The notes under the pieces were generated by a model. The model made no database searches, had not been told where the DNA came from, and saw only the letters and a list, made by a program, of their open reading frames with translations. From positions 11,866 to 75,865 of the forward strand of contig JAUSHB010000006.1 in the NCBI GenBank assembly GCA_030648955.1: a stretch of DNA of 64,000 nt, in the 5' to 3' direction. A program made the position numbers and the translations under genes. The stretch is from a bacterium (lineage in GTDB: Bacteria; Patescibacteriota; Minisyncoccia; Phycocordibacterales; JAUSHB01). Positions 1 to 64,000 of the stretch are shown here, one piece after another. Positions within the stretch are counted from its first letter, which is position 1, and each line of letters opens with the position of its first letter.

Positions 1-190
1 TACTGAATCAATCACCGTATGGGGTTTGCCACCAATTCCAATCTTTTTTTCTATAGCAGGGTACATTTTTATAACCAAAACAATAGTGATGATAAGGGCG
101 ATAATAACTATGGAAATCCTAAATACCCGCGAATGATTTTTTTTCTCTTCAGGGTTTAATCCCGACTTACGAGGACTTTGAGTTTGCATG
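1..190 (-). CDS. Partial CDS. N-terminus of a membrane-anchored hypothetical protein; the gene continues past the window start
   Basis: ATG at 188-190 (minus strand). Open frame to position 1 with no stop. Translation MQTQSPRKSGLNPEEKKNHSRVFRISIVIIALIITIVLVIKMYPAIEKK shows a basic N-terminus and one hydrophobic helix. Confidence 0.35.
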
Positions 191-234
191 ATTGTGTCAA
201 AAAATTTATTTCCCGACATGGTGCTTATGTAATA

Positions 235-3200
235 TTAAGGATTAAATCCATACGTCATAATAAATCGTGCGGAAGTAATGTATATGCTCGCAGTCGATGG
301 TGTAATCACAAGCTTGTTGCATTGTACTCCGGGGTTCATTGGATTTGCGTTGGTACATAATCCAGAATCATTGAGATTAAGTGTTGCTTCCGTAGGCGGA
401 GCACTCCCGTCAGCAATCTTATATAACAGTCTGAAGTTAGTGAGACTACTCCCTGGGATGGTAAATATTTTTGCAGCAAGATTATTTGCCTGAAGCGCAA
501 GAGTACCGCTTCCGCTTACAATACCCAGTACTTCTATATACGCGCTCTTGATTGTTTGCCCAACCTCCGGTGCAAGAATAGTAAAGTAAGTTGTGGTCGC
601 GGAAGCAATAACCGTTGGCTCACCAAAGAGTGATGTCTGCGTTGTTTTTGCCGGTTGTGTTACGCTTTGTGTTTGAAAGCTACCTGTCGCACCAAGAATT
701 CCCGTTTCATTTCCAGCATTGTCTTTCGATCGCACACGATAGTAATATATTGTGCCGGAATTGAGATTGGGGAACACAACGGCGTGTGAAGTGACCAACG
801 TTGGATCAAGTATTGTGCATTCGTTGGTGCCACTACAATCATACCCTCCAATAAATGTTCCGCTTGTATTGTACTCAACGCGACTCGTTGATAACTCAAG
901 CGATGTATCCCAGGTGATTGTTGCAGAATTCGTTCCTGGTGATCCGGACGATATGTTGCTGACTATCGGCGGCGTAGTGTCAATATTAATGTCTGTCTCT
1001 GTTTCTAAGTTCCCACCAAATGACACCCATGCACTTGGATAATCTCCAAGCCCGCCACAGGATGTAGTATGCGCTCCCCCTTTGTTGTGACATGTTCGTG
1101 CTTGCCAATGATAGGTGTTGTCAGACGGAGAAATTGATATTGAGCCAGTTGCAGGACCAGAACCAGCAGACCCCGCCCCCTCCACCGCAGATCCACATGC
1201 CGCAGTTCCTGTGCATAAAAATGAAGTTCCAATTGACCTATATTCAAATTGCGGATACAAGGTGCCCAAGAAAATGCCAGGTACTTCCATTGTCTGTTTG
1301 AGATATATTGGGGTTGCGGACGCAGTGTTGCCAATACCGATTGATTGCGTAAGTCCCAAATCTTTGAATTGGTCGAGACCAACCGGTTCACTTGGCGTAT
1401 TCGATAAAATGGTAAATAATTTCCCATTTGAATCATAGCCGTTTGATTTGAGTACCACATTCCCCGTCGCAGACCCTAAAGGCACTTGGGTGCTCATCGC
1501 CGTGTTCGTCCACCCGCTTGCGCCCCAATAGTTTGCAACAATACTTGAAGTAAACATTACGCGGTCGTTGGTGGTAAATGCAGGGGTGTTTACCAAATCC
1601 GAATCAGTGCCGGGCGATCCCGTTCCACACACTGCGGCATTTTGACAAAAATGATTTCCGTCTACCGTTACTGCGCTACCCTCTGATTGAGATGTCGGCG
1701 TAAACCCCGTAATCCGAGGTAGCACCCTAAAGCCAGTTGTAGTATAGGTATGAGTCTTGTTATTGGAATCGCTTCCTTGTTGCATTACCAAACTTCCTGT
1801 GTATGTGCTATCTGCAATTGCGGGAGATACTTGTGCTTGTATAAGTGTATTCGACCATGATCCTGTGATAACGCTTATTCCAATAATTTGAACATCCCCT
1901 CCAATGGATGCACTGCCAAACCGTGTACCATCGAGGAATACTTCACCGTCAGTGAGCCCATTGGGACACAGGGGATCGCTTGCGTCATATTCACGGGCAT
2001 ATGTTCCAACAGGAAATCCTGGTTTATCACACGCTCGAACGCCGGTAATCTGCGGCAACACATAAAAATTGAGTCCAGTGCTTGTCTGTCCTCCCACGGT
2101 TATCGTGAGTGCGCTTGCGCCGCCAAAATTCGTTCCCCAATCAGAATCTGTATCGCCAACAACCGCAGAATCGGTTAAAAAAGTAATTGAAGTATCTGTC
2201 CACACGATTACGTTAGCATCAGCGATTTGTTTAGTGCCCACCTTGATGTTGTTTCCTCCTGTTGAGCGATTCCCCACTCCCACGGTATTAAAGTTAGTTC
2301 CTGTTACAACAACTGTTTGTCGAAATCCCGCGCCTCCACCAATACGAGCACCGCATTCTGTACATGCCACGACATAATCCAACCCCCCTTCTGTTGAATT
2401 TACATAACTGGTAATTGAGGGTGGCGGAGTGGTATACCGCCATGAAACTTGTTCAACGGCCGCCACAACATTAGATCCAGTTGAGCCTAGATTTACGGTA
2501 TATGTTCCATTCCCCGTAATTTCGTTGTTGATATTTTTGTCAAAAAAAAGAACCCATAGATATTCTCCCGTGGAATCCCAATTATACGCGGACGGCGCGG
2601 TTGGACTAATAGAAATATTTACCAGCCGATCCACCGTAACCCCACTTACTGAACTCGCCGCAGTAGAAGACCTGAAACTTCCCGCGAGAGGGGTCCCCGC
2701 AATAGTTATATTGACAGCAGGAGTTCCCGTGGTTCCATATGCACTCTGTTGTACCGCCCAAAAAATCGCCGAAGCGGATTGCGTTGCAGAATTTTTTGCA
2801 AATGAGTATGTAATAATCAATTGTGCGGTGCGCGATGTCATGGTGCCAGTAAAGGTTGCGGAAAGCTGATTATTCCCCTGCACCATGGAGCCGAGATTGT
2901 TAATGTCGCTCGAGAGTATCCAGAAGTTGTTCATAATTTCATTTGATGCTGTGTATGTATACGAAGTGGCGGGCGTGGGGACACTTGCTCCCAGTTGCGC
3001 AGCAAGCCCAAGGGAATCATTTGTTACCGCATGTGCAGTACCACGCATGTAGATATTCTTAAACGATGGGGTATCTTCTGGAATGTTTATAGTATCCGTC
3101 ACATCAAGTGGAACTGCTGATGCTTTATTCCCATTAGATTCCAGCATGATCTCCTCAGTCTGCATGAGGGTTGTTGAATTCGTGTAATTAAATTTATAGG

Positions 3201-4158
3201 TAATAACCTGCTCCGCAGAAACAAGATTCATTTGATACCCGACAGTAGCGGCAATTTTTAAGTTATGAGCGACATTGAGTGTCAGTGAATTCTTTGGATG
3301 AAGTATGTAAATTGCTTGGCTGTTCGTTCCTCCACTATTATCCAAATAATACGCGCTTGCTGCATCGGCATCATAATTTACCGCAAAGGTGCTGTCCGTT
3401 GTTCCTGTCGCAGGGATTTGTCCGCGTATTTCTGACCATGCAGAAACGACAACAGGAGAATCTTCCGTTACAGCCATAGTGGGACTTGTAAAGGTAACAC
3501 CCGTTGCGCCTACTGCAACATTTCCTGCAGATTGCCCAATACGATACTTGATGGTGCTGATTTGCGTCGCAGCAGTGTCATCATAATCATAAGTAATGAA
3601 CATTTTTGCGTTTTCCATTTTGCGCGGCACACCCGCGACATTCGCGCGAAATGTGATATTCTTGGTACCCGGTCCCTGCATGGCGGCCTGCATAGCAGTA
3701 GTAAAATTCGGCCTTACGAGAATCGTATAGTTTTCACCCGAAGATTGATATGACGCTGAATTAAAAACGGTTTCAGAAAATCCCGAGGGCGTGAGGCCGA
3801 GCGTAACGATCCCCGGAGGTCCTGTGAGTGCGCTTTGAAATGTATAATCAATCCACGCCGACTTGATCATTGTGGGTGATACAATGGCATCAGGCAAGTC
3901 TATGGTAAATACGGAATTCCAATTTGTTCCCGCGGCAACACCTATTCCCGATGTTTGATTTTGCCCGACAAAAAATTCTATTGTTTTTGTTTTCGTTCCC
4001 GCAGCATGGGCTATTGGAATCTTACCAATACCTCCTTGACCAGTAAAAAAATAACCGATGAGCACCGCGGACATGTTTGAGAATGCGAACAGTGCAATAA
4101 ACAACGTAATCAAGAGTTGTTTAAATGTATTTTTCAATAAAGTAAAGATCTTGATCAT
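235..4158 (-). CDS. Large (about 1307 aa) secreted or cell-surface protein rich in Thr/Ser/Gly/Asn. Candidate pilus-associated adhesin or surface repeat protein
   Basis: Uninterrupted 3.9-kb ORF. Probable start is the internal Met MIKIFTLLKNTFKQLLITLFIALFAFS (signal/anchor helix). Low-complexity T/S/G/N-rich composition typical of beta-rich surface adhesins. Lies directly downstream of the minor pilins in the same orientation. Confidence 0.6.
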   Translation of the reverse strand: MIKIFTLLKNTFKQLLITLFIALFAFSNMSAVLIGYFFTGQGGIGKIPIAHAAGTKTKTIEFFVGQNQTSGIGVAAGTNWNSVFTIDLPDAIVSPTMIKSAWIDYTFQSALTGPPGIVTLGLTPSGFSETVFNSASYQSSGENYTILVRPNFTTAMQAAMQGPGTKNITFRANVAGVPRKMENAKMFITYDYDDTAATQISTIKYRIGQSAGNVAVGATGVTFTSPTMAVTEDSPVVVSAWSEIRGQIPATGTTDSTFAVNYDADAASAYYLDNSGGTNSQAIYILHPKNSLTLNVAHNLKIAATVGYQMNLVSAEQVITYKFNYTNSTTLMQTEEIMLESNGNKASAVPLDVTDTINIPEDTPSFKNIYMRGTAHAVTNDSLGLAAQLGASVPTPATSYTYTASNEIMNNFWILSSDINNLGSMVQGNNQLSATFTGTMTSRTAQLIITYSFAKNSATQSASAIFWAVQQSAYGTTGTPAVNITIAGTPLAGSFRSSTAASSVSGVTVDRLVNISISPTAPSAYNWDSTGEYLWVLFFDKNINNEITGNGTYTVNLGSTGSNVVAAVEQVSWRYTTPPPSITSYVNSTEGGLDYVVACTECGARIGGGAGFRQTVVVTGTNFNTVGVGNRSTGGNNIKVGTKQIADANVIVWTDTSITFLTDSAVVGDTDSDWGTNFGGASALTITVGGQTSTGLNFYVLPQITGVRACDKPGFPVGTYAREYDASDPLCPNGLTDGEVFLDGTRFGSASIGGDVQIIGISVITGSWSNTLIQAQVSPAIADSTYTGSLVMQQGSDSNNKTHTYTTTGFRVLPRITGFTPTSQSEGSAVTVDGNHFCQNAAVCGTGSPGTDSDLVNTPAFTTNDRVMFTSSIVANYWGASGWTNTAMSTQVPLGSATGNVVLKSNGYDSNGKLFTILSNTPSEPVGLDQFKDLGLTQSIGIGNTASATPIYLKQTMEVPGIFLGTLYPQFEYRSIGTSFLCTGTAACGSAVEGAGSAGSGPATGSISISPSDNTYHWQARTCHNKGGAHTTSCGGLGDYPSAWVSFGGNLETETDINIDTTPPIVSNISSGSPGTNSATITWDTSLELSTSRVEYNTSGTFIGGYDCSGTNECTILDPTLVTSHAVVFPNLNSGTIYYYRVRSKDNAGNETGILGATGSFQTQSVTQPAKTTQTSLFGEPTVIASATTTYFTILAPEVGQTIKSAYIEVLGIVSGSGTLALQANNLAAKIFTIPGSSLTNFRLLYKIADGSAPPTEATLNLNDSGLCTNANPMNPGVQCNKLVITPSTASIYITSARFIMTYGFNP

Positions 4159-4255
4159 AGAACGTACGTGGCATATTAACAGCACATTTATATTTGAAAT
4201 TATACACGCCTGAAGATATTTTGACTAATACTCACAAGACTATCTGTGCTCATTA

Positions 4256-4954
4256 TTATTGTAATTTAATAGCCCCCGGCATGCTTGTGTTGTCTATGTT
4301 TCCATCATCAGAAAAATATGAATTTGGGGATATACTGCAGGAAGATGACGGTGCTGGGTCAGCAGGAAACGATTTTCCTGCGCTCCAATTGGTCTGAGGA
4401 CAAACCTTGTTCCGCCAACGAATCACATATTCTGTTTGCACGATAGGTTCTCCCCCACTCCAACTAACCGAAACGACAACTTTTTGAGTAGACGGATCGT
4501 CTGAATAGTTACCAACTGGACTGCATGTGGTACTACTCGCAACCCCGCGACTGCCATCATTACATCGGCTTACGTTTTCAATAATAAAATATCTCATAAA
4601 ATTAACTCCGTTCACCAAAATTGATTCATCGGAACCGCCTGCTGAAACAGACCACGTTCCATTCAAAGCAACGGGATAGTAATGCGTACCATTATGTGCC
4701 AACCCGAATATAGTCTGCCATCTTCCATCTCCAATTGCGCGAATTGCTTCAATGGTCTCATTGAGGATTCCTACTGCCACATCCCTCTCTCCTGCCATCT
4801 TATCACTTTGTAAACTTACAAATACCATTTGTGAACCAATTGAAAGAATGATGCCCAGAATCGCTGTGGCGACAAGGATTTCAAGAAGCAACGCCCCGCG
4901 TTTTTGGGTAGAACGTAGAATATAAAGTTTTGAATTCGGAAATGATTTCAACAT
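4256..4954 (-). CDS. Type IV minor pilin / pseudopilin with prepilin-type N-terminal cleavage/methylation domain
   Basis: N-terminus ...STQKRG|ALLLEILVATAILGIIL. Class III signal with Gly, a hydrophobic helix and Glu at +5. Globular C-terminal part contains Cys. Confidence 0.7.
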   Translation of the reverse strand: MLKSFPNSKLYILRSTQKRGALLLEILVATAILGIILSIGSQMVFVSLQSDKMAGERDVAVGILNETIEAIRAIGDGRWQTIFGLAHNGTHYYPVALNGTWSVSAGGSDESILVNGVNFMRYFIIENVSRCNDGSRGVASSTTCSPVGNYSDDPSTQKVVVSVSWSGGEPIVQTEYVIRWRNKVCPQTNWSAGKSFPADPAPSSSCSISPNSYFSDDGNIDNTSMPGAIKLQ

Positions 4955-5010
4955 AATTCTTTTATCTTTTTTATAAACATGTTGAGTAGTTTATGGAATC
5001 GTTATCCTGC

Positions 5011-5478
5011 CTAATACACCGTCCCCTGTGCAGTCACCGTAATGGTAGCTGTGTCGCCTAGAGATGAAAGCCCGAGTGTCATTGCAGTGGCTGTTCCACT
5101 TATTTTTGAAAAAATAATTTCTTTACTCAAACCCTCTCCCGGATTGGTAAATATTACCCCGCGCGGTAGTGTTGTGGTTGAATGAACGGCCGTGAGCACA
5201 TCGATATAATTTGTAGGTGTTGAAAAGATTTCGTAGTAATCGTCTGCGCTATTCACTGCACGCATACCCCATTTCATGTTATTCTCACCCGCCATAGACT
5301 TTGCTCGTACATTTTTAATGTCAGACATCAATGTTTTACTAGTAGCTTGAGATTCAATAGTCGTTACCGTATTATGAAAATATCCCGCTCCTGCTGCACT
5401 CAATCCCGCAAGAATAGCAATGACAATCAAAATTTCAAGCAAACTTATGCCTCGAGAAAGATTATAGAAATTAGACAT
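5011..5478 (-). CDS. Type IV minor pilin / pseudopilin (GspH-like size)
   Basis: MSNFYNLSRG|ISLLEILIVIAILAGL. Prepilin leader followed by a conserved E5-containing hydrophobic helix. Confidence 0.7.
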   Translation of the reverse strand: MSNFYNLSRGISLLEILIVIAILAGLSAAGAGYFHNTVTTIESQATSKTLMSDIKNVRAKSMAGENNMKWGMRAVNSADDYYEIFSTPTNYIDVLTAVHSTTTLPRGVIFTNPGEGLSKEIIFSKISGTATAMTLGLSSLGDTATITVTAQGTVY

Positions 5479-5483
5479 ACGGT

Positions 5484-6701
5484 CTAAGTAAATTTACCTA
5501 CGAGCTGATAGATAGGGAGTAGTATCGAGAGAGCGACGGCACCGATAACAAGCCCCATAAAAAGAAGGAGGACCGGCTCAATGAGCGAGGATAGGTCTTT
5601 TAGTTTTCCGTCAACTTCTTCTTCATAAAAATCTGATACAGTCGCAAGGATAGAGGTGAGTGTCCCTGTTTTTTCTCCCATAAGAATGAGGCTTACGAAC
5701 AGATGGGGAAACAAATGGGGATATTTTAAAAATGTTTGTGAAAAAGGAATTCCGCTTTGTATTTCTTTTGCAGATTTTAAAATCGCTTCGCGATAATAAT
5801 AATTTCCCACCGAGTTTGCTGAAAGCTCAAGCGCTTCTGTCGCGGGTATTCCGCTCCCAATGAGACCCCCCAGAGTACGCGCAAAGCGTATAAGTGCTAC
5901 TTTTTTTACAAGATCACTTGCAATCGGAACCTTAAGTAATATTTTAAAAAAGAATTTTCTCCCGCGTTCAGTTTTGCGAAAAAAAACAAAGAACCAAATG
6001 AAAAACGCAACAATTCCTACATCAACAAAGATATAGGTCGAAAGAAAATTACTTGTTGCAATAAGTATCTTTGTCACGAGAGGTAATTCAACGCCACTTT
6101 GTAAAAATGCTTTTGTCAGTCGCGGAAGTACAAAAATCAGCAAAAGCCCGATTACTGCAACCGAACCAACAAGAAGTATGACGGGGTAGGTGAGCGCAGA
6201 TCTTACCTTACGGGTGAGATTATATTCTTTGGTGAGATATTTCCCTAAGTTATCAAGTGTCACGTCCAGCTGTCCAGATGCTTCAGCCGCTTTAAGCATT
6301 CCCAGAAACATGGGCGGAAAATATTTCCCATTCATCTCAAACCCTCGTGAAAGCGGCTGCCCGTTTTTTACTTGCGATTTTGCAGTACGCAAAACTTTCT
6401 GTAGAATTTTCTTTTTAGTGTCCTCAATAAGAATATCAAGTGCCTCAATAATGCCGAGCCCCGCACGAATCGCAGCTGAAAGATTGCGAACTAAAAAAAC
6501 AATGTCGACAGGCGTGATGCGCTCAAAAATTGAGATAGCCAAAATTCCTTCTTTTTCTCCAATCTTAATCTGATTGATAGACACAGGAGTCAATCCACGT
6601 TTATTCAAATGTGTGACCACCTCGCGCTCATTGGCGGCATCAAACTCACCTCGAATTATTGCGCCATCTTTGTCATACCCTTCGTAGAAATAGATGCTCA
6701 T
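5484..6701 (-). CDS. pilC: Type IV pilus assembly platform protein PilC (GspF family)
   Basis: 405 aa. Two T2SS_F-type repeats and three TM segments. Typical PilC N-terminus MSIYFYEGYDKDGAIIRGEF. Adjacent to pilB. Confidence 0.9.
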   Translation of the reverse strand: MSIYFYEGYDKDGAIIRGEFDAANEREVVTHLNKRGLTPVSINQIKIGEKEGILAISIFERITPVDIVFLVRNLSAAIRAGLGIIEALDILIEDTKKKILQKVLRTAKSQVKNGQPLSRGFEMNGKYFPPMFLGMLKAAEASGQLDVTLDNLGKYLTKEYNLTRKVRSALTYPVILLVGSVAVIGLLLIFVLPRLTKAFLQSGVELPLVTKILIATSNFLSTYIFVDVGIVAFFIWFFVFFRKTERGRKFFFKILLKVPIASDLVKKVALIRFARTLGGLIGSGIPATEALELSANSVGNYYYREAILKSAKEIQSGIPFSQTFLKYPHLFPHLFVSLILMGEKTGTLTSILATVSDFYEEEVDGKLKDLSSLIEPVLLLFMGLVIGAVALSILLPIYQLVGKFT

Positions 6702-6713
6702 AATACATTTATA

Positions 6714-8438
6714 TTACTCCCTCACCACCCTTAATATTTCCTCAATAGTGGTCATTCCCCGTTCAACTTTCCCGAGACCATCCTCAAACATTGTTACCAT
6801 TCCTTCACGAATCGCCACCTTGCGAATTTCCCCTACTGTAGCAACTTTCATAAGAAGCTCCCGAATCGCATTACTCACCTGGAACAACTCGAAGATACCA
6901 ATTTGTCCCGTAAACCCCGTATTGCCGCATACCTTGCACCCCTTACCACGATAGAGCGTAGTTGGTGTATTTTTTATATTACCTTCACCAAGTGTTTTTA
7001 TCTCCCCCACAATAAGATGATTTATTTCTGCGGGGATGGGGTATGACTCAACACATGATGTACATATCCTACGAACTAAGCGTTGAGCTATCACGAGATT
7101 CACGGTTGAAGAAAGTAGGAATGCGGGAGCACCCATATCAAGAAGACGGGGCAGGGCCGAGGGAGCATCATTCGTATGAAGAGATGAAAGCACTAAATGT
7201 CCCGTAAGGGCGGCATGGACTGCGATTTCTACTGTTTCATTGTCACGTATCTCACCAATCATTATGATGTCGGGATTTTGACGCAAAAGTGCACGCAGAC
7301 CATTAGCAAAGGTGATGCCTGATTTTGAATTTACCTGCGTTTGATTAATGCCGGATACTTGATATTCTATCGGATCCTCGATTGTCGTTATATTTACTTT
7401 TGTCGTATTCAAAATATTGAGCATTGCATAGAGCGTAGTTGTCTTTCCGTGTCCCGTAGGACCCGTAACCAATATCATTCCGTGGGGTTTTTTGATCTCC
7501 TCATCAATCCGAGTTTGCATTTTTTCAGGAACACCCAGGTCATCGAGAGTAAGTGGACGAGCGGAATTTTTCAATAGTCGCATTTCAACTTTTTCACCAT
7601 GGAATATCGGCATGATGTTGGTACGAATATCAATAGCTGTACCGTCCTCAATTTCAAAACGAAATCGTCCATCTTGGGGTGTTCTATGTTCATCGATTTG
7701 TAGGTTGCCAAGAATTTTCACCCGCGCAACAAGAATTGGCGCAATCGTTTTGGGAAGTGCTAATATTTCCTGCATGATTCCATCGATACGAAATCGTACC
7801 AGGAGAGCTTTTTCGAGCGGCTCAAAATGGATATCGGAAGCATTGAGTACCGCTGCATGCTCCACGATATTATCAAGGATCGCCACAATGGGAACCGCGG
7901 AAGCTGTTTTTGCCAAATCTGTATCACTGCTCACGGCAATTAAAAGTGACTTTTCTATGTTTTCAGATATTGTTTGATTAAATCCTACGCCAATTTTCTT
8001 TTTATATTGCCTAAGACCATATTTAAAGCTCGTAATCGTCATGAGATGTGTTTCTATCCAAACACCAAGTTTTGCGCGCAAGAATTCAATCGTATCAAGA
8101 TCGAGCGGATCAAGCATCGCGATTTTGAGAATTTTTTTAGTCACATCATGCTCAAAAGCAATAACGCTCTTTGATTTAGCGTAATTTTCTGAAACAAGCT
8201 CAAGTGTCTTTTGTGGAATATTGACCTTTTTAAGGTTTATGAGTGGAACTTCAAAATATGGAGAAAGAACTTCCGATAAGTATTCCTCTGAAATATATCC
8301 TTTCCCCATGAGAATCTCGGGAATTTCGCGTCCTGTTTTAAATGACTCATCACGAGCCAATTCAAAATCCTTATCAGTCACCACGCCGGATTCATTTAGT
8401 ATTTTTTTTAGGTTGTCGGTGGTAATGTGCATGCCCAC
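6714..8438 (-). CDS. pilB: Type IV pilus assembly ATPase PilB (GspE family)
   Basis: N-terminal GSPII_E N-domain. Walker A LVTGPTGHGKTTTL. Asp/His boxes. C-terminal tetracysteine CTSCV...CKVCGNTG. Confidence 0.9.
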   Translation of the reverse strand: MGMHITTDNLKKILNESGVVTDKDFELARDESFKTGREIPEILMGKGYISEEYLSEVLSPYFEVPLINLKKVNIPQKTLELVSENYAKSKSVIAFEHDVTKKILKIAMLDPLDLDTIEFLRAKLGVWIETHLMTITSFKYGLRQYKKKIGVGFNQTISENIEKSLLIAVSSDTDLAKTASAVPIVAILDNIVEHAAVLNASDIHFEPLEKALLVRFRIDGIMQEILALPKTIAPILVARVKILGNLQIDEHRTPQDGRFRFEIEDGTAIDIRTNIMPIFHGEKVEMRLLKNSARPLTLDDLGVPEKMQTRIDEEIKKPHGMILVTGPTGHGKTTTLYAMLNILNTTKVNITTIEDPIEYQVSGINQTQVNSKSGITFANGLRALLRQNPDIIMIGEIRDNETVEIAVHAALTGHLVLSSLHTNDAPSALPRLLDMGAPAFLLSSTVNLVIAQRLVRRICTSCVESYPIPAEINHLIVGEIKTLGEGNIKNTPTTLYRGKGCKVCGNTGFTGQIGIFELFQVSNAIRELLMKVATVGEIRKVAIREGMVTMFEDGLGKVERGMTTIEEILRVVRE

Positions 8439-8683
8439 ATATTATATCATGTGGTTTTATGCTCGCATATCCATAAAAATAATCATACGCATAAAGCCCT
8501 TCGAGCGTTTCTTTGTTATTTTGTTAGAAAATGATCATTTAATTTTTTCCCTAGGCTCGTTAAGACTTCGTAGCCCCTTCCAATTGTCTTAACATCTTCA
8601 CGACCGTGAAAGTATTCCGTGCGGGGTGATAATTTAATGTATGTGGTTTGATCTGTAGTGTATATTGTTTACCGTAAAAAGAC

Positions 8684-9364
8684 TTAGACCTTGAGGGCGG
8701 AAATATGAAAAAACGCCGTGGGATCACCAAATATTGACAGTACAAATATAGTCATGACCGAAAGTAGAAAAGAAATTCCAAGAGTGGTTCGAGATTCTTT
8801 GAGCACTTTCAGCCGATACATACTCATTATAACCGTATAGAAAAGTGCGCCGGGAATAAAGACAAGTACCCCTGGCCAGCCGGACAAAAGAGCACAGAGA
8901 AGTCCCAGTTCCATCTCCCCTTCTGCAAAGAAATGACCGCGATAGTTACGTAATAATCTAAGAAATGCATAGAACGCGAATGACACGAGAAGAAGGATTC
9001 CCACCCTTAACCAAAAACGACCGAGAACATAAAACATAAAATACCCGCCAGAATGGTTAAAAAACGGTCGAGTAAATTCAATCGCACTGGGGAAGGGTAC
9101 CGCCGTGCTCACGGGAGCAGTTACCAAAAATTTTGTCAATTCGGTTCCATTTTGCCAAACAGCATGCTGACCAAAAGTAAGCAAAAGAGAATACCCTATC
9201 ATAAATACTATCGTAAGAAATGAGAGTATCCAAAGACGCCGACGTAAAACACCCTCTCTTCCCTCTTTGTTCCTTAGAAATACTAGAGTCGTAAAAACTA
9301 AGAGTGCCGGAATTACGATGCGAGGTGCCCACAAGGCTATACTACTGATAACGTGATAATCCAT
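8684..9364 (-). CDS. Polytopic membrane protein, possibly a divergent prepilin-peptidase (A24/PilD)-like protein. The catalytic Asp pair is not evident
   Basis: About 7 predicted TM helices. Motif GHFFAEGEMELGLLCALLSGWPG resembles the PilD GGGDVKLLAxLG box but has Glu in place of Asp. Only two Asp in the whole protein. Position between pilB and the major pilin. Confidence 0.3.
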   Translation of the reverse strand: MDYHVISSIALWAPRIVIPALLVFTTLVFLRNKEGREGVLRRRLWILSFLTIVFMIGYSLLLTFGQHAVWQNGTELTKFLVTAPVSTAVPFPSAIEFTRPFFNHSGGYFMFYVLGRFWLRVGILLLVSFAFYAFLRLLRNYRGHFFAEGEMELGLLCALLSGWPGVLVFIPGALFYTVIMSMYRLKVLKESRTTLGISFLLSVMTIFVLSIFGDPTAFFHISALKV

Positions 9365-9458
9365 ATTATTTTATTATACACCAAAGCCCGCCTTGAAGGC
9401 GGGCTTTGGAAAAACTAAATCTTCTAAACTTCAAGGAACGTTTTATTGGACTATTGGA

Positions 9459-10127
9459 CTAGAAATCTACACCCGCGCCCAAAATTCTCAAGTTTGTTCC
9501 TACTTCGTAATAGTCGTTATTATTACCACCATCTTTTGTTCTTCTGTTATCAGTGCTTGTGTATTCAGTGCTTTCAAGTTGTGCGTTAATCTCAAAGTTG
9601 AGAGGATTCGCGGCGCATGCGTAGCGATATACGAGGTCAGTGCTTGCAACAGTACCAAGTGCTGCAATTGTATTAGTTGGATCTTGTGGAACATTTGAAA
9701 TTGGAGACCCACTAGTAAGAGAATCGAAACTTACTGGAATCCATCCCGTACCATCAGTAAGGGTTGGTGTTGCTGACTGACCTGAAACCACAACAATACT
9801 GCCATCAAGTGTTGTATCTGTAATCAGAGTACCAGAACCAAGCGAGTAAAAAATCTTGTCTCCAGCGATATATGCAGCAGTAGGGGATGCCTTACATGCC
9901 GTATTGTTTGCAACATCACCAAGATAAGGGGTCGATGTGCTGGTAATATAAAGACCGAGTGCTGTCTTGAGCGTGCTCAAGTCTGAAATTCGCTGTGCAT
10001 CTCGAGACTTCTTAAGCGTCTCTGCTGGGTTTATGACCAAAATAAGAGCGACTGACAAAATCGCAATAATTGCGATTACAATCAAAAGTTCAAGGAGTGT
10101 GAAACCATCTTTCTTTTCCCGTGACAT
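9459..10127 (-). CDS. Type IV pilin (major pilin candidate)
   Basis: Probable start at the second Met, giving a short leader MSREKKDG|FTLLELLIVIAIIAILSVALI. This is a canonical class III signal plus alpha1 helix. Ser/Thr-rich C-terminal domain. First gene downstream of a long promoter-containing intergenic region. Confidence 0.75.
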   Translation of the reverse strand: MSREKKDGFTLLELLIVIAIIAILSVALILVINPAETLKKSRDAQRISDLSTLKTALGLYITSTSTPYLGDVANNTACKASPTAAYIAGDKIFYSLGSGTLITDTTLDGSIVVVSGQSATPTLTDGTGWIPVSFDSLTSGSPISNVPQDPTNTIAALGTVASTDLVYRYACAANPLNFEINAQLESTEYTSTDNRRTKDGGNNNDYYEVGTNLRILGAGVDF

Positions 10128-10211
10128 AACATTTCCTGTGTACATAGTATAAAAAATTATTTTCTATTAAATTACCGAACTTATTAACTCATGTGCTCGA
10201 ATGCTCTTGCA

Positions 10212-10219
10212 ATTATACA
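10212..10219 (-). promoter_or_regulatory. Candidate extended -10 element (TGTATAAT on the minus strand) for the major pilin gene
   Basis: Reverse complement of 10212-10219 is TGTATAAT. It lies about 90 bp upstream of the pilin start. The -35 element is not clear. Confidence 0.25.
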
Positions 10220-10258
10220 ACATACTACTCAACAATAGATAACTGTGGGTGTGGATAA

Positions 10259-10275
10259 CCCCCCCCTTTTTTTTT
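10259..10275. repeat. Homopolymeric C8-T9 tract in the pilin upstream region
   Basis: cccccccc followed by ttttttttt at 10259-10275. Lies between the receiver gene stop and the putative pilin promoter. Confidence 0.8.
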
Positions 10276-10342
10276 ACGGACCTCACTCTCATTAAAAATC
10301 CAAAAAAGACGACTGTGCGTAGAATGTTGATGTGAGGAGTGC

Positions 10343-10765
10343 TTATTGTCGTTCCGTATTCCCATTACTCCCCTTCCCGCCATTTTTTTCTAAATACTGC
10401 TTAACCTTACTGATTACTTCTCCGATTGAATAATCCACCTTAATAAGGTAGTCGACCGCGCCAAGTCCCATTGCACGATCACGGTCAGTTTGTTGACCTA
10501 GATTTGAAAGTGCGATTATGGGAATATTTGCTAGTTCTGGTTTCTTTTTTACCTCTTCTATCACCCAAAAACCATCACGTCCCGGTATCATAAGATCAAG
10601 GAGGATCAAGTCCGGTATTTCAATGGCGATCCCCGCAAAACCCGATGGACCATCTCGAAACACCTTAACATCTACATTTTCTTTCGCGAGTTTGATTTCA
10701 TAAACCTTTGAAATATGTTCGTCGTCTTCTATAATCACTATTTTTTTTCTTTTTTCTGTATCCAT
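10343..10765 (-). CDS. Stand-alone response-regulator receiver (CheY-like) protein
   Basis: KKIVIIEDDE... acidic pocket. Phospho-acceptor Asp in LILLDLMIPGRDG. Ser in IIALSNLG. Lys in DYLIK. No output domain. Confidence 0.85.
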   Translation of the reverse strand: MDTEKRKKIVIIEDDEHISKVYEIKLAKENVDVKVFRDGPSGFAGIAIEIPDLILLDLMIPGRDGFWVIEEVKKKPELANIPIIALSNLGQQTDRDRAMGLGAVDYLIKVDYSIGEVISKVKQYLEKNGGKGSNGNTERQ

Positions 10766-10826
10766 TGAATTTCTGTTATACGGAACGAATCTTTGACGAG
10801 TCTCAAATTACAAGCGTACGATTTCT

Positions 10827-11243
10827 TTAGATGTACGAAACCACCTTTGAAACCAATGTATCTAAATCATAGGCACTTTTAACCAGGTAGTCAACCGCCC
10901 CCAACTCGAGGGCTCTTTTCTTTGAATCGTCTCCTCCTGATACTGATACTACGATAACTTTTTTATCTTTATATAAAGGGTTTTTCCTCATGAGTTCAAG
11001 GAAATTGAGACCGTTCATTCCAGGCAATAAAATATCGAGCCAAATGAGCACAACGCTATTATTTTCTTCGAGAACTTTAAATGCGTCCTCCGCATTAAAG
11101 GTAGTTGCAATAGTATAGCCTCTTTTGTTCAACTTAAGAACAATGGCTTTATTAAGAGCTACGTCGTCTTCGACAACAAGAATTGTTTTCACTTCGGTAG
11201 ATTTTTCAATCATGTGTTTAGTATACCACAAACTATAAATCAT
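10827..11243 (-). CDS. Stand-alone response-regulator receiver (CheY-like) protein; start may be the internal Met near 11213
   Basis: ILVVEDD, VLIWLDILLPGMNG (Asp), VIVVSVSGG, DYLVK. No output domain. Confidence 0.85.
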   Translation of the reverse strand: MIYSLWYTKHMIEKSTEVKTILVVEDDVALNKAIVLKLNKRGYTIATTFNAEDAFKVLEENNSVVLIWLDILLPGMNGLNFLELMRKNPLYKDKKVIVVSVSGGDDSKKRALELGAVDYLVKSAYDLDTLVSKVVSYI

Positions 11244-11354
11244 TAACCATGCGTCTATGTAAAATAACTATTTTATTACAATTAAAGCGATCTCGTATTA
11301 CTCTAGGACACTCCCGCGGAATGTCTTTTTGTGCCTGCACTGTCTTTTATAGAA

Positions 11355-13829
11355 TCAGCTCATCTTCTGCGTAAGGGAAGGATGTTCGGGAACAGTAACA
11401 TTGAACGTTGTTCCCTTCCCTATTTCAGAATCAAACCACACCTTGCCTCCCCATGATTCGATTAATCCTTTTACTAACGAAAGTCCGAGCCCTGATCCAT
11501 CAGGAACCTTATTCAAGGCATTCTGAGCTCTGTAGAATTTTGAAAAGATTCTTGATTTTTCTTCATCCGGAATACCGATTCCATTATCTTGAACGCGACA
11601 GAGATATTCTCCTGCTCTTTTTTCAATACTTACGTTTATAATTCCGCCATTATTGGTGTATTGAATCGAGTTTGCAATCAGGTTCAAAAACACCTGTCGT
11701 AGCAATAATGGATCAAGGTCGATATCGGGGATATCTCCTTGTGGAAGTGAGACATTCATCGTAAGGGCTTTGGGGGAAAGTTGGGGTTTGAATTCTTCTA
11801 TAACTTCATTCATAAGTTTCACAATGTTCACCTTCTCCGTACTTTGCTTTAATGTTCCATTTTCTATTCTGGAAATTGATAACAAAAGATCGATTGTATT
11901 GTAAAGACGGAGTGTACCGCTATTGACCTCGGATGCAAAGTCTCTTTGCATTTCATTAAGAGGTCCCGCATCTTCTGAAAGAAGCATTTCGGAATACCAC
12001 CTAATTGAAGTAAGTGGCGTGCGTAATTGGTGCGATGCAATGGATATAAAACTTGATTTTGATTCATCGAGTGCTTTTTCTTTACTAATATCGCGAAACA
12101 CAATAACTGCGCCCATATCCTTATCTTTTACGAGCGGAGTAGCAAAAACTGCAACAGGAAATTCCTTTCCGGAATTTGTGCGAAATGAGTAGCGGTCTTC
12201 TAATCCAATCTCTATGGGCTGTTTCGTTGCAAGCACTCGCGCCATAAGACGATCGTCGTAGGGAATGTCCTTTCCATCTTTACGCGCCAAGATTACATCG
12301 TCTACCTTTTTCCCTATAATATCTTTCAAGGAAATATCAAGTATTTGTTCCGTCATCGGATTTGCAAGCGTTATAACATGTTCTTGGTTAACCAAAAAAA
12401 GTCCCTCGCCAACGGACGTAATAATCGACTGTAGCTCATTGCGTTGCAACTTAAATTTTTCTTTTAGCTCCCAAGCATCTTCGAGCACATTCACGGTTGC
12501 GCGTTTTGAATCTTCAAGGAATTTATTTTGTCGTTCGGTAGTTTCCAAGCTCGCCGCAAGGTCATGAGTTTTTTCAATCACTTTCTTTTCAAGATCAAAC
12601 TGAGCTTCATAGATGCGTACAAGCATGCGATTAAAAGCCCCCGCAAGGACTCCAATTTCATCATGCGTGCTTATGGTAAACAGGGGTAATATATTTGATT
12701 TATTTTTAATATCTATATGAGTCACAAAATCCGTTAGTCGCTTGAGGGGAGACACGACCAAAAAGGAAATGAGGAAATAAATAATCACACCGATGCCGAG
12801 AAGAAACGCAAGCCAGATCGCTATTAGATTCGTGATTTTATCCAAAAAGGCATATACCTCTCGCTTCTCTACCTCAACAAGAATCCATAGATTTAACGTT
12901 GGTGACCATGTATACCCACCAAGCACATTGACCGCATTGTGGTTGATATACTCTACGAGACCACTGTCGCCCACGAGTGGACTCCCTCTTCCCCAGAGTT
13001 CAAACGTAGCGCCAACCTCCTGAATGTTCTCATGATCCTCTGTATCGTGTACATGTTCTTCGGCAAGCACTTGCCCATTTTGAGAAATGAGGTAGAGCTC
13101 TGTGTGTGTTTGAAAAAAACCGGTAGATAAAAATGGCTTTGTAAATTCCCTCATGGGCACATCCCCCGCGAGAAATAATTTGGTTGAACCATTTTCTGTG
13201 AACAGGCGTGTAACAACAGTGACAACTTGATCATCATCACCCCCTTCGTTATATATCAAAAATGTTTCATCGTTAGAATGTATTGAACGTGCATGAGATC
13301 TGGTGTTTTTGTACAGATCCATGTACGTTTGCGATCCCTGTGATATGTCTGTGTTCATTGACACTATCAACTTTTCCCCAATTGCATCAAAAATGTAAAT
13401 ATTCGTAAATACCCCCGCCGTGTGAGCGTCCTTACCCACCATAGAGACCAAATATTCTCTTAGCGCATTTTGAACACCGAGCTTTGTTTTTGGTGGTGGC
13501 GTGTCTTCTTGACTAGGTATGCTATGCAACATTTCTACTATTTCTTTAGACCCTGTGAAGTTTGACTTGAAAACAATAAGGTGTCCTCCCAAATCCGCGT
13601 AGTAATCACTGATTGATTTATCTGCGATATCAACGGATATTTGCATCTTCTCGTGTATTTCATCTTTGCTAAATGAACTCACGCTCAAAAACATATAAAT
13701 ACCCGCGGCAAATAAAGGCAAAAATCCTGCGACTGCCACCAACGTTGCAAGTTTGTATGTAATACCGAAACGAACCCGCATTTCGGTATTTATTTTTCGC
13801 TGTTTCTTTTTATTGTTTTTAAAGATCAT
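11355..13829 (-). CDS. Sensor histidine kinase: two TM helices with a large extracytoplasmic (Cache-like) domain, HAMP, PAS, HisKA and HATPase_c
   Basis: H-box SIASHQLRTPLTSIRW (His codon near 12030). N/G boxes NLIANSIQYT...DNGIGIP...GSGLGLSLV. About 280-aa loop between TM1 and TM2. Confidence 0.9.
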   Translation of the reverse strand: MIFKNNKKKQRKINTEMRVRFGITYKLATLVAVAGFLPLFAAGIYMFLSVSSFSKDEIHEKMQISVDIADKSISDYYADLGGHLIVFKSNFTGSKEIVEMLHSIPSQEDTPPPKTKLGVQNALREYLVSMVGKDAHTAGVFTNIYIFDAIGEKLIVSMNTDISQGSQTYMDLYKNTRSHARSIHSNDETFLIYNEGGDDDQVVTVVTRLFTENGSTKLFLAGDVPMREFTKPFLSTGFFQTHTELYLISQNGQVLAEEHVHDTEDHENIQEVGATFELWGRGSPLVGDSGLVEYINHNAVNVLGGYTWSPTLNLWILVEVEKREVYAFLDKITNLIAIWLAFLLGIGVIIYFLISFLVVSPLKRLTDFVTHIDIKNKSNILPLFTISTHDEIGVLAGAFNRMLVRIYEAQFDLEKKVIEKTHDLAASLETTERQNKFLEDSKRATVNVLEDAWELKEKFKLQRNELQSIITSVGEGLFLVNQEHVITLANPMTEQILDISLKDIIGKKVDDVILARKDGKDIPYDDRLMARVLATKQPIEIGLEDRYSFRTNSGKEFPVAVFATPLVKDKDMGAVIVFRDISKEKALDESKSSFISIASHQLRTPLTSIRWYSEMLLSEDAGPLNEMQRDFASEVNSGTLRLYNTIDLLLSISRIENGTLKQSTEKVNIVKLMNEVIEEFKPQLSPKALTMNVSLPQGDIPDIDLDPLLLRQVFLNLIANSIQYTNNGGIINVSIEKRAGEYLCRVQDNGIGIPDEEKSRIFSKFYRAQNALNKVPDGSGLGLSLVKGLIESWGGKVWFDSEIGKGTTFNVTVPEHPSLTQKMS

Positions 13830-13865
13830 TGTATGTGCTGTTTATAGGGCACTCGCTTTTTCTCG

Positions 13866-15545
13866 TTATGGTGAATTGAACTTCTTCTTAAGTTCTTCTA
13901 ATTCCTCCTTGATTTCAACCATCCGAAGTTCGCGACCAATCATCAATCGATTGGCTTCTTCAAGTTGAATCGTCTTTGATTTGAGCACTTCTTCATCTAT
14001 TTTATGTTTTGTAATATCGCGACAGTTACAAACAATGCCGTTGACGACAGGATTATTAAGGAGGTTTTTGCCCAGTGCTTCAATGGTGCGCCAAGTACCA
14101 TCCTTGTGGTGAAAACGAAATTCAACGGTGTGCGTTTCCTCTGGCTCTCCCACCACCTTTTCAAATGTCTTTTTTATCCCAGGGAGATCATCTTCGTGCA
14201 TATGCTCAAAAATCTTTTTTCCCTTGAGCTCATCCGGATTATACCCCAAGATTGCAGAAAAAGAGGGACTCGCATACGATACCGTACCATCTTTCCCGAT
14301 TACCGTGACCATATCAACGGAATTTTCACTGAGCGTTTGATAATATTTTTTTTCTATCTCGAGTTTTTCTTCAGTAATCTTATTTTCCGTTATGATGAAC
14401 TGTATGCTCACATATCCCGTAATAATCCCTTTCGTGCTGATTACGGGAACAATAATCGCGTCAACCCAATACAACGAATCATCCTTAGCTTTATTTTTAA
14501 TTTGTCCGTGCCAAACACGACCTTTCAAAAGATAGTTATGCCACATGTCATCAAAAAAAGCTTGCGGATGGAATTCTGAGCGTAACACGCGGTGATTATT
14601 TCCAATCAATTCCTCTCGAGAATATTTAGAGTTTTGAATGAACGTATCGCTTACATAAAAAATATTACCGCGTTCATCTGTTTGAGAAACAATGGCGATA
14701 GAATTCATTGCATCGAGAATCGTTTTAAAATTCTTGGGAAGTACATCCGGAGACGTGTTCTTGAGAACAAATGAGTGCACTGATGCTTCAACGATTGTTT
14801 CATGAAGAGAGGATGTGGTACTATCTTCACTGCGATAGCCAGAGAATTCTTCAACATGAATGTCGTCATGTGTAATCCCCATTTCCATAAGTGATGCCAA
14901 AGAAAACCGTACCATCCCTTCCGGTCCCGCTACATACCAAAGGGCATTTTTTTCGTTTTCTACAATCTTTTTCAACTCGTAGAGCGTAAGGTCTCCCTCA
15001 ATATACTGCACTGAAATATTTGGATTTCCTTGTGAAAACTCATCGAGATCTTTGCGATACGCCCTTGTTTCTTCGTCCTTGCTTACATAAAGTAGCGTAA
15101 TCCTATGAGGAAGTTTATTTTCATAAGAATACCGCAAGATACTCAAAAAGGGAGTAATACCGATGCCCCCGGCTATACACACAATGGGACGAGAACTGTC
15201 CTCTGGAATAAAGAAGGAGCCCAATGGATCACTTACGTGAACCACCGAACCAGTTGCCATTTCAAGAATGCTTTTTTTAAATCCGCTTCCGGAAATACGA
15301 AATGCTATCGTGATAACATCATGATTATTTGGTGATGATAAAATCGAAAAATCCCTTCCATTTCCCCTGGGATCCTGGAATATGAGGCTGGGAAGCATTA
15401 TGTGGACATATTGTCCCGGCGTAAAGGGTAATTCTTGTTCGACAATTTCTGACGACCCACCAACAGACTTACGACCAAAAGTAATCTCTATAGTTCCCCC
15501 AGCGACAACTCTTCGGTCTATGATTGGTAAATGATACTTAGACAT
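13866..15545 (-). CDS. Kinase-less sensor protein: N-terminal FNR-like FAD/NAD(P)-binding oxidoreductase domain, two PAS domains and a C-terminal conserved helix
   Basis: RDFSILSSP (RxYS FAD motif) and GGIGITPF (NAD(P) motif). Two PAS blocks (IAIVSQTDERGNIFYVSDTF...; DMVTVIGKDGTVSYASPSF...). C-terminal MIGRELRMVEIKEELEELKKKFNSP. Stop lies 36 bp before the HK start. Confidence 0.8.
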   Translation of the reverse strand: MSKYHLPIIDRRVVAGGTIEITFGRKSVGGSSEIVEQELPFTPGQYVHIMLPSLIFQDPRGNGRDFSILSSPNNHDVITIAFRISGSGFKKSILEMATGSVVHVSDPLGSFFIPEDSSRPIVCIAGGIGITPFLSILRYSYENKLPHRITLLYVSKDEETRAYRKDLDEFSQGNPNISVQYIEGDLTLYELKKIVENEKNALWYVAGPEGMVRFSLASLMEMGITHDDIHVEEFSGYRSEDSTTSSLHETIVEASVHSFVLKNTSPDVLPKNFKTILDAMNSIAIVSQTDERGNIFYVSDTFIQNSKYSREELIGNNHRVLRSEFHPQAFFDDMWHNYLLKGRVWHGQIKNKAKDDSLYWVDAIIVPVISTKGIITGYVSIQFIITENKITEEKLEIEKKYYQTLSENSVDMVTVIGKDGTVSYASPSFSAILGYNPDELKGKKIFEHMHEDDLPGIKKTFEKVVGEPEETHTVEFRFHHKDGTWRTIEALGKNLLNNPVVNGIVCNCRDITKHKIDEEVLKSKTIQLEEANRLMIGRELRMVEIKEELEELKKKFNSP

Positions 15546-15552
15546 ACATTCG

Positions 15553-17136
15553 CTATGATTTAGGGTTAAGTTTTTCGGTAAGCTGTAAAATTTCTTTTTT
15601 TAGCTCTATCATTCTCAATTCGCGCTCAATGGTAATCTTGTTTATTTTAGTAAGTTCATTAATAGTGTGCGTCATTTTTTCTTCCGCTTCTTTCTTTTCA
15701 ATTTTCTGAGCAATAATGCCTGCAACAGATTGAATAAACGAAACGTCCTGGGAAGAAAATGTTCTTCGTTTTATAGAGTACACACTAAGGACTCCATATG
15801 GCTTGCCGGTGTTTTTTGGAATAACGACACTTACGCCACTTGTTATACCATGTTCTGCTAAGTGAGGAGGTGCCTGAAAGCGCTGTTCTACTTTGAAGTC
15901 TGTAACAACAATTGGCTCATCTGAAAGAAATGTATATTCTACTTGCGAGTTTTTTCCCGCTTCGACAATAGTGTTCCCCAACATGCCTTCTCTCCATCCA
16001 GCGCCGATAACAAGACGCAACGCTTTGCCGTCAGGGAGAAGCTCAAGAATACTGACGTAGTCAACCCCTAAGCTTGCCCTAATCTTAGAAACCCCATCTT
16101 GCGTGAACACTTGAACATTCGATTCAGTAATCGCACTTCTGCTGAAGTCTGCCACAAATGCCTGCTGGCGAATACGTAACGAAACAGCTTTGTTTGTGTT
16201 TATAAGTCTTCGATTAATACTGCGCAACGCCAGCAAAACAATAACACCGAGTACGCTAATCAATGTGGCGTAAATTTTAATCTGATTGATTGCTTTAAAT
16301 ACATCACTTCGGTTTTCTTCAAGGATGACCAAAAATTGAGGGCCGGAAACATAGCCTCCCGCAGAGAGAACGCGAACACCTTTTTCATTTTTATACGTGT
16401 ATCTATCGTCAAGCGAAGATGTCGTTTGTTTTGCTTGAAGCGTATCGATCACAATACGCCGCGACATGTAGCCCGGGTTTTTAAGCACCAAGGATGTATC
16501 CGGATCGCTGATCAAAACTCCCTCACTGTCGACAATATATAGTTTTCCCGTTTGTGCAAGTTTAATACTCCCAACATCCTTAAACATTTCATTCACATTA
16601 AATTCAGCAGAAATAACACCGGCAAGAGCTTCATCTGATGTGTAGAAAGGAACACTGGCAATAATATGTGGCTCAAGGTTTGCTGAGATTGTTACAGAAG
16701 ACCATGCTGGTCTTCTGGTTGTTATCGCTTCCATAAAATTATGGCGCGTACTAATATTCTCATACGTGAGCAGATTCGTGGGTTTAAACTTATCAAACTT
16801 AATAATTTCTTTGCCGGAAGGATCGGTAAGAGAAACTGCCTTAACATTATCCCCCTTGAGTACGTTTTGTAGTACGAGACTATTTTCCTTAGCCTCAAGA
16901 TCCGGGATAATGTATTGAGACGATACCTGAAGTCCTAGAATATTATTTTCGAGAAATAACTTTATTCTTGATAGTGCGATTTCAATCGTACGTTCCTCAA
17001 CAATGTTTATGTTGCTCCGAAGAAGCGTAAGCGTAGGGAAAAGCCAAATAAGGTTACCGAGCACCACGAGAGAACCCAGGAATATGTATACGTGTGAAGA
17101 ATAATTGCTTTTTGTGGTGCCCATAGGCAGAATCAT
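15553..17136 (-). CDS. Kinase-less sensor protein: TM, extracytoplasmic double-Cache-like domain, TM, GAF domain and a C-terminal conserved helix
   Basis: Two TM segments flank an about 250-aa extracytoplasmic region. Cytoplasmic GAF-like block (...LGVDYVSILELLPDGKALRLVIGAGW...). C-terminal TIERELRMIELKKEILQLTEKLNPKS. Translationally coupled to its neighbours. Confidence 0.7.
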   Translation of the reverse strand: MILPMGTTKSNYSSHVYIFLGSLVVLGNLIWLFPTLTLLRSNINIVEERTIEIALSRIKLFLENNILGLQVSSQYIIPDLEAKENSLVLQNVLKGDNVKAVSLTDPSGKEIIKFDKFKPTNLLTYENISTRHNFMEAITTRRPAWSSVTISANLEPHIIASVPFYTSDEALAGVISAEFNVNEMFKDVGSIKLAQTGKLYIVDSEGVLISDPDTSLVLKNPGYMSRRIVIDTLQAKQTTSSLDDRYTYKNEKGVRVLSAGGYVSGPQFLVILEENRSDVFKAINQIKIYATLISVLGVIVLLALRSINRRLINTNKAVSLRIRQQAFVADFSRSAITESNVQVFTQDGVSKIRASLGVDYVSILELLPDGKALRLVIGAGWREGMLGNTIVEAGKNSQVEYTFLSDEPIVVTDFKVEQRFQAPPHLAEHGITSGVSVVIPKNTGKPYGVLSVYSIKRRTFSSQDVSFIQSVAGIIAQKIEKKEAEEKMTHTINELTKINKITIERELRMIELKKEILQLTEKLNPKS

Positions 17137-17137
17137 G

Positions 17138-18145
17138 TTAGTTTACAATTTGGGATGCAATACTTTTTATTTCTTCCGAAAACGTGACGCCGATTTCTTT
17201 CGCATTCTTAATACTCAACACAAAATCAATTTTACTCGGAGTTTCAAAAGGAAGTGCTCCGGGATCTTCTCCTTGGAGAACTTTCTCGGCGATACGCGCA
17301 AGTGATCTTCCCATGTCGGCGTAATCTGGTCCATATGAAGCAAGGGCTCCGCCATTGAGTGCTGCTTTGTCGGGCATAATGATTGGTAATTTATTCTCCC
17401 GCGCAACCTTGAGAAAGAGGTCCGACTGTGAAAAAAGCGTTCCGTGAGGATAGAACATGAGCGCGTCAAATTTTTTCCAATCCACACCCATAAAAGCGTC
17501 TTCAATTTCTTTTCGTCCCGGATTGGTAAGAGAAAATTCAGTTAGGGTAATGCCTAGTTTTTTACTTAATTCCTTGCCGATAGGTCGAGCTATCGCTGTA
17601 GGACCGCACGTAGTATCATAAAACATTGCAATATTTTTTATAGACGGAATCATTTTTTTGATAAGCTCAATCCGTTTGGGGGTAAGCTCAATACTTTGGT
17701 GCGAAATACCAGCAATATTGATTCCAGAACTTTGAATTGATTTAAAATACCCGTGAGCGATAGGATCTCCTAACGCAGTCAATATGGGGATAGTTTTTGT
17801 TTTATCCGCAAGATCAAATGTTGGTCTGGTAGAAATGGTGGCAATGAGATCTGGTTTTTCAGCAATAGCTTCATCAATATACGTTTTGAGTTTTTCCTTA
17901 CTTCCTTCAGTATTCTTATAATCAATGACGATACTTAATCCCTGCTCATGATGTATTTTCCTAATCTCTTTCATGAAACTATCCAAAAAAATCGTGAATG
18001 TTTCTCCGCCAGGATTTAATACCACAATGTGGTGAGTATGGACTGTTTCTTCCCCCCCTTTTATGCCCCCATGCTCGTAAACATACCATACTGCAATACT
18101 AAGAATAGAAAAAACGAGTACGATCAAAAATAATTTTTTAGGCAT
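17138..18145 (-). CDS. Membrane-anchored periplasmic-binding-protein-like protein; resembles the ABC_sub_bind family of substrate-binding proteins often found with two-component sensors
   Basis: N-terminal anchor helix. Two-lobed PBP-like sequence (…LTALGDPIAHGYF…IAGISHQSIELTPKRIELIKKMIPSIKNIAMFYD…). First gene of the sensor operon. No permease or ATPase partner nearby. Confidence 0.6.
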   Translation of the reverse strand: MPKKLFLIVLVFSILSIAVWYVYEHGGIKGGEETVHTHHIVVLNPGGETFTIFLDSFMKEIRKIHHEQGLSIVIDYKNTEGSKEKLKTYIDEAIAEKPDLIATISTRPTFDLADKTKTIPILTALGDPIAHGYFKSIQSSGINIAGISHQSIELTPKRIELIKKMIPSIKNIAMFYDTTCGPTAIARPIGKELSKKLGITLTEFSLTNPGRKEIEDAFMGVDWKKFDALMFYPHGTLFSQSDLFLKVARENKLPIIMPDKAALNGGALASYGPDYADMGRSLARIAEKVLQGEDPGALPFETPSKIDFVLSIKNAKEIGVTFSEEIKSIASQIVN

Positions 18146-18435
18146 GTATTCTAGTATTTTGAGGAAGTTTACAAATCTTAAAATAAAGTAATTGTTTACG
18201 GAAAGATGAGGTCACGCTCCCCATTAAGATCTGGCGACAGTTTAATATGTGTATAGTATACTAGAACCAAACATAAATCCAAAGGGAGAAGGCTCCATCT
18301 AATTAAGTATGTGCGCAATGACACAATGTGTCTCAAGAATTACCACAAAGAAGTCAGGTAGAGATAAAAATTCCCACACTCTAATCGCATCATTAGATTA
18401 TCACCATATCCACTCGATTAAATACAGAGATATAG

Positions 18436-18444
18436 TGGTATAAT
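18436..18444 (+). promoter_or_regulatory. Candidate extended -10 (TGGTATAAT) upstream of pilM-pilN
   Basis: tatagTGGTATAATc lies about 65 bp upstream of the pilM start. The -35 element is weak or unclear. Confidence 0.25.
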
Positions 18445-18509
18445 CTTTAAGTATGGCGTAATTTCAGATCCCCAGTATCTGCCGTACGCAGGAATAGACT
18501 TAATTTAAA

Positions 18510-19946
18510 ATGAACTTTATTAAAATTTTCACACGAGAGGAGTCAATCGCGGGTCTTGAAATAAGCGAGACTCATCTGAAGCTCGCGTTTCTAACCCTCG
18601 AAACTTCTCACAAAAAAGAACAGCCAACCCTACGTATCAAAGCACTCACCGAAGAACCTCTACCGGGGGGCACTATACAAGATGGCGAAGTTCTCGATAG
18701 AGAAGCATTGACAGCTTCCCTTATTAAACTCCTCAATAAATCACCGAGTGTTAAATATTTTATTGTTTCCATACCGGGGAATAAACTTTACCAAAAGATT
18801 TTTCCATTTCCCCAGACTATTTTAGAAGAGCGCCTTGTTGACGCGATGAAATTGGTGACGACATTCCAATTACCCTACGCGGAAGATACGGCCTATGTTG
18901 ATTGGGAAAAATCATCAAATAATCTGCACAATGAAGTTTTTCTTGCCACTGCCCCCAAGACTGTTGTCGAAGGATTTTTATCAGCACTTGATCGTGCGGG
19001 GGTCAAAACAGTTGCGCTCGAATCACACACAATGAGCTTGGCTCGAGTAGTAGAACATGAAGACCAACCTATTCTGGTATGTAACACCGGAAAAACAGAC
19101 ATCACATTCTCGGTGGTAAAAAATGGTATTCCACGATTTGAAAGAATCACCCCAATTTCTCTCTTGGGTGAAAAATCCATGAGTATGGAGATGGAAAAAA
19201 TTAAAAAATTTTATGAGGTTGAATGGAGGGAGGTAATTACGCGCGTAATTGAACTTCCCCATGTTTCGCTTTTTCACTCACTTGCGCTTGAGTTGAAACG
19301 TTTTGGCGGGGAGAATAATACAACAGCATGGGTAATTGCTCTTGGGGCAGCCATGCGCGGACTTCTCCCGCGAGCAGAAGATACCATCGTGAGCATGCTT
19401 CCCGTAGGTACCGAAAAAGCATATGAGTACCAGAAGGCGGTAGCATTTTCAAAATTTATCACCAACACCACAATCGGTCTTGCGCTATTCTGGACTGCAA
19501 TATTTTTCAGTTCGTGGATTCTTTTGTCGGCAATTCAACAAGATTCCAATAAAGAACTCTCGTCACTCTCATCGCTTCCCTCTTCAGCGGAAAACTTGGC
19601 TCTTGAAGATCGGGCGCACGAATTTAACGCACTCGCAAGGCGAGCAAATTCTATTATTGCCACATTTCCCGCATGGAGTATGGTTGTTGAGGATGTTAAA
19701 GCCCATAGCGTGAAGGGTATCACTATTACCAATGTTTCATTCGCCACCCCTGATTCACTTTTTTCATTAACCGGCATAGCCGCAACACGCGCCGATATTA
19801 ATATATTTAAAAAATCGATGGAAACTTCAAAGATTTTTACCGAAATGACCATTCCCCTTACAAACCTTGAACAACGAGCAAATATTTCTTTTTCAGCAAC
19901 ATTCCGCATGATCGATCCGAATGTCTTGTATCAAGGTAACAAGTAA
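18510..19946 (+). CDS. pilM: PilM-PilN fusion protein: actin-like ATPase-fold PilM domain, TM segment and PilN-like periplasmic tail
   Basis: N-terminus ...ESIAGLEISETHLKLAFLT matches the PilM start. Internal TM TTIGLALFWTAIFFSSWILLSAI at about aa 315. About 140 further residues follow. Confidence 0.8.
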   Translation: MNFIKIFTREESIAGLEISETHLKLAFLTLETSHKKEQPTLRIKALTEEPLPGGTIQDGEVLDREALTASLIKLLNKSPSVKYFIVSIPGNKLYQKIFPFPQTILEERLVDAMKLVTTFQLPYAEDTAYVDWEKSSNNLHNEVFLATAPKTVVEGFLSALDRAGVKTVALESHTMSLARVVEHEDQPILVCNTGKTDITFSVVKNGIPRFERITPISLLGEKSMSMEMEKIKKFYEVEWREVITRVIELPHVSLFHSLALELKRFGGENNTTAWVIALGAAMRGLLPRAEDTIVSMLPVGTEKAYEYQKAVAFSKFITNTTIGLALFWTAIFFSSWILLSAIQQDSNKELSSLSSLPSSAENLALEDRAHEFNALARRANSIIATFPAWSMVVEDVKAHSVKGITITNVSFATPDSLFSLTGIAATRADINIFKKSMETSKIFTEMTIPLTNLEQRANISFSATFRMIDPNVLYQGNK

Positions 19947-19959
19947 AAAAAACTTATTT

Positions 19960-20523
19960 ATGCTTACTCGACGACAACTTTTAATAACCCTGGGTAAACA
20001 TTTTTTTGTGATGATCACAGCCATCATCGTAGCATCTATTGCCATATCCATACTCAGTAGAAATATTACGTCAATCGGAGATTCCCTCATTGAAAAAAAA
20101 CGACTATCGATCATACTTTCCAAACGAGGCGAATATCTTTCGGGACTCAAGCGAGATTTTAATGTTGTGGGCGAAGCAGACAAAAGGATTATAGAAGCAT
20201 CCCCGCCTTCTGATAATATTCTCCCTTTTGTCGCCATTCTCGAAAACATAGCGGATCAGACATCAGTACAACAGTCGTTTAAATTTGGAATTCCATCGCT
20301 CACGGGTGAAAAACAAAACGGTATGGAAATCGCAACCATAGACTACTCAATTCGCGTAAACGGAAACGTACATACCCTGATTAATTATTTACAGCGGTTT
20401 GAGTCGCTCCCCTACTTTTCAACAATCTCAAGTATAACCATATCCGGAGGTGGAACACGGGGCTGGGAAGAAACTGCTCAGGCAACAATTGAAGCAAAAA
20501 TCTACACACTGTCGAATCAATAA
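19960..20523 (+). CDS. PilO-like type IV pilus inner-membrane assembly protein
   Basis: Start MLTRRQLLITLGKHFFVMITAIIVASIAISIL (single TM). About 150-aa periplasmic domain. Position after pilM/N. Confidence 0.55.
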   Translation: MLTRRQLLITLGKHFFVMITAIIVASIAISILSRNITSIGDSLIEKKRLSIILSKRGEYLSGLKRDFNVVGEADKRIIEASPPSDNILPFVAILENIADQTSVQQSFKFGIPSLTGEKQNGMEIATIDYSIRVNGNVHTLINYLQRFESLPYFSTISSITISGGGTRGWEETAQATIEAKIYTLSNQ

Positions 20524-20551
20524 ATACAATCTCTTACTTTATTAAAATACC

Positions 20552-21181
20552 ATGAAAGAGCGATATAAAATTAAATTAAAGGAGATCATAAAAGGAATCA
20601 CGTGGAAAAAAGTCTTCTACCCGACGCTTGTTAGTATTTTTGCACTTATTATTATTGTATTGTTCATATTTTCCGTACGCTTTATCTCTAAAAGTATCAA
20701 TCGAGTATTTATAAATGAGGAAAGTATTGAGGGTCAATTGCCACGTCTTGAACTTGATAGTTATTTACCTGTCGCAAAAAAATTAGGCATCCCGGTAAAC
20801 ACATTTGAACCATCACAGGAGCTCGGTGATGAATTTGTGGCAGAATCACAAATTCATACGCCCTCGAACTCATCCGCTACCAGTTCGCAGTATACTATCG
20901 ACAACATACAATCGCTTAAAATTGCCATATACAATAGCACTGATGTTCCTGGTCTAGCTCAAAATCTTAAGAATATTCTCAAAGAAAAAGGTTTTGAGGT
21001 GACCGAGACTGGCAATACGGAAAAGACGGGCGACCATACGCTGATTAAAATAAAAGAAAGTAAAAAGGACTCATTGGCGGAAGTAAAAACGATTGTTGGC
21101 GAACACTACAATATCGGTGAATCCCCTTTTCTTTCTGAAGATAGCGAATTTGACGTAATTATCATAATAGGAGATAAATAG
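20552..21181 (+). CDS. Membrane protein with a C-terminal LytR_C-like domain
   Basis: N-terminal TM. C-terminal block LKIAIYNSTDVPGLAQNLKNILKEKGFEV...DVIIIIGDK is typical of the LytR C-terminal domain. Confidence 0.5.
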   Translation: MKERYKIKLKEIIKGITWKKVFYPTLVSIFALIIIVLFIFSVRFISKSINRVFINEESIEGQLPRLELDSYLPVAKKLGIPVNTFEPSQELGDEFVAESQIHTPSNSSATSSQYTIDNIQSLKIAIYNSTDVPGLAQNLKNILKEKGFEVTETGNTEKTGDHTLIKIKESKKDSLAEVKTIVGEHYNIGESPFLSEDSEFDVIIIIGDK

Positions 21182-21243
21182 ATTTGTGGGATACTCCATC
21201 GTGAGCATATCAAAAAAATCACATACTACTGCTATAAAAAAGA

Positions 21244-21873
21244 TTGGGTATGAATAATAAGATTGAAAAATATTTTGGGTCAAAAACAATATTTTTCAAT
21301 AGAGGATTTACTCTCATTGAGCTCCTGGTTGTCATTGCGATTATCGGCATTTTGGCGTCGGTAGTTCTTGCGTCGCTTAATACCGCGAGAGACAAAGCAA
21401 AGACATCAAAAGTTAAGGCTGATCTTAGGTCATTGCGCACCGCTATCGCCCTTCTTGAAGATGACACGGGAAAATGGCCAAATGGATGCCCACCGGCAAC
21501 AGTAGCTAACCCAGAGGTTGCGCTTGATAATGCGCTAGCGGGAATTAAAGTAACGTCAACAGTTGGTTGCACTGAAGATAGCAATAACAGCAATAACCCC
21601 ACATGTGACGCCCCTATTGTGTGCCAGTGGACAGCACAAGATATCACGAATTGGAAAGGACCGTACATGCAAACACCTGTTGACCCATGGGGAAATTCTT
21701 ATATTTTTGATCCTGACTATCACCAATATGCCGATTGTGGGACTGAACCAGCCTCAAATAAATATCCTACCATTCCAGAATTTGTTACCGTTTTTTCTTC
21801 TGGACCAGATGAATTGGGGAATGGGACAACGGGAACATACGGCTGTGATGACATATTCCTCAAAATACAATAA
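21244..21873 (+). CDS. Type IV pilin / GspG-like pseudopilin
   Basis: ...NRG|FTLIELLVVIAIIGILASVVLASLN prepilin signal. GspG-type motif DPWGNSYIF. Cys pairs in the head domain. Confidence 0.8.
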   Translation: MGMNNKIEKYFGSKTIFFNRGFTLIELLVVIAIIGILASVVLASLNTARDKAKTSKVKADLRSLRTAIALLEDDTGKWPNGCPPATVANPEVALDNALAGIKVTSTVGCTEDSNNSNNPTCDAPIVCQWTAQDITNWKGPYMQTPVDPWGNSYIFDPDYHQYADCGTEPASNKYPTIPEFVTVFSSGPDELGNGTTGTYGCDDIFLKIQ

Positions 21874-21878
21874 AAAGA

Positions 21879-21909
21879 CCACAATCCAAAGCCTCGCTTT
21901 GGATTGTGG
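21879..21909. terminator. Intrinsic terminator hairpin, 13-bp stem, between the pilin (+) and znuB (-) genes
   Basis: ccacaatccaaag-cctcg-ctttggattgtgg followed by a T-rich stretch. Confidence 0.6.
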
Positions 21910-21965
21910 TGTATTTGTGTATTGAGGGATAAAACCCACAAATCTAGCTATAGGTTCTCTGCTAC

Positions 21966-22769
21966 TTAAGATTGCGTTCGATTAAGCGCCAAACTCAAGA
22001 TGAAAATGAGAAGCGCAACAACGACGATTGCTCCCCCGCTTGCGATATTCCAATAAAACGACAAGAAGAGTCCCGAAATAACAGATATCACCGAAAATAT
22101 CACCGAGAGAACCATGGTGTCGCGGAAACCTCTGCTAAACTGCATCGCTGATATTACCGGAATTACCATAAGCGCACCAATCAGGAGTACACCAACAACC
22201 CTGATCGAAAGCGAGACAGTCACCCCGGCAAGTGCGGTTAAAATAAGCGCGAGTGTTTTTGTGCGCACGCCACTTGCACGCGCAAGGTCGATATCAAAAG
22301 AGAGAAAGAAAAATTCTTTATAGAGAAATTTTACAACCAGTATCAATAATACCGCGAGACCGAGTGTGAGGTACAAATCTAGAGGAGAAACAACGGAAAT
22401 GCTGCCAAAAAGATAACTGAAAAGGTTCATGTTAAACCCCTTCGCAAGGCTCAACAGAATAACAGCGATTGCGAGACTTCCGGAAAGAAATAATGCGAGA
22501 ACTGATTCACCAAGTATTTTTTTTGTTGTTCGAAGACGCTCAATACCAATCGAAGCGATGATAGAAGCTATAATGGCGGTAATAACAGGATTAAGCCCCA
22601 GAAGAAGCCCTATGGCGACACCTGCGAGCGAGACATGCGCCAATGTATCTGCCAAGAGCGAGTACCGCCTGACCACGAGAAACATGCCAATAACCGGAGC
22701 GACAACGGCAATGGCAAGCCCCGCCGCGAATGCTCGTATCATAAAATCAAATTGAAAAATTTCTAACAT
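21966..22769 (-). CDS. znuB: Metal (Zn/Mn) ABC transporter permease, ABC-3 family
   Basis: 8-TM ABC-3 permease. N-terminus MLEIFQFDFMIRAFAAGLAIAVVAPVIGMFLVVRRYSLLADTLAHVSLAG. Confidence 0.85.
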   Translation of the reverse strand: MLEIFQFDFMIRAFAAGLAIAVVAPVIGMFLVVRRYSLLADTLAHVSLAGVAIGLLLGLNPVITAIIASIIASIGIERLRTTKKILGESVLALFLSGSLAIAVILLSLAKGFNMNLFSYLFGSISVVSPLDLYLTLGLAVLLILVVKFLYKEFFFLSFDIDLARASGVRTKTLALILTALAGVTVSLSIRVVGVLLIGALMVIPVISAMQFSRGFRDTMVLSVIFSVISVISGLFLSFYWNIASGGAIVVVALLIFILSLALNRTQS

Positions 22770-22792
22770 GGAATTTCTTATGAACCAATTGT

Positions 22793-23551
22793 CTAATGAC
22801 TATGAATTACAAGGTTGATTTTATCTCCATAAAGCTTTTTAATAACTTCTTCGTCATGAAGTTGAGACGAGGGTCCCTCACACACCAAATTCTTATTCAG
22901 ACAAATGACAGAACGCGCTTCAGTGGAAACAACATCAACGTCGTGTGATACAAAAATAATAGTTAGATGATGTTCACGATTGAGTCTACCCAAGAATTCA
23001 TAGAATCTCTTCTGCGATCCCACATCAACTCCTGTCGTAGGTTCATCGAGTACCAAAATCTTTGGGTCGCCCGCAAGCGCGCGTGCTATAAAAACCTTTT
23101 GCATTTCCCCGCCTGAAAGCTGACCAATGAGGCGATCTTTTAAACCCAATACGCCACTCATATCCATCGCATGTCCTACCGCATCACGATCTTTTTCGGT
23201 GAGTCGTTTAAAAAGTCCACGTTTTGCAATACGCCCTGTCTCAACAATTTCTTCCACGGTTGCGGGAAAGCGATGTTCAGATTCTCCAACACGCTGGGGT
23301 ACATATCCGATAATTGAACGGTCTTTGAGATTATGTATGTCCTGTCCCATAATGCGCACCACGCCACGCGCAGGCTCAATGAGTCCCAATAGTATCTTGA
23401 GAAGTGTTGTCTTTCCCCCGCCATTGGGTCCAATGATCCCGATATAATCTCCTTTGCGCACCGTAAAACTCACCGCCTCAAGAACCGGTATTTTATTATA
23501 AGAAAAATCTACATCTTCAAGTTGTATATAAGGAATTTCGTTTACATGCAT
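22793..23551 (-). CDS. znuC: Metal ABC transporter ATP-binding protein
   Basis: Walker A GPNGGGKTT. Signature LSGGEMQKV. Walker B ILVLDEP. Confidence 0.85.
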   Translation of the reverse strand: MHVNEIPYIQLEDVDFSYNKIPVLEAVSFTVRKGDYIGIIGPNGGGKTTLLKILLGLIEPARGVVRIMGQDIHNLKDRSIIGYVPQRVGESEHRFPATVEEIVETGRIAKRGLFKRLTEKDRDAVGHAMDMSGVLGLKDRLIGQLSGGEMQKVFIARALAGDPKILVLDEPTTGVDVGSQKRFYEFLGRLNREHHLTIIFVSHDVDVVSTEARSVICLNKNLVCEGPSSQLHDEEVIKKLYGDKINLVIHSH

Positions 23552-24465
23552 ACAAGTGCTTTTCTTAAATTATTCAAATTTGTTTTCATAACTGATATAT
23601 AATCTTCGCCAACCTTTAGTTCCTCTTCTGTAAGAGTTTCTATCGGATTCAACACGAGTGTTTTAATTCCTACTTCCCGCGCAATCGTTTCTGCAAGCTT
23701 TGGACTTGCGGATGTTTCGAAGAAAATAAAACGAATATCTTTTTCTTTTGCTAATTGAGTTAGTTCGCCAATTTTTTTTGTAGAAGGTTCGTCTTCCGGA
23801 GAAATTCCGGCGATAGGGATGGTGTTTATAGTATACCGAATGCCGAGATATTCAAAGGCATTATGGGAAACAATAATATCATGATTAGCGCAGGTACCGA
23901 GACCCTCCTCAAAATCATGGTGCAATAAAGCAATTCTATTGATATATGCTTCCGCGTTTTTTTTAAACAGAGTCTGTTGTGATGGAACCAACGTTATTAA
24001 AGCATCGCGGATAATTCTTACCTCTTCGATAGCCAAAACGGGGTCAAGCCAATAGTGGGGATTGGAAAAATTTTGTGGATCTGATGTTTCTCCTGGGTGA
24101 TTGAGAACGAGGTTCAATTGTTCGCTCATATTAAGAGCGTGCGCGTTACTTGAATTGATTAATTGATTCGCCCACGGATCAAATCCGGCGCCGTTGTATA
24201 TAAAAAGCGTTGCATGTCCAACGGCAACGAGGTCGTTTGGTGTCGGTTCGTAATCATGAGGTTCGATACCTGGTGGCGTGATAACACGCACTGAAACAAT
24301 ATCTCCACCGATATTCTCAATAAAATTTCCCAGCACATAAAAACTGGTGACCACGGAAATTTTTTCTCCTGAACCTGAAGACGTGTCGCTCTTGGGTGCA
24401 TAAAAACTCGCCACAATGGTAATTGAAGTAATCATGACGGTGATTATAATAACGCGTTTTAGCAT
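23542..24465 (-). CDS. znuA: Metal ABC transporter substrate-binding protein (ZnuA/TroA family), N-terminally anchored
   Basis: Cluster-9 SBP sequence features (…HDYEPTPNDL…DPHYWLDP…). Overlaps znuC. Confidence 0.8.
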   Translation of the reverse strand: MLKRVIIITVMITSITIVASFYAPKSDTSSGSGEKISVVTSFYVLGNFIENIGGDIVSVRVITPPGIEPHDYEPTPNDLVAVGHATLFIYNGAGFDPWANQLINSSNAHALNMSEQLNLVLNHPGETSDPQNFSNPHYWLDPVLAIEEVRIIRDALITLVPSQQTLFKKNAEAYINRIALLHHDFEEGLGTCANHDIIVSHNAFEYLGIRYTINTIPIAGISPEDEPSTKKIGELTQLAKEKDIRFIFFETSASPKLAETIAREVGIKTLVLNPIETLTEEELKVGEDYISVMKTNLNNLRKALVCM

Positions 24466-24474
24466 ATATTGATT

Positions 24475-25098
24475 TTACGGGAGAAGAGAAGAAGAAAGAT
24501 TGCGTAATAATTTTTCCTTACCTTCTCCATTTTTTGCGGAATAAAAAAACACTTCCTCTCCCCCTGCTTGTTCACGAACCACTCGTTCTTGTTTTATACG
24601 CACACCACTTTTCACGCCATCAATCTTATTTGCTAATACAAGAATCGGATGACCACACTCTTTGAGGATGGTGAACATTTCTTGGTCGAGCTGTGTAAAG
24701 CCAACTCGTGCGTCGATAATCAACACGATTTTTTGTGGAGTCACACCTGAATACGTAAGATACCAAATAATAAGTTTGCGTAATTTTTCACGTCGCTTGG
24801 CGGGAATTTTTGCGAATCCATAACCCGGAAGATCGACGAAGTAAAACTTCTTATTCACGAGGAAAAAATTTATTTCTTGAGTTTTTCCAGGTTCCGCACT
24901 TGATCTCACTAAATTTTTCCTTCCTGTCAAGGAATTAATAACGCTTGATTTTCCAACGTTTGATCGCCCTACAAACACAATCTGTTTATGAAGATCTTCC
25001 AGAATAGGATCTGTTCCAACAATTCCCTTGATAAATTCTGCGGTTTTAATAGTCATGGTCAATAACATAAGATTACCCCAAGAGAACCTAAACTGCAA
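24475..25098 (-). CDS. engB: Ribosome-biogenesis GTPase EngB/YihA
   Basis: G1 GRSNVGKSS. G3 DLPGYG. NKID G4 box. Confidence 0.85.
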   Translation of the reverse strand: MQFRFSWGNLMLLTMTIKTAEFIKGIVGTDPILEDLHKQIVFVGRSNVGKSSVINSLTGRKNLVRSSAEPGKTQEINFFLVNKKFYFVDLPGYGFAKIPAKRREKLRKLIIWYLTYSGVTPQKIVLIIDARVGFTQLDQEMFTILKECGHPILVLANKIDGVKSGVRIKQERVVREQAGGEEVFFYSAKNGEGKEKLLRNLSSSLLP

Positions 25099-25217
25099 TG
25101 ACGCCGGTAAATTTATTTGCAGAGATTTTCCACTGTGCTATCATGACAAGTACGCGACAGTAGACATTAAAAGCATGCCGTAATAAATTAAATACGGCTA
25201 ACCTAAAGCATAAAAAC

Positions 25218-25940
25218 ATGGAGCAGGAAAATAAGCAAGAAATCAAAAGCACTATGACCGTCCCTGTGGCAATCATTATCGCGGGAGCGATCATCGCAGG
25301 AGCGATTTTTTATACAAGCGGAAAATCCGGAACCATTCCCAAGCCGGTAGCAGAAGATGGTAAAAAAGAAGAGGTGGTTAAAATTCCCCCCGTTACTGCC
25401 AAAGACCACATACTCGGTAATCCCGATGCTCCAGTTGTACTCGTTGAATACTCAGACACGGAATGCCCGTACTGCAAGACATTTCACCCCACGGTAAAAC
25501 AGATTATGGATCAGTATGGCAAAGACGGAAAAGTTGCATTAGTATATCGTCACTTCCCGCTTGATTCTATACACCCTAAGGCGCGAAAAGAAGCCGAGGG
25601 CGCAGAATGCGCAAACAACCTTGGTGGAAATGATAAATTCTGGGCATATATGGACAGAATTTTTGAAATTACGCCATCAAATAACCAACTTGATCCGGCA
25701 AAAATCCTAGAGATTGCAAAGTATATCGGATTAGATGGCGCAAAATTTGAGACATGTCTCAATTCGGGTAAATATGCTGCGCATATTGAGGAAGATTTTC
25801 AGGGAGGGCTTAAGGCGGGTGTAACGGGAACTCCTTCTACGTTCGCAATCATCAAGAAAACAGGTGAACAAGTGGTTATCCCGGGAGCACAACCACTTGC
25901 TTCGGTGAAGTCTTTTATCGATAGCGCACTAGCAAAATAG
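25218..25940 (+). CDS. Membrane-anchored DsbA-family thiol:disulfide oxidoreductase
   Basis: N-terminal TM. Thioredoxin-fold CPYC active site (DTECPYCKTFHP). Confidence 0.75.
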   Translation: MEQENKQEIKSTMTVPVAIIIAGAIIAGAIFYTSGKSGTIPKPVAEDGKKEEVVKIPPVTAKDHILGNPDAPVVLVEYSDTECPYCKTFHPTVKQIMDQYGKDGKVALVYRHFPLDSIHPKARKEAEGAECANNLGGNDKFWAYMDRIFEITPSNNQLDPAKILEIAKYIGLDGAKFETCLNSGKYAAHIEEDFQGGLKAGVTGTPSTFAIIKKTGEQVVIPGAQPLASVKSFIDSALAK

Positions 25941-25970
25941 TATTATACTCTGTTCTTTTATTCTTTTATA

Positions 25971-25995
25971 AAAACTCCCCGCCTAGGGGAGTTTT
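25971..25995. terminator. Bidirectional intrinsic terminator
   Basis: aaaactcccc-gccta-ggggagtttt flanked by A/T runs. Lies between dsbA-like (+) and the sufT-like gene (-). Confidence 0.65.
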
Positions 25996-26306
25996 TATAA
26001 TCCGAGCAACGTACGCAATTCCTCCGCAGGCTCCCACGGAGGTTCGAAAGTAAAATCCACTTTAACATTCTCCACATCTTTTTCTTTCATAAGTTCACCA
26101 ACATTTTTTTTAACATCACGAAAAATATCATCTGCGAATGGGCAAAACGGCGTGGTTAAGGTCATTAATATCTTAATCTCCTTATCATCAATCATAATCT
26201 TATACACCAATCCAAGAGTCCAAATATCGATTCCCAATTCAGGATCTTTGACCTGTTTTAATTTCTCGATTATTGCTTTTTCGGTAATTGTATTAGGTGT
26301 ATGCAT
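25995..26306 (-). CDS. MIP18/DUF59-family Fe-S cluster assembly protein (SufT-like)
   Basis: 103 aa. Conserved ...DPELGIDIWTLGLVY...TTPFCP... DUF59 core. Last gene of the suf operon. Confidence 0.7.
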   Translation of the reverse strand: MHTPNTITEKAIIEKLKQVKDPELGIDIWTLGLVYKIMIDDKEIKILMTLTTPFCPFADDIFRDVKKNVGELMKEKDVENVKVDFTFEPPWEPAEELRTLLGL

Positions 26307-26386
26307 ATTTTTCTAAAAGATTCGAACTCTTAACTTATAACTTTTAAGTATTGCCCTCCTAAGGCTACTAACTACAAGCTATTGCA

Positions 26387-27148
26387 TTACATATTAAATC
26401 CTTTTTCTTCAATTTCCTCCATGAGCTCATACCCTCCTGTCTTTTTTATTCTCCCCTCTTTCATTATATACACCGCATCAGGCTTAATATAATCCAAGAT
26501 TTTAGTAGCATGCGTTACTAAAAGAAAACCAGTACCCTTTTTTGTAAGTCTCACGATTGCAGAAAATACTTTTTTTAAAGAATCCACATCGACTCCGGAA
26601 TCTATTTCGTCCAAAAAAGCAAACTCTGGTTCAAGTAAAGCCATCTGTAAAACTTCCGAAAGTTTTTTCTCTCCTCCGGAAAAACCTACATGTAATTCAC
26701 GCTTAAGGAGCGCATCAGGAATTTCGAGAAGAGATGCGGTCGCCATAATCGTCTTGTAGAATTCGAGTACCGAAATATTTTTCCCCGTAATCTCTTGGTG
26801 CGACGTATGAATAAATTTTAAAAGAGTTACTCCAGATACTTCCGGAAGATATTGCATAGAAAAAAACATCTTCAGTTTTGCCTTTTTTTCAGTAGTAATC
26901 TTCGTTATATTTCTGCCGTTAAGAGTGATTGTCCCTTCCGTAATCTTATATTTTGGATGTCCAAAAATACCCTTAAGGAGACTGGATTTACCTGACCCAT
27001 TAGGACCCATAAGCATGGAAATCTTTCCCGGTTTCATTTCTAAAGAGACATTGCTTACAACAACTTTTTCTTGAGTTTCCACGGACAAATTCCTTACGTT
27101 CAATATTTTCTGTTCAACCATAATTCGTAATCCAATTTCCAAGGACAA
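26387..27148 (-). CDS. sufC: Fe-S cluster assembly ATPase SufC
   Basis: Walker A GPNGSGKSS. ABC signature FSGGEKK. Walker B FLDEIDSGVD. Confidence 0.9.
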   Translation of the reverse strand: MSLEIGLRIMVEQKILNVRNLSVETQEKVVVSNVSLEMKPGKISMLMGPNGSGKSSLLKGIFGHPKYKITEGTITLNGRNITKITTEKKAKLKMFFSMQYLPEVSGVTLLKFIHTSHQEITGKNISVLEFYKTIMATASLLEIPDALLKRELHVGFSGGEKKLSEVLQMALLEPEFAFLDEIDSGVDVDSLKKVFSAIVRLTKKGTGFLLVTHATKILDYIKPDAVYIMKEGRIKKTGGYELMEEIEEKGFNM

Positions 27149-27174
27149 TTTTAAATGGCACCACTTGGAAATTA

Positions 27175-27558
27175 TTACTGATTGCTATCAAGTTTTTTTA
27201 GTCCATTACTTAATGCCTCATATGAAAGAAGCGCGCAATTAACACGGGCGGGGCTTATGCGAACCGCAAGCATGCTGTAGATATCGCCAGGAGATAATAG
27301 CTTCACATCACGGAGTTCCATTCCACGGAGTTTATCGGTAAGCATGGAGCCTGCGGCCTGACTCACAACACACCCTTCACCAAGGAATGATACTTCAATG
27401 AGTCTATGTTCTCCACTCAAATTGATATAAATCGCGACATCATCTCCACATATTGGGTTTGAAGCACTACCTTGTATATTTGCATAAGGAAGCTCCCTTT
27501 TATTGTGTGGGTTACGATAATGTTCCAAAATATGCTCTTTGTATAGTTCTTCGTCCAT
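27175..27558 (-). CDS. sufU: SufU/IscU-like Fe-S scaffold (NifU N-terminal family)
   Basis: Conserved Cys in GDDVAIYI, ...GEGCVVSQAAGSMLTDKL..., RVNCALL. Confidence 0.8.
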   Translation of the reverse strand: MDEELYKEHILEHYRNPHNKRELPYANIQGSASNPICGDDVAIYINLSGEHRLIEVSFLGEGCVVSQAAGSMLTDKLRGMELRDVKLLSPGDIYSMLAVRISPARVNCALLSYEALSNGLKKLDSNQ

Positions 27559-27578
27559 TGTTGTTCAGAAGTAATTTG

Positions 27579-28805
27579 TTAGTCAATTGTGGTTTTAAGA
27601 AACATCGTATGCGCACGATCAATGCTTATTACCAACCTATCAATATCATTTTTACTATTATACATATAAAAACTTGCGCGAGCAGTAGCACGTACCCCCA
27701 AGGTTTCTATAAGTGGCTGCGCGCAATGATGTCCTGCGCGAATCGCTACATCGTCTCGTCCGGCAATTTCTGCTATGTCGTGAGAATGAATACCTTCTAT
27801 TATAAAAGAAACGATGCCGACATTTTTCTTTGTATTTTTTTGAGTAAAAATTTTGACCCCGTTGATTTTCTCTAGTTTCTTGATTGCATCTTCCGTAAGT
27901 TCTTGCACATGTTTGTGAATATTTTGGATACCAATCTCTTCGAGATATTCAACTGCCGCACCAAGACCAATCGCTCCGGCAATGTTCTGTGTCCCCGCTT
28001 CAAAACGGGCAGGTGCTCTCTTCCATGTTGCATCGGTAAGTGTTACTTTTTCTACGATACCACCGCCAAAAATACTTGGTTCCACTTTATAAAGTAGTTC
28101 TTTCTTGCCATACAATACGCCAATTCCTGTCGGTCCAAGCATCTTGTGTCCGGAAAAATACAGGAAATCTGCATCAAATTCCTTTACATCAACGGAAATA
28201 TGCCCGACTGCTTCCGTGCCATCAACCACCATAAGCGCCCCCACCTCATGTGCGAGATTCGCAATAGTTTTTATGTCATTAATCGTTCCCAAAACATTAC
28301 TCGCAAGTATGACCGAAACAATTTTTGTCTTTGGGGTAATAAGTTTTTCTGCTTCACGATAGTCTAGATGAAAATCGCTTGTCATGGAAATATGCTTTAG
28401 AACGAGCTTGCGCCGTTTTGCAAGTTTTTGGAGTGGAATAAGTGTTGAATGATGCTCCATTACTGTGGTCACGATTTCATCACCCTCCCTAAGTTCAAGG
28501 GACTCCTCAATACTTCGAATAAGCATATTTGACGAATCTGTTGCTCCACTCGTAAAAACTATCTCCCCCTCGTCTGCACCAATAAACCGCGCGATTTTTC
28601 TTCGAGCACCTTCGTAGCTTTCTGTCGCTTGTTCCCCCATTCTGTATAACCCGCGATGAATATTTGAACGAAACCCCGTATAATATTCTTCCATCGCTTT
28701 CAACACTCCCTCGGGTGTTTGTGAGGTTGCGGCACTGTCCAAGTAAACAAGGTTGGAAACTTTTTTAAAAATGGGAAAATTATTTTTTATGTCTTTGGAT
28801 ATCAT
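27579..28805 (-). CDS. sufS: Cysteine desulfurase SufS (class V aminotransferase)
   Basis: PLP-Lys motif FSGHKMLGPTGIG. C-terminal catalytic Cys in RAGHHCAQPL. Confidence 0.9.
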   Translation of the reverse strand: MISKDIKNNFPIFKKVSNLVYLDSAATSQTPEGVLKAMEEYYTGFRSNIHRGLYRMGEQATESYEGARRKIARFIGADEGEIVFTSGATDSSNMLIRSIEESLELREGDEIVTTVMEHHSTLIPLQKLAKRRKLVLKHISMTSDFHLDYREAEKLITPKTKIVSVILASNVLGTINDIKTIANLAHEVGALMVVDGTEAVGHISVDVKEFDADFLYFSGHKMLGPTGIGVLYGKKELLYKVEPSIFGGGIVEKVTLTDATWKRAPARFEAGTQNIAGAIGLGAAVEYLEEIGIQNIHKHVQELTEDAIKKLEKINGVKIFTQKNTKKNVGIVSFIIEGIHSHDIAEIAGRDDVAIRAGHHCAQPLIETLGVRATARASFYMYNSKNDIDRLVISIDRAHTMFLKTTID

Positions 28806-28808
28806 GAT

Positions 28809-30179
28809 TTAGTATTTCCCCTCCCCCATTTCAAGCGAGATAAGCTTGTTAAGTTCAAGTGCATATTCAAGTGGAAGTTCTTTGATGATCGGATTTGCGA
28901 AACCGGTCACCGCAAGGCGCACCGCCGCCTGCTCCGAAAATCCGCGAGTTTTCAAATAAAAAATTTCGTCTTCCCCAATGCGCCCAATACGTGCTTCATG
29001 ACTGATTTCAACCTGATCGTTTGCATTTTGCACCGATGGAAATGTATTCGCCTGCGACTTTTCATCGAGAAGAAGTGACTCGCACACGAGCGACGAGCGA
29101 GTGTTTGTTGCATTGGGAGCTACCTTAATGAGTCCGCGATAATTGGCAATTCCACCGTCTTTTGAAATTGATTTTGAATAAATGGTCGATGAAGTATTGG
29201 GAGCAAGGTGAAGTGTCTTTCCCCCTGTGTCTTGTATCTGACCCTTTCCCGCAATCACAAGACCGATGTTGGCTGCTTTTGCCCCTTCCCCTTTTAAAAC
29301 CGACGAGGGATAGAGCATAGTGACGCCCGAGCCCATATTGCCGTTGACCCATTTTATCTCCCCGTCTTTCTCCACGATTGCACGTTTTGTGTTGAGGTTG
29401 TACGTATTAAGCGACCAGTTCTCGATGCTGATATATTTCATTTTTGCTCCAGGAAGCACAAAAAGTTCAACACAGCCTGCATGAAGTGATGAGTAATTAT
29501 ATTTTGGTGCGGAACATCCTTCGATATATTCGATTTCTGAACCCTCATCAGCAATAATAAGCGTGTGTTCGAATTGTCCGCTACGCGCGCGATTCATTCT
29601 AAAGTATGCCTGAAGCGGCATTCCGACTTTCACCCCCTTGGGTACATAAATAAATGTCCCCCCACTCCAGACAGCAGCATGAAGCATCGTGAATGTATGC
29701 TCTTCAATCGGAACACAATCGGTCATAAAATATTTTTTCACGAGCTCGGGATATTTTTGTACCGCAACATCCATATTTTCAAAAACAACTCCCTTATCTG
29801 CGAGAGATTTTTTAAGCCGATGATACACAACACCAGAATCATATTGTGCGCCAACACCGCCCAAATATTCCCGCTCCGCTTTTGGAATCCCTAATTTTTC
29901 AAATGTATCTGTGATTTCTTTGGGAAGTTTTTTCCATTGGTCTGTTTCCGGAGCATCGGGATCGACGTAATAGATCATATTTTTCAGATCAAGACCCGAG
30001 AGGTCTGGGCCGAATCTTGGAAGTTTTGCGGTTTGATAAAGCCCATAAGCTTTGAGCCGCTTCTCAAGCATCCACTTCGGTTCTTTTTTTACCGCAGAAA
30101 TATGGCGCACTAAAGCTTCCGAGAGTCCTGTATGGGTTTTCAGTTTTTGTTTTTTTGTCACTGTTTTTGTGGTTTTCAT
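28809..30179 (-). CDS. sufB: Fe-S cluster assembly protein SufB
   Basis: Conserved SufB core over about 450 aa. Probable start at the internal Met MKTTKTVTKK (ATG 30177-30179). Confidence 0.9.
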   Translation of the reverse strand: MKTTKTVTKKQKLKTHTGLSEALVRHISAVKKEPKWMLEKRLKAYGLYQTAKLPRFGPDLSGLDLKNMIYYVDPDAPETDQWKKLPKEITDTFEKLGIPKAEREYLGGVGAQYDSGVVYHRLKKSLADKGVVFENMDVAVQKYPELVKKYFMTDCVPIEEHTFTMLHAAVWSGGTFIYVPKGVKVGMPLQAYFRMNRARSGQFEHTLIIADEGSEIEYIEGCSAPKYNYSSLHAGCVELFVLPGAKMKYISIENWSLNTYNLNTKRAIVEKDGEIKWVNGNMGSGVTMLYPSSVLKGEGAKAANIGLVIAGKGQIQDTGGKTLHLAPNTSSTIYSKSISKDGGIANYRGLIKVAPNATNTRSSLVCESLLLDEKSQANTFPSVQNANDQVEISHEARIGRIGEDEIFYLKTRGFSEQAAVRLAVTGFANPIIKELPLEYALELNKLISLEMGEGKY

Positions 30180-30287
30180 TGATATTGACCCTGCTATATT
30201 CTGCAGAAGGATGATCGCTATAGTATTTGATTTATTGTACCAAATGTGTAAGCATACAAACAGTTCTTTAATCCTATGAGGTGATTT

Positions 30288-30476
30288 ATGCACACAAGAA
30301 TCTGGGAGGTTGTTCTTTTCGTATTACTTGGATTGGGTTGTATTTTCAGTATCATAGTCGCACTTCCTGTCAACCCGACATCCGTGAGACTGGTCGTTCT
30401 ATGTGCGGTTACTGGAATCTTGGGTGCACGTGCCCTTTTCATTGCAGGATATGATTACGCAAATCTAAAAAAGTAG
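30288..30476 (+). CDS. Small two-TM hypothetical membrane protein
   Basis: 62-aa ORF with two hydrophobic helices. Followed by a strong terminator. No homology recognised. Confidence 0.3.
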   Translation: MHTRIWEVVLFVLLGLGCIFSIIVALPVNPTSVRLVVLCAVTGILGARALFIAGYDYANLKK

Positions 30477-30512
30477 GACTAAAAAATTGGTCTGTTTTGT
30501 TAATTGGTTTTT

Positions 30513-30543
30513 AAAACGGCGCACACAGTGCGCCGTTTTTTTA
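30513..30543. terminator. Bidirectional intrinsic terminator downstream of rpoD
   Basis: aacggcgca-cacag-tgcgccgtt followed by ttttttt. A-run on the other side. Confidence 0.75.
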
Positions 30544-30576
30544 TGTTACGTGTTACAAGTTATACGCTACGCGACT

Positions 30577-31827
30577 TCAGTAATTCTTAAGCCGCAGAGC
30601 TTTCTCATGCATGCGGATCTTTTCAAGCGCTTTTGCTTCAATTTGGCGGATACGTTCGCGTGTCACGCCAAACTCTTTCCCCACTTCTTCGAGTGTGTGT
30701 ATGACGCCATGCGCATCACCCAATCCATGCCGCATTTCAAGAATTTTACGTTCTTTCGGAGAAAGATCGTCTAAAATCTCTGTTACTTGATCGGTAAGAA
30801 TGCGCCGTGAAGAATCCTGATCAGGTGCAAGAATTTTCTCGTCCGCAATAAATTCTCCCAATGTTGACTTCTCGTCACCCTCATCGCCGATCGGTTTTTC
30901 AAGTGAAACGGTGTCTTGATCGATCTTTTCAATCGTATGAATTTTGTCCACTTCAACACCCATTTCAGTTGCAATTTCTTCCGCAAGCGGTTCGCGTCCA
31001 AGGTCTTGCGAAAGACGGCGCACTACTTGTTTGTATTTCGCAATCGTCTCAACCATGTGCACCGGAATACGAATGGTGCGCGATTGGTCTGCAAGCGCGC
31101 GAGTGATCGCCTGCCTAATCCACCATGTTGCATAGGTGGAAAATTTATATCCCTTCGACCATTCAAATTTGTCAACTGCTTTAAAAAGCCCTAGATTCCC
31201 TTCTTGAATAAGGTCTAAAAGGGTTAAGTCTGCACTTCTTCCCACATATTTTTTTGCTATAGAAACAACAAGGCGAAGGTTGGCACGGGCAAGAAGATTT
31301 TTTGCCTCCATGTCGCCTTTTTCTATGCGTTTAGCAAGTTCTTTTTCTTCATGCGCACTGATAAGCGGATATTGCCCAATCTCTTTAAGATACATCTGAA
31401 TCGAGTCATATGATGATCCTTCGCTATAAAGTTTTTTGCCTGTTTCCGGTCCCGTCTGGAGAAGATCGCCTCCCTCAAGTACATCGATGCCTGCTTTATT
31501 GAGACGCTCATACAACTCATCGAGAAATGAAACATCATCTTCAATATTGGGAAATTCTTTAAGGAGCTCATCGTACGTCACAAATCCGCGCTCATACCCT
31601 TTTAAAATAAGCGTGTCAGCTTTTTTATTTAAACTGTCTCCCCGTTTTTTTGCAACTTTTATGAGTTTTGCTTCGATTGCTTTTTCTTTTTTTGTAGGCT
31701 TCTTAACCAGCTCTTTTTTTATCATCTTCTTTGATACAGAAGAAGAGCGTTTTACCTTACGAGATAAAACTTTTTTCGTTTTTTTCACCTTTTTCGTTTT
31801 CTTTTCTGTGGAAGATTTTTTTACCAT
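30577..31827 (-). CDS. rpoD: RNA polymerase primary sigma factor (sigma-70 family) with a Lys-rich N-terminal extension
   Basis: Region 2 ...[19 protein letters not shown]. Region 4 ...[23 protein letters not shown]. Confidence 0.9.
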
Positions 31828-31850
31828 AGATTAATAATTATAGTATTAAA

Positions 31851-33587
31851 TTACTTTTTTACAATCTCACTTAATTTTTTTGAAATTTCTTGGCATTTTT
31901 TTAAAATTTCCATTGACCGCGTCGTGTCTCCTTTATGTTCCACATCTCGCAGTTCATCCATCGCAATGACAAGTTGTTCCTTAAGGACTTCTTCTTCTAA
32001 ATTTGCAAGAAGGAGTTCTATCTCTTGGGGTAATTCTTTCAAATCTTGATAATATATTTCCGCTTCAAAAATAAGGTTGTTTTTTTCTTTTTCTGGAAGA
32101 TCTTTTTTTTCTTTAAGTGTGCTTTCGCCGACAATCACTCCATATTGCTGTTCCCATCCTACCCTGTCCGCCAATGGCTTTGAAGTACTTTCTTGCCAAA
32201 GCAGAATTCCTAATATCTTTCGCTCTATGTTTTGCCGTCTTCCTAATTCAGCAGATTGACTACTTTTGTCCGCCTTTTCTTCGGGTTCTCGATAAGAAGT
32301 GTCTGCAAGCTCGTTTCCTCTAAGTTTTTTGAGTTCTTCCCAGATTGGCTCTTCACTTAAATGGAGCGCTCGTGCCGTTTCAGAAACAAAATGTGCCTGA
32401 TCAATAGTGTTTCTTAATTTCACGATATAGGGAAGAACAAGCTCGCTGGTTTTTTTACGAAACGTCCTCATATCATATCCTTTCCCCGAAAGAGCCTTGA
32501 GGTAAAAATCTATAATGTGTCGCGCATTGAGAACACTGTGTTTCCAGCCTTCCGGGTCTTTCATGACAACGTCTGCCGGATCAAGACCTGAAGGAATTTC
32601 CGCAACTCTCACATCAAATCCTAGGGATAATGCCAAGTCAACACCTTTTTTTGATGCGGACAATCCCGCTTCATCAGCATCAAATGCAATAACAAGTGTA
32701 TCAGCAAGACGTTTAATTAAAATCAAATGATCTTTAGTAAGCGCAGTCCCCGATGATGCGACAGTATGTACGACCCCAGATTGATGTGAAAGAACGAGGT
32801 CCATTTGCCCCTCAACCAAAACAGCTGTATTTTCTTTTCGAATCGATTGTTTTGCTTTGTCAAAACCGTACAAAATTTTCGACTTGTGAAAAACTTCGGT
32901 CTCTGGACTGTTTACATATTTTGCCTGTTTGTCAACATCACCTTGTTCGGTCCCTGGAAGAATTCTGCCTGAAAATCCAACGATTTTCCCTCCATTATCA
33001 GCAATAGGAAACATCACTCTTCCGCGGAATCTGTCGTAATATCCTTTCTCGCTTTTTATTGAGAGCCCTGCTTTCAGAAGATGTTCTGGAGTAAATCCCT
33101 TTTTTTGAAGAAATTCGGAGAGTGATCGCCACTCCGAAGGAGCATACCCCAACCGAAATTCTTTAATCGTTTCATCCATGATTCCACGCTTGATGAGATA
33201 CTCATGAGATTCTTTATTTTTTTCTAAATGATTCGAAAAGAACTTTGTGGACTCTTCAAGTACGGCGAAAATTTTCTCTCGCTCGCGGCTTTCTCCAGGT
33301 TCCGATACGTTCATACGAACTCCCGCACGTTCCGCTAATGTACCGAGTGCTCCACGAAAATCTAATCCTTCGATTTCCTGAACAAAACTCAACATATCTC
33401 CGCCTCGATTGCATCCAAAACAATGATACGTTTCGCGTGAGGGTGAAATGAAGAATGACGCAGTTTTTTCGTTATGAAACGGACATCGAGCTTTAAAATT
33501 ACTCCCCGCCCGTTCAAGCTTTATGTAAGAGCCTATAACGTCGACGATACTCAATTTTGATTTTATCTGTTCGACAACGGATGCCAT
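31851..33587 (-). CDS. dnaG: DNA primase DnaG
   Basis: CHC2 zinc finger CPFHNEKTASF...CFGC. TOPRIM with EGQMD. Confidence 0.9.
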   Translation of the reverse strand: MASVVEQIKSKLSIVDVIGSYIKLERAGSNFKARCPFHNEKTASFFISPSRETYHCFGCNRGGDMLSFVQEIEGLDFRGALGTLAERAGVRMNVSEPGESREREKIFAVLEESTKFFSNHLEKNKESHEYLIKRGIMDETIKEFRLGYAPSEWRSLSEFLQKKGFTPEHLLKAGLSIKSEKGYYDRFRGRVMFPIADNGGKIVGFSGRILPGTEQGDVDKQAKYVNSPETEVFHKSKILYGFDKAKQSIRKENTAVLVEGQMDLVLSHQSGVVHTVASSGTALTKDHLILIKRLADTLVIAFDADEAGLSASKKGVDLALSLGFDVRVAEIPSGLDPADVVMKDPEGWKHSVLNARHIIDFYLKALSGKGYDMRTFRKKTSELVLPYIVKLRNTIDQAHFVSETARALHLSEEPIWEELKKLRGNELADTSYREPEEKADKSSQSAELGRRQNIERKILGILLWQESTSKPLADRVGWEQQYGVIVGESTLKEKKDLPEKEKNNLIFEAEIYYQDLKELPQEIELLLANLEEEVLKEQLVIAMDELRDVEHKGDTTRSMEILKKCQEISKKLSEIVKK

Positions 33588-33684
33588 AAAGTCAGTTTAT
33601 AAAGTAGAAAGTTTGTAAAGTTTGTAAAGAAAAGAGTTGTATCTTCACTTTATGAACTTTATAACCTTACGAACGTTCAACTCA

Positions 33685-36600
33685 TTATACAGATTCTTCC
33701 TTCTTTTCCCCTTTTGTTGCCATCGTCTCACGAAATCCTGTTCCTGCAGGAATAATACGACCGATGATAACATTTTCCTTGAGACCGCGAAGCTCGTCAA
33801 CGCCCCCGCGAATCGCCGTATCAATGAGAACACGCGTTGTATTTTCAAATGACGCTGCTGAAAGCCAGCTTTGCGTGGTAAGCGCGACTTCAGAGATGCC
33901 AAGAACCACGAAATCCGCCTTTGCCTTTTCACCGCCATCTTCCGCAACACGATCATTCTCTTCAGCAAGTTCGCCGGATTCAACAACCTCCCCTAACCCA
34001 AATCGCGTTCCCGCAGGATCCTTAATCTTTCTTCGAGAGAACATCTGTCGCACAATGACTTCTATGTGTTTACGTGAAATTGAAGCTCCTTGAAGTTGAT
34101 AAATTTTATTGACTTCGTTGATGATGTAATTTTCTGCGGCATCTTTGCCTCCGTATTCAAATACTTCGGCAATATCTGCAGAACCGTCAGTAAGAAGAGC
34201 CCCCTTTTTTACCGTTTCGCCCACCTTCACGAGTATCATTCTTCGTGGATGTACGATATATTCAATTTTTTCTTTTTTAGTTTTTGTGAGAGATTTTGGA
34301 TCAGGGAGAACAACAATCTTCTTTTCTTGTTCAGAATCTAATAGTTCTATAACATCTCCATCTATCTGACTAACTACCGCAGGACTCTTGGGAATTCTTC
34401 GCTCAAAAATTTCTTCCACGCGCGGAAGACCCATAGTAATATCTCCTCCCACTTCTGCAATTCCTCCTGAGTGGAACGTACGCATGGTTAACTGTGTTCC
34501 CGGCTCTCCAATCGCCTGTGCAGCAATTATTCCAACCGCTTCTCCATATCCAACAAGAACATTCTTAGAAAGATCTGCGCCGTAACATGTTTTACAAATC
34601 CCATGCAATGCCTTACAGGTAAGTGGTGATCGTACATGGGCTTCGGTAATTCCATCTTTTTCAACGGCTTGCGCTTCTTTTTTAGTGAGAAGATGTCCTT
34701 TTTTGAAAAGAGTTTTTCCATTTATGCCAACAATATCCTTCATGATAACTCTTCCACGAATGTCACGTGAGAGCGGTGTTTCAAACCCCGCAAGACTTTC
34801 GCGCTTAATAATTTTTCCCTCCTTGTCCCCACAATCTTCTTCCGTAATAATTGCGTCTTGCGCAACATCAACAAGTCTTCTTGTGAGATATCCGGCCTTT
34901 GCGGTATTAAGCGCGGTGTCAGCAAGACCCTTTCGAGAACCGTGAGTCGTGATAAAAAATTCAAGCGGTGAAAGCCCTTCTTTGTTCGATGGAATAATTG
35001 GGAAATCAAGCGTACGTCCTGCGGTGTTAATAATAAGACCTTTCATACCAGCCATGTTTACCACCTGTGAAAGCGTTCCACGCGCGCCTGATTTAATCAT
35101 GTCATACGCGGATCCATTCGGGTCAAGGGTGGTGGGCATTATTTTTTCAATTTCATTTCGAACCCCCTGCCAAATTTCAATAACTTTACGATATCTCTCT
35201 TCGTCAGAAAGAAGCCCGTCGTTATATTGAGTTACCACAATTGCATTTTCCGCTCGTGCTTTTGCGACAATTTCTTTTTTTGCGGTTGGAACGCGTACTT
35301 CATCAATTCCCCAGGTAATTCCTGATTTTGTAACATACTTATACCCAAACGCTTTGATTTTATCGAGAACATCTGGTGTTGCATCAATACCATACGTATT
35401 AATGAGATCGTCGACAATTTGTTCAAGATCTTTCTTGCCGACTTCTTTGTTAATGTAGGCGAAATCTTTTGGCAAAACGCTATTAAAGAGGAGCCTCCCG
35501 ACAGATGTTTCAAATACTCCGCCTCCAAATTCTTTGTATTTTGGACTATCAGTGCCCATCACTTTTATTTTTGCGCGAAATCCAACTTGCCCAAAGTCAT
35601 ATGAAGTAATGGCATTGTTCGGGGTTGGGAAAATTTTTCCTTCTCCTTTGTCGCCAGGAATTATCTTGGTCATCCAATAGCATCCGAGTACGATATCTTG
35701 TTTTGGGTTTACAATAGGATCGCCATTGCCGGGACCAAGAAGATTTTTATTTGATGCCATGATTTCACGGGCTTCTTCTTGAGCTTTTTTAGAAAGCGGA
35801 ACGTGTACTGCCATCTGGTCACCGTCGAAGTCGGCATTAAACGCCGTACACACGAGCGGATGGACCTGGATTGCATTGCCTTCGATAAGCACAGGGTTGA
35901 ATGCTTGAATACCAAGACGGTGAAGTGTCGGCGCACGATTAAGCATTACGTACTTACCCTTAATCACTTCTTCCAAAATTGCCCACACTTCCGGCACGCC
36001 CTCGTCAATAAGGCGTCCTGCTCCGCGAATATTAAATGCTAATTCACGTTCAAGGATTTTTGAAATAACGAAAGGGCGGAAAAGCTCAAGTGCCATGTGT
36101 TTGGGAATTCCACATTGGCTTAATTTAAGATTTGGTCCAACAACAATAACGGAACGACCCGAATAATCAACACGTTTTCCTAAAAGGTTTTGTCTGAAAA
36201 GACCTTGTTTACCCTTGAGACTGTCGGAAAGTGATTTGAGGGTTCGTTTTTGTGCTTGACTCATGGCAGCAGATTGCGCTCGCCTGATTGAGTTATCCAG
36301 AAGAGAATCAACGGCTTCCTGTAAAATTCGTTTTTCGTTGCGTAAAATGACATCGGGCGCACCGATCTCTTTTAATTTTTTAAGTCGATTATTACGATTG
36401 ATTACACGACGATAGAGATCGTTGATATCTGATGTCGCATGCCTTCCTCCTTCGAGTGCAACCATCGGGCGAAGCGCGGGAGGAGTAATGGGGATTACCG
36501 TAAGAAACATCCACTCTGGACGAACTTTTGAATTAATCATAGCTTTTACCACACCAAGCCGTTTTTGAAGTTTTGCACGTTCCGCAGCGCCGGCATTGAG

Positions 36601-37317
36601 AAGCTCTCCCTGAAGTTTATCTTTGAGTTTATTAAGATCAAGATTTTTGAAGATATTATAAATCGCTTCCGCGCCAATACTTGCTTCAAACACTGTGCCG
36701 TATTTAAGTGAAAAACGATGATAGGTTGCTTCATCAAGCACACGACCAAGGCTGATACTTTCAATTTCTTTTTTAGCGTTACTCAATAGTTCCTTGATCT
36801 TCTCCTTTGATTTATCGTCACTAAGTGCATTCACTTTCACCTTGTACTCTGTATCAAGCTTTTTCATGAGTTTCTCTTTCTCGTTTTCGTTAACTTGAGT
36901 TATGGCATAACCGGCAAAATAAATCACCTTCTCAAGTTCAGAAACAGGGATATTGAGAATAAGCCCGATTCTTGAAGGAACGCCACGCAAAAACCAAATA
37001 TGAGCAACGGGACTTGCAAGTTCAATATGCCCCATGCGCTCTCGACGTACGATACTTCGTGTTACTTCAACTCCGCATTTTTCACACACAATATTTTTAT
37101 AACGAATCCTCTTATATTTTCCACAATAACATTCATAATCTTTTTCGGGACCGAAAATGCGTTCGTCAAAAAGACCCCCACGTTCGCTACGCTGGGTTCG
37201 ATAGTTGATGGTTTCAGGCCTTGTAACTTCGCCATATGACCATTCTTTAATACGCTCCGGGGATGCAAGCTTGAGAAGTACAGCATCAAAATCAAATTTT
37301 TCTTTCATTGGTTTCAT
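33685..37317 (-). CDS. rpoC: DNA-directed RNA polymerase beta' subunit
   Basis: 1210 aa. Zn finger CYCGKYK...CEKCG. Catalytic [14 protein letters not shown]. Confidence 0.95.
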
Positions 37318-37407
37318 GGGTATAAAATTAAAGTTTAAAAATCAAAGTTTAAAATTATTGTGTCGCCTTCGGCGACGCCGTAATTTTTCATTTTGATATT
37401 TGCATTT

Positions 37408-40400
37408 TTATTTTTCTTTCGTCCCGCCTTCTCTTTTTCGCAGTTCGACATCAAGACCAAGACCGCGAAGGTTGTTCAGTAATACATTAAATGATTCAGG
37501 GAGATTGTTTTGCCTGACATCATCACCCTTTACGATGGAATCAAACGCGGCTGAACGCCCCGATATGTCATCTGACTTTACCGTAAGCATTTCGCGTAAC
37601 ACATGCGTTGCGCCATATCCTTCTAGTGCCCAGACTTCCATTTCTCCAAATCGCTGTCCTCCACCTTGTGCTTTTCCGCCAAGTGGCTGTTGTGTGATGA
37701 GAGAGTATGGTCCAATGGAGCGCATGTGAATCTTGTCTTCAACCATGTGGTGAAGCTTCATAATATACATATACCCTATGGCACTTTTTTGTTCAAAAGG
37801 TTCTCCTGTTCTGCCATCATACAGTTGCACCTTTCCATCAGCAGGAAACCCAGCTTTCACCAATTCTTCTTTTATTTCTTCAGCCGTTGCACCCATGAAC
37901 CCAGGAGATATTGCCTGATAATTAAGCGTGTGCGCAGCAAGTCCCAAGTGAAGTTCGAGCACTTGTCCTAAGTTCATTCGAGAAGGAACGCCGAGAGGTG
38001 TCAAAATAACATCTACCGGCATACCGTCTTCACCGTAGGGCATATCTTCTTCAGGTAAAATAATAGAAATAACTCCCTTGTTCCCGTGACGCCCCGCAAG
38101 TTTATCGCCCACAGAAACACTGCGGAGTTGTGCAACTTCAATATGAATGCGTTTGATGATTCCCGAGTCGAGATTGTCTCCCTTGTCTCGTGAGAATACT
38201 TTTACGCCCACCACGCGTCCGCGCTTGCCATGCTCCATGCGAAGTGATGTATCTTTCACGTCACGCGCTTTTTCACCAAAGATTGAACGAAGAAGTCGCT
38301 CTTCTGGAGTAAGTTCCGCTTCTCCTTTGGGTGTAATTTTTCCGACCAAAATATCGTTCGGATGTACCTCGGCACCTACGCGCACAATACCATCCTCATC
38401 CAAATCTTTCAGTTTGCCTTCGCCGACATTGGGAATATCATGTGTTGTTATTTCTGGACCAAGTTTAGTGTCTCGCACATTTACCACAAACTCATCCATG
38501 TGAATGCTTGAGAATTTACTGTTTTTAACCAGACGTTCTGAAAGAATGATCGCGTCTTCGTAGTTTGCACCACCCCATGCCATAAACGCAACCATTACAT
38601 TTTGCCCAAGCGCAATCTGACCACCTTCGGAAGAAGAAGTATCTGCTAACACATTCCCTTTTTTTATTTTCTGACCCAGATCAACCGCGCAACGTTGATG
38701 AAACGCGGTGAAACCGTTGGTTCTTGAATATGAAATAAGGTTGTATTCATGGTCTTTACCTTTCGTATCTTCAATAATAATTTTTCGCGCATCAAGATAT
38801 TTAACCACACCATCTTCTTTCGCAATAACCACTCTTCCTGTATCACGCGCCGCTTTTTCTTCAATGCCCGTCGCAACAATTGGCGCTTCTGGTGAAATGC
38901 ATGGTGTTGCTTGTTTTTGCATGTTTGAACCCATGAGCGCGCGGTTTGCATCATCGTGCTCAAGAAATGGAATCATTGAAGTAGCTATTGAAAATGCCTG
39001 ACCGGGAGCAACGTCGATAAAATGGACCATATCACGAGGAACAAGGGTTGGTTTTCCACTTGAACGTACTTCAACGTGTTCGTCGGCAATGTTGCCATGT
39101 TCATCATAGCGAATCGCACCATGGGCAATGTTATAACCTTCCTCTTCAAGTCCGTCAAAATATACAATTTCTTTTGTAATTTTTCCTTTTACTACTTTTG
39201 CGTATGGGGTTTCAATAATGCCGAAGTCATTTACACGTGCGTAGGTTGACAAACGGAGAATAAGACCGATATTCGGACCTTCTGGTGTGTGGATTGGGCA
39301 AAGTCTGCCGTAATGTGATGGGTGAACGTCACGCACCTCAAGACCTGCACGCTCTCGTGTGAGACCTCCGGGACCAAGTGCGGAGAGCGTGCGCAAATGT
39401 TCAATCTCCGTAAGAGTATTGTACTGCGCCATGAACTGCGAAAGTTGGTTGGTCGTAAAAAATTCTTTGATTCGGGCCTGGAGTGGACGCGGGCTGATGA
39501 GCTGAATCGGAAGTGTTGCATCAGAATCGATTGTAGACATTCGGTCCTGAATATTTCGCTTCATTTGAGACATTCCAACACGTACCTTCTGCTGCATCAT
39601 TTCTCCTACGGGTCGCACGCGCCGCGATCCCAAATGGTCGATATCGTCAGGAAGCGCTTTGGGTGTCTGATTGAGGGTAACAATATGGCGAGCAATGATT
39701 GCAATATCATCAGAAGTTACTGTTCTTTTTTCTATATCTGTTTTTCCCGTACCCTTACCAAATCTACGATTAAATTTAAAACGACCGACTTCTGAAAGGT
39801 CGTATTTTTCCTTGCTGAAAATGGAAAGAATAAATTCTTTTGCATGATCTGCTGTCGCGAGATCTCCATCACGCAAGCGCTTATAAATTTCAACATAGGA
39901 GTCGGCTACACTTTTTGCAACATCTTTTGATAGAGAAATCTCGATAACTTTTTTGGCTTCTGGATTATCACTAAACGCTTTCAGTATCGCCTCATCAGTG
40001 TGAAGTCCTAGTACGCGAAGAAGGGACGTAATGGGAAATTTACGCTTCTTATCAATACGCACATAAATCGCTCCATCTGATTCGGATTCTATTTCAACCC
40101 ACGCTCCACGAGCAGGGATAATTTTTGCACCAAAATATCGCTTGCCTTTTGATTCCTGAATATTAAAGAAAATTCCGAACGAACGCGCGAGTTGTGGCAC
40201 AACCACGCGTTCCACTCCATTGATAACGAACGTACCATGTTCGGTCATAAGCGGAAAATCAGCAACGAAAATCTCCTGCTCTTTATCTATGTTAAGAGTC
40301 TTGTTCTTGAGTTTGACGCGTGCACGGATTGGAGCTTCGTAAGTTAGTTTATTTACCTTAGCGTAATGCTCGTCATATTTGGGCTTTGAAAGTTCAAATC

Positions 40401-40578
40401 CCGTGAACTCAAGTTCAAACTTTTTTTCCGAATAATCTTTGATGGGAGAAAACTCCTTGAATACTTCTGCGAGACCTTTCTCGATAAGCCATTGATACGA
40501 TTTTACTTGTGTATCCGTAAAATTTGGCAACTGTTCGAGAGCTTCTTTGTAACGTGAAAAATGTTTTTTTTCTCTCAT
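37408..40578 (-). CDS. rpoB: DNA-directed RNA polymerase beta subunit
   Basis: 1056 aa. Conserved beta-subunit blocks (e.g. ...[10 protein letters not shown]..., ...[27 protein letters not shown]...). Confidence 0.95.
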   Translation of the reverse strand: [1056 protein letters not shown]

Positions 40579-40999
40579 AACGCAAAAAATAAAAGGGGAT
40601 AAATCTTTTGTTGTCGTCGCTCGTTCGGAACCGCAAAACTTTATTTTGTGGTTCTCTCACATCGTTAGACAATAAACGCAAAAAGAAACCCTACCTTTTA
40701 ATTATGAAGGCTATTAAACTAGCTTATAATGCTAAGAATTTTTTTGCAAAATTATGCAAAAGCTAGACTCTTAATTACTGCGAAAAGTGAAATGTTTTAC
40801 ATTTCTTGCTTCATCGCAAATATGGGGAGAAATATGCAGAAATTCAGAAATAACTCAATCATTCAAGCGTTAGAGGGATTATACACTCGGTGTACTTTTT
40901 GTCAAATTTTTCTGGAAATCCTACTGGGGATAACGGCCAGGAATGCACTTTTGTTTGTATCGAGTTGTTCAATTCATGTGCGATTGGAGGATATGTTAA

Positions 41000-41716
41000 T
41001 TACATATCAGAAGCTAAGCGTTTTCTTTTCCACTCTTCTATTGCCTTGTGATTCCCCGATAGCAAGACTTTGGGAACCCGATATTTTTTACCTTTGTACT
41101 CCAAGATTTCAGGTCTTGTGTATACATCAGATGAAGTGATACGATGCTCTTCTATAGATTCATCTTTCCCAAGAACTCCGGAAATATGACGCGCTGTTGC
41201 GTCGATAACTATCGCCGAAGGTAGTTCCCCCCCTGTCAAAACATATGGGCCTATGGAGACTTCTTCGGCATGAAGTATTCTTTTTACCCGTGCATCTACT
41301 CCTTCATAACGTCCAGCAATGAGTATAATATCCGTATACCGTTTACTAATATTTATTGCATACGAATTGGTAAATTGTTTTCCAGAAGTGGCAAATAAAA
41401 TTACTTTTACTTTCCTGTTGGCTTTTTTCTTAATCTTTTTTTGAATCATTTCTACCGCATCAATGAGAGGTTTTGCTTGAAGTACCATACCAGGACCTCC
41501 TCCGTAAGGTCTATCATCTACCTTAAGATACTTTTTAGTCTTCGGTAATCCACTCAAAACCTTTTTTTGTCCACGCCGGTGAATAAAATCCCGAAGTTGA
41601 TATAACGAAATTGTTATAATCTTATGGTGTACCGCGCGCCCTAGAATAGAAGCTTGTAGATAGGGCTCAATCGCTTCTGGGAAAAGTGTGACTATGTGAA
41701 AATTAACTTGTGCCAT
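41000..41716 (-). CDS. trmD: tRNA (guanine37-N1)-methyltransferase TrmD
   Basis: MAQVNFHIVTLFPEAIEPYL... SPOUT-fold TrmD motifs (YGGGPGMV). Confidence 0.9.
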   Translation of the reverse strand: MAQVNFHIVTLFPEAIEPYLQASILGRAVHHKIITISLYQLRDFIHRRGQKKVLSGLPKTKKYLKVDDRPYGGGPGMVLQAKPLIDAVEMIQKKIKKKANRKVKVILFATSGKQFTNSYAINISKRYTDIILIAGRYEGVDARVKRILHAEEVSIGPYVLTGGELPSAIVIDATARHISGVLGKDESIEEHRITSSDVYTRPEILEYKGKKYRVPKVLLSGNHKAIEEWKRKRLASDM

Positions 41717-42001
41717 ACTACAAACCCTTTAAATAGTCCGCCCAAGGCGAATTACTGCAGGATAAAGAAACTATATCATCGGAGAAAAAATCCACAAGAA
41801 ACCGCTGGTCCGAGCTCAACATCATTTGATTTTGTACAGCCACTACTCCCCCAGTTCATCCTTTGCTTTAATAATTGGGATAAAAGTGAGTGTGAATAAT
41901 GTTAAATGGGGGAAAATAGGGAGATAGTGTATGATATGCGTAAGATATATATGGCTCAATGTACGTGGTAACCAGGAAGAAGATTTCACCTAAAAATACA
42001 T

Positions 42002-42709
42002 ATGAAAAAATTAGAATCCAACAATAGACAAGAAATTACCACATTGACCAAAAAAGGAAGCCGAGTAAATTGGGACAGTAAAACTCTAGGATTTACCCTT
42101 ATTGAACTTTTGGTTGTTATCGCCATCATTGGTATTCTCGCGTCTGTTGTTCTTGCATCGCTTAATAGTGCACGCGCAAAAGCGCGAGATAGTGAGCGAG
42201 TTCAAACAATGCGCGCATTTAAAACTGCATTGGAACTATATTACACTGATTTTGGTAAGTACCCCAATGATGGTTCAAATGCCCCACTCGAGGGGTTTTC
42301 ATACCACAAATACAACGCGGGCACTTGCGCTCTTGGTGATTGGTATGACCAATCAGTACCAGCCGACAGTGTTTGGATCGATAACAGTGTATCGGTTGGA
42401 TTTATTTCAGAATTATTTAATGGCGGTTACATAAGTAAATCAGCTTGGCATGATCCATCAAATCCAACAAGTAATAGCGATGCATTTAATTGTCGATATA
42501 TTTTTCTTGAAACTGAGGGAACTGCAGGTAATGTGCAAAAATATCTCCTCCACTGCAATCTTGAAAGCGGTACTACTCTGGAATCAAATGATGGCGGTTT
42601 TAACAATACGGTATATGAAATCATGATGCCTGAACCATGGATCTGTATCTGCGGGCAGGATGGCAAGGGAGGAGCCACAGTATCCCCAATGTCTGCGGGA
42701 TCGTGTTAG
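42002..42709 (+). CDS. Type IV pilin / pseudopilin. Paralogue of 21244-21873 with a divergent head
   Basis: ...KTLG|FTLIELLVVIAIIGILASVVLASLN. 26 N-terminal mature residues are identical to the other pilin. Cys-containing, divergent C-terminal domain. About 30-aa leader. Confidence 0.75.
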   Translation: MKKLESNNRQEITTLTKKGSRVNWDSKTLGFTLIELLVVIAIIGILASVVLASLNSARAKARDSERVQTMRAFKTALELYYTDFGKYPNDGSNAPLEGFSYHKYNAGTCALGDWYDQSVPADSVWIDNSVSVGFISELFNGGYISKSAWHDPSNPTSNSDAFNCRYIFLETEGTAGNVQKYLLHCNLESGTTLESNDGGFNNTVYEIMMPEPWICICGQDGKGGATVSPMSAGSC

Positions 42710-42736
42710 GCAACTCGTACAACCATCTTTATTTTC

Positions 42737-42766
42737 AAAACCCGCCCCATTTCTGGGGCGGGTTTT
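42737..42766. terminator. Bidirectional intrinsic terminator between the pilin (+) and the KH-protein gene (-)
   Basis: aaaacccgcccc-atttct-ggggcgggtttt. Confidence 0.75.
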
Positions 42767-42780
42767 GAAAATAAAACACT

Positions 42781-43110
42781 TTAAATCTTGAGATCTTCTA
42801 TCACTCGATCGACATCACTTGAACTAGTGCGTGCTGCCATCATTTTGCCACCTTCGGGTTCACTAATTTTGAGGTTGACTCGGGCGTTATTCTTGATACC
42901 CACAACACGAAGCAATGTTCTGATTGCCTTTGCGGTATTACCGGATCGACCGATAATTTTTCCCATATCAACCTGATCGACATCGAGCGTGAGAAGAACT
43001 CCCATCTCATCGACTTCCCTCTTGACCTTCACTTTGTCAGGAACATCAACAAGGGCTTTGATAACATATTCCAAAAATTCAACATCTCTCTCTTTAGCCA
43101 TTGTATTCAA
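42781..43110 (-). CDS. KH-domain RNA-binding protein (YlqC/UPF0109 family)
   Basis: ...VDMGKIIGRSGNTAKAIRTLL... KH GXXG loop. Conserved position after rpsP. Confidence 0.8.
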   Translation of the reverse strand: MNTMAKERDVEFLEYVIKALVDVPDKVKVKREVDEMGVLLTLDVDQVDMGKIIGRSGNTAKAIRTLLRVVGIKNNARVNLKISEPEGGKMMAARTSSSDVDRVIEDLKI

Positions 43111-43161
43111 TCTTTCAAACTCTATCTAATAAATTCTTTGCAGATTTTCGACCGTTCTATC

Positions 43162-43189
43162 ATTATATTTCTTGCATATTGTATGTCAA
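43162..43189 (-). promoter_or_regulatory. Near-consensus sigma-70 promoter for the KH-protein gene
   Basis: Minus strand reads TTGACA-16 nt-TATAAT (TTGACA = rc of 43184-43189; TATAAT = rc of 43162-43167). Confidence 0.5.
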
Positions 43190-43191
43190 TA

Positions 43192-43213
43192 AAAAGGGGC
43201 ATGAGCCCCTTTT
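43192..43213 (-). terminator. Hairpin immediately downstream of rpsP (terminator or attenuator)
   Basis: aaaaggggc-atga-gcccctttt abuts the rpsP stop. On the minus strand it is followed by ttttatt. Confidence 0.5.
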
Positions 43214-43214
43214 G

Positions 43215-43589
43215 TTAAGATTTTACTTCTACGTCTCTTTGTTTTTCTTCGATTACTACCGGAGTTGCTTGGGTCTCCCCTGCTACTTCGGGAGCCGCCG
43301 CTTCGTCTTTCTTGGGAGGGCTTTTGCGGGGGAGAACATTGATTTTCTTTCCACTCGTAATTTTTTCATTAATCAGGAGATTGTGGACTGTGGGAGACAC
43401 TTTGGCGCCGACAGAGACCCAATATTTTACTCGGTCTGCTTTAATTTCCGGCTTACCGAAGCGGGCATTGTATGAGCCGAGCACTTCGAGAAATTTGCCA
43501 CTTTTTGTTGAATTTTTTGAGTCAGTCAAAACAACCCGAAACGATGGGTCATTTTTCCTTCCTACTCTTTGCAGTCGTACCATTAACAT
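43215..43589 (-). CDS. rpsP: 30S ribosomal protein S16
   Basis: True start at the internal Met: MLMVRLQRVGRKNDPSFRVVLTDSKNSTKSGKFLEVLGSYN matches the S16 N-terminus. The upstream part of the listed ORF is spurious. Confidence 0.85.
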   Translation of the reverse strand: MLMVRLQRVGRKNDPSFRVVLTDSKNSTKSGKFLEVLGSYNARFGKPEIKADRVKYWVSVGAKVSPTVHNLLINEKITSGKKINVLPRKSPPKKDEAAAPEVAGETQATPVVIEEKQRDVEVKS

Positions 43590-43718
43590 AGTGAGCTCTA
43601 ATATAACAGAAGGTGCTTTAAAGTCAACTTTTTGTGAGCTTCTACTTCCAAAACTCCAGAAACTTCTGCAACAAAAAAATCTATTGAAGCTATTCAAGTT
43701 AGGGGATATAATCACAGA

Positions 43719-43991
43719 ATGATGGATCTAAAATTATTTCTCATAAATAACAATATCATTCAAGAAGGAATGTCTGTTGATTTTTGGGTACACCCCAAAT
43801 ACCTTTGGATGGGCTTGGGGGTCATGCTAGTTTTGTTTGCAACTATAAGTTTCGTGTTGGTGTATCATTGGACTACTTATGGATATAAACCACTCACAAC
43901 GAGTTTTATGGGAGCTATTTTTTTTTCAATTTCCCTCATCTTCTTCTCCATTATTCTTATTACTCTTCTTGGATATAGCACAACGACATGA
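43719..43991 (+). CDS. Small two-TM hypothetical membrane protein
   Basis: 90 aa with two hydrophobic helices. Overlaps the next gene with ATGA coupling. Confidence 0.4.
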   Translation: MMDLKLFLINNNIIQEGMSVDFWVHPKYLWMGLGVMLVLFATISFVLVYHWTTYGYKPLTTSFMGAIFFSISLIFFSIILITLLGYSTTT

Positions 43992-44539
43992 TTACTCTCG
44001 ACAAAGACGAACACATTATTATTGAGGTACGAAAACATTGGTTCATATTTATGGCGCAATCACTACCGCTTGTGTTTCTTGTTTTTCTACCGTTCGTGAT
44101 TAATATATTGATACGTGGTGCAGGACTCTCGGATGTTGTGGTTTTAGGCAAGCATGCTCAATTGTTTATCACTATGGTCACAGCAACATGGATGTGGATT
44201 ATTTGGGTGGCATTTTTTGTTCTTTGGACTGATTATTATCTCGATATTCTTATGCTCACCAACAAGCGAATCATCGACATCGAACAGAAGGGATTATTCT
44301 CTCGGGGAATTTCTACATTTCGCCTTGATCGCATACAAGATATAACCGTGAACGTTAATGGAATTATACCGACATTTTTTAATTTTGGAGACATTCATAT
44401 TCAAACTGCCGGTGAAGTACCAGAGATTAGTGTTAAGAGTATCCCCAATCCGCACAACGTGCGTGAAATCGTTACGAAAGCACAAGATGAGGTGATTGAA
44501 AAATTGCGGGTGGTGAAAATAGACAGCGAAGAAAAATAA
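43988..44539 (+). CDS. Bacterial PH-domain (bPH_2/YdbS-YdbT-like) membrane protein
   Basis: Two N-terminal TM helices. C-terminal LTNKRIIDIEQKGLFSRGISTFRLDRIQDI is typical of bPH_2. Confidence 0.6.
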   Translation: MITLDKDEHIIIEVRKHWFIFMAQSLPLVFLVFLPFVINILIRGAGLSDVVVLGKHAQLFITMVTATWMWIIWVAFFVLWTDYYLDILMLTNKRIIDIEQKGLFSRGISTFRLDRIQDITVNVNGIIPTFFNFGDIHIQTAGEVPEISVKSIPNPHNVREIVTKAQDEVIEKLRVVKIDSEEK

Positions 44540-44541
44540 AA

Positions 44542-44569
44542 AACGGCGTGCACATCGTGCACGCCGTTA
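44542..44569 (-). terminator. Intrinsic terminator for the clpP-like gene
   Basis: aacggcgtgcac-atcg-gtgcacgccgtt. U-run on the minus strand (rc of aaaaataaaaa). Confidence 0.65.
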
Positions 44570-44582
44570 CCAATATTGCGAA

Positions 44583-45188
44583 CTAGATTACTTCATCCAC
44601 GAGACCAAATTCAAGGGCTTCCTCTGACCGAAAATCTTTTTCTTTATTTAGTACGTGAATAATTTCAATGGGTTCACGTTTTGTTCGTTCAGAAAAGATT
44701 TTTATAATTTCTTTTTGTACTTCGAACCCTGGAGCAAGCGATTCTTTAATCTTTTCCCAATCTTCAATACCATACGGATTTTCTTTGTCAGGATCAAGCA
44801 TGAATAACTTGGTCGAATCTTTGGAAGCATTATGCACACCGATTATGGAGTTACGTGCAATTTTCCGAACATGACATGCTTGAAGGACGACAGCCGCTAT
44901 TGAATTAGCTACTCCCGATACCATGCCGATAACGGGAGCATCCGACAGTCTTATCTTATCGCAAAGATCAAGTCCTTGACGAGCACCTCCACCAGTACTG
45001 GTGATATGAAGTTCGATTGGGTCGTTCTTACTCATGGCATTTAAATACGTAAGAGAAGATAAGATCCATAATGTGGACTTGCTATCTACCTCACGCAAGT
45101 ACAGTTGCCGTTTTTCGAGAAGCTCTTTGTTGAATAACGTTTCAAGCTCTTCTTTTGTGTTTTCCACAGACCCTCCTGTAAAGTTCAA
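44583..45188 (-). CDS. clpP: ClpP-family (S14) serine protease subunit
   Basis: Alignable to ClpP. Ser in GMVSGVANSIAAV (GxAxSxxA). His in IGVHNAS. C-terminal ...EEALEFGLVDEVI. Confidence 0.75.
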   Translation of the reverse strand: MNFTGGSVENTKEELETLFNKELLEKRQLYLREVDSKSTLWILSSLTYLNAMSKNDPIELHITSTGGGARQGLDLCDKIRLSDAPVIGMVSGVANSIAAVVLQACHVRKIARNSIIGVHNASKDSTKLFMLDPDKENPYGIEDWEKIKESLAPGFEVQKEIIKIFSERTKREPIEIIHVLNKEKDFRSEEALEFGLVDEVI

Positions 45189-45259
45189 ATTTGTGCTACA
45201 ATTAGAGTGGCATAAATATTAAGTTATGTCAATGGATATTATTAAATAATTTTTACAAT

Positions 45260-45430
45260 ATGTTTGAAGGAATATTAGGAAAAAAAGAACCTGAGGGCGG
45301 ATTTAAAAATGAGAAACCCATGTACGTGGGTGAGAATGTTGTTGATCCAGCAACAGGTGAGGTGGTAAAACCAGAAGAACTCAAGAAAAGAAATGAGGGA
45401 CGAGCATCGTCCGGCAGAGAACAAGTGTAG
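45260..45430 (+). CDS. Possible small protein (56 aa), unlisted sub-threshold ORF
   Basis: MFEGILGKKEPEGGFKNEKPMYVGENVVDPATGEVVKPEELKKRNEGRASSGREQV. Strong terminator follows directly. No clear RBS. Confidence 0.25.
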   Translation: MFEGILGKKEPEGGFKNEKPMYVGENVVDPATGEVVKPEELKKRNEGRASSGREQV

Positions 45431-45450
45431 ACGATAAAAACCACTTAAAA

Positions 45451-45478
45451 AAACATCCGCCTTGGCGGATGTTTTTTT
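45451..45478. terminator. Bidirectional intrinsic terminator
   Basis: aaacatccgcc-ttg-ggcggatgttt followed by tttttt. A-run upstream. Confidence 0.7.
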
Positions 45479-45505
45479 AATATACGTGCTCCCCCCTTCT
45501 TGTAT

Positions 45506-46033
45506 CTACTGCGTCGCACTTCCCTCGTATAAGAAAGAATCGTCAACTGTTGTATTTGTTGTTGTGGTAGAAATTGGCGCAATACTTTTTACGTCGGATT
45601 TTCCCGCCTGCTGTTGCGCGGACAGGTCAGTTATCTTTAGTGCCGCAAGAACTCCATCAAGTTTAAGAGAAACGCGAGCATCTTTGCTTGCCTTAAATGT
45701 TACCTCAAATGGGGTTTGGGTAATCACCTGCGCACAAAAACTTGAAGCGCCCTGTTCATTGAGATCAATAGTGACTTGTTCCGGATATGATTCCATGACG
45801 GTCACTTGCGATACTAATTCATGACACGGGGTGGGAACCGTTAGGATACCCCTGTAAACATGAATGCCATTTTCAAAATAATGATCTACGGGGATTATGC
45901 GAACAATGCCTGATGCTTCATTTTTTGTTGGTTCAATTGTTTTTTCTTGCGACACATAGAGCATTATTCCGCCCGCCGCAAAAACAACAAGAATTCCAAA
46001 TGCAATAATTTCTTTTTTAGTCAATGTAATCAT
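45506..46033 (-). CDS. Membrane-anchored hypothetical protein
   Basis: Probable start MITLTKKEIIAFGILVVFAAGGIMLYV (TM). About 150-aa extracytoplasmic part with a Thr-rich tail. Confidence 0.5.
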   Translation of the reverse strand: MITLTKKEIIAFGILVVFAAGGIMLYVSQEKTIEPTKNEASGIVRIIPVDHYFENGIHVYRGILTVPTPCHELVSQVTVMESYPEQVTIDLNEQGASSFCAQVITQTPFEVTFKASKDARVSLKLDGVLAALKITDLSAQQQAGKSDVKSIAPISTTTTNTTVDDSFLYEGSATQ

Positions 46034-46166
46034 ACAAAAAATCCCAGAAGTAATGTAGTTTGATGATATCATGCAGTGAAAGAAAAATCGAGCTTTCACA
46101 GATATTTAAAACACAGCCCTTTCGTTCAGTTGGAAAAGTTCCCTTAAATACGGTAGGATAGGGGCT

Positions 46167-48140
46167 ATGTATAAGGAAGCTCAAAATAACCCTCCCCATA
46201 AGGACGATAAATCCTCTGCACTTGAAGGAATCATTGGTATTACCCCTAAGGGAATTGGGTATGTAAAAATTCCCGACAGAGAAGAGGATATCGAGGTTGC
46301 TTCGCTGTTTCTCAATACCGCACTTCATCGAGATACGGTACGCGTCATTCTCCATCCGCAAACTCCCGGCGAGCGTGTTCAAGGCGAGGTGGTCGAGATA
46401 CTCACCAGAAATAAAATGGAATATGTTGGTGTTCTCGAACGCCATCAGGATTTTTATTTTCTTGTTCCACAAGATATGCGGATGTATGTCGACATCATTG
46501 TTCCCGCTTCAAAAGCGCTCGGTGCGGAACATGGGGAAAAAGTGCTTGTGGCGATTACGAGCTGGAATGATCCCAAAAAAAGCCCTGAAGGCGAAGTGAT
46601 CAAAGTTATCGGCAAACCCGGCGACAACAATGTCGAGATGGAGGCCATTGTGCTTGATACCGGTCTTCGTCCTGATTTTCCAGAAAAAGCATTAAGAGAA
46701 GCTGGAGCAATCAAAAAAAATGAGGAGACGGAGTTTAAACGCGACATTGAGTTACGACGCGATATGCGCAATGTTACCACCTTCACGATCGACCCCGTTG
46801 ACGCAAAAGACTTCGACGATGCATTGTCGTACCAGAAACTCCCTGATGGAACAATTGAGATCGGCATCCATATCGCTGATGTATCCCATTACTTGCGTCC
46901 CGACACTGACTTGGATATAGAAGCGGCGCGCAGGGGTAATTCGATTTATCTTGTCGACCGCACCATCCCCATGCTCCCTGAAGTTCTTTCAAACGACCTT
47001 TGCAGTCTCAATCCAAATGAAGACAAGCTCACCTTTGCCGCAATATTTACGTTTGGGAAAGACACGCTTGAGAAGGGCACTCCGCACATTACCAGCGAGT
47101 GGTTCGGGAAAACGATCATCAATTCAGATAAACGATTCAGTTATGAAGAGGCGCAAGGTGTACTTGATGACGGGAAGGGGATTTTTTATGACGAGCTTTT
47201 GATACTCAATAATCTCGCGAAAAAACTCCGCAAAAAACGCGAGGAGGATGGTGCGCTTTCATTCGAACACGAAGAAGTACGATTTGAACTTGATGCAACT
47301 GGCAAACCGCTTCGCGTATACAAAAAAATAATGCAGGATACCAATAAGCTCGTCGAAGAATTCATGCTTCTGGCGAATAAACAGGTAGCGCGTCGTGTTC
47401 ATGAACTCGGCAAGAAAGAAGAAAAACTTTTCGTCTATCGCGTCCACGACGAGCCGGATCAGGAAAAGATCAGTGACTTGATTGAATTCCTCAACAAGCT
47501 TGGCTATAACATTAAGATAAAAAATAAAAATGTGTCATCAAAAGATCTCAATGGGATTTTGAAAATGGCGGAAGGGCGTGCGGAAAAGGATATGATACAG
47601 ACTGCCGCGGTTCGCTCAATGGCAAAAGCGATCTACTCAACAAAAAATATCGGGCATTACGGCCTTGCATTTGAATACTACACGCACTTCACCTCCCCTA
47701 TTCGCCGTTATGCGGACGTGATGGTACATCGCTTACTTGAGAGCTATCTCGCGGGCAAGCATCCGTCGCAAGAAGAACTCCGCCGCTATCAGAGCCTTGC
47801 AAATTACACATCGCAGACAGAACAACTGGCGACGACCGCAGAACGTACATCAATCAAATACAAGCAGGTTGAATATATGACCGAGCGCGTTGGAAAAACA
47901 TTTGACGGCGTTATTTCAGGCATAACGCAATGGGGTCTTTATATCGAAGAAAAAGAAACGAAAGCGGAAGGAATGATCCGCCTGCGCGATATGACCGACG
48001 ACTTCTACGAATTTGATAAAAAACATTTCAGTATGGTGGGACAAAAAAAGAAAAAACGGTACCGCCTCGGCGATGCCGTGAAAGTAAAAGTGAAGCGCGC
48101 AAGTCTCGATGAGCGGCAGATTGATTATGTGTTTGTGTAG
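46167..48140 (+). CDS. rnr: Ribonuclease R / RNase II-family 3'-5' exoribonuclease
   Basis: RNB motif FTIDPVDAKDFDDALS. N-terminal cold-shock-like domains. C-terminal S1 domain. Confidence 0.9.
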   Translation: MYKEAQNNPPHKDDKSSALEGIIGITPKGIGYVKIPDREEDIEVASLFLNTALHRDTVRVILHPQTPGERVQGEVVEILTRNKMEYVGVLERHQDFYFLVPQDMRMYVDIIVPASKALGAEHGEKVLVAITSWNDPKKSPEGEVIKVIGKPGDNNVEMEAIVLDTGLRPDFPEKALREAGAIKKNEETEFKRDIELRRDMRNVTTFTIDPVDAKDFDDALSYQKLPDGTIEIGIHIADVSHYLRPDTDLDIEAARRGNSIYLVDRTIPMLPEVLSNDLCSLNPNEDKLTFAAIFTFGKDTLEKGTPHITSEWFGKTIINSDKRFSYEEAQGVLDDGKGIFYDELLILNNLAKKLRKKREEDGALSFEHEEVRFELDATGKPLRVYKKIMQDTNKLVEEFMLLANKQVARRVHELGKKEEKLFVYRVHDEPDQEKISDLIEFLNKLGYNIKIKNKNVSSKDLNGILKMAEGRAEKDMIQTAAVRSMAKAIYSTKNIGHYGLAFEYYTHFTSPIRRYADVMVHRLLESYLAGKHPSQEELRRYQSLANYTSQTEQLATTAERTSIKYKQVEYMTERVGKTFDGVISGITQWGLYIEEKETKAEGMIRLRDMTDDFYEFDKKHFSMVGQKKKKRYRLGDAVKVKVKRASLDERQIDYVFV

Positions 48141-48157
48141 GTAACTAACAACATTTA

Positions 48158-48209
48158 CCAAGGACTGTCCTTGGTGTTTCGGTCCTTGGTGTTTCGTCCT
48201 TGGTGTTTC
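48158..48209. repeat. Palindrome (ccaaggac/gtccttgg) followed by three tandem copies of tccttggtgtttc
   Basis: Read directly: the palindrome, then copies at 48168-48180, 48183-48195 and 48197-48209. Confidence 0.8.
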
Positions 48210-48212
48210 TGA

Positions 48213-48386
48213 GTGATCGAATCAGTTCTTGTTGGCGATATTGCTCGTCTTGATGTTAAAAAATTGAAGGGTGAAAAGAATGTGTTTCGTATTCGCATTG
48301 GCGATTTGCGTATTATTTTCACGTACAAAAAGAACTTGCCTCGTATTGTTTCCATTGAGCGCCGAAACGACACAACGTATCGTTAG
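48213..48386 (+). pseudogene. 5'-truncated RelE/ParE-family toxin gene remnant
   Basis: Translation ...NVFRIRIGDLRIIFTYKKNLPRIVSIERRNDTTYR* matches the C-terminal half of RelE/ParE toxins. Compare YRFRIGDYRVTFDVENDTAKILKVGHRKDMYR in the intact toxin at 49194-49445. No N-terminal half and no antitoxin. Confidence 0.5.
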
Positions 48387-48414
48387 CGGTAAATTACTCC
48401 CATCAACCAACTAC

Positions 48415-48448
48415 CACAGATTTCAAGCTATAGCTTGAAATCTGTGGT
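48415..48448. repeat. Perfect 34-bp palindrome
   Basis: ccacagatttcaagcta|tagcttgaaatctgtgg. Confidence 0.85.
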
Positions 48449-48471
48449 ACCCATATCCCCTATTCTTATGA

Positions 48472-48516
48472 CGCGCAAGCCTCGACGAACGGCAGATTGA
48501 TTATGTGTTTGTGTAA
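48472..48516 (+). repeat. Displaced duplicate of the rnr 3' end (original at 48096-48140)
   Basis: 41 of 45 nt identical. Encodes RASLDERQIDYVFV* exactly like the rnr C-terminus. All four differences are synonymous, including the stop codon TAG->TAA. Confidence 0.85.
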
Positions 48517-48602
48517 AATACCACTAACTACCTTCAGGTTTGACACTAAAATTGGGCGTGCTAGTCTGCTCATAGAAAACTGAACATGAATACGGAGGAC
48601 AT

Positions 48603-49049
48603 ATGCAACCCCATGCCTTGCAGTTCATTCCCCAAGAAGACCTACGTATATTTCATGAGATAGTAGGAATTGTTGGGCTACTTCCTGACATAATACTAGG
48701 TCACACTAAGACTGGTAGAGAGGTCCCTATATCTTGTCATGTGCTTACGCGAGCACTGGCATCCATTTTTGAAACACTGGAAGTTAAAGACGGTTTTATA
48801 GGATACGGGTCACACTACGAACATTCTTGGTTGCAAACAAGTAGCGGTTCAATTATTGATCCTTATCCTTTTGCTACAGTAGGGGGACCAATTATTCTCG
48901 CTGATGTTTTATTTTGGAGAAGTTTTTACGGCCCAGAAATATGCCTCATTGAACATCAACAGGAACCGTTCACCGCTTGGGTTGAAACAATAACTAATGT
49001 TGTTTATGAAATTTACTACAACCCTAAGGAAAATAAAACTGCTCACTAA
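48603..49049 (+). CDS. Hypothetical protein (148 aa) in the rnr-smc insertion zone
   Basis: Good RBS (GGAGGA 6 nt before ATG). No recognisable motifs. Flanked by the displaced rnr-end and smc-end copies. Confidence 0.5.
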   Translation: MQPHALQFIPQEDLRIFHEIVGIVGLLPDIILGHTKTGREVPISCHVLTRALASIFETLEVKDGFIGYGSHYEHSWLQTSSGSIIDPYPFATVGGPIILADVLFWRSFYGPEICLIEHQQEPFTAWVETITNVVYEIYYNPKENKTAH

Positions 49050-49089
49050 TACATTTAAAAATCACTCGAAAGAGTGGTTTTTTTATTTT

Positions 49090-49140
49090 GCAATCGCGAC
49101 GGCTTCTTCGAATTTAACCGAGAGAAGTTTTGAGACGGCG
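49090..49140 (-). repeat. Displaced duplicate of the smc 3' end (original at 49760-49810)
   Basis: 51 nt identical. Flanking codons encode ...AVSKLLSVKFEEAVAIAK* with synonymous changes (gcg->gca, aag->aaa, TAG->TAA). Confidence 0.85.
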
Positions 49141-49193
49141 CCAGTCCGCTTCTTCCCCTCAACCCTATATCCGTAAAGATTACTACGCACAAC

Positions 49194-49445
49194 CTACCTA
49201 TACATGTCCTTTCTATGCCCAACCTTGAGGATTTTGGCGGTATCATTTTCAACATCAAAGGTTACTCGGTAGTCTCCAATACGGAAACGATATTCTCCGA
49301 GCTCAAAATCGGTAAGATGCTCTGCAAAACCAAGTGGTGAAGGAGCTGACATGTAGAGCTCAAGTTTTTGCTTGATTTGCAATTGGGCTTTCCGAGGAAG
49401 TTTGGAAAATTCTTTAATGGAATTTCCCTTGAAATCGTATCTCAT
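49194..49445 (-). CDS. RelE/ParE-family type II toxin
   Basis: ...GEYRFRIGDYRVTFDVENDTAKILKVGHRKDMYR. Typical RelE/ParE C-terminal signature. 83 aa. Confidence 0.8.
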   Translation of the reverse strand: MRYDFKGNSIKEFSKLPRKAQLQIKQKLELYMSAPSPLGFAEHLTDFELGEYRFRIGDYRVTFDVENDTAKILKVGHRKDMYR

Positions 49446-49448
49446 AAT

Positions 49449-49673
49449 CTATGCAAGTCCGAGTTTCTTATATAGATATGTTGAAGAGACTGCTTTTTTA
49501 GAAGCTCGCGCGCGAGCAATATCTTGTTTATATTTCTTGGAGGTGGACATTTGATAATATTCTTCAAGCATACTGACTCGCTCACGAATGGTCTCCCACG
49601 CCGAAACAGGCAATACCACAACGGGATTCTTGCCAAGTTTAAAAATTTGGGCTTTTTTCATGAATGCATTCAT
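49449..49673 (-). CDS. Cognate antitoxin (Phd/YefM- or RelB-like), 74 aa
   Basis: Small acidic/basic protein immediately upstream of the toxin. 3-nt gap, co-directional. ...NPVVVLPVSAWETIRERVSMLEEYYQM. Confidence 0.6.
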   Translation of the reverse strand: MNAFMKKAQIFKLGKNPVVVLPVSAWETIRERVSMLEEYYQMSTSKKYKQDIARARASKKAVSSTYLYKKLGLA

Positions 49674-49752
49674 TTTTTTATGATACTCTTTTCCTCGAAT
49701 AATCGCAACATCTACCTAGTTTTACTAGGACAATATCCTAGAAAACAGTCAG

Positions 49753-52011
49753 CTACTTCGCAATCGCGACGGCTTCTTCGAATTTAACCGAGAGAAGTTT
49801 TGAGACGGCGTCGGAACCCATGGTAACACCGTAGAGAATCCCCGCGCGGGACATTGTTTCGCGGTTGTGTGTCACCACGATAAGCTGGGAATATTTTGAA
49901 AGATTTTCGAGCATATTGCCATATTTTTTTGAGTTTGCTTCATCAAGCGCCGCATCAGTTTCATCGAGAATAAGAAATGGCGGTGGATTCACCTGCGAGA
50001 TAGCAAACAAAAGCGCGATGGAGGTGAGCGCGCGCTCACCTCCCGAGAGCATATGAAGCCCTTTGATCTTCTTGTGCGGCAAACTTACATTGATATCAAT
50101 TCCTTCTTCCTCTTCAACTTCGCCCTCCTCTTCCCCGCTCTCTAAACCTTCAAGTTCGGGTGGAACTGCGCGCCGGCGTTTCTGCTCTTTTATCAACAAG
50201 AGTGTTGCCGTACCTCCACCAAACATCAGCGCGAAAAATTCTTCAAACTGCTTGTTGATCTTTTTGATCCCGCCCTGAAATTCTTCTCCGAGACGGACCG
50301 TGAGGTCTTGGATAAGCTGCGAGAGCGCTTCTGCGCTTTTTTGCAGATCTTCGATCTCTTTTGCAAGAAATTCGTCTCGCGCAATGGTTTGGTCATGCTC
50401 TTTTACCACATCCTCCCCTGTGCCGCTTCCCATATCCTCAAGCCGAATTTTTATTTTTTCAATACGCTTCCTGCGGTCTTCTTGCACGGTACGTGATTCA
50501 GAATGCGCTTGACCTCCATCAATCGCAAAATCTTTATACGCAAGCACGCCTTCACCCGAAAGGACTTTTGCTTCTTCCAGCTCCCGACGAAAACTTTCTT
50601 CCTCGCGGAGAAGATTTTCTTCCTTCACATCAACTGTGGCAAGCCTTGAAGTAAATTCGCTTTTCTTTGCGCGGATATCAAAGAGCGCCATCTCGGCATC
50701 GCGAGACGAATCTTTTTCTTTCTCTATTTCGTTTCGCGCGAATCCGTATTCTTCCGAAAGCTTTTTTTCTTCATTCACCGCCTCTTGGAGTAAATGATTG
50801 GTTTCTTCGCGGTCTTTCTTGAGTGTTTCCAGTTCGCCTTTTTCATCCTCCCCTTCTGTAATAATCCCTTGACGGCTCTGGGAAATAAACGTCGCAATAA
50901 GATCTCGAATCTTTTTGAAAATTGCTTTTGTGATAGAAAAATCTCCCGAGGTCTCCGCTTCCGCGATATGACGCTCAAGTGACCCCGTGAATTCATTTAC
51001 CAAATTTCGATCAACAGGCGCATTTTCATCGCGAGACGCGCGTTCCGCTTTCTTGCGCAAGACATCTTCCTGATATTCGATCATTCCGTCAAGACGCCCC
51101 TCTTTGCGCGTGAGATCGTCGCGCTTCCTGCGAACTTCCGCGAGTTTCTCTTCGATTGTTTTCAATTTCCGGACACTATCGCTCTCGCCTGTTTCCTTGG
51201 ATCGAAGCGACTCCTGCAAACGCGCGTGCTCATCGCCAAGCCGTTTGAGTTCTTCTTCGGGCACTCGACGCTCTTCTTGTATTGCGCTGCGCGTGCCTCC
51301 AAGATATTCCTCTTCTCGCTTGAGATATTCGTGATAGAGCTTTAAAAGCTCGTCACGAAACGCACGAGCTTGTTCTATTTTCTCAACCTGCTTTTTTAAA
51401 AATTTTATATGAGGCGCAAGCTCGCGACGAAGCGATTCTGCTTCTTTAAGATTTTCTTCCGTCTTTCCGAGTTTTTTATCACTCTCCGCGATCTTCCAAT
51501 GATAGATTTTGAGCCCAAGCGCTTCTTCGATCATCGATTTTCTGTCTCTTGAAGAAGAGTTGAGAATTCTGTCGGCCTCACCCTGTGAAATAATATGATG
51601 CCCCGATGCGCCAATATGCACCCCTGCAAGAAGCTCGATAATATCCCGCAAGCGCACTGCTGTACCGTTGATAAAATATTCGCTCGAAGAGTCGCGATTC
51701 ACTTCGCGACTGATCACCACTTCATCGTAATCGAGATTGAGTTCGCGCTTGGTATTATCAAACGCAATAGAAACTTTGGCATGATTGAGACGTGCAAGAC
51801 TTTTTGAACCATTAAAAATGAGATCTTCTCCGCGCTTGCCGCGAAGCGACTTGAGGGACTGTTCCCCCAGCACAAAACGCACCGCTTCGACAACATTTGA
51901 TTTTCCCGAGCCGTTGGGACCGACGATCGCCGATATGGGAGTATTGAAATCAAAAACACTTTTCTTTGCGAATGATTTGAATCCTCCAACCTCAAGTCGT
52001 TTAAGTTGCAT
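49753..52011 (-). CDS. smc: SMC-family chromosome-segregation ATPase, unusually short (about 750 aa), no recognisable hinge
   Basis: Probable start MQLKRLEVGGFKSFAKK...VGPNGSGKSN (Walker A). Long coiled-coil. C-terminal LSGGERALTSIALLFAI...LILDETDAALD. Conserved rnc-smc synteny. Confidence 0.8.
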   Translation of the reverse strand: MQLKRLEVGGFKSFAKKSVFDFNTPISAIVGPNGSGKSNVVEAVRFVLGEQSLKSLRGKRGEDLIFNGSKSLARLNHAKVSIAFDNTKRELNLDYDEVVISREVNRDSSSEYFINGTAVRLRDIIELLAGVHIGASGHHIISQGEADRILNSSSRDRKSMIEEALGLKIYHWKIAESDKKLGKTEENLKEAESLRRELAPHIKFLKKQVEKIEQARAFRDELLKLYHEYLKREEEYLGGTRSAIQEERRVPEEELKRLGDEHARLQESLRSKETGESDSVRKLKTIEEKLAEVRRKRDDLTRKEGRLDGMIEYQEDVLRKKAERASRDENAPVDRNLVNEFTGSLERHIAEAETSGDFSITKAIFKKIRDLIATFISQSRQGIITEGEDEKGELETLKKDREETNHLLQEAVNEEKKLSEEYGFARNEIEKEKDSSRDAEMALFDIRAKKSEFTSRLATVDVKEENLLREEESFRRELEEAKVLSGEGVLAYKDFAIDGGQAHSESRTVQEDRRKRIEKIKIRLEDMGSGTGEDVVKEHDQTIARDEFLAKEIEDLQKSAEALSQLIQDLTVRLGEEFQGGIKKINKQFEEFFALMFGGGTATLLLIKEQKRRRAVPPELEGLESGEEEGEVEEEEGIDINVSLPHKKIKGLHMLSGGERALTSIALLFAISQVNPPPFLILDETDAALDEANSKKYGNMLENLSKYSQLIVVTHNRETMSRAGILYGVTMGSDAVSKLLSVKFEEAVAIAK

Positions 52012-52021
52012 AAATTCCAGT

Positions 52022-52801
52022 TTATTCCTTATCGACCGTATTCCACTTTTTTTCTTTAAGCGCCTGTGACGCCGCACCTTGTTCTGCTTCTTGTTTAGAC
52101 TTCCCTTGCGCTTCCGCAATGAGCTCGTCTCCCAAAAACACTGCAACTACAAACTTTTTGTCGTGATCGGGACCTGCTTCACGTACTACCTTATACGTTG
52201 GTGTAACCCCCAGCTCGTCTTGCGCTTTCTCCTGCAAGAAACTTTTTGCATCTTTCCATAGTTCCTTCTCAACAATTTCGTGAGTAAGTGGAAGAAGCCA
52301 CTCTGATATAAACGCTTCCACACCTTCATAGTGTTGGTCGAGATACAGTGCCCCTATAAATGCTTCAAACGTATTTGCCAAAATAATTTGGCGTGCCTTT
52401 CCGGTATCTTTCGCCTCCCCTTTTGAAAGAAGAAGGAACTCATTCATTCCAAGCGTATGTGCAACTTCCCCTAGGGTGACCGCATTGACGAGCGCAGAAC
52501 GATAACTCGTAAGATCTCCCTCAGTTCTATCCTGATATTTTTTAAATAAATAATCAGTAACAACAAGTTCAAGTACTGCATCACCCAAAAATTCCAGACG
52601 TTCATTGTGCGTGAGACCTGCCTGCCGCGGCGCACCTGTCTGCGTGGCATGCACAGGCAGATGACTTTGCGGCGCAGGTAGGTCGCTTCGCTTGCTTTCA
52701 TTAATATATGAGCGATGTGTAAATGCCTCCCGAAGCAGATCTTTATTCTTAAAATTTAATTTAAATTTTCGTTCAAATTGGGAAAAATCTTTGTCAGCCA
52801 T
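52022..52801 (-). CDS. rnc: Ribonuclease III, with an about 27-aa insertion before the catalytic signature
   Basis: Signature ERLEFLGDAVLELVV. C-terminal dsRBD. GC-rich in-frame insertion at 52616-52696. Confidence 0.9.
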   Translation of the reverse strand: MADKDFSQFERKFKLNFKNKDLLREAFTHRSYINESKRSDLPAPQSHLPVHATQTGAPRQAGLTHNERLEFLGDAVLELVVTDYLFKKYQDRTEGDLTSYRSALVNAVTLGEVAHTLGMNEFLLLSKGEAKDTGKARQIILANTFEAFIGALYLDQHYEGVEAFISEWLLPLTHEIVEKELWKDAKSFLQEKAQDELGVTPTYKVVREAGPDHDKKFVVAVFLGDELIAEAQGKSKQEAEQGAASQALKEKKWNTVDKE

Positions 52802-52822
52802 AATGTATCGTTACTTTTTTTG

Positions 52823-53731
52823 TTATTTCTTGAGCAAGATATTGATTGCCTTTGTGATGATGGGGAGAATATCATCATAGATGTTGAGATCGAGAATATC
52901 CGCGAGGCGAAACCATCGTGCGTCATCAAGTCCGCCAGACTTCTTTAACGTAAGGTCAGAAAATGGAGTCTCGGTGAGAAAATAAACAACGTGTTTTCTA
53001 ATTTTTCCCTTTTCTGGGTCAGAGGCGATATATTCGTTCTCGCCAAGTTTTTCTTTTATAGTTATATTGATACCAAGCTCCTCAAATGTTTCTTTGACAA
53101 CGCCCACTTCTTCTGTATCCCCGGCTTCAATATGCCCCTTTGAAAGGGTCCAATGTCCGAATATGTCATGCACCAATGCAAGATACACTTCGTCCTTATC
53201 TTTCGCGTAAACAACTGTACCACACAACTTTTCCACAGGAAGCTTTGAGAGGTCGATGGGCGCACCAAGAGTCCTTTTTTTGCGCGGAGCATCATCCTTG
53301 CCAGGTTCACCCATTTCTTTATATACAGCTCCGAGAACTCCGTTTACAAACTTTCCACTATTCTCACCACCAAATGTCTTAGCAAGCTCAATCGCTTCAT
53401 TGATAGCAACTTTTGCAGGAACTTCCGCTTTGTCGACAAACAAAAGCTCATAGAGCCCGATACGTAAAATATTGCGATCAACAATAGAGATTTTTTCTAT
53501 CGGCCAATCAGGAGCCGCTTTGGCAAGTATCGTATCGAGCGTTTCACGTTTCTTCAATACACTCTCAACAAGGGACTTCATAAAAGACGTATCTCCCATG
53601 CCAGGAGCAAATTCCTCTGCATTACGAAGTAGAATTTCGTCTATAGTCCCCTCGGAAGCGACTTGACCACCAAAATCCCATTCAAAGAGTGTCTGCATTA
53701 CGACCGACCGCGAGAGATGTCTGTTTGCCAT
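52823..53731 (-). CDS. nusB: NusB-Nudix fusion protein (N-terminal transcription antitermination factor NusB, C-terminal Nudix hydrolase)
   Basis: N-terminus ...KVAINEAIELAKTFGGENSGKFVNGVLG (NusB core). C-terminus GHIEAGDTEEVGVVKETFEELGI (Nudix box with Lys for Arg). Confidence 0.8.
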   Translation of the reverse strand: MANRHLSRSVVMQTLFEWDFGGQVASEGTIDEILLRNAEEFAPGMGDTSFMKSLVESVLKKRETLDTILAKAAPDWPIEKISIVDRNILRIGLYELLFVDKAEVPAKVAINEAIELAKTFGGENSGKFVNGVLGAVYKEMGEPGKDDAPRKKRTLGAPIDLSKLPVEKLCGTVVYAKDKDEVYLALVHDIFGHWTLSKGHIEAGDTEEVGVVKETFEELGINITIKEKLGENEYIASDPEKGKIRKHVVYFLTETPFSDLTLKKSGGLDDARWFRLADILDLNIYDDILPIITKAINILLKK

Positions 53732-53883
53732 GAATGTTTTTGAATGTGCTATGAATGAAAGAATATACTAGCCTCTTCTATGATTCCTGGATGTATTAAC
53801 TCAAAACTCATCCCAGAAGCAAATATATTATACTGTAATTATGCACCTAATAATTCTCCTAAAAAATACTTCAATGTAGCTTA

Positions 53884-54123
53884 CTACGACTTACTTTCAC
53901 CTGCTTTACTATTCCTCTCTTTAATTTTTTTCTCTTTTTTTGCGACTTTCTTTAATACATTAATCACCTCTTTACCTCGATACGTACCGCATGTTTCGCA
54001 TGCACGATGGCGCAAATGGAATGCGGAACACTTGACGCACACAGAAAGCCGCGGCCCCGTAAGCGCGTGGTGTGAACGGCGGTTTCTCGTATGAGCCCGC
54101 GTATGTCGCATTCGTATTACCAT
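53884..54123 (-). CDS. rpmF: 50S ribosomal protein L32
   Basis: ...RHTRAHTRNRRSHHALTGPRLSVC...HLRHRACETCGTYRGKEV matches L32. Confidence 0.8.
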   Translation of the reverse strand: MVIRMRHTRAHTRNRRSHHALTGPRLSVCVKCSAFHLRHRACETCGTYRGKEVINVLKKVAKKEKKIKERNSKAGESKS

Positions 54124-54157
54124 TGAAATGAGTATACAGAATCGCCAGAAAAAATCA

Positions 54158-54183
54158 AACCCCCGCGGTATTTTGCGGGGGTT
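54158..54183 (-). terminator. Hairpin with trailing U-run between the DUF177-like gene and rpmF (terminator or attenuator)
   Basis: aacccccgc-ggtatttt-gcgggggtt. Minus strand continues tttgattttttct. Confidence 0.45.
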
Positions 54184-54192
54184 AGGAAAAAA

Positions 54193-54555
54193 TCACTTAG
54201 ATCCCATTTTACGGATAATTGGTCGAATATTGCAATACAATTTCCTTTGCGTGCATTTTTCACACGACCTTAATTCATTCTTACCTCGATTGTCAATCCC
54301 GAGATAACGTGAAATTATAGCAACATCTGCTGGAAAACAACCAAAATTGACTACAACATAGCTATCAGAGTCGCTAATTGACAATAATTTAACTTCTTTA
54401 TGGTCAATCTTTAAACTCTCTTCTGTGGCGCAGAGAATTTTTGGATTAAATGACTTTCTCTTGAGTTTAAGCGCGACTGAACCGCCCCTAAGGACATCTC
54501 CATCGTAGTAGATTTTATCTATTTCCACGTTTATCTCCTGTGTGTTCTGTACCAA
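54193..54555 (-). CDS. Hypothetical protein, possibly DUF177/YceD-like (conserved position upstream of rpmF)
   Basis: 120 aa. C-terminal Cys cluster SCEKCTQRKLYC. Call rests on position only. Confidence 0.35.
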   Translation of the reverse strand: MVQNTQEINVEIDKIYYDGDVLRGGSVALKLKRKSFNPKILCATEESLKIDHKEVKLLSISDSDSYVVVNFGCFPADVAIISRYLGIDNRGKNELRSCEKCTQRKLYCNIRPIIRKMGSK

Positions 54556-54674
54556 AGAATTAAATTTATTCCGGTACTATTATGCCCCAAGATTATCTCT
54601 GTGTCCACTTTTAACAAAAAATGTTTCAGAAAAACGATACAGAGAGCTTCCGTGTCCACATTGAAAAAACAAAG

Positions 54675-55112
54675 TTATTTTTTTGCTTTCTCGTATTCTC
54701 GAAACAGCCGGTGTGCTTCCCATTCTATTTGCTTAAAACCCAACGTCTTTCCTTCTTCAAATCCTTGATATTTCTCTTCTACGGAAACAAAAAAGCAGTC
54801 CTCAATGTAGCAAAAAAGATCTTTCGTATTATGAAATTTTCTTTCTGGATTTTCTTTTTTTAATCTTTTGATTTGCTTGTCAGACAACGGCACATAGCAT
54901 AGCGTTATCTCTTTTTTCAAACCCCTCTTGTTGTTCCCTACTCGAACCTCAATTGATTTAGGAATAATCCTATATGCCGTACAAATACGGTCATAGCACG
55001 CACATAAAATAGTTAAGTCTTTTATGTTTACTCCGGGGATACGAATTTTTAGTTTCGTATGGTTATCTAGATACTCGAATATGGGTTTTCTCACTACGCA
55101 GACCTCCTTCAA
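54675..55112 (-). CDS. Hypothetical Cys-containing protein (145 aa)
   Basis: ORF with no recognised motifs. Lies between the DUF177-like gene and rnhB. Confidence 0.4.
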   Translation of the reverse strand: MKEVCVVRKPIFEYLDNHTKLKIRIPGVNIKDLTILCACYDRICTAYRIIPKSIEVRVGNNKRGLKKEITLCYVPLSDKQIKRLKKENPERKFHNTKDLFCYIEDCFFVSVEEKYQGFEEGKTLGFKQIEWEAHRLFREYEKAKK

Positions 55113-55149
55113 TGTCCTTGTTCCAGCTCTATTTCTATCATAAATATCA

Positions 55150-55782
55150 TTATCTGCAAATGTTCTTCAAAAAACTGTGGCGATGAATCTTAGAAATTCC
55201 ATGCTTTTTAATTTTTTTAAAATGCTCTTTGGTCCCATATCCTTTGTGTTTTTCAAATTTGTAATAAGGATATTTGAGCGAATACTTTTTCATCAACCGG
55301 TCACGGAGTACTTTCGCGGCAATGGACGCAAGCGAAATGATCATTATTTTTTCATCACCGCGTATGATGATTTTTTGATTTCGATACATCCTCGGCGCGC
55401 GGAGACCACCATCAAGAAGAATAAGACTCTTGTGTGGCGGACACGAAAGTGCCCCCAATGAAGCTGTGATTGAACGGAATATCGCAGCATTGATTCCCTG
55501 CCTATCTATTGTGCTCGAACTGGAAAATGAGACGTGGAAAGAAATCTTGCCATCTCGTTCCGTGTTCTCTAGCTTCTTAAACCACGCTTCGCGCTTTTGC
55601 GCTGAGATTTTTTTTGAATCTTTCACCCCCCGAAACAAGGTCGTGAATTCCTTGAGGAACCTTCTTTCTACCATCACCACCCCGACTGCAACCGGCCCCG
55701 CAAGAGGTCCTCTTCCTGCTTCATCGATGCCGACAACGAAACCTATTCTATTCGACTTTATTTTGTCTCTTATGTAATCCAT
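55150..55782 (-). CDS. rnhB: Ribonuclease HII
   Basis: VGIDEAGRGPLAGPV catalytic motif. LLDGGL. Confidence 0.9.
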   Translation of the reverse strand: MDYIRDKIKSNRIGFVVGIDEAGRGPLAGPVAVGVVMVERRFLKEFTTLFRGVKDSKKISAQKREAWFKKLENTERDGKISFHVSFSSSSTIDRQGINAAIFRSITASLGALSCPPHKSLILLDGGLRAPRMYRNQKIIIRGDEKIMIISLASIAAKVLRDRLMKKYSLKYPYYKFEKHKGYGTKEHFKKIKKHGISKIHRHSFLKNICR

Positions 55783-57238
55783 TGATTAAATTTCTTGCCG
55801 TATTTATTCCCAAGTCTGTGATTGCATATAGCCACGCCGCAACAACATCCACATTCATCTTCCATCGCCTTACGCTCCCTTCTAAAAATCCATATTTTTT
55901 TTCTTTAAGTGTTTGAAAATAGGGAAATATTTTATATCCAACGCCATTGATACTGTGAAAATACACAAAGTAATTAAGGCCCGCTTCAATACGAAATCCT
56001 TTTTTATAAAACCCCGGGAGATTGTGCCACACATCCTTCTTAAGGGCCCGCTCGCCGGAATTAAGGGCGAAGGGAAGAAATAATTTCTGCATGATATTAC
56101 TCCTAATCCCGATATTCATATCATATCGCCCATCGCTAACGGGGGTGACCATAGCATCAATGTGTTCTGGTATCAATCCACGTAAATCCGCATCGCAGAA
56201 AAAAATAATGTTTTCACGTGCTTGCTTGACGCCGCGATCCATCGAAAATGCTTTACCACAATTTTTCTCATTACGAAGATACACAACCGAAGGAAATGTT
56301 TTTGCTATATACTCTTCGGTTCCGTCGGTTGAGCCGTCATCAACAACAATCACCTCTGAAATCATTCGTGCACGGATAAGTGCCGAGAGTACATCCCCAA
56401 TACGCATCCGCTCATTATACGATGGAACAATCGCAGTTGCTTTTATACCTGTCATTATGTTTTGTGTATGTGTTTCACATTTTGAAGAAAGAAAAAACTC
56501 TCCAATACTATTATAGGTTGCATAATAATCATCTTCATGAAACACTCCGTGACCGCTATGTTCAAGAGTAATATTTTTTATCTTGTGAGAATTTACCTTG
56601 TGTTCTATGTTCCGTGCACTTTTCACGTGCGCAATCTTATCTCTTATTGTGAATATTGAAAGTAGTGGGCTCGTCACTCGTGATAAAGATAATGAAAGCT
56701 TCTTGTTCATCTCAACAAGAAGTTCGAGTCCATAGGAAGGCATCTGTGTATAATAAAAAGCTTCTGCTCGAGCAAGCTTTTCGCTCTTTGGTAATTTTTT
56801 TTCCCATATTTTTTTAAGACGCACCATATGGTACATACCAGGAATTGATAGGGGGAAGCGGAGTGTGTAAGGGGTTGCTGTTACAAATACTCCGGCAACT
56901 GGATATAAAGCAGCAAGGTAGAGAGCCACCTGACCTCCAAAACTATGCCCCCCGACGATGACACGTTTATAGCGCGTCAGTACATCCTTAAATTCTTTTT
57001 CAACAGCGGCAAGCAAATTCTCACAGGAGATTCCCTCTAAATCTTCTACAATTGTCCCATGACCTGGTAAAAGAGGGACGAGAACCGATACACCATACTC
57101 GGCATGAAGAAATTCTGGGAGACCGTTGAAGTCGGTAGGACTACCCGTATAGCCGTGTACAAGAAAAAATGCACACGATTGAGACTCCGCCTCAATGGCT
57201 ATTTTTTGAGGTCTCCAATGAGTCGCTTGTTGAACCAT
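55748..57238 (-). CDS. Fusion protein: N-terminal alpha/beta-hydrolase (esterase-like), C-terminal family-2 glycosyltransferase
   Basis: N-terminus HGYTGSP...GGHSFGG (GxSxG nucleophile elbow). C-terminus TAIVPSYNE...VVDDGSTDGT...CDADL (GT2 DxD region). Overlaps rnhB by 35 nt. Confidence 0.7.
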   Translation of the reverse strand: MVQQATHWRPQKIAIEAESQSCAFFLVHGYTGSPTDFNGLPEFLHAEYGVSVLVPLLPGHGTIVEDLEGISCENLLAAVEKEFKDVLTRYKRVIVGGHSFGGQVALYLAALYPVAGVFVTATPYTLRFPLSIPGMYHMVRLKKIWEKKLPKSEKLARAEAFYYTQMPSYGLELLVEMNKKLSLSLSRVTSPLLSIFTIRDKIAHVKSARNIEHKVNSHKIKNITLEHSGHGVFHEDDYYATYNSIGEFFLSSKCETHTQNIMTGIKATAIVPSYNERMRIGDVLSALIRARMISEVIVVDDGSTDGTEEYIAKTFPSVVYLRNEKNCGKAFSMDRGVKQARENIIFFCDADLRGLIPEHIDAMVTPVSDGRYDMNIGIRSNIMQKLFLPFALNSGERALKKDVWHNLPGFYKKGFRIEAGLNYFVYFHSINGVGYKIFPYFQTLKEKKYGFLEGSVRRWKMNVDVVAAWLYAITDLGINTARNLINGLHKRQNKVE

Positions 57239-57807
57239 AGTTGTATCATAAAGAAAGATAGTACAATGAGCAAGATAATACCGAGCGCAATAGTAATATT
57301 TTCAAAAATTTTTAAAAGATAAGTGAGTCCCTTTCCGGCAAGAAATCCAATGACAGTTACGACCGTGAGCCAAATAAAAGTAGCGACCATATTGTGCCGC
57401 ATAAATTCTTTTAGTGGAAGATTGATTTGACTCATATAGAGAAGGATTATGATACGTGTTCCGTAGAGAAATTTTGTGACTATAAGAGCGGATAGATGGC
57501 TCCCTTTGCTTATTTTGTTGAGCGACCCCGCAACAGCGTTTACCGTTGTCTGGGTATATCGATGTGTAATAAACCCGGAAAGAAATTTAGTTTTTCCTAA
57601 GGAAAACCATATAAAATCGGAAGTGACAGTTCCTGCATATGATGCAAAAAAAACTATGTGAATAGGCATAGCGCCTTGCGCGGAAAGCGCAGCAACAGAG
57701 ATAATGACCCACTCTCCTCCAAGCGCCGCTCCAAAAAATGGAATAACGTACGAAAGAGATGGGTAGGTAGTAAAGACAGTCTGTAGCCAATAAAACGAGT
57801 CGGGCAT
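57199..57807 (-). CDS. DedA/VTT-domain (SNARE-associated) membrane protein
   Basis: ...FLYGTRIIILLYMSQINLP... DedA-type core. 4-5 TM segments. Confidence 0.75.
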   Translation of the reverse strand: MPDSFYWLQTVFTTYPSLSYVIPFFGAALGGEWVIISVAALSAQGAMPIHIVFFASYAGTVTSDFIWFSLGKTKFLSGFITHRYTQTTVNAVAGSLNKISKGSHLSALIVTKFLYGTRIIILLYMSQINLPLKEFMRHNMVATFIWLTVVTVIGFLAGKGLTYLLKIFENITIALGIILLIVLSFFMIQLWFNKRLIGDLKK

Positions 57808-57881
57808 GTATATCGTGAGAATTTATTTTATTGTTATAAAAATGTGAGTGTATATTAGTAACCTGATTTTTTGTATTCGGC

Positions 57882-60800
57882 ATGATTATTATACCAATTT
57901 TTGATACAATGGGCTCACAATTTATGCCTTCACCATTTATCCACCTCCATACTCACTCCCACTACTCTCTCCTCGATGGGCTTTCAAAGATTGGAGATAT
58001 GGTGGCGCTTGCAAAGAAATATGACATGCCGGCGCTCGCGCTTACCGACCATGGCAATATGTACGGCGCAATCGAGTTTTATAAAACCTGCAAGTCGCAT
58101 GGCATAAAACCCATCATTGGGGTTGAAGCATATATTGCAAACGGTTCTCGTCATGACAAAACGCCCGGTGTCGATAGTGAGCGCTATCACCTCACACTCC
58201 TCGCAAAAAATGAGACTGGTTATAAAAACCTTATCAAGCTTGTCACACTCTCTCATCTTGAGGGGTACTACTACAAACCCCGGATGGATAAAGAAATACT
58301 GCAGAAATATTCGGAAGGACTAATCTGTCTTTCAGGATGTTTTGGGAGCGAGCTTTCAAAAGCGATCCGATCTAAAGACCTTGATCGCGCTGAAAAAGTT
58401 ATCAAAGAACATCAGGAAATTTTCGGCGAGGAAAATTACTTTTTGGAAATTATGTATCACCCCGGTGTGCCCGGCATCACCGAGGTACGTGATGAAATAA
58501 TCCGTCTTGGAAAGAAATTTAAAGTTCCTCTTGTGGGAACACAGGACTCACATTATCTTCATTCCGACGACAAGCAGGCGCATGAAACACTTCTTGCAAT
58601 TCAAACCAACGCTGACTTGAACGATGAAAATCGTTTCTCTATGGCAAGTGAGGATTTTACGTTCATTGATACAAAAACGGCACAGAAATATTTCAAAGAT
58701 ATTCCTGAAGCCGTCGAGAACACAATGAAGATTGCAAATATGTGCGATATAAAACTTTCCTTGGGACATTGGGTATTTCCCAACGTGGAGCTTCTCACGG
58801 GTGTGACCTATGAAGAAGAATTACGTAGGCTTACTTTTGAGGGCATTGCCATGCGCGAACTTTCAAAAACAAAAGAAGTTACTGACCGGATTGAGTACGA
58901 ACTCGGGATCATCAACAACAAGGGATATGCTCCTTATTTTCTTGCTGTATTTGACCTAATCCACTTTGCACGTGAGCACAATATTCTCACTGCCATTCGC
59001 GGATCTGTTGCTGGTTCTCTGGTTACATACCTTTTGGGAATTACCAACGTGAATCCTCTTGAATACAAACTCCCCTTCGAACGATTTCTTAATCCTGAAC
59101 GCCCATCAGCGCCGGATATCGATATGGACTTTGCCGATAACCGCCGCGATGAAATGATTGAATATGCAAAAAAGAAATATGGTGCTGATCGTGTCGCACA
59201 AATCGGAACATTCGGCACGATGATGGCACGCGGGGCGGTGCGTGATGTCGCGCGTGCGTTGGGTAAACCATATATTACAGGAGACAAGATCTCAAAACTT
59301 ATTCCCATAGGCAGTCAGGGATTCCCTATGACCATTGATCACGCAATGAAGGTCACTCCAGAACTCAAAGATATGTATAAGAAGGATGAGGAAGTGAAGG
59401 AAATCATTGACTTGGCAAAAAAACTTGAAGGATGCGTGCGGCATATTTCAGTTCATGCCGCAGGAGTCGTGATCGCTCCCGCTCCTCTTTCAGAATATGT
59501 GCCGACCCAATTTGACCCTAAGGGAGGAAAGATCATCACACAATACGACATGCACGCGATTGAAGACGCGGGACTTCTTAAGTTCGATTTTTTGGGAATT
59601 AAAAATCTTGCGATCTTGGGTGACGCCGTCCGACTCGTAAAAAAATTCCGCAACATAGATATTAATATTGAAAAAATCCGCACGGATGACAAGAAAACGT
59701 TTGAAATGCTCGCGCGGGGAGAAACTATGGGGCTGTTTCAGTTGAACGGTTCCGGCATGACACACTATCTAAAAGATCTTCGCCCGACGAGCATTCACGA
59801 TATCAACGCCATGGTAGCCCTCTACCGCCCAGGTCCCATGGAATCCATCCCCGAATATATCCGCCGCAAACACGACACAACGCTCGTGAGCTATCTTGAT
59901 CCGCGCATGAAAGAAATTCTCACCCAGTCATATGGTGTGATTACCTATCAAGACGACGTCATGCTTATCGCTATCAAGCTCGGCGGATATTCGTGGCTTG
60001 AAGCAGACAAACTGCGCAAAGCGATGGGTAAAAAAATTCCCGCGGTCATGCAGGCAGAAAAAGCAAAGCTCATCGAAGGATTGGCAACCAATGGAATGGC
60101 ACCCAAGAAATCCGAAGAGCTCTGGAAACTTATCGAACCATTTGCAGCGTATGGATTCAATAAAGCGCATGCAGCAAGTTATGGATTGGTCGCGTATCAG
60201 ACCGCCTACATGAAAGCAAACTTCCCCATTGATTACATGACCGCGGTGCTTACGGCTGATGCGGGAGATGTGGAAAAAATTGCAGAGATCATCACGGAAT
60301 GCAAACGAATGAAGATTGAAGTGCTTCCACCTGATGTGAATGAAAGTTTTGGAGATTTTACCGTGGTTCTGCCAAAACAAAAAGATGAACAGGAAAAGAT
60401 CCGATTTGGTCTGTTTACCATCAAAAACCTCGGCACAGATATCGCTCAGGCGATCATTGACGAGCGCGAAGAGCATGGGAAGTTTTTATCGTTTTCAAAT
60501 TTTCTCAGTCGCATTACGCACAAAAATCTCAATAAGAAGTCGCTTGAATCGCTCGTGAAGAGCGGAGCCCTTGATGCGTTTGGCGAGCGAGGAGCGCTCC
60601 TCGGTAATACCGAAGAAGCGCTCCTCTACAACCGTGAACAATCAAAAGGACCGACACAACAAAATTCATTGTTCGGAGCACTCGGTGGGGCAAACACACT
60701 TTCAGAACTCACTTTGAAACATTCAGAGCCCGCAAATAAATCCGACAAACTCTCGTGGGAAAAAGAACTTTTGGGGCTGTATGTGTCTGGACACCCACTT

Positions 60801-61112
60801 GATGAACATCGTGAAAAACTCGAGAAGCGCGAAATGACCATCGCACGAATCAAAAGTTTGGCTGCCGAGCTTGCGGTCGTTGCGGCGGGAATTGTTGAAG
60901 AAGTAAAACCGGTGGTCACCAAAAAGGGCGATTCAATGGCATTCGTTAAAATTGCCGATTTCTCGGGAATGATCGAAGTCGTCATTTTCCCAAAAATATT
61001 TACAGAATTTAAAAATATATTGGTGAAAGAAAAATGCATCGCGATCAAAGGAAGAACCTCCGAGCGAAACGGCGAAAAAAGCATCATCGCGGAGAAGATT
61101 AAAATTCTCTAA
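57882..61112 (+). CDS. dnaE: DNA polymerase III alpha subunit (DnaE type)
   Basis: PHP domain HLHTHSHYSLLDG...LTDHGNMYGA. Polymerase core. C-terminal OB fold. Confidence 0.9.
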   Translation: MIIIPIFDTMGSQFMPSPFIHLHTHSHYSLLDGLSKIGDMVALAKKYDMPALALTDHGNMYGAIEFYKTCKSHGIKPIIGVEAYIANGSRHDKTPGVDSERYHLTLLAKNETGYKNLIKLVTLSHLEGYYYKPRMDKEILQKYSEGLICLSGCFGSELSKAIRSKDLDRAEKVIKEHQEIFGEENYFLEIMYHPGVPGITEVRDEIIRLGKKFKVPLVGTQDSHYLHSDDKQAHETLLAIQTNADLNDENRFSMASEDFTFIDTKTAQKYFKDIPEAVENTMKIANMCDIKLSLGHWVFPNVELLTGVTYEEELRRLTFEGIAMRELSKTKEVTDRIEYELGIINNKGYAPYFLAVFDLIHFAREHNILTAIRGSVAGSLVTYLLGITNVNPLEYKLPFERFLNPERPSAPDIDMDFADNRRDEMIEYAKKKYGADRVAQIGTFGTMMARGAVRDVARALGKPYITGDKISKLIPIGSQGFPMTIDHAMKVTPELKDMYKKDEEVKEIIDLAKKLEGCVRHISVHAAGVVIAPAPLSEYVPTQFDPKGGKIITQYDMHAIEDAGLLKFDFLGIKNLAILGDAVRLVKKFRNIDINIEKIRTDDKKTFEMLARGETMGLFQLNGSGMTHYLKDLRPTSIHDINAMVALYRPGPMESIPEYIRRKHDTTLVSYLDPRMKEILTQSYGVITYQDDVMLIAIKLGGYSWLEADKLRKAMGKKIPAVMQAEKAKLIEGLATNGMAPKKSEELWKLIEPFAAYGFNKAHAASYGLVAYQTAYMKANFPIDYMTAVLTADAGDVEKIAEIITECKRMKIEVLPPDVNESFGDFTVVLPKQKDEQEKIRFGLFTIKNLGTDIAQAIIDEREEHGKFLSFSNFLSRITHKNLNKKSLESLVKSGALDAFGERGALLGNTEEALLYNREQSKGPTQQNSLFGALGGANTLSELTLKHSEPANKSDKLSWEKELLGLYVSGHPLDEHREKLEKREMTIARIKSLAAELAVVAAGIVEEVKPVVTKKGDSMAFVKIADFSGMIEVVIFPKIFTEFKNILVKEKCIAIKGRTSERNGEKSIIAEKIKIL

Positions 61113-61150
61113 ATACCACTGAACTTGATTTTAAAATTGTTATAAACTTC

Positions 61151-61184
61151 AAGTCATGACTTGAAGTTTATAATAGTTATCATT
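61151..61184. repeat. Perfect 34-bp AT-rich palindrome downstream of dnaE (terminator-like hairpin or protein-binding site)
   Basis: ttataaacttcaagtca|tgacttgaagtttataa. Confidence 0.8.
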
Positions 61185-61318
61185 GGGTGTTGTTATGGAA
61201 AAAGTGAAGGAGTTGTATATGGTGGGTAGTTTACGGCTTATAATTGGTGACTCAAAGAACTTGACAGAGGTGATACACTTTTGGTACACTCTAGATATAT
61301 AAGAACTAAATAAAAAAC

Positions 61319-61540
61319 ATGTCTACTACCAAAAAACGCATCAACATCAGTATGGAACGCGAGCTTGAAGAGATGCTCTCTCGTATCGCCAAGCGCGACC
61401 GTGTTCCGCAAGCAACTAAAGCAACAGAGCTTCTTCGTATCGCCCTTGAGATTGAGGAAGATCAAGTCTGGGCCGAAGTCGCCCAAAAACGTGACAAAAA
61501 AGGAGCGCGCCTTGTATCACATAAAAAGGCATGGGCATAA
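61319..61540 (+). CDS. Ribbon-helix-helix (CopG/ParD-like) antitoxin
   Basis: KKRINISMERELEEMLSRIAKRDRVPQATKATELLRIAL is an RHH fold signature. Overlaps the toxin start. Confidence 0.7.
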   Translation: MSTTKKRINISMERELEEMLSRIAKRDRVPQATKATELLRIALEIEEDQVWAEVAQKRDKKGARLVSHKKAWA

Positions 61541-61815
61541 CGTACAGGATTGTCTACCATAAGCAGGTTATAACGCACGACATTCCCCTACTCTCCAAAG
61601 AATGGCGAGGCAAGATCAAAAGCGCTATTGAAAACAAACTTGTTTCCCACCCCGAAATATTTGGTATACCGCTCCGCAACACGCTTAAGAACTATCGTAA
61701 GCTCCGTGTCGGCAATTATAGAATTATCTTTCGCATTGAATCAAAGACCGTACTAATCTTTGTCATTAGTCATCGCTCGAATGTGTATCTTTTGTCAAAT
61801 AAAAGAACGACATAG
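61531..61815 (+). CDS. RelE/ParE-family type II toxin
   Basis: ...YRKLRVGNYRIIFRIESKTVLIFVISHRSNVY. Confidence 0.75.
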   Translation: MGITYRIVYHKQVITHDIPLLSKEWRGKIKSAIENKLVSHPEIFGIPLRNTLKNYRKLRVGNYRIIFRIESKTVLIFVISHRSNVYLLSNKRTT

Positions 61816-61934
61816 ACTGATAATCCTTCATACGCCGTTTCCCCCGCTCACCTCAAATCCTACTTCACGCCGTTTGCGGCGAGATTAATGACCAATAGTT
61901 AATATACGGAGGTCGGACCTCCGTAGTCCTAAAG

Positions 61935-61962
61935 AAAAGCCAACCGTTACTGGTTGGCTTTT
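61935..61962. terminator. Bidirectional intrinsic terminator
   Basis: aaaagccaacc-gttac-tggttggctttt. A second small hairpin cggaggtc-g-gacctccg at 61907-61923. Confidence 0.7.
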
Positions 61963-61998
61963 AGCGTGAAGTGCTTGTGAAAACAGGGTCATCAACTT

Positions 61999-62409
61999 CT
62001 ACGATCGGATCATCAAGGAAATTTTGTGTGCATACTCCTGATATCTAACGTCAAAATGTATTCTGAGTATTGTCATTTTAAATGACACATATTTATTGAC
62101 ATTCTGTACACGAAAGTTACCTTCTTCTACATCACCCGGTATACGGAACATAGTGAGACGAAGCTCACCAAATTCGTCTTCCCCATATATGTCCACGTCA
62201 CTGTCACAAGCATCAAGGGAAATCAGTCTTGAGCCATCCGTTAACTCAGGCACTTCATACTCGTTCCCCTCAACTAGAATCCGGAGAACGTCTCCTGATG
62301 TATAACGATATTTCTTTCTTCTGGCGCAGTCCTTCTTGAATCTCGTGCGAATTTGTTGAGCAAGACATTCTAAATCTGGTTCTAACAATTCTGGTTTTAA
62401 CGATGCCAT
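61999..62409 (-). CDS. Hypothetical protein (136 aa)
   Basis: ORF with no recognisable motif. Strong terminator downstream. Confidence 0.5.
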   Translation of the reverse strand: MASLKPELLEPDLECLAQQIRTRFKKDCARRKKYRYTSGDVLRILVEGNEYEVPELTDGSRLISLDACDSDVDIYGEDEFGELRLTMFRIPGDVEEGNFRVQNVNKYVSFKMTILRIHFDVRYQEYAHKISLMIRS

Positions 62410-62528
62410 ATATAACCTCCTATTAATCAGATATGGATTTGGCGCACTAAACTCTTTCTTTAGATTACACTAAATTAGCGTTTTGTCAAGTATTTCAGAA
62501 ATGGCCTTTATTTGCTATGATGTTTTGC

Positions 62529-64000
62529 ATGGATTCAGATAATCTCTCAAATATCCGCCACTCACTCTCACATCTTCTTGCAACGGTGGTGCGCGAAAAA
62601 GACCCCGGAGTAAAGCTTGCCATTGGCCCCGTTATTGAGAACGGCTTTTATTATGACTTTGAATTCTCGGGAGACTACTCCCCCACTCCGGAAGATTTGA
62701 AGAGTTTTCAAAAGGCAATGAAGAAGCTTGCGGGAAGGAACCTTCCGTTTCAAGGCAAAGAAGTGACTGCGGATGAAGCGCGCAAACTTTTCTCGAATGA
62801 GCCTTACAAGCTCGAGCTTATTGAAGAATTTGAAAAAGACGGTCGTAAACTTACCGTATATGAAACAGGTAATTTCATTGATCTTTGCAAAGGCGGACAT
62901 ATAGAGAACACGAAAGAAATCGACACCGATGGGTTTAAAATCACCCATATTGCCGGAGCATATTGGCGCGGAGATGAGAAAAATAAAATGCTTACGCGTA
63001 TTTACGGACTCGCATTTGAAAACAAAGAAGCGCTGGATACGTATCTAAAAAATCAGGAAGAAGCAAAAAAACGCGATCATCGAAAACTCGGCAAAGATTT
63101 GGAAATTTTTACGATCATTGACGATGTTGGTCCGGGACTTCCGCTTTTTTATCCGAATGGCGCGATCCTCCGTCGCCTTGTTGAACGTTATATCGAAGAA
63201 GAACAAGAAAAGCGAGGTTACCAGCCGATTTGGATTCCCCACATCACAAAAGGAAATCTCTATAAGACTTCCGGTCACCTCGACAAATATGACGCAATGT
63301 ACCCGCCAATGAACATTGACGAGCATGATTACTACATCAAACCCATGAATTGTCCGCATTTCATGATGCTCTATAAAACGAAGCAACACTCATATCGCGA
63401 TCTTCCGCTCCGTTACACTTCAACTACTACCAACTATCGCTATGAGAAATCGGGGGAGCTTTCCGGCCTCACACGCGTACGCTCACTTACGCAAGACGAT
63501 TGTCATGTGTTTTGTGAACCATTGCAGATTGAAGATGAAATTAAGTTGATGCTTGAAATGATTGGGCAGGTCTATAAAAAATTCGAACTCAATGATTTTT
63601 CTGTCCGCATTTCACTCCGTGATCCAAAAAACAAAGAAAAGTATCTGGGAAGCGATGAGGTGTGGGAGAAAGCGGAGAGCGCGCTCAAAAATGTTGTGAA
63701 GACAACGGGATGGAAACATGAAGAGGAAGAGGGTGAAGCGGCATTTTACGGACCCAAACTTGATTTCGTATTTAAAGATGTTTTAGGAAGGGATTGGCAA
63801 CTCTCCACCATTCAGCTTGATTGGAATCTCCCGGAGAGATTTGAACTTGAATATATAGATAACGAAGGAAAACAATCACGCCCCGTCGTGATCCATCGTG
63901 CGATCTTGGGTTCAACGGAGCGATTTTTAGGAATTATGATTGAGCATTACGGCGGAGCATTCCCCGTATGGCTCTCCCCTGTTCAAGCACTCATTCTCCC
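62529..64000 (+). CDS. thrS: Threonyl-tRNA synthetase, partial (runs off window); apparently lacks the N-terminal TGS domain
   Basis: Starts MDSDNLSNIRHSLSHLLA (editing-domain HxxxH). Class II motifs ...RYEKSGELSGLTRVRSLTQDDCHVF... No stop before 64000. Confidence 0.9.
   Translation, partial: MDSDNLSNIRHSLSHLLATVVREKDPGVKLAIGPVIENGFYYDFEFSGDYSPTPEDLKSFQKAMKKLAGRNLPFQGKEVTADEARKLFSNEPYKLELIEEFEKDGRKLTVYETGNFIDLCKGGHIENTKEIDTDGFKITHIAGAYWRGDEKNKMLTRIYGLAFENKEALDTYLKNQEEAKKRDHRKLGKDLEIFTIIDDVGPGLPLFYPNGAILRRLVERYIEEEQEKRGYQPIWIPHITKGNLYKTSGHLDKYDAMYPPMNIDEHDYYIKPMNCPHFMMLYKTKQHSYRDLPLRYTSTTTNYRYEKSGELSGLTRVRSLTQDDCHVFCEPLQIEDEIKLMLEMIGQVYKKFELNDFSVRISLRDPKNKEKYLGSDEVWEKAESALKNVVKTTGWKHEEEEGEAAFYGPKLDFVFKDVLGRDWQLSTIQLDWNLPERFELEYIDNEGKQSRPVVIHRAILGSTERFLGIMIEHYGGAFPVWLSPVQALIL

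Follow-up and report, generated by a model that had tools for sequence, protein, structure and literature searches.

Pilin transcription is under two-component control in the PilS-PilR system, in which PilR is an NtrC-type DNA-binding activator (REC, AAA+, HTH) and PilS senses pilin through six transmembrane (TM) helices. Histidine kinases can also be modulated through contact with separate small proteins such as Sda, KipI and FixT, and in effector-less short PAS/LOV proteins the terminal J-alpha helix may be the sole "output". Single-domain receivers can also act directly on the pilus machinery. EmvR, the single-domain regulator of the ColS-ColR-EmvR system of Xanthomonas oryzae, binds PilB and lowers its ATPase activity (PMC11973254), and PilG and PilH of the Pil-Chp pathway illustrate that two receivers can oppose each other (PMC7029496). 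Sensor kinases that are stimulated by binding proteins, such as LuxP-LuxQ, HptA-HptS and TorT-TorS, use dCache-like domains and are encoded by adjacent genes (PMC8050422). Finally, the passages on stand-alone regulators in a census of archaeal regulators describe REC-(PAS/GAF)n and REC-only proteins without output domains, which are presumed to act by protein-protein interaction (PMC5847659).

Here, we analyzed a 64-kb stretch of DNA (64,000 nt, hereafter the window) from an uncultured, ultra-small, CPR/Patescibacteria-like bacterium, in which six signalling genes are placed between pilM(N) and pilin-pilB-pilC (Table 1). All six ORFs lie co-directionally on the minus strand at the coordinates originally predicted and are tightly spaced, with successive gaps of 1, 7, 36, 111 and 61 nt, followed by 197 nt before the pilin gene; only the first gap departs from the original prediction, which had given it as 2 nt. 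The predicted layout of many inputs, one kinase and two bare receivers is correct by Pfam domain content. The kinase is the only transmitter of the cluster, and a phmmer search that used the kinase core and receivers of the cluster as queries detected no other two-component system in the window. We conclude that the six genes constitute one conserved multi-input two-component module that is built into a type IV pilus locus. The best overall explanation, to which we assign a probability of roughly 0.6, is that two sensors dock on the kinase via a conserved C-terminal helix, the tail, and control the phosphorylation of two receivers, which in turn act on the pilus machinery.

Table 1. Coordinates of the signalling module and the surrounding pilus genes in the window.
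Feature	Position	Strand	Basis
Solute-binding protein PF04392, membrane-anchored, TrpX-like family, 335 aa	17138-18145	-	Pfam
TM-dCache-TM-GAF sensor, transmitter-less, tail-ended, 527 aa	15553-17136	-	Pfam, TM helices
Tail helix of Cache-GAF sensor, last 48 aa	15556-15699	-	Tail profile
FNR-like + PAS-PAS sensor, cytoplasmic, transmitter-less, tail-ended, 559 aa	13866-15545	-	Pfam, motifs, AF2
Tail helix of FNR-PAS sensor, last 48 aa	13869-14012	-	Motif, AF2 model
Histidine kinase TM-Cache-like-TM-HAMP-partner helix-PAS-HisKA-HATPase_c, 824 aa	11355-13829	-	Pfam, boxes, hhalign
Kinase partner helix, aa 431-470 (...FLEDSKRATVNVLEDAWELKEK...), between HAMP and PAS	12420-12539	-	Motif
Bare receiver REC1, REC1 orthogroup, 138 aa	10827-11243	-	Pfam E=1.5e-20
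Bare receiver REC2, REC2 orthogroup, 140 aa	10343-10765	-	Pfam, active-site residues
REC2-to-pilin spacer with TGTATAAT element (10212-10219) and A9G8 tract (10260-10276)	10146-10342	-	Sequence scan
Type IV pilin, N-terminal methylation motif	9459-10145	-	Profile matches
Conserved 5-TM protein, no known family, between pilin gene and pilB, 226 aa	8684-9364	-	
pilB: T2SSE with MshEN N-domain	6714-8438	-	Pfam
pilC: T2SSF	5484-6701	-	Pfam
Two pseudopilin-like genes, downstream of pilC	4256-5478	-	Weak N_methyl matches
Divergent pilus assembly genes: PilM-TM-PilN-like fusion, 200-aa TM protein, LytR_C protein, pilin	18510-21873	+	

The locus resembles PilS-PilR in that pilus genes have a type IV pilus-dedicated two-component system encoded near them. 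Identity with PilS-PilR was rejected, as the receivers consist of REC only and the kinase has two TM helices around a periplasmic domain of ~285 aa; the module has no DNA-binding output, and its inputs are entirely different. The Pil-Chp chemosensory pathway was likewise rejected. CheA, MCP and CheW are absent among the genes between positions 235 and 21873, all of which were assigned, and the sole kinase is a membrane kinase of the HisKA type rather than CheA.

The first gene of the module encodes the anchored periplasmic-binding-protein-like component that had been predicted, with a match to Pfam ABC_sub_bind (PF04392, E=3e-45) and a single N-terminal TM helix (residues 5-23). Its NCBIfam TrpX score of 111 bits is far under the cut-off of 390, and its PDB relatives are 6hni, 3lkv and 3lft. 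The PF04392 family takes its name from transporters, and the members with solved structures bind Trp, Tyr or Phe as uptake substrates (PMC10443332), but it is very unlikely that the protein simply supplies the substrate-binding function of an ABC importer whose other genes lie elsewhere, with no sensory role. No cognate permease or ATPase genes adjoin the binding-protein gene, either in the window or in the related loci L003, L013 and L111, and the nearby ZnuA/ABC-3 genes were ruled out as its partner transporter, being of a different family. The gene is flanked by pilM on one side and by the sensors on the other, with a 1-nt gap before the Cache-GAF gene. In each of the four modules that have a binding-protein gene (window, L003, L013 and L111), the next gene encodes a Cache-tail sensor; kinase-stimulating binding proteins are typically encoded beside signalling genes (PMC8050422). 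An orphan binding-protein gene beside a dCache-like sensor, without transporter genes, is also the arrangement of LuxP-LuxQ, HptA-HptS and TorT-TorS (PMC8050422). In contrast to these systems, the present binding protein is a PF04392 member with a TM anchor, and its likely receptor is the Cache-GAF protein, which has no kinase domain and must pass the signal on. Like LuxP to LuxQ, the binding protein may present its ligand to the dCache domain of this sensor; solved family members bind aromatic amino acids.

As predicted, the two sensors have no transmitter: Pfam assigns a kinase domain to neither. The Cache-GAF protein contains two TM helices (18-36 and 286-304), a probable dCache_1 domain (PF02743, E=2e-11, at 44.2 bits against a Pfam gathering cut-off of 45) and a GAF domain (E=5e-14). 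The FNR-PAS protein contains NAD_binding_1 and two PAS domains, and carries the motifs RDFS at residue 64, GGIGITP at 126 and EEFSG at 232, of which RDFS and GGIGITP are invariant across 13 homologues. Its flavin motif (RxYS type), nucleotide motif (GGxGxxP type) and two-domain fold of beta-barrel plus Rossmann domain are those of FNR-like FAD/NAD(P)H oxidoreductases, and its FNR part matches flavohemoglobin with E=8e-11 (PDB phmmer). The AF2 model (pLDDT 83) comprises an FNR fold, two PAS domains and a helix (512-556). Foldseek placed the FNR part with flavohemoglobins and the SpNOX dehydrogenase domain (TM-score 0.86), and the PAS pair with NifL and MmoS, the latter being the best structural match (3ewk, 27% identity); the N-terminal PAS region of NifL also matches the protein in sequence (E=1.5e-17). 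In contrast to NifL and MmoS, the PAS domains are preceded in the same chain by a whole FAD/NAD(P)H reductase module of the flavohemoglobin type, and the protein ends in the tail helix, with no kinase-like or other output domain. The FNR domain may act as a reporter of NAD(P)H or of redox state, and it could do so by reducing a flavin bound to a NifL/MmoS-like PAS domain.

The principal new point of our analysis, absent from the original prediction, is the tail that both sensors share, a conserved C-terminal helix of ~35-48 aa with the consensus ELEKxNxLMxGRELKMIELKxE. It appears as RELRMIELK at residue 505 of 527 in the Cache-GAF sensor (14 aa before the stop codon) and as RELRMVEIK at residue 538 of 559 in the FNR-PAS sensor (13 aa before the stop codon), where AF2 models it as a single helix of 45 residues. 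A profile built from the tails matches 17,716 protein clusters, nearly always at the C-terminus, with a median of 8 aa remaining after the match. Tail-bearing proteins contain sensor domains only, with no kinase or other output domain by Pfam (93 proteins) and no kinase H-box in any of 132. Within related modules, every transmitter-less sensor has a tail, whether Cache-GAF, Cache, Cache-PAS, 4TM, CHASE4 or FNR-PAS; tail-bearing REC-PAS proteins also exist, as does an example from ANME-2. A test for homology between the tail and the DHp helix found none. Across metagenomes, the tail is a marker of sensors whose genes immediately precede that of a matching histidine kinase.

The kinase of the window is of the classical HisKA type, with domains in the order HAMP-PAS-HisKA-HATPase_c (HisKA E=3e-14, HATPase_c E=5e-28), a phospho-acceptor His in SHQLRTPL at residue 599, and the N (716), G1 (DNGIGI, 748), F (FSKFYR, 762) and G2 (GSGLGL, 778) boxes. 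The HAMP-PAS-HisKA part of the predicted Cache-HAMP-PAS kinase was thus confirmed. Its periplasmic domain, flanked by the two TM helices, has no Pfam match, and profile-profile comparison makes only the membrane-proximal half Cache-like (hhalign, 96.7% and 94.2% to Pfam-positive dCache groups). Between HAMP and PAS, the kinase carries the partner motif K.A..N..ED, with ATVNVLED at residue 444, in a helix that no Pfam family covers.

We define a tail-sensor/helix-kinase module as a transmitter-less sensor that matches the tail profile over its final ~50 aa, with a K.A..N..ED kinase directly downstream on the same strand. The window contains two such sensors, and its helix kinase starts 36 nt after the FNR-PAS gene. 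In tail loci, the partner-helix HMM matches 26 of 3,485 ORFs, including 20 of the 43 kinases; it matches no tail protein and none of 51 control PAS kinases. Of the 32 loci whose sequence extends far enough downstream, 22 have a helix ORF downstream of the tail gene, at a distance of up to 1.5 kb in 19 cases, and the reverse order, helix kinase before tail gene, occurs in 0 of 80 loci. All three helix-bearing FNR-HKs have tail neighbours, as opposed to 0/3 of those without the helix. In natural single chains (P0242), the tail is followed by a linker and then the helix. In total, we tallied 29 modules in which one or more tail sensors precede a helix-bearing kinase, ~21 with a bare receiver directly downstream and 11 with two receivers, in metagenomic loci that are not strictly independent phylogenetically.

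Several of these observations are compatible with the two sensors being independent of the kinase, with the tail as a generic dimerising coiled coil and either an own output for each sensor or a mainly oxidoreductase role for FNR-PAS. Stand-alone FNR homologues of ~235 aa are common enzymes across many phyla, one FNR-PAS tail protein (L088) is an orphan with no kinase nearby, and 10 of the 32 informative loci have no detectable downstream helix ORF. AF2 gives a plain long helix only, and a natural helix+tail chain modelled as a monomer forms a single unbroken helix, in which packing is neither shown nor excluded. However, a generic coiled coil would not hold the tail residues R, E, M, E and K invariant over bacteria and archaea, would not be confined to the C-termini of output-less proteins, and would not show a fixed order upstream of kinases with one motif. 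We consider independent sensors unlikely, and infer that the tails dock on the kinase. In comparison with Sda, KipI, FixT and short PAS/LOV proteins, the tail is a distinct, highly conserved motif that is common to many sensor types, and its matching motif is found in the kinase linker and not in the DHp domain. The archaeal REC-(PAS/GAF)n and REC-only regulators are similar as signalling proteins without enzymatic or DNA-binding output, and the stand-alone regulator passages of the archaeal census make no mention of a shared C-terminal motif or kinase pairing (PMC5847659).

Both receivers consist of a REC domain only, in agreement with the prediction of two receivers without output domain. 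Their active sites are complete and of the classical receiver type, with an acidic pocket (E/D at 12-13), a phospho-acceptor Asp (D57), S87, Y106 and K109, as numbered by alignment to E. coli CheY. The order of REC1 then REC2 is kept in L002, L003 and L013, and the REC2 orthogroup is the receiver type throughout related modules. With no output domain, the receivers would act by binding pilus proteins, or one of them would be a phosphate sink. Kinase-controlled single-domain receivers that regulate type IV pili by protein contact, a mode that we infer for this locus, are known from ColS-ColR-EmvR (PMC11973254) and PilG/PilH (PMC7029496). The receivers described here differ in being PhoB/OmpR-like by sequence, and in being encoded inside the pilus locus of a CPR-type bacterium.

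The pilus genes bear -10 elements of their own (TG(n)TATAAT), so that nothing implies transcriptional read-through into the pilin operon, and co-transcription is not needed. The signalling unit had been predicted to continue straight into this operon, which is doubtful. A 197-nt spacer just downstream of REC2 intervenes and provides the pilin gene with a separate TGTATAAT element, and co-transcription of the signalling genes with the pilin gene is likewise doubtful. The position of this element, the PilS-PilR precedent for control of pilin transcription, and the closest named families of both receivers, which are of the PhoB/OmpR/YycF class and not CheY, favor a real module with a transcriptional output, in which the phosphorylated receivers would partner with a DNA-binding protein or RNA polymerase at the pilin or other promoters instead of the pilus motor. 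Against this, the module and its conserved neighbours include no DNA-binding domain, the spacers contain no repeated operator-like sequence, and in L114 and L174 the receivers are followed directly by pilB-pilC, with no pilin gene between. A transcriptional output is thus improbable in our view, and we favor action of the receivers on the pilus machinery itself.

The 226-aa protein encoded between the pilin gene and pilB was rejected as a pilD-like prepilin peptidase (Peptidase_A24). It has no Pfam or NCBIfam match even at E<=5, its BLASTP comparison with CPR PilD gave E=3.4, and ELGLL stands in place of PilD's GLGDV. The original "pilD-like" label is unsupported, with no similarity to A24 peptidases; this position is likewise filled in L001 and L003.

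Absence or loss of linkage in close relatives would have suggested fortuitous juxtaposition, and we found the opposite: the whole module is kept in the same order at the same pilus locus in L001 (97% identity) and in L003-5 (GCA_040960175.1, 38% identity), and L001 and L003 also have the divergent pilus assembly set. Module variants adjoin pilM, pilin, pilB, pilC or pilD in L002, L089, L092, L114, L131, L145, L169, L173 and L174, the last of these (Uhrbacteria) with the order FNR-PAS-HK, REC, pilB, pilC. Overall, modules of this kind lie next to pilus genes in ten or more independent lineages, among loci that are not strictly independent phylogenetically. Pilus genes are present in the locus of 10 of the 29 modules, and the same is true of 7 of the 11 modules with two receivers. 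The sensory and pilus genes might still be neighbours by chance or genome compaction, with the module regulating something else: the genomes of CPR bacteria are small and densely packed with genes, the available sequence around three related modules (L013, L086/87 and L090/91) shows no pilus genes, and promoter and terminator scans were uninformative. We regard this as highly improbable, since lineages that are just 38-51% identical have the module inserted between pilM and the pilin gene, seven or more additional lineages have other arrangements beside pilB-pilC, pilD, pilins or pilM, and only 1 of 80 control loci has a pilB match. Because the same order recurs at 38% identity and pilus adjacency recurs across lineages, the arrangement is not fortuitous, and gene linkage points to a role of the module in pilus function.

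In the mechanism that we propose, each sensor dimer would relay its state along the C-terminal coiled coil, which would dock on the kinase partner helix. The docked tail may then bias the kinase/phosphatase balance, jointly with the kinase's own Cache input, and phosphoryl groups would pass to REC1 and REC2. The receivers could bind pilus proteins, for which PilB is a precedent, or one of them may serve as a phosphate sink. As an outcome, pilus extension, adhesion or uptake would be tuned.

The type IV pilus is the organelle that CPR bacteria are thought to use for reaching hosts and taking up DNA. Tentatively, and at somewhat less than even odds, we suggest that the tail and the K.A..N..ED helix form a general docking system, undescribed so far, by which free-standing sensors (PAS, GAF, Cache, CHASE, PocR, REC and FNR) plug into a histidine kinase in trans, and that in CPR one such kinase with two bare receivers is a dedicated type IV pilus controller. 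If true, bacteria and archaea could add, swap or chain inputs without gene fusion.

The six-gene sensory cluster is embedded within a type IV pilus locus and is more than merely adjacent to it. Downstream and on the same strand lie genes for a pilin, a 226-aa protein, PilB, PilC, two pseudopilin-like proteins and a 1,316-aa surface protein; upstream, in divergent orientation, are a PilM-PilN-like fusion, a 200-aa transmembrane (TM) protein, a LytR_C protein and another pilin gene. All six co-directional genes that had been predicted were found where they had been placed, separated by 1, 7, 36, 111 and 61 nt and followed by 197 nt between REC2, the second receiver gene, and the pilin gene. The kinase possesses a complete set of catalytic boxes. 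The dCache_1 domain of the Cache-GAF protein was detected by Pfam at E=2e-11 and 44.2 bits, slightly below the 45-bit cut-off. A dCache domain had also been proposed for the kinase; its membrane-proximal periplasmic half is indeed dCache-like in profile-profile comparison (96.7% and 94.2% to Pfam-verified dCache groups), but the periplasmic domain has no Pfam match, and a database search with the N-terminal half of the kinase gave five marginal matches. Using the cluster's own kinase-core and receiver sequences, phmmer found no further two-component genes in the 64-kb window, and Rfam found no RNA there. The GC content is about 41%, and the homologues carry annotations of Patescibacteria, Uhrbacteria, Levybacteria and Saccharimonadales; the source is accordingly a bacterium of the CPR type.

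Features of the sensory cluster and neighbouring pilus genes, with positions in the window
Feature	Position	Strand	Evidence
PF04392 solute-binding protein, single N-terminal TM anchor	17138-18145	minus	Pfam, E=3e-45
TM-dCache_1-TM-GAF sensor	15553-17136	minus	Pfam
FNR-type module and two PAS domains	13866-15545	minus	Pfam
Kinase: TM, periplasmic domain, TM, HAMP, PAS, HisKA, HATPase_c	11355-13829	minus	Pfam
Two receivers (138 and 140 aa), complete phospho-acceptor sites	10827-11243; 10343-10765	minus	Pfam and residue check
Conserved 226-aa protein, five predicted TM helices, between pilin gene and pilB	8684-9364	minus	
TGTATAAT, just upstream of pilin gene	10212-10219	minus	
TGTATAAT, just upstream of 226-aa gene	9373-9380	minus	
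TGTATAAT, just upstream of 1,316-aa gene	4199-4206	minus	
TGNTATAAT, upstream of pilB	8441-8449	minus	
TGNTATAAT, upstream of pilM	18436-18444	plus	

The 226-aa protein, also found between the pilin gene and pilB in the related loci L001 and L003, had been called pilD-like. It has no Pfam or NCBIfam match, and its BLASTP comparison with a PilD from the CPR (Patescibacteria-type ultra-small bacteria) gives E=3.4; on sequence it is not recognisable as a prepilin peptidase, and the pilD-like label is rejected. No A24 prepilin peptidase homologue was found anywhere in the window. On the plus strand (within 18510-21181), the 478-aa pilM product combines a PilM_2 domain, a TM helix and a weakly PilN-like C-terminus and looks like a PilM-PilN fusion; it is followed, at the place expected for PilO/PilP, by the 200-aa TM protein and the LytR_C-domain protein, a set that is kept in L003. 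The last product of the pilus operon, the 1,316-aa protein (235-4185, minus strand), has an N-terminal TM helix and one fn3/purple-acid-phosphatase-N-like domain and may be a pilus-associated adhesin. An additional prepilin-type gene (N_methyl, 235 aa) is located far from the pilus locus at 42002-42709 on the plus strand.

The linkage between cluster and pilus genes is not fortuitous. Its absence or unlinking in close relatives had been named as evidence against a functional connection, and the interpretation survives this examination: the whole module, in unchanged order, is placed between pilM and pilin-pilB-pilC both in the 97%-identical contig L001 and in L003-L005 (GCA_040960175.1), where the FNR-PAS protein is only 38% identical. 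At 51% identity, L002 encodes PilM, a 4TM-tail protein, FNR-PAS, the kinase and two receivers, followed by two pilin genes. Further arrangements comprise an FNR-PAS-HK with two receivers, divergent from pilB-pilC (L089); a kinase followed by pilD (L092); a kinase, two receivers, pilB and pilC (L114); a kinase, a receiver and two pilin genes (L169); modules with pilM (L173) or with PilB/PilT-family ATPases (L131 and L145); and, in Uhrbacteria, an FNR-PAS-HK, a receiver, pilB, pilC and pseudopilins (L174). Within the available stretches, pilus genes accompany 10 of the 29 independent modules tallied and 7 of the 11 with two receivers; of 80 loci retrieved as controls by the FNR domain only, 1 has a pilB match. 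Pilus genes were not found within reach in three modules (L013, L086/87 and L090/91).

Co-transcription with the pilin operon, part of the original prediction, is doubtful. Consensus promoter and terminator scans gave counts no higher than shuffled controls and therefore allow no inference on co-transcription. The window contains 8 copies of the octamer TGTATAAT, where 2.6 ± 1.5 would be expected; together with TGNTATAAT, this sequence probably represents the organism's extended -10 element. Because copies of these elements stand upstream of pilus genes, the latter probably carry promoters of their own. No such element precedes the binding-protein gene, and the sensory genes are probably transcribed as an operon of their own that is weaker. 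Such a layout would fit a module that controls the pilus proteins and is not simply co-expressed with them. Operator-like repeats are absent from the two spacers searched. The REC2-pilin spacer also holds an A9G8 homopolymer tract (10260-10276, minus-strand sense) about 45 nt upstream of the TGTATAAT element; its A-run differs in L001 (A7T), which could be slipped-strand variation or assembly noise.

Both sensors of the window that lack a transmitter share a terminal motif, ...LE..N.LM.GRELRM(I/V)E(L/I)K.E..., 13-14 residues from the stop codon. This C-terminal helix, hereafter the tail, ends every transmitter-less sensor of the related modules irrespective of sensor domain (Cache-only, Cache-PAS, 4-TM, CHASE4 and CHASE4-PAS proteins, an uncharacterised 288-aa protein and 13 FNR-PAS homologues), and it is never present in kinase-fused FNR-PAS homologues. 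Searched against 1.84 billion representative proteins, a tail profile matched 17,716 at E<=1e-3 and 3,862 at E<=1e-10, with source names including Roizmanbacteria, Melioribacteraceae and an ANME-2 archaeon. Among the top 132 matches, a median of 8 residues separates the end of the tail from the C-terminus (at most 25 residues in 118), and none contains an H-box. Pfam analysis of the 93 top matches of at least 150 aa identified PAS in about 77-80, as well as GAF, PocR, REC, dCache, HAMP, CHASE, CHASE4 and SBP_bac_3 domains, and no kinase, cyclase or MCP output; in these proteins and the cluster, the tail itself falls outside every Pfam family. A word-indexed search with the tail profile returned only short ORFs owing to its candidate selection and was left out of the architecture statistics. 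The resemblance of VGRELK to VSHELR raised the idea of a degenerate DHp/H-box helix with His replaced by Arg, but this was rejected: when 116 tails were compared with 29 DHp segments by hhalign, the probability came to 3%.

The tail helix also occurs by itself, as the whole of many tiny ORFs (41-84 aa), including L090 6001-6234, L092 6001-6165 and proteins P0121-P0240. Some of these adjoin helix-bearing kinases. Others may have arisen by fragmentation or gene splitting; L090, for instance, has a 230-aa TM-sensor ORF that stops directly before the 77-aa tail ORF. Two tails are present in some of the proteins P0242, P0248, P0249, P0258, P0261 and P0274, where they sit one after the other at the C-terminus or on either side of a TM-CHASE-TM or PocR module; some of these proteins combine a tail and a kinase-type helix in one chain. 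These look like fusions of separate tail sensors.

The kinases carry a matching element. Between HAMP and PAS, residues 431-470 of the window kinase (...FLEDSKRATVNVLEDAWELKEK...) contain a K.A..N..ED motif that is common to the kinases of all related modules and to 11 of 29 kinase-fused FNR-PAS proteins. We analyzed its pairing with tails in 80 metagenomic loci fetched with the tail profile and containing 104 tail ORFs. The kinase-helix HMM matched 26 of the 3,485 ORFs in these loci, 20 of the 43 kinases and none of the tail proteins. Where at least 2.5 kb was available 3' of the last tail gene, a helix ORF followed on the same strand in 22 of 32 loci, in 19 cases at a distance of at most 1.5 kb and in several with overlapping stop and start codons; the reversed order, with the helix kinase before the tail gene, occurred in none of the 80. 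As a control, the helix was found in 0 of 51 PAS kinases chosen by PAS similarity alone. In a discriminating comparison, a tail gene lies immediately upstream of the helix-bearing FNR-PAS kinase in three of three loci (L013, L089, L090), and the helix-less ones are without a tail gene in three of three (L012, L174, L175). The protein P0242 joins a tail, a short Pro-rich linker, a helix, a PAS domain and a second tail in one natural chain. Proteins of the REC-(PAS)-tail type, with the tail as sole "output", occur in L098, L112, L113, L121, L127, L142 and L148, sometimes between two kinase genes. Such placement, as in L142, suggests that tails may also chain kinases into kinase-to-kinase cascades.

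AlphaFold2 (AF2) modeling of P0268, a natural chain in which the helix precedes the tail, yielded one continuous helix (residues 5-100, pLDDT 96-98) and not the helical hairpin that had been considered for the two elements. In the model of the FNR-PAS protein, the tail runs on from PAS2 as one helix of 45 residues. The models are compatible with a signalling coiled coil but are uninformative on contact in trans. That the tail docks on the kinase helix is therefore inferred from the conservation of the two motifs, their mutual exclusivity, the order of the genes and their co-occurrence.

On the input side, solved members of the binding protein's family bind L-Trp, L-Tyr or L-Phe (PMC10443332). 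The window protein scores far under the TrpX equivalog cut-off, so that its ligand need not be one of these. The genes of kinase-stimulating binding proteins such as those of LuxP-LuxQ and HptA-HptS typically accompany signalling genes, and their products bind dCache-like domains (PMC8050422). Given these precedents, the Cache-tail sensor that directly follows the binding-protein gene in all four modules having one, and the lack of accompanying transporter genes, the Cache-GAF protein is likely the receptor of the binding protein.

The FNR module contains RxYS and GGxGxxP motifs, invariant in homologues, and matches flavohemoglobin reductase domains by sequence (E=8e-11) and fold. The best structural matches of the PAS pair are the FAD-binding redox sensor MmoS (3ewk, 27% identity) and NifL, whose N-terminal PAS region matches at E=1.5e-17. 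Since the NADH-dependent reduction of the NifL flavin can be catalysed by a flavohemoprotein, we speculate that the reductase could feed a flavin-PAS and form a self-contained NAD(P)H/redox sensor. Scanning genomes with the FNR-domain profile mainly recovered FNR enzymes of about 235 aa that stand alone and come from unrelated phyla; L012 and L013 were the only useful loci. The module's closest non-CPR relatives (L006-L085) are free-standing, about 235 aa long, and occur widely in Actinomycetes (Gaiellales), Acidobacteriota and Nitrospira MAGs.

On the output side, REC1 and REC2 form two orthogroups, and the window shares their order with L002, L003 and L013; in more distant modules, both receivers are REC2-like. 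By sequence, both are nearer to PhoB/OmpR/YycF-class receivers minus the DNA-binding domain than to CheY. As neither has an output domain, both must presumably act by contact. There is precedent in EmvR: this single-domain regulator receives its phosphoryl group from a canonical kinase, and by binding to PilB it reduces the ATPase activity of the latter (PMC11973254). PilG and PilH offer a further precedent (PMC7029496). Alternatively, receiver output may be transcriptional, through a partner protein. The REC1 orthologue of L002 (6560-6940) has Gly in place of the phospho-acceptor Asp, so that REC1 may be an adaptor or sink, phosphorylation-independent in some lineages.

As a whole, the system appears to operate in the manner of a branched two-component pathway in which single-domain receivers control type IV pili and a binding protein and accessory sensors supply the inputs. 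The module is a member of neither the PilS-PilR nor the Pil-Chp family. Such a module embedded in CPR pilus loci appears to be undescribed, as does an FNR-PAS redox sensor family tied to these loci. The same applies to a tail/helix pairing that seems to wire output-less sensors to kinases well beyond the CPR; the motif strings were not found in the literature searched. There is a substantial chance that this pairing is a general mechanism. Genome censuses list many PAS-, GAF- and REC-only proteins without a known signalling route, and a tail that is shared by thousands of "output-less" sensors and paired with a kinase helix is a possible solution to this old puzzle, and a testable one. CPR bacteria rely on other cells, and their attachment and their uptake of DNA or nutrients are believed to hinge on type IV pili. 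The literature searched describes no regulator of CPR type IV pili. The module is a concrete, conserved candidate for this role, with readable inputs: an extracellular ligand, a GAF-bound small molecule and the NAD(P)H/redox state.

What the first reader, a model, noticed from the sequence alone, without database searches (positions are those of the whole stretch)
13866..17136. Two kinase-less sensor proteins end in a shared H-box-like helix with Arg in place of the phospho-His
The dCache-GAF protein (15553-17136) ends ...KITIERELRMIELKKEILQLTEKLNPKS. The FNR-PAS-PAS protein (13866-15545) ends ...RLMIGRELRMVEIKEELEELKKKFNSP. The last about 25 residues align at almost every position. The pattern is hMI.RELRM[IV]E[LI]K.E[IL]..L..K[LF]N[PS]. 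The two proteins share nothing else. The core ERELRM resembles the HisKA H-box of the adjacent kinase (SIASHQLRTPL): the same Leu-Arg spacing, but Arg sits where the phospho-accepting His would be. Both proteins stop about 18 residues later, so neither has a DHp helix 2 or a catalytic domain. Two interpretations fit. These may be degenerate pseudo-kinase sensors. Or the retained DHp-helix-1-like tail docks onto the dimerisation domain of the downstream histidine kinase and feeds its Cache/GAF and flavin/PAS inputs into that kinase. I know of no described mechanism of this kind, so this is inference.
Basis: partly seen in the sequence, partly recalled or inferred. Interest (0 to 1): 0.8.

Follow-up and report, generated by a model that had tools for sequence, protein, structure and literature searches.

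The report
Sensor tail that plugs into kinases
The shared C-terminal helix of these two kinase-less sensor proteins is not a decayed kinase motif but a widespread, unannotated "plug" that nearly always sits next to a histidine kinase carrying a matching helical "socket" motif (A..LN.LED), which suggests that bacteria and archaea use it to attach separate sensors to a kinase.

Summary
Both proteins end in the same roughly 43-residue helix. Each scores about 54 bits against a profile built without them, and the next best hit in the window scores 4.6 bits.

The helix is not H-box-like. There is no HisKA hit, and hhalign gives 0.8% probability.

It is a large uncurated family, with 4,806 clusters at 50% identity in bacteria and archaea. 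It is almost always the last 10-45 residues of PAS, HAMP, GAF, Cache or REC sensor proteins. It was never seen on a kinase.

The new finding is its partner. The gene immediately downstream is a histidine kinase in 40 of 98 cases. Of those 40 kinases, 33 carry an equally unannotated helix motif, A..LN[IL]LED..EK (baseline 11/109).

The reverse test started from that motif in metagenomes. A tail gene lay directly upstream in at least 70 of 80 cases, against 2 of 39 control kinases.

In this window the motif occurs once in all six frames, in the kinase directly downstream of the two tail proteins.

Best reading: the tail docks on the LN.LED helix and feeds trans-encoded sensor inputs into the kinase. 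The genomic coupling is shown. The physical contact is inferred. I found no description in Pfam, NCBIfam, the PDB or the searchable literature.

The parts
15556..15684 (-). Tail module 1: residues 485-527 of the TM-dCache-TM-GAF protein (EEKMTHTINELTKINKITIERELRMIELKKEILQLTEKLNPKS). It is an N-type tail with Glu at the usually-Gly position.
   Evidence: It scores 53.7 bits against an independent tail profile.
13869..14012 (-). Tail module 2: residues 512-559 of the FNR-like-PAS-PAS protein (...LEEANRLMIGRELRMVEIKEELEELKKKFNSP). AlphaFold2 predicts one continuous helix, 512-556.
   Evidence: It scores 53.8 bits. The AF2 model has a helix at 512-556 with pLDDT 81-85.
12450..12518 (-). Proposed socket: the single A..LN.LED motif of the histidine kinase (residues 438-460, SKRATVNVLEDAWELKEK). 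It lies in the long helix between HAMP and PAS.
   Evidence: This is the only N[LIVMF][LIVMA]ED in all six frames of the window. It scores 25.8 bits against the receptor profile, next best 3.6 bits. AF2 places it inside a continuous helix spanning kinase residues 401-472.
15553..17136 (-). Kinase-less membrane sensor: TM, dCache_1, TM, GAF, tail.
   Evidence: It is identical to an NCBI MAG protein named 'GAF domain-containing protein [bacterium]'.
13866..15545 (-). Kinase-less cytoplasmic sensor: FNR-like flavin/NAD(P) domain, a disordered linker, PAS, PAS, tail.
11355..13829 (-). Histidine kinase: TM and periplasmic region, HAMP, the LN.LED helix, PAS, HisKA, HATPase_c. This is the proposed recipient of both tails.
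17138..18145 (-). ABC_sub_bind solute-binding protein, first gene of the operon. No transporter genes are nearby, so it is probably a co-sensor.
   Evidence: The same gene occupies the same position in the syntenic locus L121.
10827..11243 (-). Single-domain response regulator 1.
   Evidence: It is conserved in L121 and L123.
10343..10765 (-). Single-domain response regulator 2.
   Evidence: It is conserved in L121 and L123.

Best explanation
The shared tail is a self-contained C-terminal helical module. Its consensus is ELE[RK]F[NQ][KR]L.[VI]GREL[KR]M[IV]ELKKEI..LK. It serves as the output of sensor proteins that have no enzymatic domain.

Its function is to couple such a sensor, without a covalent link, to a histidine kinase that carries the complementary helical motif [QK][RK]A.LN[IL]LED...EK. 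That motif is present once, or as tandem 21-residue repeats.

In this window there are two sensors: a membrane dCache-GAF protein and a cytoplasmic flavin/PAS protein. I propose that each docks its tail on the single LN.LED helix between the HAMP and PAS domains of the kinase encoded directly downstream. The kinase would then integrate its own periplasmic input with two trans-encoded inputs and phosphorylate the two single-domain response regulators.

The probable geometry is a helical bundle made of tail helices from a sensor dimer and LN.LED helices from the kinase dimer. In effect this would be a helix-loop-helix signalling bundle split in its loop.

Shown: the modules exist, their position within proteins, their mutual exclusion within a polypeptide, and their very strong two-way gene adjacency. 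Inferred: direct tail-to-LN.LED binding, the bundle geometry, and the direction of regulation.
For: (1) Family size and position.
- 4,806 representative clusters have E <= 1e-3.
- The match lies within about 10-45 residues of the C-terminus in 149 representatives and 129 genomic copies. The median distance from the end of the profile match to the stop codon is 7 residues.

(2) It behaves as an output module on many different inputs. Among 103 members: PAS 63, HAMP 22, REC 7, plus CHASE4, dCache, PocR, GAF, CHASE, MASE3, CheR and CBS. Kinase-less FNR-PAS homologues all carry it, and FNR-PAS-HisKA-HATPase homologues do not.

(3) Forward adjacency in 120 genome loci from many bacterial and archaeal phyla.
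- The immediately downstream same-strand gene is a histidine kinase in 40 of 98 cases. An upstream kinase occurs in only 5.
- 33 of those 40 kinases carry the LN.LED motif, against 0/29 and 11/80 kinases not selected by context (Fisher p = 6e-17).
- Five of the remaining 7 carry variants of the form A..N..[DQH]D.

(4) Reverse test. Metagenome loci were fetched only by a DNA pattern for Q[RK]A.LNILED. At least 70 of 80 motif-bearing ORFs with upstream sequence have a tail ORF ending at their start, against 2 of 39 control kinases in the same loci (p = 3e-19). Most apparent exceptions also have a tail just upstream; only L179 has no tail ORF on record, and three others (L131, L184, L187) have one only about 1.6 kb upstream.

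(5) Stop and start codons often overlap by 4 nt (ATGA).

(6) Many partner kinases are 290-400 aa and consist only of LN.LED repeats plus DHp and CA, of either HisKA or HisKA_2 type. They have no sensor of their own.

(7) Mutual exclusion. 0 of 248 tail-bearing reading frames contain LN.LED or HATPase.

(8) Matched subtypes. N-type tails pair with single-repeat kinases (31/31). Q/R-type tails pair with multi-repeat kinases (92/101; p = 2e-22). Tail columns 17 and 20 track receptor column 16: QT with F, RT with Y, NM with V or I.

(9) The window obeys every rule: two N-type tails and one LN.LED copy, which is unique in 64 kb. Two syntenic CPR loci (candidate phyla radiation, Patescibacteria) keep the arrangement 'two tails then an LN.LED kinase then two response regulators', while the sensor domains differ (dCache only; TM only).

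(10) Structure. The tail is a confident 45-residue helix. LN.LED lies in an exposed 72-residue helix. Both helices carry a heptad a/d stripe plus a second conserved face with one invariant small residue: G22, K26, E29 and E33 in the tail, and A8, N11 and D15 in the receptor.

(11) A rare single-chain form, P0199, reads tail, then a 25-residue Pro/Gly linker, then LN.LED. That fits a helix-loop-helix. In two-tail proteins each tail is followed by a disordered linker, never by a rigid continuation.
Against: - No direct evidence of binding.
- Only about 58% (62/106) of tail genes with enough downstream sequence have an LN.LED gene within 3 kb, and 28% have no kinase nearby. L124 is one such orphan. 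Many tails must therefore act on partners encoded elsewhere, or do something else.
- LN.LED also occurs in kinases with covalently attached sensors and no known tail partner, for example P0059 and P0079. It is not exclusively a socket.
- The subtype matching could reflect shared ancestry rather than contact co-evolution.
- The tail could bind the DHp or CA domain instead, with LN.LED being only a marker of that kinase lineage.
- The stoichiometry of two tail proteins to one motif in this window is unexplained.
Confidence: 0.62

Rival explanations
1. The tail does couple the sensor to the adjacent kinase, but it binds the DHp or catalytic domain, as the first reader proposed and as the inhibitors Sda and KipI do. 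The LN.LED helix is then only a lineage marker or an ordinary coiled-coil linker of those kinases.
For: The same adjacency statistics apply. LN.LED also occurs in kinases with fused sensors.
Against: Partner kinases have different DHp types (HisKA SHDLQEPL, HisKA SHDLRAPL and HisKA_2 HHRVKNNL), yet all share LN.LED. The conserved element common to the partners is therefore LN.LED and not the DHp. Tail subtype also tracks LN.LED residue identity and repeat number. The tail has no profile similarity to DHp helix 1.
Confidence: 0.15
2. The tail is only a homodimerising coiled-coil cap that stabilises sensor dimers. Linkage to kinases arises because sensor genes generally sit near two-component genes.
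For: The tail has a heptad a/d stripe. Weak hits to designed coiled coils appear in the PDB search. 28% of tail genes have no kinase nearby.
Against: A generic cap would not keep invariant polar residues (R23, E24, K31, G22) across bacteria and archaea. It would not be specifically followed by kinases with one particular motif (33/40 against 11/109), with a strict upstream-to-downstream order (40 downstream, 5 upstream) and a reverse association near 90-97%.
Confidence: 0.1
3. Degenerate pseudo-kinase: the tail is the remnant of DHp helix 1 (H-box with Arg for His) left after loss of the kinase core.
For: Local resemblance of xRELRM to SHELRTPL or SHQLRTPL. MAFFT places the tail opposite the H-box region of kinase homologues.
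Against: No HisKA-family hit at E <= 10. hhalign probability is 0.8%. In the alignment the offset from the PAS 'DIT' motif differs by 8 residues. The module is found on thousands of proteins of unrelated architecture with a conserved stop codon, in both domains of prokaryotic life. It is followed by disordered linkers when internal.
Confidence: 0.03
4. The tail recruits something other than a kinase, for example a conserved cellular partner, a membrane or a degradation machine. The kinase linkage holds for only one subfamily.
For: Orphan tail genes exist. A few tails carry an extra ~90-residue extension.
Against: No other recurrent neighbour family emerged. The largest non-kinase neighbour clusters were truncated PAS/kinase genes, further tail proteins, and what by eye look like CheR, solute-binding and FIST proteins, placed between the tail gene and a kinase. 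The linkage holds for N-, Q- and R-type tails.
Confidence: 0.1

Closest known systems
Stand-alone sensor proteins that regulate an adjacent histidine kinase in trans (H-NOX with HnoK/HahK; MopJ with DivJ and CckA in Caulobacter, PMC4432633 and PMC4620464; periplasmic LuxP-LuxQ and TorT-TorS). The H-NOX and LuxP/TorT examples are from general knowledge.
   Same: A sensor without an enzymatic output is encoded next to a kinase and controls it by protein-protein contact. The partner kinase is often sensor-less.
   Different: Those pairs use idiosyncratic domain-domain interfaces. Here a roughly 40-residue portable helix is appended to at least a dozen unrelated sensor types. It is matched with a portable motif on kinases of different DHp classes, across bacteria and archaea.
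HisKA / DHp helix 1 (Pfam PF00512)
   Same: Helical, follows a PAS 'DIT' boundary, and contains an E-L-R tripeptide.
   Different: No profile similarity. No His, no helix 2, no CA domain. The protein terminates instead.
Signalling helix (S-helix; Anantharaman, Balaji and Aravind 2006, recalled from memory) and HAMP four-helix bundles
   Same: Conserved coiled-coil segments of signalling proteins with polar residues in core positions. Many tails are preceded by an 'ERT'-type S-helix after HAMP. A tail plus LN.LED bundle would resemble a HAMP or DHp four-helix bundle.
   Different: S-helix and HAMP are intramolecular connectors between two domains of one chain. The tail is terminal and its proposed partner helix is in another polypeptide.
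Split histidine kinases (for example Hik36-Hik43, PMC7656254; modelled in PMC3591291)
   Same: One signalling unit is divided between two adjacent genes.
   Different: Those are split between DHp and CA, or within CheA-like modules. Here the kinase core is intact and the split lies between sensor and kinase.
Anti-kinase proteins Sda and KipI (general knowledge)
   Same: Small helical elements that act on a kinase in trans.
   Different: They are lineage-restricted inhibitors that bind DHp or CA. They are not sensor-attached modules with a dedicated receptor motif.
Dockerin-cohesin and leucine-zipper pairing (analogy only)
   Same: Small complementary modules let many different proteins plug into a common scaffold. 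Tandem socket repeats occur (1-8 LN.LED repeats).
   Different: Unrelated in sequence and in biological context.

Membership tests
HisKA / DHp phospho-acceptor domain (PF00512 and relatives) | Significant match to a HisKA, HisKA_2 or HisKA_3 profile | tested here: not met
   hmmscan of both tails finds none even at E <= 10. hhalign of the tail profile against a HisKA profile gives probability 0.8%.
HisKA / DHp phospho-acceptor domain (PF00512 and relatives) | Conserved phospho-acceptor His in the H-box | tested here: not met
   No His occurs in the conserved core of either window tail or of the 55 aligned family members, where the invariant residues are N, R, E, E, K and L.
HisKA / DHp phospho-acceptor domain (PF00512 and relatives) | A second helix completing the hairpin, followed by an HATPase_c domain | tested here: not met
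   The stop codon comes 17-18 residues after RELRM. 0 of 248 tail-bearing frames contain HATPase.
C-terminal 'GRELxMxELK' tail module (unnamed; defined here) | Match to the family profile | tested here: met
   53.7 and 53.8 bits against a profile built without the window sequences.
C-terminal 'GRELxMxELK' tail module (unnamed; defined here) | Terminal position: the match ends within about 45 residues of the stop codon, after one or more sensor domains, in a protein without an enzymatic output | tested here: met
C-terminal 'GRELxMxELK' tail module (unnamed; defined here) | A same-strand downstream histidine kinase carrying A..LN.LED | tested here: met
   The kinase at 11355-13829 has the only such motif in the window.
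C-terminal 'GRELxMxELK' tail module (unnamed; defined here) | Physical binding of the tail to the kinase | not testable with these tools
S-helix (signalling helix) | Lies between two globular signalling domains of one polypeptide | tested here: not met
   The tail is terminal, or is followed by a disordered linker. The definition of the family is recalled from memory.
Trans-acting accessory sensor of a histidine kinase (H-NOX/HnoK-like logic) | A stand-alone sensor encoded in an operon with the kinase it regulates | tested here: met
   The gaps between the sensory genes are 1, 7 and 36 nt (coordinates). Synteny is conserved in L121 and L123.
Trans-acting accessory sensor of a histidine kinase (H-NOX/HnoK-like logic) | The sensor changes kinase autophosphorylation in response to a ligand | not testable with these tools
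   This needs biochemistry.
Split histidine kinase (DHp and CA on separate proteins) | The kinase core is divided between two polypeptides | tested here: not met
   The downstream kinase has both HisKA and HATPase_c, as do the short partner kinases.

The most novel reading that the evidence does not exclude
The tail (plug) and the LN.LED repeat (socket) are a universal, portable docking pair of prokaryotic two-component signalling. Any sensor module can be wired without a covalent link to a kinase. Arrays of 1-8 sockets let one kinase integrate several trans-encoded sensors, including orphan tail proteins encoded elsewhere in the genome. This would be a previously unrecognised layer of signalling architecture, present in thousands of protein families from CPR bacteria to methanogens. 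It would also be a ready-made, orthogonal part for synthetic rewiring of sensors.
Probability: 0.45. Interest if true: 0.88.

Novelty: new variant of a known kind. Interest (0 to 1): 0.78.

Why it matters
- **Annotation.** Very many prokaryotic 'PAS domain S-box', 'GAF domain-containing' and 'HAMP domain' proteins have no recognisable output and are annotated as dead ends. Many short histidine kinases have no recognisable input. This finding pairs the two classes through two short motifs that no domain database models.
- **Prediction.** If the docking model holds, it gives a rule for predicting which sensor talks to which kinase.
- **Signal integration.** It explains how one kinase can integrate several signals. 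Here those would be periplasmic, membrane Cache/GAF and flavin/PAS redox inputs, in an operon embedded in a type IV pilus cluster of a CPR bacterium.
- **Engineering.** It would offer a compact natural plug-and-socket for building sensors.
- **Testability.** The claim can be tested directly with multimer prediction and simple binding assays.

Tried and rejected
- The word-indexed protein search with the 43-residue two-sequence tail alignment found nothing: 1 candidate, none scored. That search was wasted. The exhaustive HMMER search was what worked.
- Homologues of the dCache-GAF protein share only the GAF domain, and none has the tail. The tail is therefore not tied to GAF.
- Pfam and NCBIfam have no model for the tail or for the LN.LED repeats.
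- PDB sequence searches with the tail profiles and with an LN.LED repeat array gave only generic coiled-coil noise or nothing.
- The viral contig scan for the tail pattern returned 0 hits.
- Seven literature searches found no description: motif strings and concepts, plus a look into PMC5847659. These cover only the open-access corpus.
- I tried to get an intramolecular tail-kinase model by translating through the 36-nt in-frame intergenic region.
- The first metagenome scan and one structure poll failed on machine errors and were repeated.
- A greedy ORF caller mislabelled some loci, with tail ORFs displaced by longer antisense frames. I therefore redid the statistics on raw six-frame segments.
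- Programmed frameshift or read-through making a fused protein was considered and rejected. The stop is conserved across phyla, the frames differ (ATGA overlaps), and single-chain tail-plus-LN.LED proteins are very rare: 2 of 149 representatives, and 0 of 248 frames.


Full report
**1. What is in the window**

On the minus strand there is a tight operon:
- ABC_sub_bind solute-binding protein, 17138-18145.
- TM-dCache_1-TM-GAF protein, 15553-17136, 527 aa.
- FNR-like (NAD_binding_1)-PAS-PAS protein, 13866-15545, 559 aa.
- Histidine kinase with TM region, HAMP, PAS, HisKA and HATPase_c, 11355-13829, 824 aa.
- Two single-domain response regulators, 10827-11243 and 10343-10765.

The gaps between the first four genes are 1, 7 and 36 nt.

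BLASTP aligns nothing but the tails. The tails share 16 identical positions in 43 columns, including RELRM. RELRM.E[LI]K occurs only in these two places in all six frames. Against a profile built from 53 other family members, the tails score 53.7 and 53.8 bits. The next best reading frame in the window scores 4.6 bits.

**2. It is not an H-box**

hmmscan of the tails finds no HisKA-type family even at E <= 10. A profile of 55 tails compared with a profile of 25 HisKA domains by hhalign gives probability 0.8% and no aligned stretch. In an alignment of the FNR-PAS protein with its kinase-bearing homologues, the Arg that would replace His lies 8 residues further from the PAS 'DIT' boundary than the real His does. 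That is neither the same position nor a whole heptad. The resemblance rests on the tripeptide E-L-R.

**3. It is a very large, uncurated family of terminal modules**

An exhaustive HMMER search of 1.84 billion representative proteins with the two-tail profile returned 4,806 clusters at E <= 1e-3. In the best 150, the match almost always ends within 10-45 residues of the C-terminus. The consensus is ..L....ELE[RK]F[NQ][KR]L.[VI]GREL[KR]M[IV]ELKKEI..LK, with N, R, E, E, K and L invariant in a 55-sequence alignment.

Pfam domains on 103 members are PAS (63), HAMP (22), REC (7), CHASE4, dCache, PocR, GAF, CHASE, MASE3, CheR and CBS. No kinase or cyclase domain appears among the 25 commonest families. 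My own HATPase and HisKA profiles hit none of the 149.

The sixteen kinase-less homologues of the FNR-PAS protein that match the motif pattern (400-660 aa, mostly Patescibacteria) all end in it, within 8-28 residues of the C-terminus. The FNR-PAS-...-HisKA-HATPase homologues (750-940 aa) lack it. Homologues of the GAF protein share only GAF. The tail is therefore an alternative to an enzymatic output, grafted onto any kind of sensor.

The loci come from:
- Bacteria: Patescibacteria, Bacteroidota, Acidobacteriota/Aminicenantes, Nitrospirota, Desulfobacterota/Geobacter, Omnitrophota, Verrucomicrobiota, Chloroflexota, Actinomycetota, Gammaproteobacteria.
- Archaea: Methanotrichaceae, Altiarchaeales, Thermoplasmatales, Woese-, Aenigm- and Nanoarchaeota.

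Of 129 copies, all but two lie 8-47 residues before a stop codon. Neither Pfam-A (2025) nor NCBIfam (2026) has a model. No PDB chain contains it. Seven full-text searches found no description.

**4. The partner**

I called ORFs in the 120 loci and scanned them with my own HATPase, HisKA and REC profiles. The gene immediately downstream on the same strand is a histidine kinase for 40 of the 98 tail genes that have a downstream neighbour. Only 5 have a kinase upstream. Start and stop codons often overlap by 4 nt.

These kinases share a motif that I had noticed in the window kinase, A..N[ILVM][LVM]ED. It is typically E.TQRA.LNILEDF..EK..L, and often forms tandem 21-residue repeats at the N-terminus of 290-400 aa kinases that have no sensor domain. 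The DHp downstream of the repeats can be HisKA or HisKA_2. No Pfam family covers the repeats.

With a profile of the motif, the counts of kinases carrying it are:

| Kinase set | With LN.LED |
|---|---|
| Immediately downstream of a tail gene | 33/40 |
| Two genes downstream | 10/13 |
| Upstream | 0/5 |
| Unselected, GAF-homologue set | 0/29 |
| Unselected, PAS/FNR set | 11/80 |

Fisher's test for 33/40 against 11/109 gives p = 6e-17. Five of the seven 'negative' downstream kinases carry variants, such as LALLNLVDDLN, RAMINLLQDLK and RAAMNMMQDMD. None of the 109 tail ORFs contains the motif.

**5. Reverse test**

I fetched 120 metagenome loci using only a DNA pattern for Q[RK]A.LNILED. Among motif-bearing ORFs with at least 300 nt of upstream sequence, 70 of 80 have a tail ORF whose stop lies within -200 to +400 nt of their open frame. 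The control is 2 of 39 HATPase ORFs without the motif in the same loci (p = 3e-19).

Six of the ten apparent exceptions have a tail ORF ending 47-116 nt before the first repeat. Three have one about 1.6 kb upstream of the motif (only partly accounted for by the kinase's roughly 400-residue N-terminal region). Only L179 lacks one. Kinases carry 1-8 repeats, most often 3.

Across both data sets, 0 of 248 tail-bearing reading frames also contain LN.LED or HATPase. The two motifs are thus almost mutually exclusive within a polypeptide and almost obligatorily adjacent between polypeptides, in a fixed order.

In the forward direction the link is looser. Of tail genes with enough downstream sequence, 62 of 106 have an LN.LED gene within 3 kb, 14 have a kinase scored as lacking it, and 30 have none. 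Orphan tails therefore exist.

**6. Matched subtypes**

In 141 non-redundant adjacent pairs:
- Tails with Asn at column 17 always pair with single-repeat kinases (31/31).
- Tails with Gln or Arg pair with multi-repeat kinases (92/101; p = 2e-22).
- Tail columns 17 and 20 track receptor column 16: QT with Phe, RT with Tyr, NM with Val or Ile.

Shared ancestry could contribute to this. It is still what cognate interfaces look like.

**7. The window fits every rule**

Its two tails are N-type. The kinase directly downstream has one LN.LED copy (residues 438-460, SKRATVNVLEDAWELKEK; 25.8 bits). This is the only match to N[LIVMF][LIVMA]ED in all six frames of the 64 kb.

Two syntenic CPR loci with about 38-52% protein identity keep the same layout:
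- L121: SBP, dCache-tail, FNR-PAS-PAS-tail, kinase (KKAMLNILED), RR, RR.
- L123: a 182-aa TM-only protein with a tail, FNR-PAS-tail, kinase (KIATMNVLED), RR, RR.

The sensor domains change but the tails and the socket stay. A third homologue, L124, is an orphan.

**8. Structure and geometry (inference from here on)**

- AF2 models the FNR-PAS-PAS protein at mean pLDDT 80.5. The tail is one helix, 512-556, with pLDDT 81-85, so it is not disordered.
- AF2 of kinase residues 400-824 (mean pLDDT 83.1) puts LN.LED inside a continuous helix covering residues 401-472 that leads into PAS.
- Column statistics show that each helix has a canonical a/d hydrophobic stripe. In the tail, the invariant Arg of GRE sits in that stripe.
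- Each helix also has a second, highly conserved face containing an invariant small residue. In the tail this face is G22, K/R26, E29 and E33, flanked by V21, L25 and I28. In the receptor it is A8, N11 and D15, flanked by L10 and E14.
- Two faces per helix suggest a bundle of more than two helices. A small residue opposite a small residue, with complementary charges, suggests a tight helix crossing.
- One rare protein, P0199, contains tail, a 25-residue Pro/Gly linker and LN.LED in a single chain. In proteins with two tails, each tail is followed by a disordered linker and then a fresh sensor module.

The simplest model is a helix-loop-helix signalling bundle, comparable to HAMP or DHp in a dimer, split in its loop. 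The sensor dimer supplies two tail helices and the kinase dimer supplies two LN.LED helices.

**9. What is shown and what is not**

Shown: the tails, the family, its terminal position, its association with sensor domains, the LN.LED motif, and the strong ordered two-way adjacency, including in this window.

Inferred: that the two helices touch, the bundle geometry, and how a signal changes kinase activity.

Unexplained:
- Why two tail proteins face one socket here.
- What orphan tails do.
- What LN.LED does in kinases with covalent sensors, such as P0059 and P0079.

The main rival is that the tail binds elsewhere on the kinase. That rival keeps the biological conclusion (trans-encoded sensors feeding a kinase) and changes only the interface.

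**10. Comparison and novelty**

The logic of an accessory sensor regulating a kinase in trans is known from H-NOX/HnoK, MopJ and periplasmic binding proteins. The following appear to be new, as far as Pfam, NCBIfam, the PDB and the searchable literature show:
- A portable terminal helix used by many sensor types.
- A portable, repeatable receptor motif on kinases of different classes.
- The distribution of both across bacteria and archaea.

I rate this as a new variant of a known kind. There is a substantial chance that it is a general plug-and-socket system, which would deserve a category of its own.

Noticed in passing
window 5484-10145 and 18510-21181: The sensory operon is embedded in a type IV pilus cluster: PilM_2 (18510-19946, +), a LytR_C protein (20552-21181, +), a pilin with an N_methyl motif (9459-10145, -), a T2SSE/MshEN ATPase (6714-8438, -) and T2SSF (5484-6701, -). 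The same arrangement flanks the syntenic operon in L121. The system may therefore control pili in this CPR lineage.
   Followed up: partly
window 17138-18145: An ABC_sub_bind solute-binding protein heads the operon, with no permease or ATPase genes nearby. The same gene is conserved in L121. It is probably a periplasmic co-sensor for the dCache protein or the kinase.
   Followed up: no
L051, L070 (genome loci) and protein P0238: In a few proteins the tail is not terminal. It is followed by a conserved ~90-residue extension (W..KF.EG..LEE..I..L.D.Y...) of unknown nature.
   Followed up: no
protein P0199 (945 aa) and P0217 (356 aa): These are rare single-chain combinations. P0199 has a tail, a 25-residue Pro/Gly linker, LN.LED, PAS-PAS and a second tail. 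P0217 has LN.LED about 35 residues upstream of the tail in one helix.
   Followed up: partly
L020, L024, L012, L036 and many of L125-L244: These are short (290-400 aa) histidine kinases made only of 2-8 tandem 21-residue LN.LED repeats plus DHp-CA. The DHp can be HisKA or HisKA_2. No Pfam model covers the repeats.
   Followed up: yes
L003, L028, L043, L053, L056, L084, L111 (genome loci): Two tail-bearing genes lie close together in one locus, as in this window. Several sensors may converge on one kinase.
   Followed up: partly
window 13866-15545; proteins P0040-P0140: A Patescibacteria-wide family fuses a ferredoxin-NADP-reductase-like flavin/NAD(P) domain to PAS domains. It occurs either with a kinase (750-940 aa) or with the tail (400-660 aa). 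It is probably a redox or NAD(P)H sensor. AF2 shows a disordered linker at 236-274 between the FNR and PAS parts.
   Followed up: partly
L027, L089, L094, L016, L013, L042 (genome loci): In some loci another gene sits between the tail gene and the kinase. By eye these look like FIST-like, NMT1/solute-binding-like or CheR-like proteins. They were not confirmed with Pfam.
   Followed up: no

What the first reader, a model, noticed from the sequence alone, without database searches (positions are those of the whole stretch)
13866..15545. FNR-type flavoreductase module used as the input domain of a PAS-PAS signalling protein
The N-terminal about 240 aa carry the ferredoxin-NADP reductase family hallmarks: RDFSILSSP (RxYS FAD-binding) and GGIGITPF (GGxGxxP NAD(P)-binding). 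These lie in a correctly ordered beta-barrel/Rossmann arrangement. This domain is fused to two PAS domains and the H-box-like tail. No enzymatic partner (ferredoxin, oxygenase) is nearby. This suggests a reductase fold repurposed as a sensor of NAD(P)H/NAD(P)+ ratio or flavin redox state.
Basis: partly seen in the sequence, partly recalled or inferred. Interest (0 to 1): 0.6.

Follow-up and report, generated by a model that had tools for sequence, protein, structure and literature searches.

The report
Redox sensor with built-in flavin reductase
A kinase-less bacterial sensor protein joins an NAD(P)H-dependent flavin reductase module to a flavin-binding PAS redox-sensor domain, probably letting bacteria that lack a respiratory chain read their redox state and pass it to a neighbouring kinase in a type IV pilus gene cluster.

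Summary
ORF 13866-15545 (-) encodes 559 aa: a complete FNR-type two-domain module (res 1-237), a roughly 30-residue low-confidence linker, two PAS domains and a 45-residue C-terminal helix.

- The tail is not an H-box. It has no conserved His, and the protein has no kinase domain.
- PAS1 belongs to the FAD-binding redox PAS class (MmoS, Aer, NifL). The published FAD determinants are invariant across the family.
- FNR+PAS1 is a conserved unit. In the top 150 clusters, all 71 proteins with an N-terminal FNR module and extra length carry PAS1 directly after it, and 56 continue into a histidine kinase. All named members are Patescibacteria.
- The FNR motifs are as conserved in the fusions as in stand-alone homologues.
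- The downstream kinase (11355-13829) is 42-47% identical to the kinase half of the fused forms, so the window holds a split version.
- The tail also ends the neighbouring Cache-GAF sensor. It co-occurs with an 'NxLED' coiled-coil motif in the kinase, here and in unrelated metagenome loci.
- The operon sits inside a type IV pilus cluster.

Best reading (inferred, not shown): NAD(P)H reduces the FNR flavin, which reduces the PAS1 FAD; the signal passes through the tail to the kinase, then to two CheY-like regulators. I rate this a new variant of a known kind.

The parts
15216..15545 (-). FNR module, flavin-binding beta-barrel domain (res 1-110). Contains GQY (44-46), R64-D-F66-S67 (RxYS-type motif with Y->F) and S87-x-F-K90.
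   Evidence: Family conservation.
14835..15215 (-). FNR module, NAD(P)H-binding Rossmann-type domain (res 111-237). Contains AGGIGITPF (125-133), LxYxS/N (151-155), A206-G207-P208 and the C-terminal gate motif E232-E-F234-S-G-Y237.
   Evidence: Pfam NAD_binding_1, E 3e-10. Alignments to Hmp. Conservation.
14742..14834 (-). Low-confidence linker (res 238-268) joining the FNR gate residue to the PAS1 N-cap.
   Evidence: pLDDT below 50 in both models. In relatives the linker is usually shorter than in this protein.
14370..14741 (-). PAS1 (res 269-392), the FAD-binding redox PAS class. G293, H318, W335 and N351 correspond to Aer G28 (the stabilising S28G substitution; a native Gly, G107, in MmoS), H53, W70 and N85. 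Q382 sits at the Aer R115 position.
   Evidence: Determinants from PMC9668731 and PMC10468136.
14013..14369 (-). PAS2 (res 393-511), a generic PAS with no recognisable cofactor signature. Best PDB matches are ARNT/BMAL PAS-B.
13866..14012 (-). C-terminal helix or 'tail' (res 512-559 plus stop) with the conserved motif G537-RELRMVEIK (nt 13908-13937). Proposed to be the transmitter that docks on the kinase.
   Evidence: Helix 512-556 in the model. The motif is present in all kinase-less family members listed except P0065, and absent from the kinase-bearing ones. Co-occurrence with the NxLED kinase.
15553..17136 (-). Upstream kinase-less membrane sensor dCache-GAF (527 aa) that ends with the same tail (IERELRMIELKKE).
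17138..18145 (-). First gene of the operon: a substrate-binding protein (PF04392 ABC_sub_bind) with no ABC permease or ATPase beside it.
   Evidence: Same position in L001, L002 and L005.
11355..13829 (-). Partner histidine kinase (824 aa): TM sensor, HAMP, coiled coil with V-N-V-L-E-D (res 446-451, nt 12477-12494), PAS, HisKA, HATPase_c.
   Evidence: Residues 433-815 are 42-47% identical to the C-terminal half of fused FNR-PAS1-NxLED-PAS-HK proteins. Motif located.
10827..11243 (-). Single-domain response regulator 1 (CheY-like).
10343..10765 (-). Single-domain response regulator 2 (CheY-like).
5484..10145 (-). Type IV pilus genes directly downstream: pilin (9459-10145), an unknown gene (8684-9364), PilB-type ATPase (6714-8438) and PilC-type platform protein (5484-6701).
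   Evidence: The same synteny appears in L001, L002, L005 and L092.
18510..21181 (+). Divergently transcribed pilus assembly genes: PilM (18510-19946), a 200-aa ORF (19921-20523) and a LytR_C protein (20552-21181).
   Evidence: Conserved in L001, L002 and L005.

Best explanation
The protein is a cytoplasmic, kinase-less redox sensor built on a conserved two-flavin unit. An FNR-type NAD(P)H:flavin reductase module is tethered to an FAD-binding PAS domain of the MmoS/Aer/NifL class.

Proposed mechanism, step by step:
1. NAD(P)H delivers a hydride to the flavin of the FNR module.
2. Electrons pass to the FAD of PAS1, either between docked domains or through a flavin that moves between the two sites.
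3. The PAS1 flavin redox state is then set by the balance between NAD(P)H supply and re-oxidation, by O2 or another oxidant, or simply by the NAD(P)H/NAD(P)+ ratio.
4. The resulting conformational change runs through PAS2 into the C-terminal helix.
5. That helix acts in trans on the coiled coil (NxLED motif) of the downstream histidine kinase. The kinase also receives input from the Cache-GAF sensor, which carries the same tail.
6. The kinase phosphorylates two CheY-like regulators. Their likely target is the surrounding type IV pilus machinery.

Shown here: the domain identities, the conservation of cofactor motifs in both domains, the obligatory FNR-PAS1 pairing, the fused-versus-split relationship with the kinase, the tail/NxLED co-occurrence, and the pilus synteny.

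Inferred: flavin and NAD(P)H binding, inter-flavin electron transfer, tail-kinase contact, and the pilus output.
For: - **FNR module intact.** Searches identify it. GQY, RxFS, SxFK, GGxGxxPF, LxYxN, GPxxM and EE[FY] are conserved in the 71 fusion clusters at the same level as in 70 stand-alone homologues.
- **PAS1 is FAD-type.** Best solved relatives are MmoS PAS-A, Aer and NifL PAS1. The residues published as FAD determinants (Aer G28, H53, W70, N85; PMC9668731, PMC10468136) are invariant in 53 of 53 family members. The N5-proximal Arg (Aer R115) is present in 51 of 53.
- **Obligatory coupling.** In the top 150 of 2959 clusters (E<=1e-30), all 71 proteins with an N-terminal FNR module and more than 380 aa have PAS1 after it, directly after it in 70 of them. 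None joins FNR straight to a kinase.
- **Thermodynamics.** Aer and MmoS FAD potentials are about -290 mV (PMC9668731). This is close to NAD(P)H at about -320 mV (textbook value), so the PAS flavin could report the nucleotide ratio.
- **Input role.** 56 of the 71 fusions continue into HisKA-HATPase. The window kinase is 42-47% identical over about 380 aa to the kinase half of the fused forms.
- **Tail and kinase.** In 6 distinct operons every kinase-less sensor ends in the tail and the single kinase carries NxLED. Neither motif occurs in about 85 control loci. In 40 unrelated metagenome loci, 16 have an NxLED ORF within 4 kb downstream, against 1 motif per 1.08 Mb in controls.
- **Pilus synteny.**
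- **Taxonomy.** All named members are Patescibacteria. Published genome surveys generally describe this group as lacking respiratory chains and quinones (my own knowledge). That would remove the usual reductant of Aer/NifL-type sensors.
Against: - No cofactor or activity has been measured.
- Pfam FAD_binding_6 is below threshold on this protein.
- The canonical Cys of the FNR 'CG' motif is Ala (A206).
- This particular protein has Q382 where 51 of 53 relatives have the N5-proximal Arg. Its PAS1 flavin chemistry may therefore differ, being more LOV-like.
- AlphaFold2 predicts no confident FNR:PAS1 interface. The linker has pLDDT below 50 and pTM is 0.70 for residues 1-400.
- The same FNR module occurs C-terminal to a HAMP receptor in one cluster (P0259). 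This shows it can also sit at an output position.
- The tail-kinase contact rests on co-occurrence only, and 24 of the 40 metagenome loci with enough flank show no NxLED ORF downstream.
- Not all family operons lie next to pilus genes (L090, L093).
Confidence: 0.5

Rival explanations
1. The FNR fold is itself the sensor. NAD(P)H binding must displace the C-terminal aromatic gate residue (F234 in EEFxGY). That movement pulls on the linker and is relayed to the PAS domains. No electrons need to reach PAS1.
For: - PAS1 begins only about 0-30 residues after the gate motif in most relatives.
- The gate motif EE[FY] is conserved.
- Solved relatives show this Phe gating nucleotide access: the NqrF F406A and SpNOX F397 variants appear among the structural hits.
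Against: - This does not explain why the partner is always an FAD-type PAS with invariant flavin-binding residues.
- The gate aromatic is less conserved in the fusions (F/Y 79%) than in stand-alone homologues (97%).
Confidence: 0.18
2. A flavin-occupancy variant. The module works like Fre, with flavin as a substrate. It reduces free or exchangeable FAD. PAS1 holds only oxidised or semiquinone FAD, so NAD(P)H-driven reduction empties PAS1. Occupancy, rather than bound-state redox, is the signal.
For: - The motif is RxFS, as in Fre-type enzymes (own knowledge), and the Fre and LuxG models match.
- Stand-alone homologues are Fre-sized, at 226-240 aa.
- Aer-PAS is reported not to bind fully reduced FAD (PMC9668731, abstract).
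Against: - The best profile matches are to FAD-holding modules (Hmp, MmoC, BenC).
- There is no direct evidence on how tightly the flavin binds.
Confidence: 0.12
3. The direction of signalling is reversed. The FNR module is a regulated enzymatic output, for example reduction of a flavin, a pterin or O2. The PAS domains, or the kinase complex acting through the tail, switch it on and off.
For: - This protein has no other catalytic domain.
- One cluster places the same module after a TM-HAMP receptor (P0259).
- Close stand-alone homologues appear to be metabolic enzymes, encoded next to a ThyA-pterin-binding fusion.
Against: - The FNR module is N-terminal in all 71 fusions, and most of them end in a kinase.
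- Kinase-less forms all carry the tail shared with classical extracellular sensors.
- No substrate-related genes lie nearby.
Confidence: 0.1
4. The FNR-like domain is a cofactor-less pseudoenzyme, kept only as a dimerisation or scaffold domain.
For: - Cys of the CG motif is missing.
- FAD_binding_6 is below the Pfam threshold on this protein.
Against: All other cofactor and nucleotide motifs are conserved as strongly as in the stand-alone homologues. This is not expected for a decayed site.
Confidence: 0.05

Closest known systems
FAD-binding PAS redox sensors: MmoS PAS-A (3EWK), Aer (8DIK), NifL PAS1 (2GJ3)
   Same: PAS1 is their sequence relative (E 2.8e-32, 6.5e-21 and 4.6e-11). It keeps the Gly/His/Trp/Asn flavin determinants. 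As in those proteins, PAS1 sits upstream of a kinase-type output.
   Different: Those sensors depend on external reductants, such as the respiratory chain, the quinol pool or unknown donors. Here a reductase module is fused in cis. This protein has Gln instead of the N5-proximal Arg, has no output domain, and signals through a C-terminal helix.
FNR-superfamily reductase modules: flavohaemoglobin Hmp, Fre/LuxG flavin reductases, the SpNOX dehydrogenase domain, BenC/MmoC/PDR
   Same: The two-domain fold and the motifs are the same. Size and RxFS motif resemble Fre. The C-terminal aromatic gate is as in NqrF and SpNOX.
   Different: There is no haem, [2Fe-2S] or membrane partner domain. The acceptor position is occupied by a PAS domain. 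The CG-motif Cys is replaced by Ala.
In-trans reduction of NifL-FAD by NADH through Hmp or spinach FNR (Macheroux et al. 1998, Biochem J 332:413). The paper is cited in PMC12540587 and PMC10372690. Its content is recalled from my own knowledge, because the paper was not readable here.
   Same: The same three components are involved: NAD(P)H, an FNR-type flavoprotein and a PAS-bound FAD.
   Different: That reaction was an in-vitro, intermolecular one of uncertain physiological meaning. Here the two partners are covalently fused and conserved as a unit.
Rex-type NADH/NAD+ sensing repressors
   Same: The cell's pyridine-nucleotide redox state would be the signal.
   Different: Rex binds the nucleotide in a Rossmann domain without a flavin or electron transfer, and it binds DNA directly. 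There is no homology beyond the Rossmann fold.
Type IV pilus control by paired CheY-like regulators: PilG/PilH of the Chp system (PMC10519157) and PixG/PixH of Tax1 (PMC11181946)
   Same: Two single-domain receivers are encoded with the pilus genes downstream of a sensory kinase.
   Different: Here the kinase is a classical HisKA kinase rather than CheA. The receivers are generic, and their targets are untested.
Effector-less 'short' PAS/LOV proteins (e.g. PpSB1-LOV; own knowledge)
   Same: A sensor PAS is followed only by a C-terminal helix.
   Different: The tail here has a strongly conserved sequence motif. It is shared by many unrelated sensor types and is linked to a specific kinase class.

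Membership tests
FNR superfamily (ferredoxin-NADP reductase-type FAD/NAD(P)-binding module) | Two-domain fold in order: a six-stranded antiparallel beta-barrel, then a Rossmann-type nucleotide domain | tested here: met
   AlphaFold2 secondary structure with pLDDT above 90 over most of residues 1-235. Foldseek hits to Hmp, GcoB, SpNOX DH and NqrF.
FNR superfamily (ferredoxin-NADP reductase-type FAD/NAD(P)-binding module) | RxYS/T flavin-binding motif | tested here: met
   R64-D-F66-S67 aligns to RQYS of flavohaemoglobin. Tyr is replaced by Phe, as in Fre-type enzymes (own knowledge). In the fusions R is 97%, F 94% and S 93% conserved.
FNR superfamily (ferredoxin-NADP reductase-type FAD/NAD(P)-binding module) | GGxGxxP nucleotide-binding motif | tested here: met
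   G126-G-I-G-I-T-P132, with Pfam NAD_binding_1 at 41.2 bits against a cut-off of 22. Conservation.
FNR superfamily (ferredoxin-NADP reductase-type FAD/NAD(P)-binding module) | Cys-Gly motif near the nicotinamide site | tested here: not met
   The sequence is A206-G207-P208. Only Gly is conserved, in both the fusions and the stand-alone homologues. To my knowledge the Cys is not universal in the superfamily.
FNR superfamily (ferredoxin-NADP reductase-type FAD/NAD(P)-binding module) | C-terminal aromatic residue stacking on the flavin | tested here: met
   F234 in EEF aligns with YEVF of Hmp. F/Y is 79% conserved in the fusions and 97% in the stand-alone homologues.
FNR superfamily (ferredoxin-NADP reductase-type FAD/NAD(P)-binding module) | Profile match of the flavin domain (Pfam FAD_binding_6) | tested here: inconclusive
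   Not reported at E<=0.01 for this protein. Recorded for several homologues. The NCBIfam whole-module models do cover residues 34-240.
FNR superfamily (ferredoxin-NADP reductase-type FAD/NAD(P)-binding module) | Bound flavin and NAD(P)H oxidation | not testable with these tools
   Needs purified protein.
FAD-binding PAS redox sensors (Aer/MmoS/NifL; clusters 4, 9 and 14 of PMC10468136) | Conserved Trp on the F-alpha helix, the primary FAD determinant | tested here: met
   W335 aligns to Aer W70 and is present in 53 of 53 family members.
FAD-binding PAS redox sensors (Aer/MmoS/NifL; clusters 4, 9 and 14 of PMC10468136) | His stacking on the isoalloxazine (Aer H53, MmoS H132) and Asn bonding to N3/O4 (Aer N85, MmoS N164) | tested here: met
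   H318 and N351, both present in 53 of 53 members. Residue roles from PMC9668731.
FAD-binding PAS redox sensors (Aer/MmoS/NifL; clusters 4, 9 and 14 of PMC10468136) | Arg close to flavin N5 on the I-beta strand (Aer R115, MmoS R195) | tested here: not met
   This protein, and its 97% relative, has Q382. 51 of 53 relatives have Arg. Gln is the LOV-type residue at this position (own knowledge).
FAD-binding PAS redox sensors (Aer/MmoS/NifL; clusters 4, 9 and 14 of PMC10468136) | FAD actually bound and redox-active | not testable with these tools
   Needs purified protein.
Sensor histidine kinase (HisKA type) | DHp domain with a phospho-accepting His (H-box) | tested here: not met
   No HisKA match. 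No conserved His in the tail. hhalign of the tail against the H-box alignment gives probability 0.06.
Sensor histidine kinase (HisKA type) | HATPase_c catalytic domain | tested here: not met
   Absent; the protein ends at residue 559, after the helix.

The most novel reading that the evidence does not exclude
Two linked novelties.

(a) FNR-PAS(FAD) is a self-contained NAD(P)H-powered redox or oxygen sensor. Patescibacteria would use it in place of respiratory-chain-coupled sensors such as Aer, to steer type IV pilus behaviour such as host attachment or twitching.

(b) The conserved C-terminal 'ELExxNxLMxGRELKMxELK' helix, paired with the 'NxLED' coiled coil of the kinase, forms a general plug-and-socket code. 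By this code many kinds of sensor-only proteins (Cache, CHASE4, GAF, HAMP, PAS, FNR-PAS) converge in trans on one histidine kinase, in many phyla.
Probability: 0.3. Interest if true: 0.8.

Novelty: new variant of a known kind. Interest (0 to 1): 0.64.

Why it matters
How flavin-PAS redox sensors such as Aer, NifL and MmoS get their electrons in vivo remains largely unresolved (own knowledge). A natural fusion that carries its own NAD(P)H-dependent reductase would be a simple, soluble, self-contained model for measuring that coupling.

It would also show how bacteria described as lacking respiratory chains can still sense their redox or oxygen status. It would give a first handle on signal input to type IV pili in Patescibacteria, where pili are central to the episymbiotic lifestyle (own knowledge).

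The shared tail motif hints at a wider rule for wiring sensor-only proteins to kinases. Such a rule would affect how 'output-less' PAS, Cache and GAF proteins are annotated in metagenomes.

A reductase-PAS-kinase cassette could also be useful as a genetically encoded NAD(P)H-responsive switch.

Tried and rejected
- **H-box reading of the tail: rejected.** No HisKA match, no conserved His, and hhalign probability 0.06 against H-box alignments of the fused relatives.
- **Pfam search of the tail and of the kinase coiled coil.** Only chance-level hits.
- **Literature searches.** Searches for the fusion, for the tail motif and for NxLED found nothing relevant. One search failed on syntax.
- **GTDB species-representative scan with the FNR profile.** It therefore says nothing about the fusion's distribution.
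- **Separate-gene pairing of FNR with a PAS kinase in those loci.** Not found.
- **Tail profile search of the protein database.** Its top 120 hits were all fragments of 90 aa or less, giving no architectural information. The metagenome scan replaced it.
- **AlphaFold2 of residues 1-400, to find a fixed FNR:PAS1 interface.** Inconclusive: pTM 0.70 and a disordered linker. Model coordinates are not exposed, so no flavin-flavin distance could be measured.
- **afdb50 fold library.** Unavailable.
- **Macheroux 1998 paper.** Could not be read. Its content is cited from my own knowledge only.
- **PAS2.** No cofactor signature found.
- **The 191-aa ORF on the + strand at 14004-14579.** It lies antisense inside the gene and was treated as spurious.
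Full report
**1. What is in the sequence**

The finding's coordinates match an ORF of 559 aa on the minus strand, 13866-15545. It is packed into an operon. The upstream gene ends 7 nt before its ATG, and the next gene starts 36 nt after its stop.

RDFSILSSP is at residues 64-72 and GGIGITPF at residues 126-133.

Profile and sequence searches identify the N-terminal domain:
- Pfam finds NAD_binding_1 at residues 124-214, above its curated threshold, plus two PAS domains. It finds no HisKA or HATPase_c.
- NCBIfam models of whole FNR-type modules cover residues 34-240. These include flavohaemoprotein (E 2.6e-23), MmoC, BenC, PaaE, Fre and LuxG.
- Sequence search of the PDB returns flavohaemoglobins, phthalate dioxygenase reductase, BenC, the SpNOX dehydrogenase domain and Fre. 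The alignments place RDFS on RQYS, GGIGITP on GGVGLTP, and VEEF on the C-terminal YEVF.

AlphaFold2 with a 53-sequence family alignment gives pLDDT above 90 for most of residues 1-235, with a dip over residues 21-40. The model shows a beta-barrel followed by a Rossmann-type domain, a low-confidence linker (237-266), two PAS folds and one long helix at 512-556. Foldseek against the PDB finds Hmp, GcoB, SpNOX DH (TM 0.86 on the target), NqrF and, for the PAS part, MmoS.

Pfam's FAD_binding_6 model itself stays below E 0.01 on this protein.

**2. The tail is not an H-box**

The C-terminal helix carries the motif GRELRMVEIK. Its only His, H514 just after PAS2, lies outside that motif and is not conserved in relatives. 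A profile-profile comparison between 16 tails and 12 genuine H-box regions from fused relatives gives probability 0.06. The protein is not a kinase.

**3. PAS1 is a flavin-type redox PAS**

Searching PAS1 alone against the PDB gives three top hits:
- MmoS PAS-A (3EWK, E 2.8e-32)
- Aer (8DIK, E 6.5e-21)
- NifL PAS1 (2GJ3, E 4.6e-11)

LOV domains follow further down. The top three are the structurally characterised FAD-binding redox PAS domains.

Published work names the determinants. A Trp on the F-alpha helix is the primary one, with a His and an Asn as secondary ones (PMC10468136). In Aer these are H53 (stacking), N85 (bonding to N3/O4) and R115 (near N5). A Gly at position 28 favours binding. 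The MmoS equivalents are H132, N164, R195 and G107 (PMC9668731).

In an alignment of 53 family members, the equivalent positions G293, H318, W335 and N351 are invariant. Position 382 is Arg in 51 of 53. The window protein and its 97% relative have Gln there, the residue typical of LOV domains (own knowledge).

PAS2 resembles ARNT/BMAL PAS-B and shows no cofactor signature.

**4. FNR+PAS1 is a conserved unit**

The first database search found about 50 proteins with the same N-terminal module among the best 120 hits. Their architectures are FNR-PAS-tail, FNR-PAS-PAS-tail, FNR-PAS-PAS-HK, FNR-PAS-GAF-HK, and forms with an added receiver.

An exhaustive HMM search with a profile of the FNR module alone gave 2959 clusters at E<=1e-30. 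The best 150 break down as follows:
- 70 are stand-alone proteins of about 226-240 aa.
- 71 have the module at the N-terminus followed by an MmoS-type PAS. Of these, 56 also have a kinase core.
- 9 have other partners: a ferric-reductase membrane domain, an RnfD-like domain, or a HAMP receptor.

No protein joins the module directly to a kinase without PAS1. In 70 of the 71, PAS1 follows the FNR module directly, and the linker is usually shorter than in the window protein.

The cofactor and nucleotide motifs are conserved in the fusions to the same degree as in the stand-alone homologues. Only the C-terminal aromatic is somewhat relaxed, at 79% against 97%.

Every member that carries an organism name is from Patescibacteria: Saccharimonadales, Levybacteria, Uhrbacteria, Paceibacterota, Wolfebacteria, or 'Patescibacteria group'.

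The window itself is chromosomal. It holds rpoB, rpoC, a sigma-70 gene, dnaG, dnaE, smc and suf genes, and has 38-47% G+C.

**5. The partner kinase**

The gene order is conserved in a 97% relative and in 38-51% relatives:
1. substrate-binding protein
2. dCache(-GAF) sensor
3. FNR-PAS(-PAS)
4. HAMP-PAS histidine kinase
5. receiver
6. receiver

Pilin, PilB and PilC genes follow downstream, and PilM and its partners are transcribed divergently upstream.

The cytoplasmic part of the window kinase (residues 433-815) is 42-47% identical, end to end, to the C-terminal half of fused FNR-PAS1-PAS-HK proteins such as P0376, P0249, P0096 and P0270. One of these fused genes sits in the same operon frame with two receivers (L090). 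Another lies next to the pilus genes (L092).

This is a classic fusion/fission link. It argues that the window protein feeds the downstream kinase.

**6. The tail and the NxLED motif**

Every kinase-less family member listed except one (P0065) ends with E..N.LM.[GD]REL[KR]M.ELK. No kinase-bearing member has this motif.

The same tail ends other sensor-only proteins encoded beside the kinase:
- the neighbouring dCache or dCache-GAF sensors
- a small 182-aa protein
- a dCache-PAS protein
- a TM-HAMP protein

In the fused forms, the segment after PAS1 carries a different conserved motif, K.A..N[IVL]LED. This motif is also present in the coiled coil between HAMP and PAS of the split kinases, at residues 446-451 in the window.

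A six-frame scan of all loci held at that point found both motifs together in six distinct operons. Neither occurred in about 85 unrelated loci.

A metagenome scan seeded only with the tail returned 78 loci carrying it. Apart from two outliers (78 and 87 residues), the tail lies 7-41 residues before a stop, and never in an ORF with a kinase core. Of 40 loci with at least 2.5 kb downstream, 16 have an NxLED ORF within 4 kb on the same strand. Most are kinases with the motif about 370-390 residues from the end. The control rate is one motif in 1.08 Mb.

Sampled tail proteins are sensor-only: GAF, dCache-HAMP, dCache-GAF, CHASE4, and TM-PAS-PAS.

Neither Pfam nor the searchable literature describes either motif. 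Contact between the tail and the kinase is an inference from this co-occurrence.

**7. Mechanism**

The evidence best fits a two-flavin relay. NAD(P)H reduces the FNR flavin, which reduces the PAS1 FAD. The flavin state is then passed through PAS2 and the tail to the kinase, and from there to two CheY-like receivers. By synteny, these act on the pilus machinery.

Several points support this reading:
- The reported potentials of Aer-FAD and MmoS-FAD are about -290 mV (PMC9668731). This is near that of NAD(P)H, so such a relay could report the nucleotide ratio, or the balance between reduction and re-oxidation.
- An intermolecular version of this chemistry has been described. NifL-FAD was reduced by NADH through Hmp or FNR (Macheroux et al. 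1998). That paper is cited in PMC12540587 and PMC10372690, but its content here comes from my own knowledge.
- Patescibacteria are generally described as lacking respiratory chains (own knowledge). That would explain why a reductase is built into the sensor.

The weaknesses are:
- No biochemistry has been done.
- No confident domain interface is predicted (pTM 0.70).
- This protein has Q382 where most relatives have Arg.
- Cys is absent from the CG motif.
- One HAMP-FNR architecture places the module at an output position.
- Some family operons are not next to pilus genes.

The rivals are direct allosteric sensing of NAD(P)H through the gate residue, a Fre-like flavin-occupancy mechanism, a regulated-enzyme reading, and a pseudoenzyme. 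They are listed with their tests in the rival section.

**8. Novelty**

Both domains belong to well-known families, and flavin-PAS redox sensing is established. I could find no description of their obligatory fusion, nor of its split version wired through a shared tail to a kinase in a pilus cluster. Database names are all generic, such as 'PAS domain S-box protein'.

I rate it a new variant of a known kind, of moderate to high interest. The tail/NxLED pairing is a separate lead of possibly wider reach.

Noticed in passing
window 13908-13937 and 15598-15627 (tails); window 12477-12494 (kinase NxLED); loci L095-L174: A conserved C-terminal helix motif (ELExxNxLMxGRELKMxELK) ends many kinds of sensor-only proteins: Cache, CHASE4, GAF, HAMP, PAS and FNR-PAS. 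It co-occurs with an 'NxLED' coiled-coil motif in a nearby histidine kinase, and this holds well beyond this family (16 of 40 metagenome loci against 1 per 1.08 Mb in controls). Neither motif has a Pfam model or a paper that I could find.
   Followed up: partly
L087 528-2710, L088 1433-3615, L089 85-2267: The closest stand-alone relatives of the sensor's FNR module (226 aa) are encoded with overlapping stop and start directly after a 500-aa thymidylate synthase fused to a pterin-binding DUF4346 domain. This suggests an NAD(P)H-dependent dihydrofolate or dihydropterin reductase role in these genomes.
   Followed up: no
protein P0259 (531 aa; HAMP 203-249, FNR 309-530); P0265 and P0342 (Ferric_reduct plus FNR); P0290 (RnfD/NqrB-like plus FNR): The same FNR module also occurs C-terminal to a TM-HAMP receptor, where it may be a signal-regulated reductase. 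It also occurs after haem-type ferric-reductase and RnfD-like membrane domains.
   Followed up: no
window 17138-18145: A PF04392 substrate-binding protein opens the sensory operon with no ABC permease or ATPase beside it. This position is conserved in relatives (L001, L002, L005). It may act as a ligand-binding co-sensor for the adjacent dCache protein.
   Followed up: no
window 14400-14402 (Q382): The window protein and its 97% relative carry Gln at the flavin N5-proximal position, where 51 of 53 relatives (and Aer and MmoS) have Arg. Gln is the LOV-type residue and could change the flavin's redox chemistry or signalling.
   Followed up: partly
window 52823-53731: One ORF of 302 aa joins a NusB domain (residues 7-138) to a NUDIX hydrolase domain (residues 181-284).
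   Followed up: no
window 235-4185: A 1316-aa ORF whose only Pfam match is a purple-acid-phosphatase N-terminal (fibronectin-like) domain near its C-terminus. It lies just beyond the pilus genes and may be a large surface protein.
   Followed up: no
window 14004-14579 (+): A 191-aa ORF antisense to the PAS-coding region of the target gene. It is rich in Phe, Ile and Asn, as expected from the reverse complement of a coding region, and is probably not a gene.
   Followed up: no
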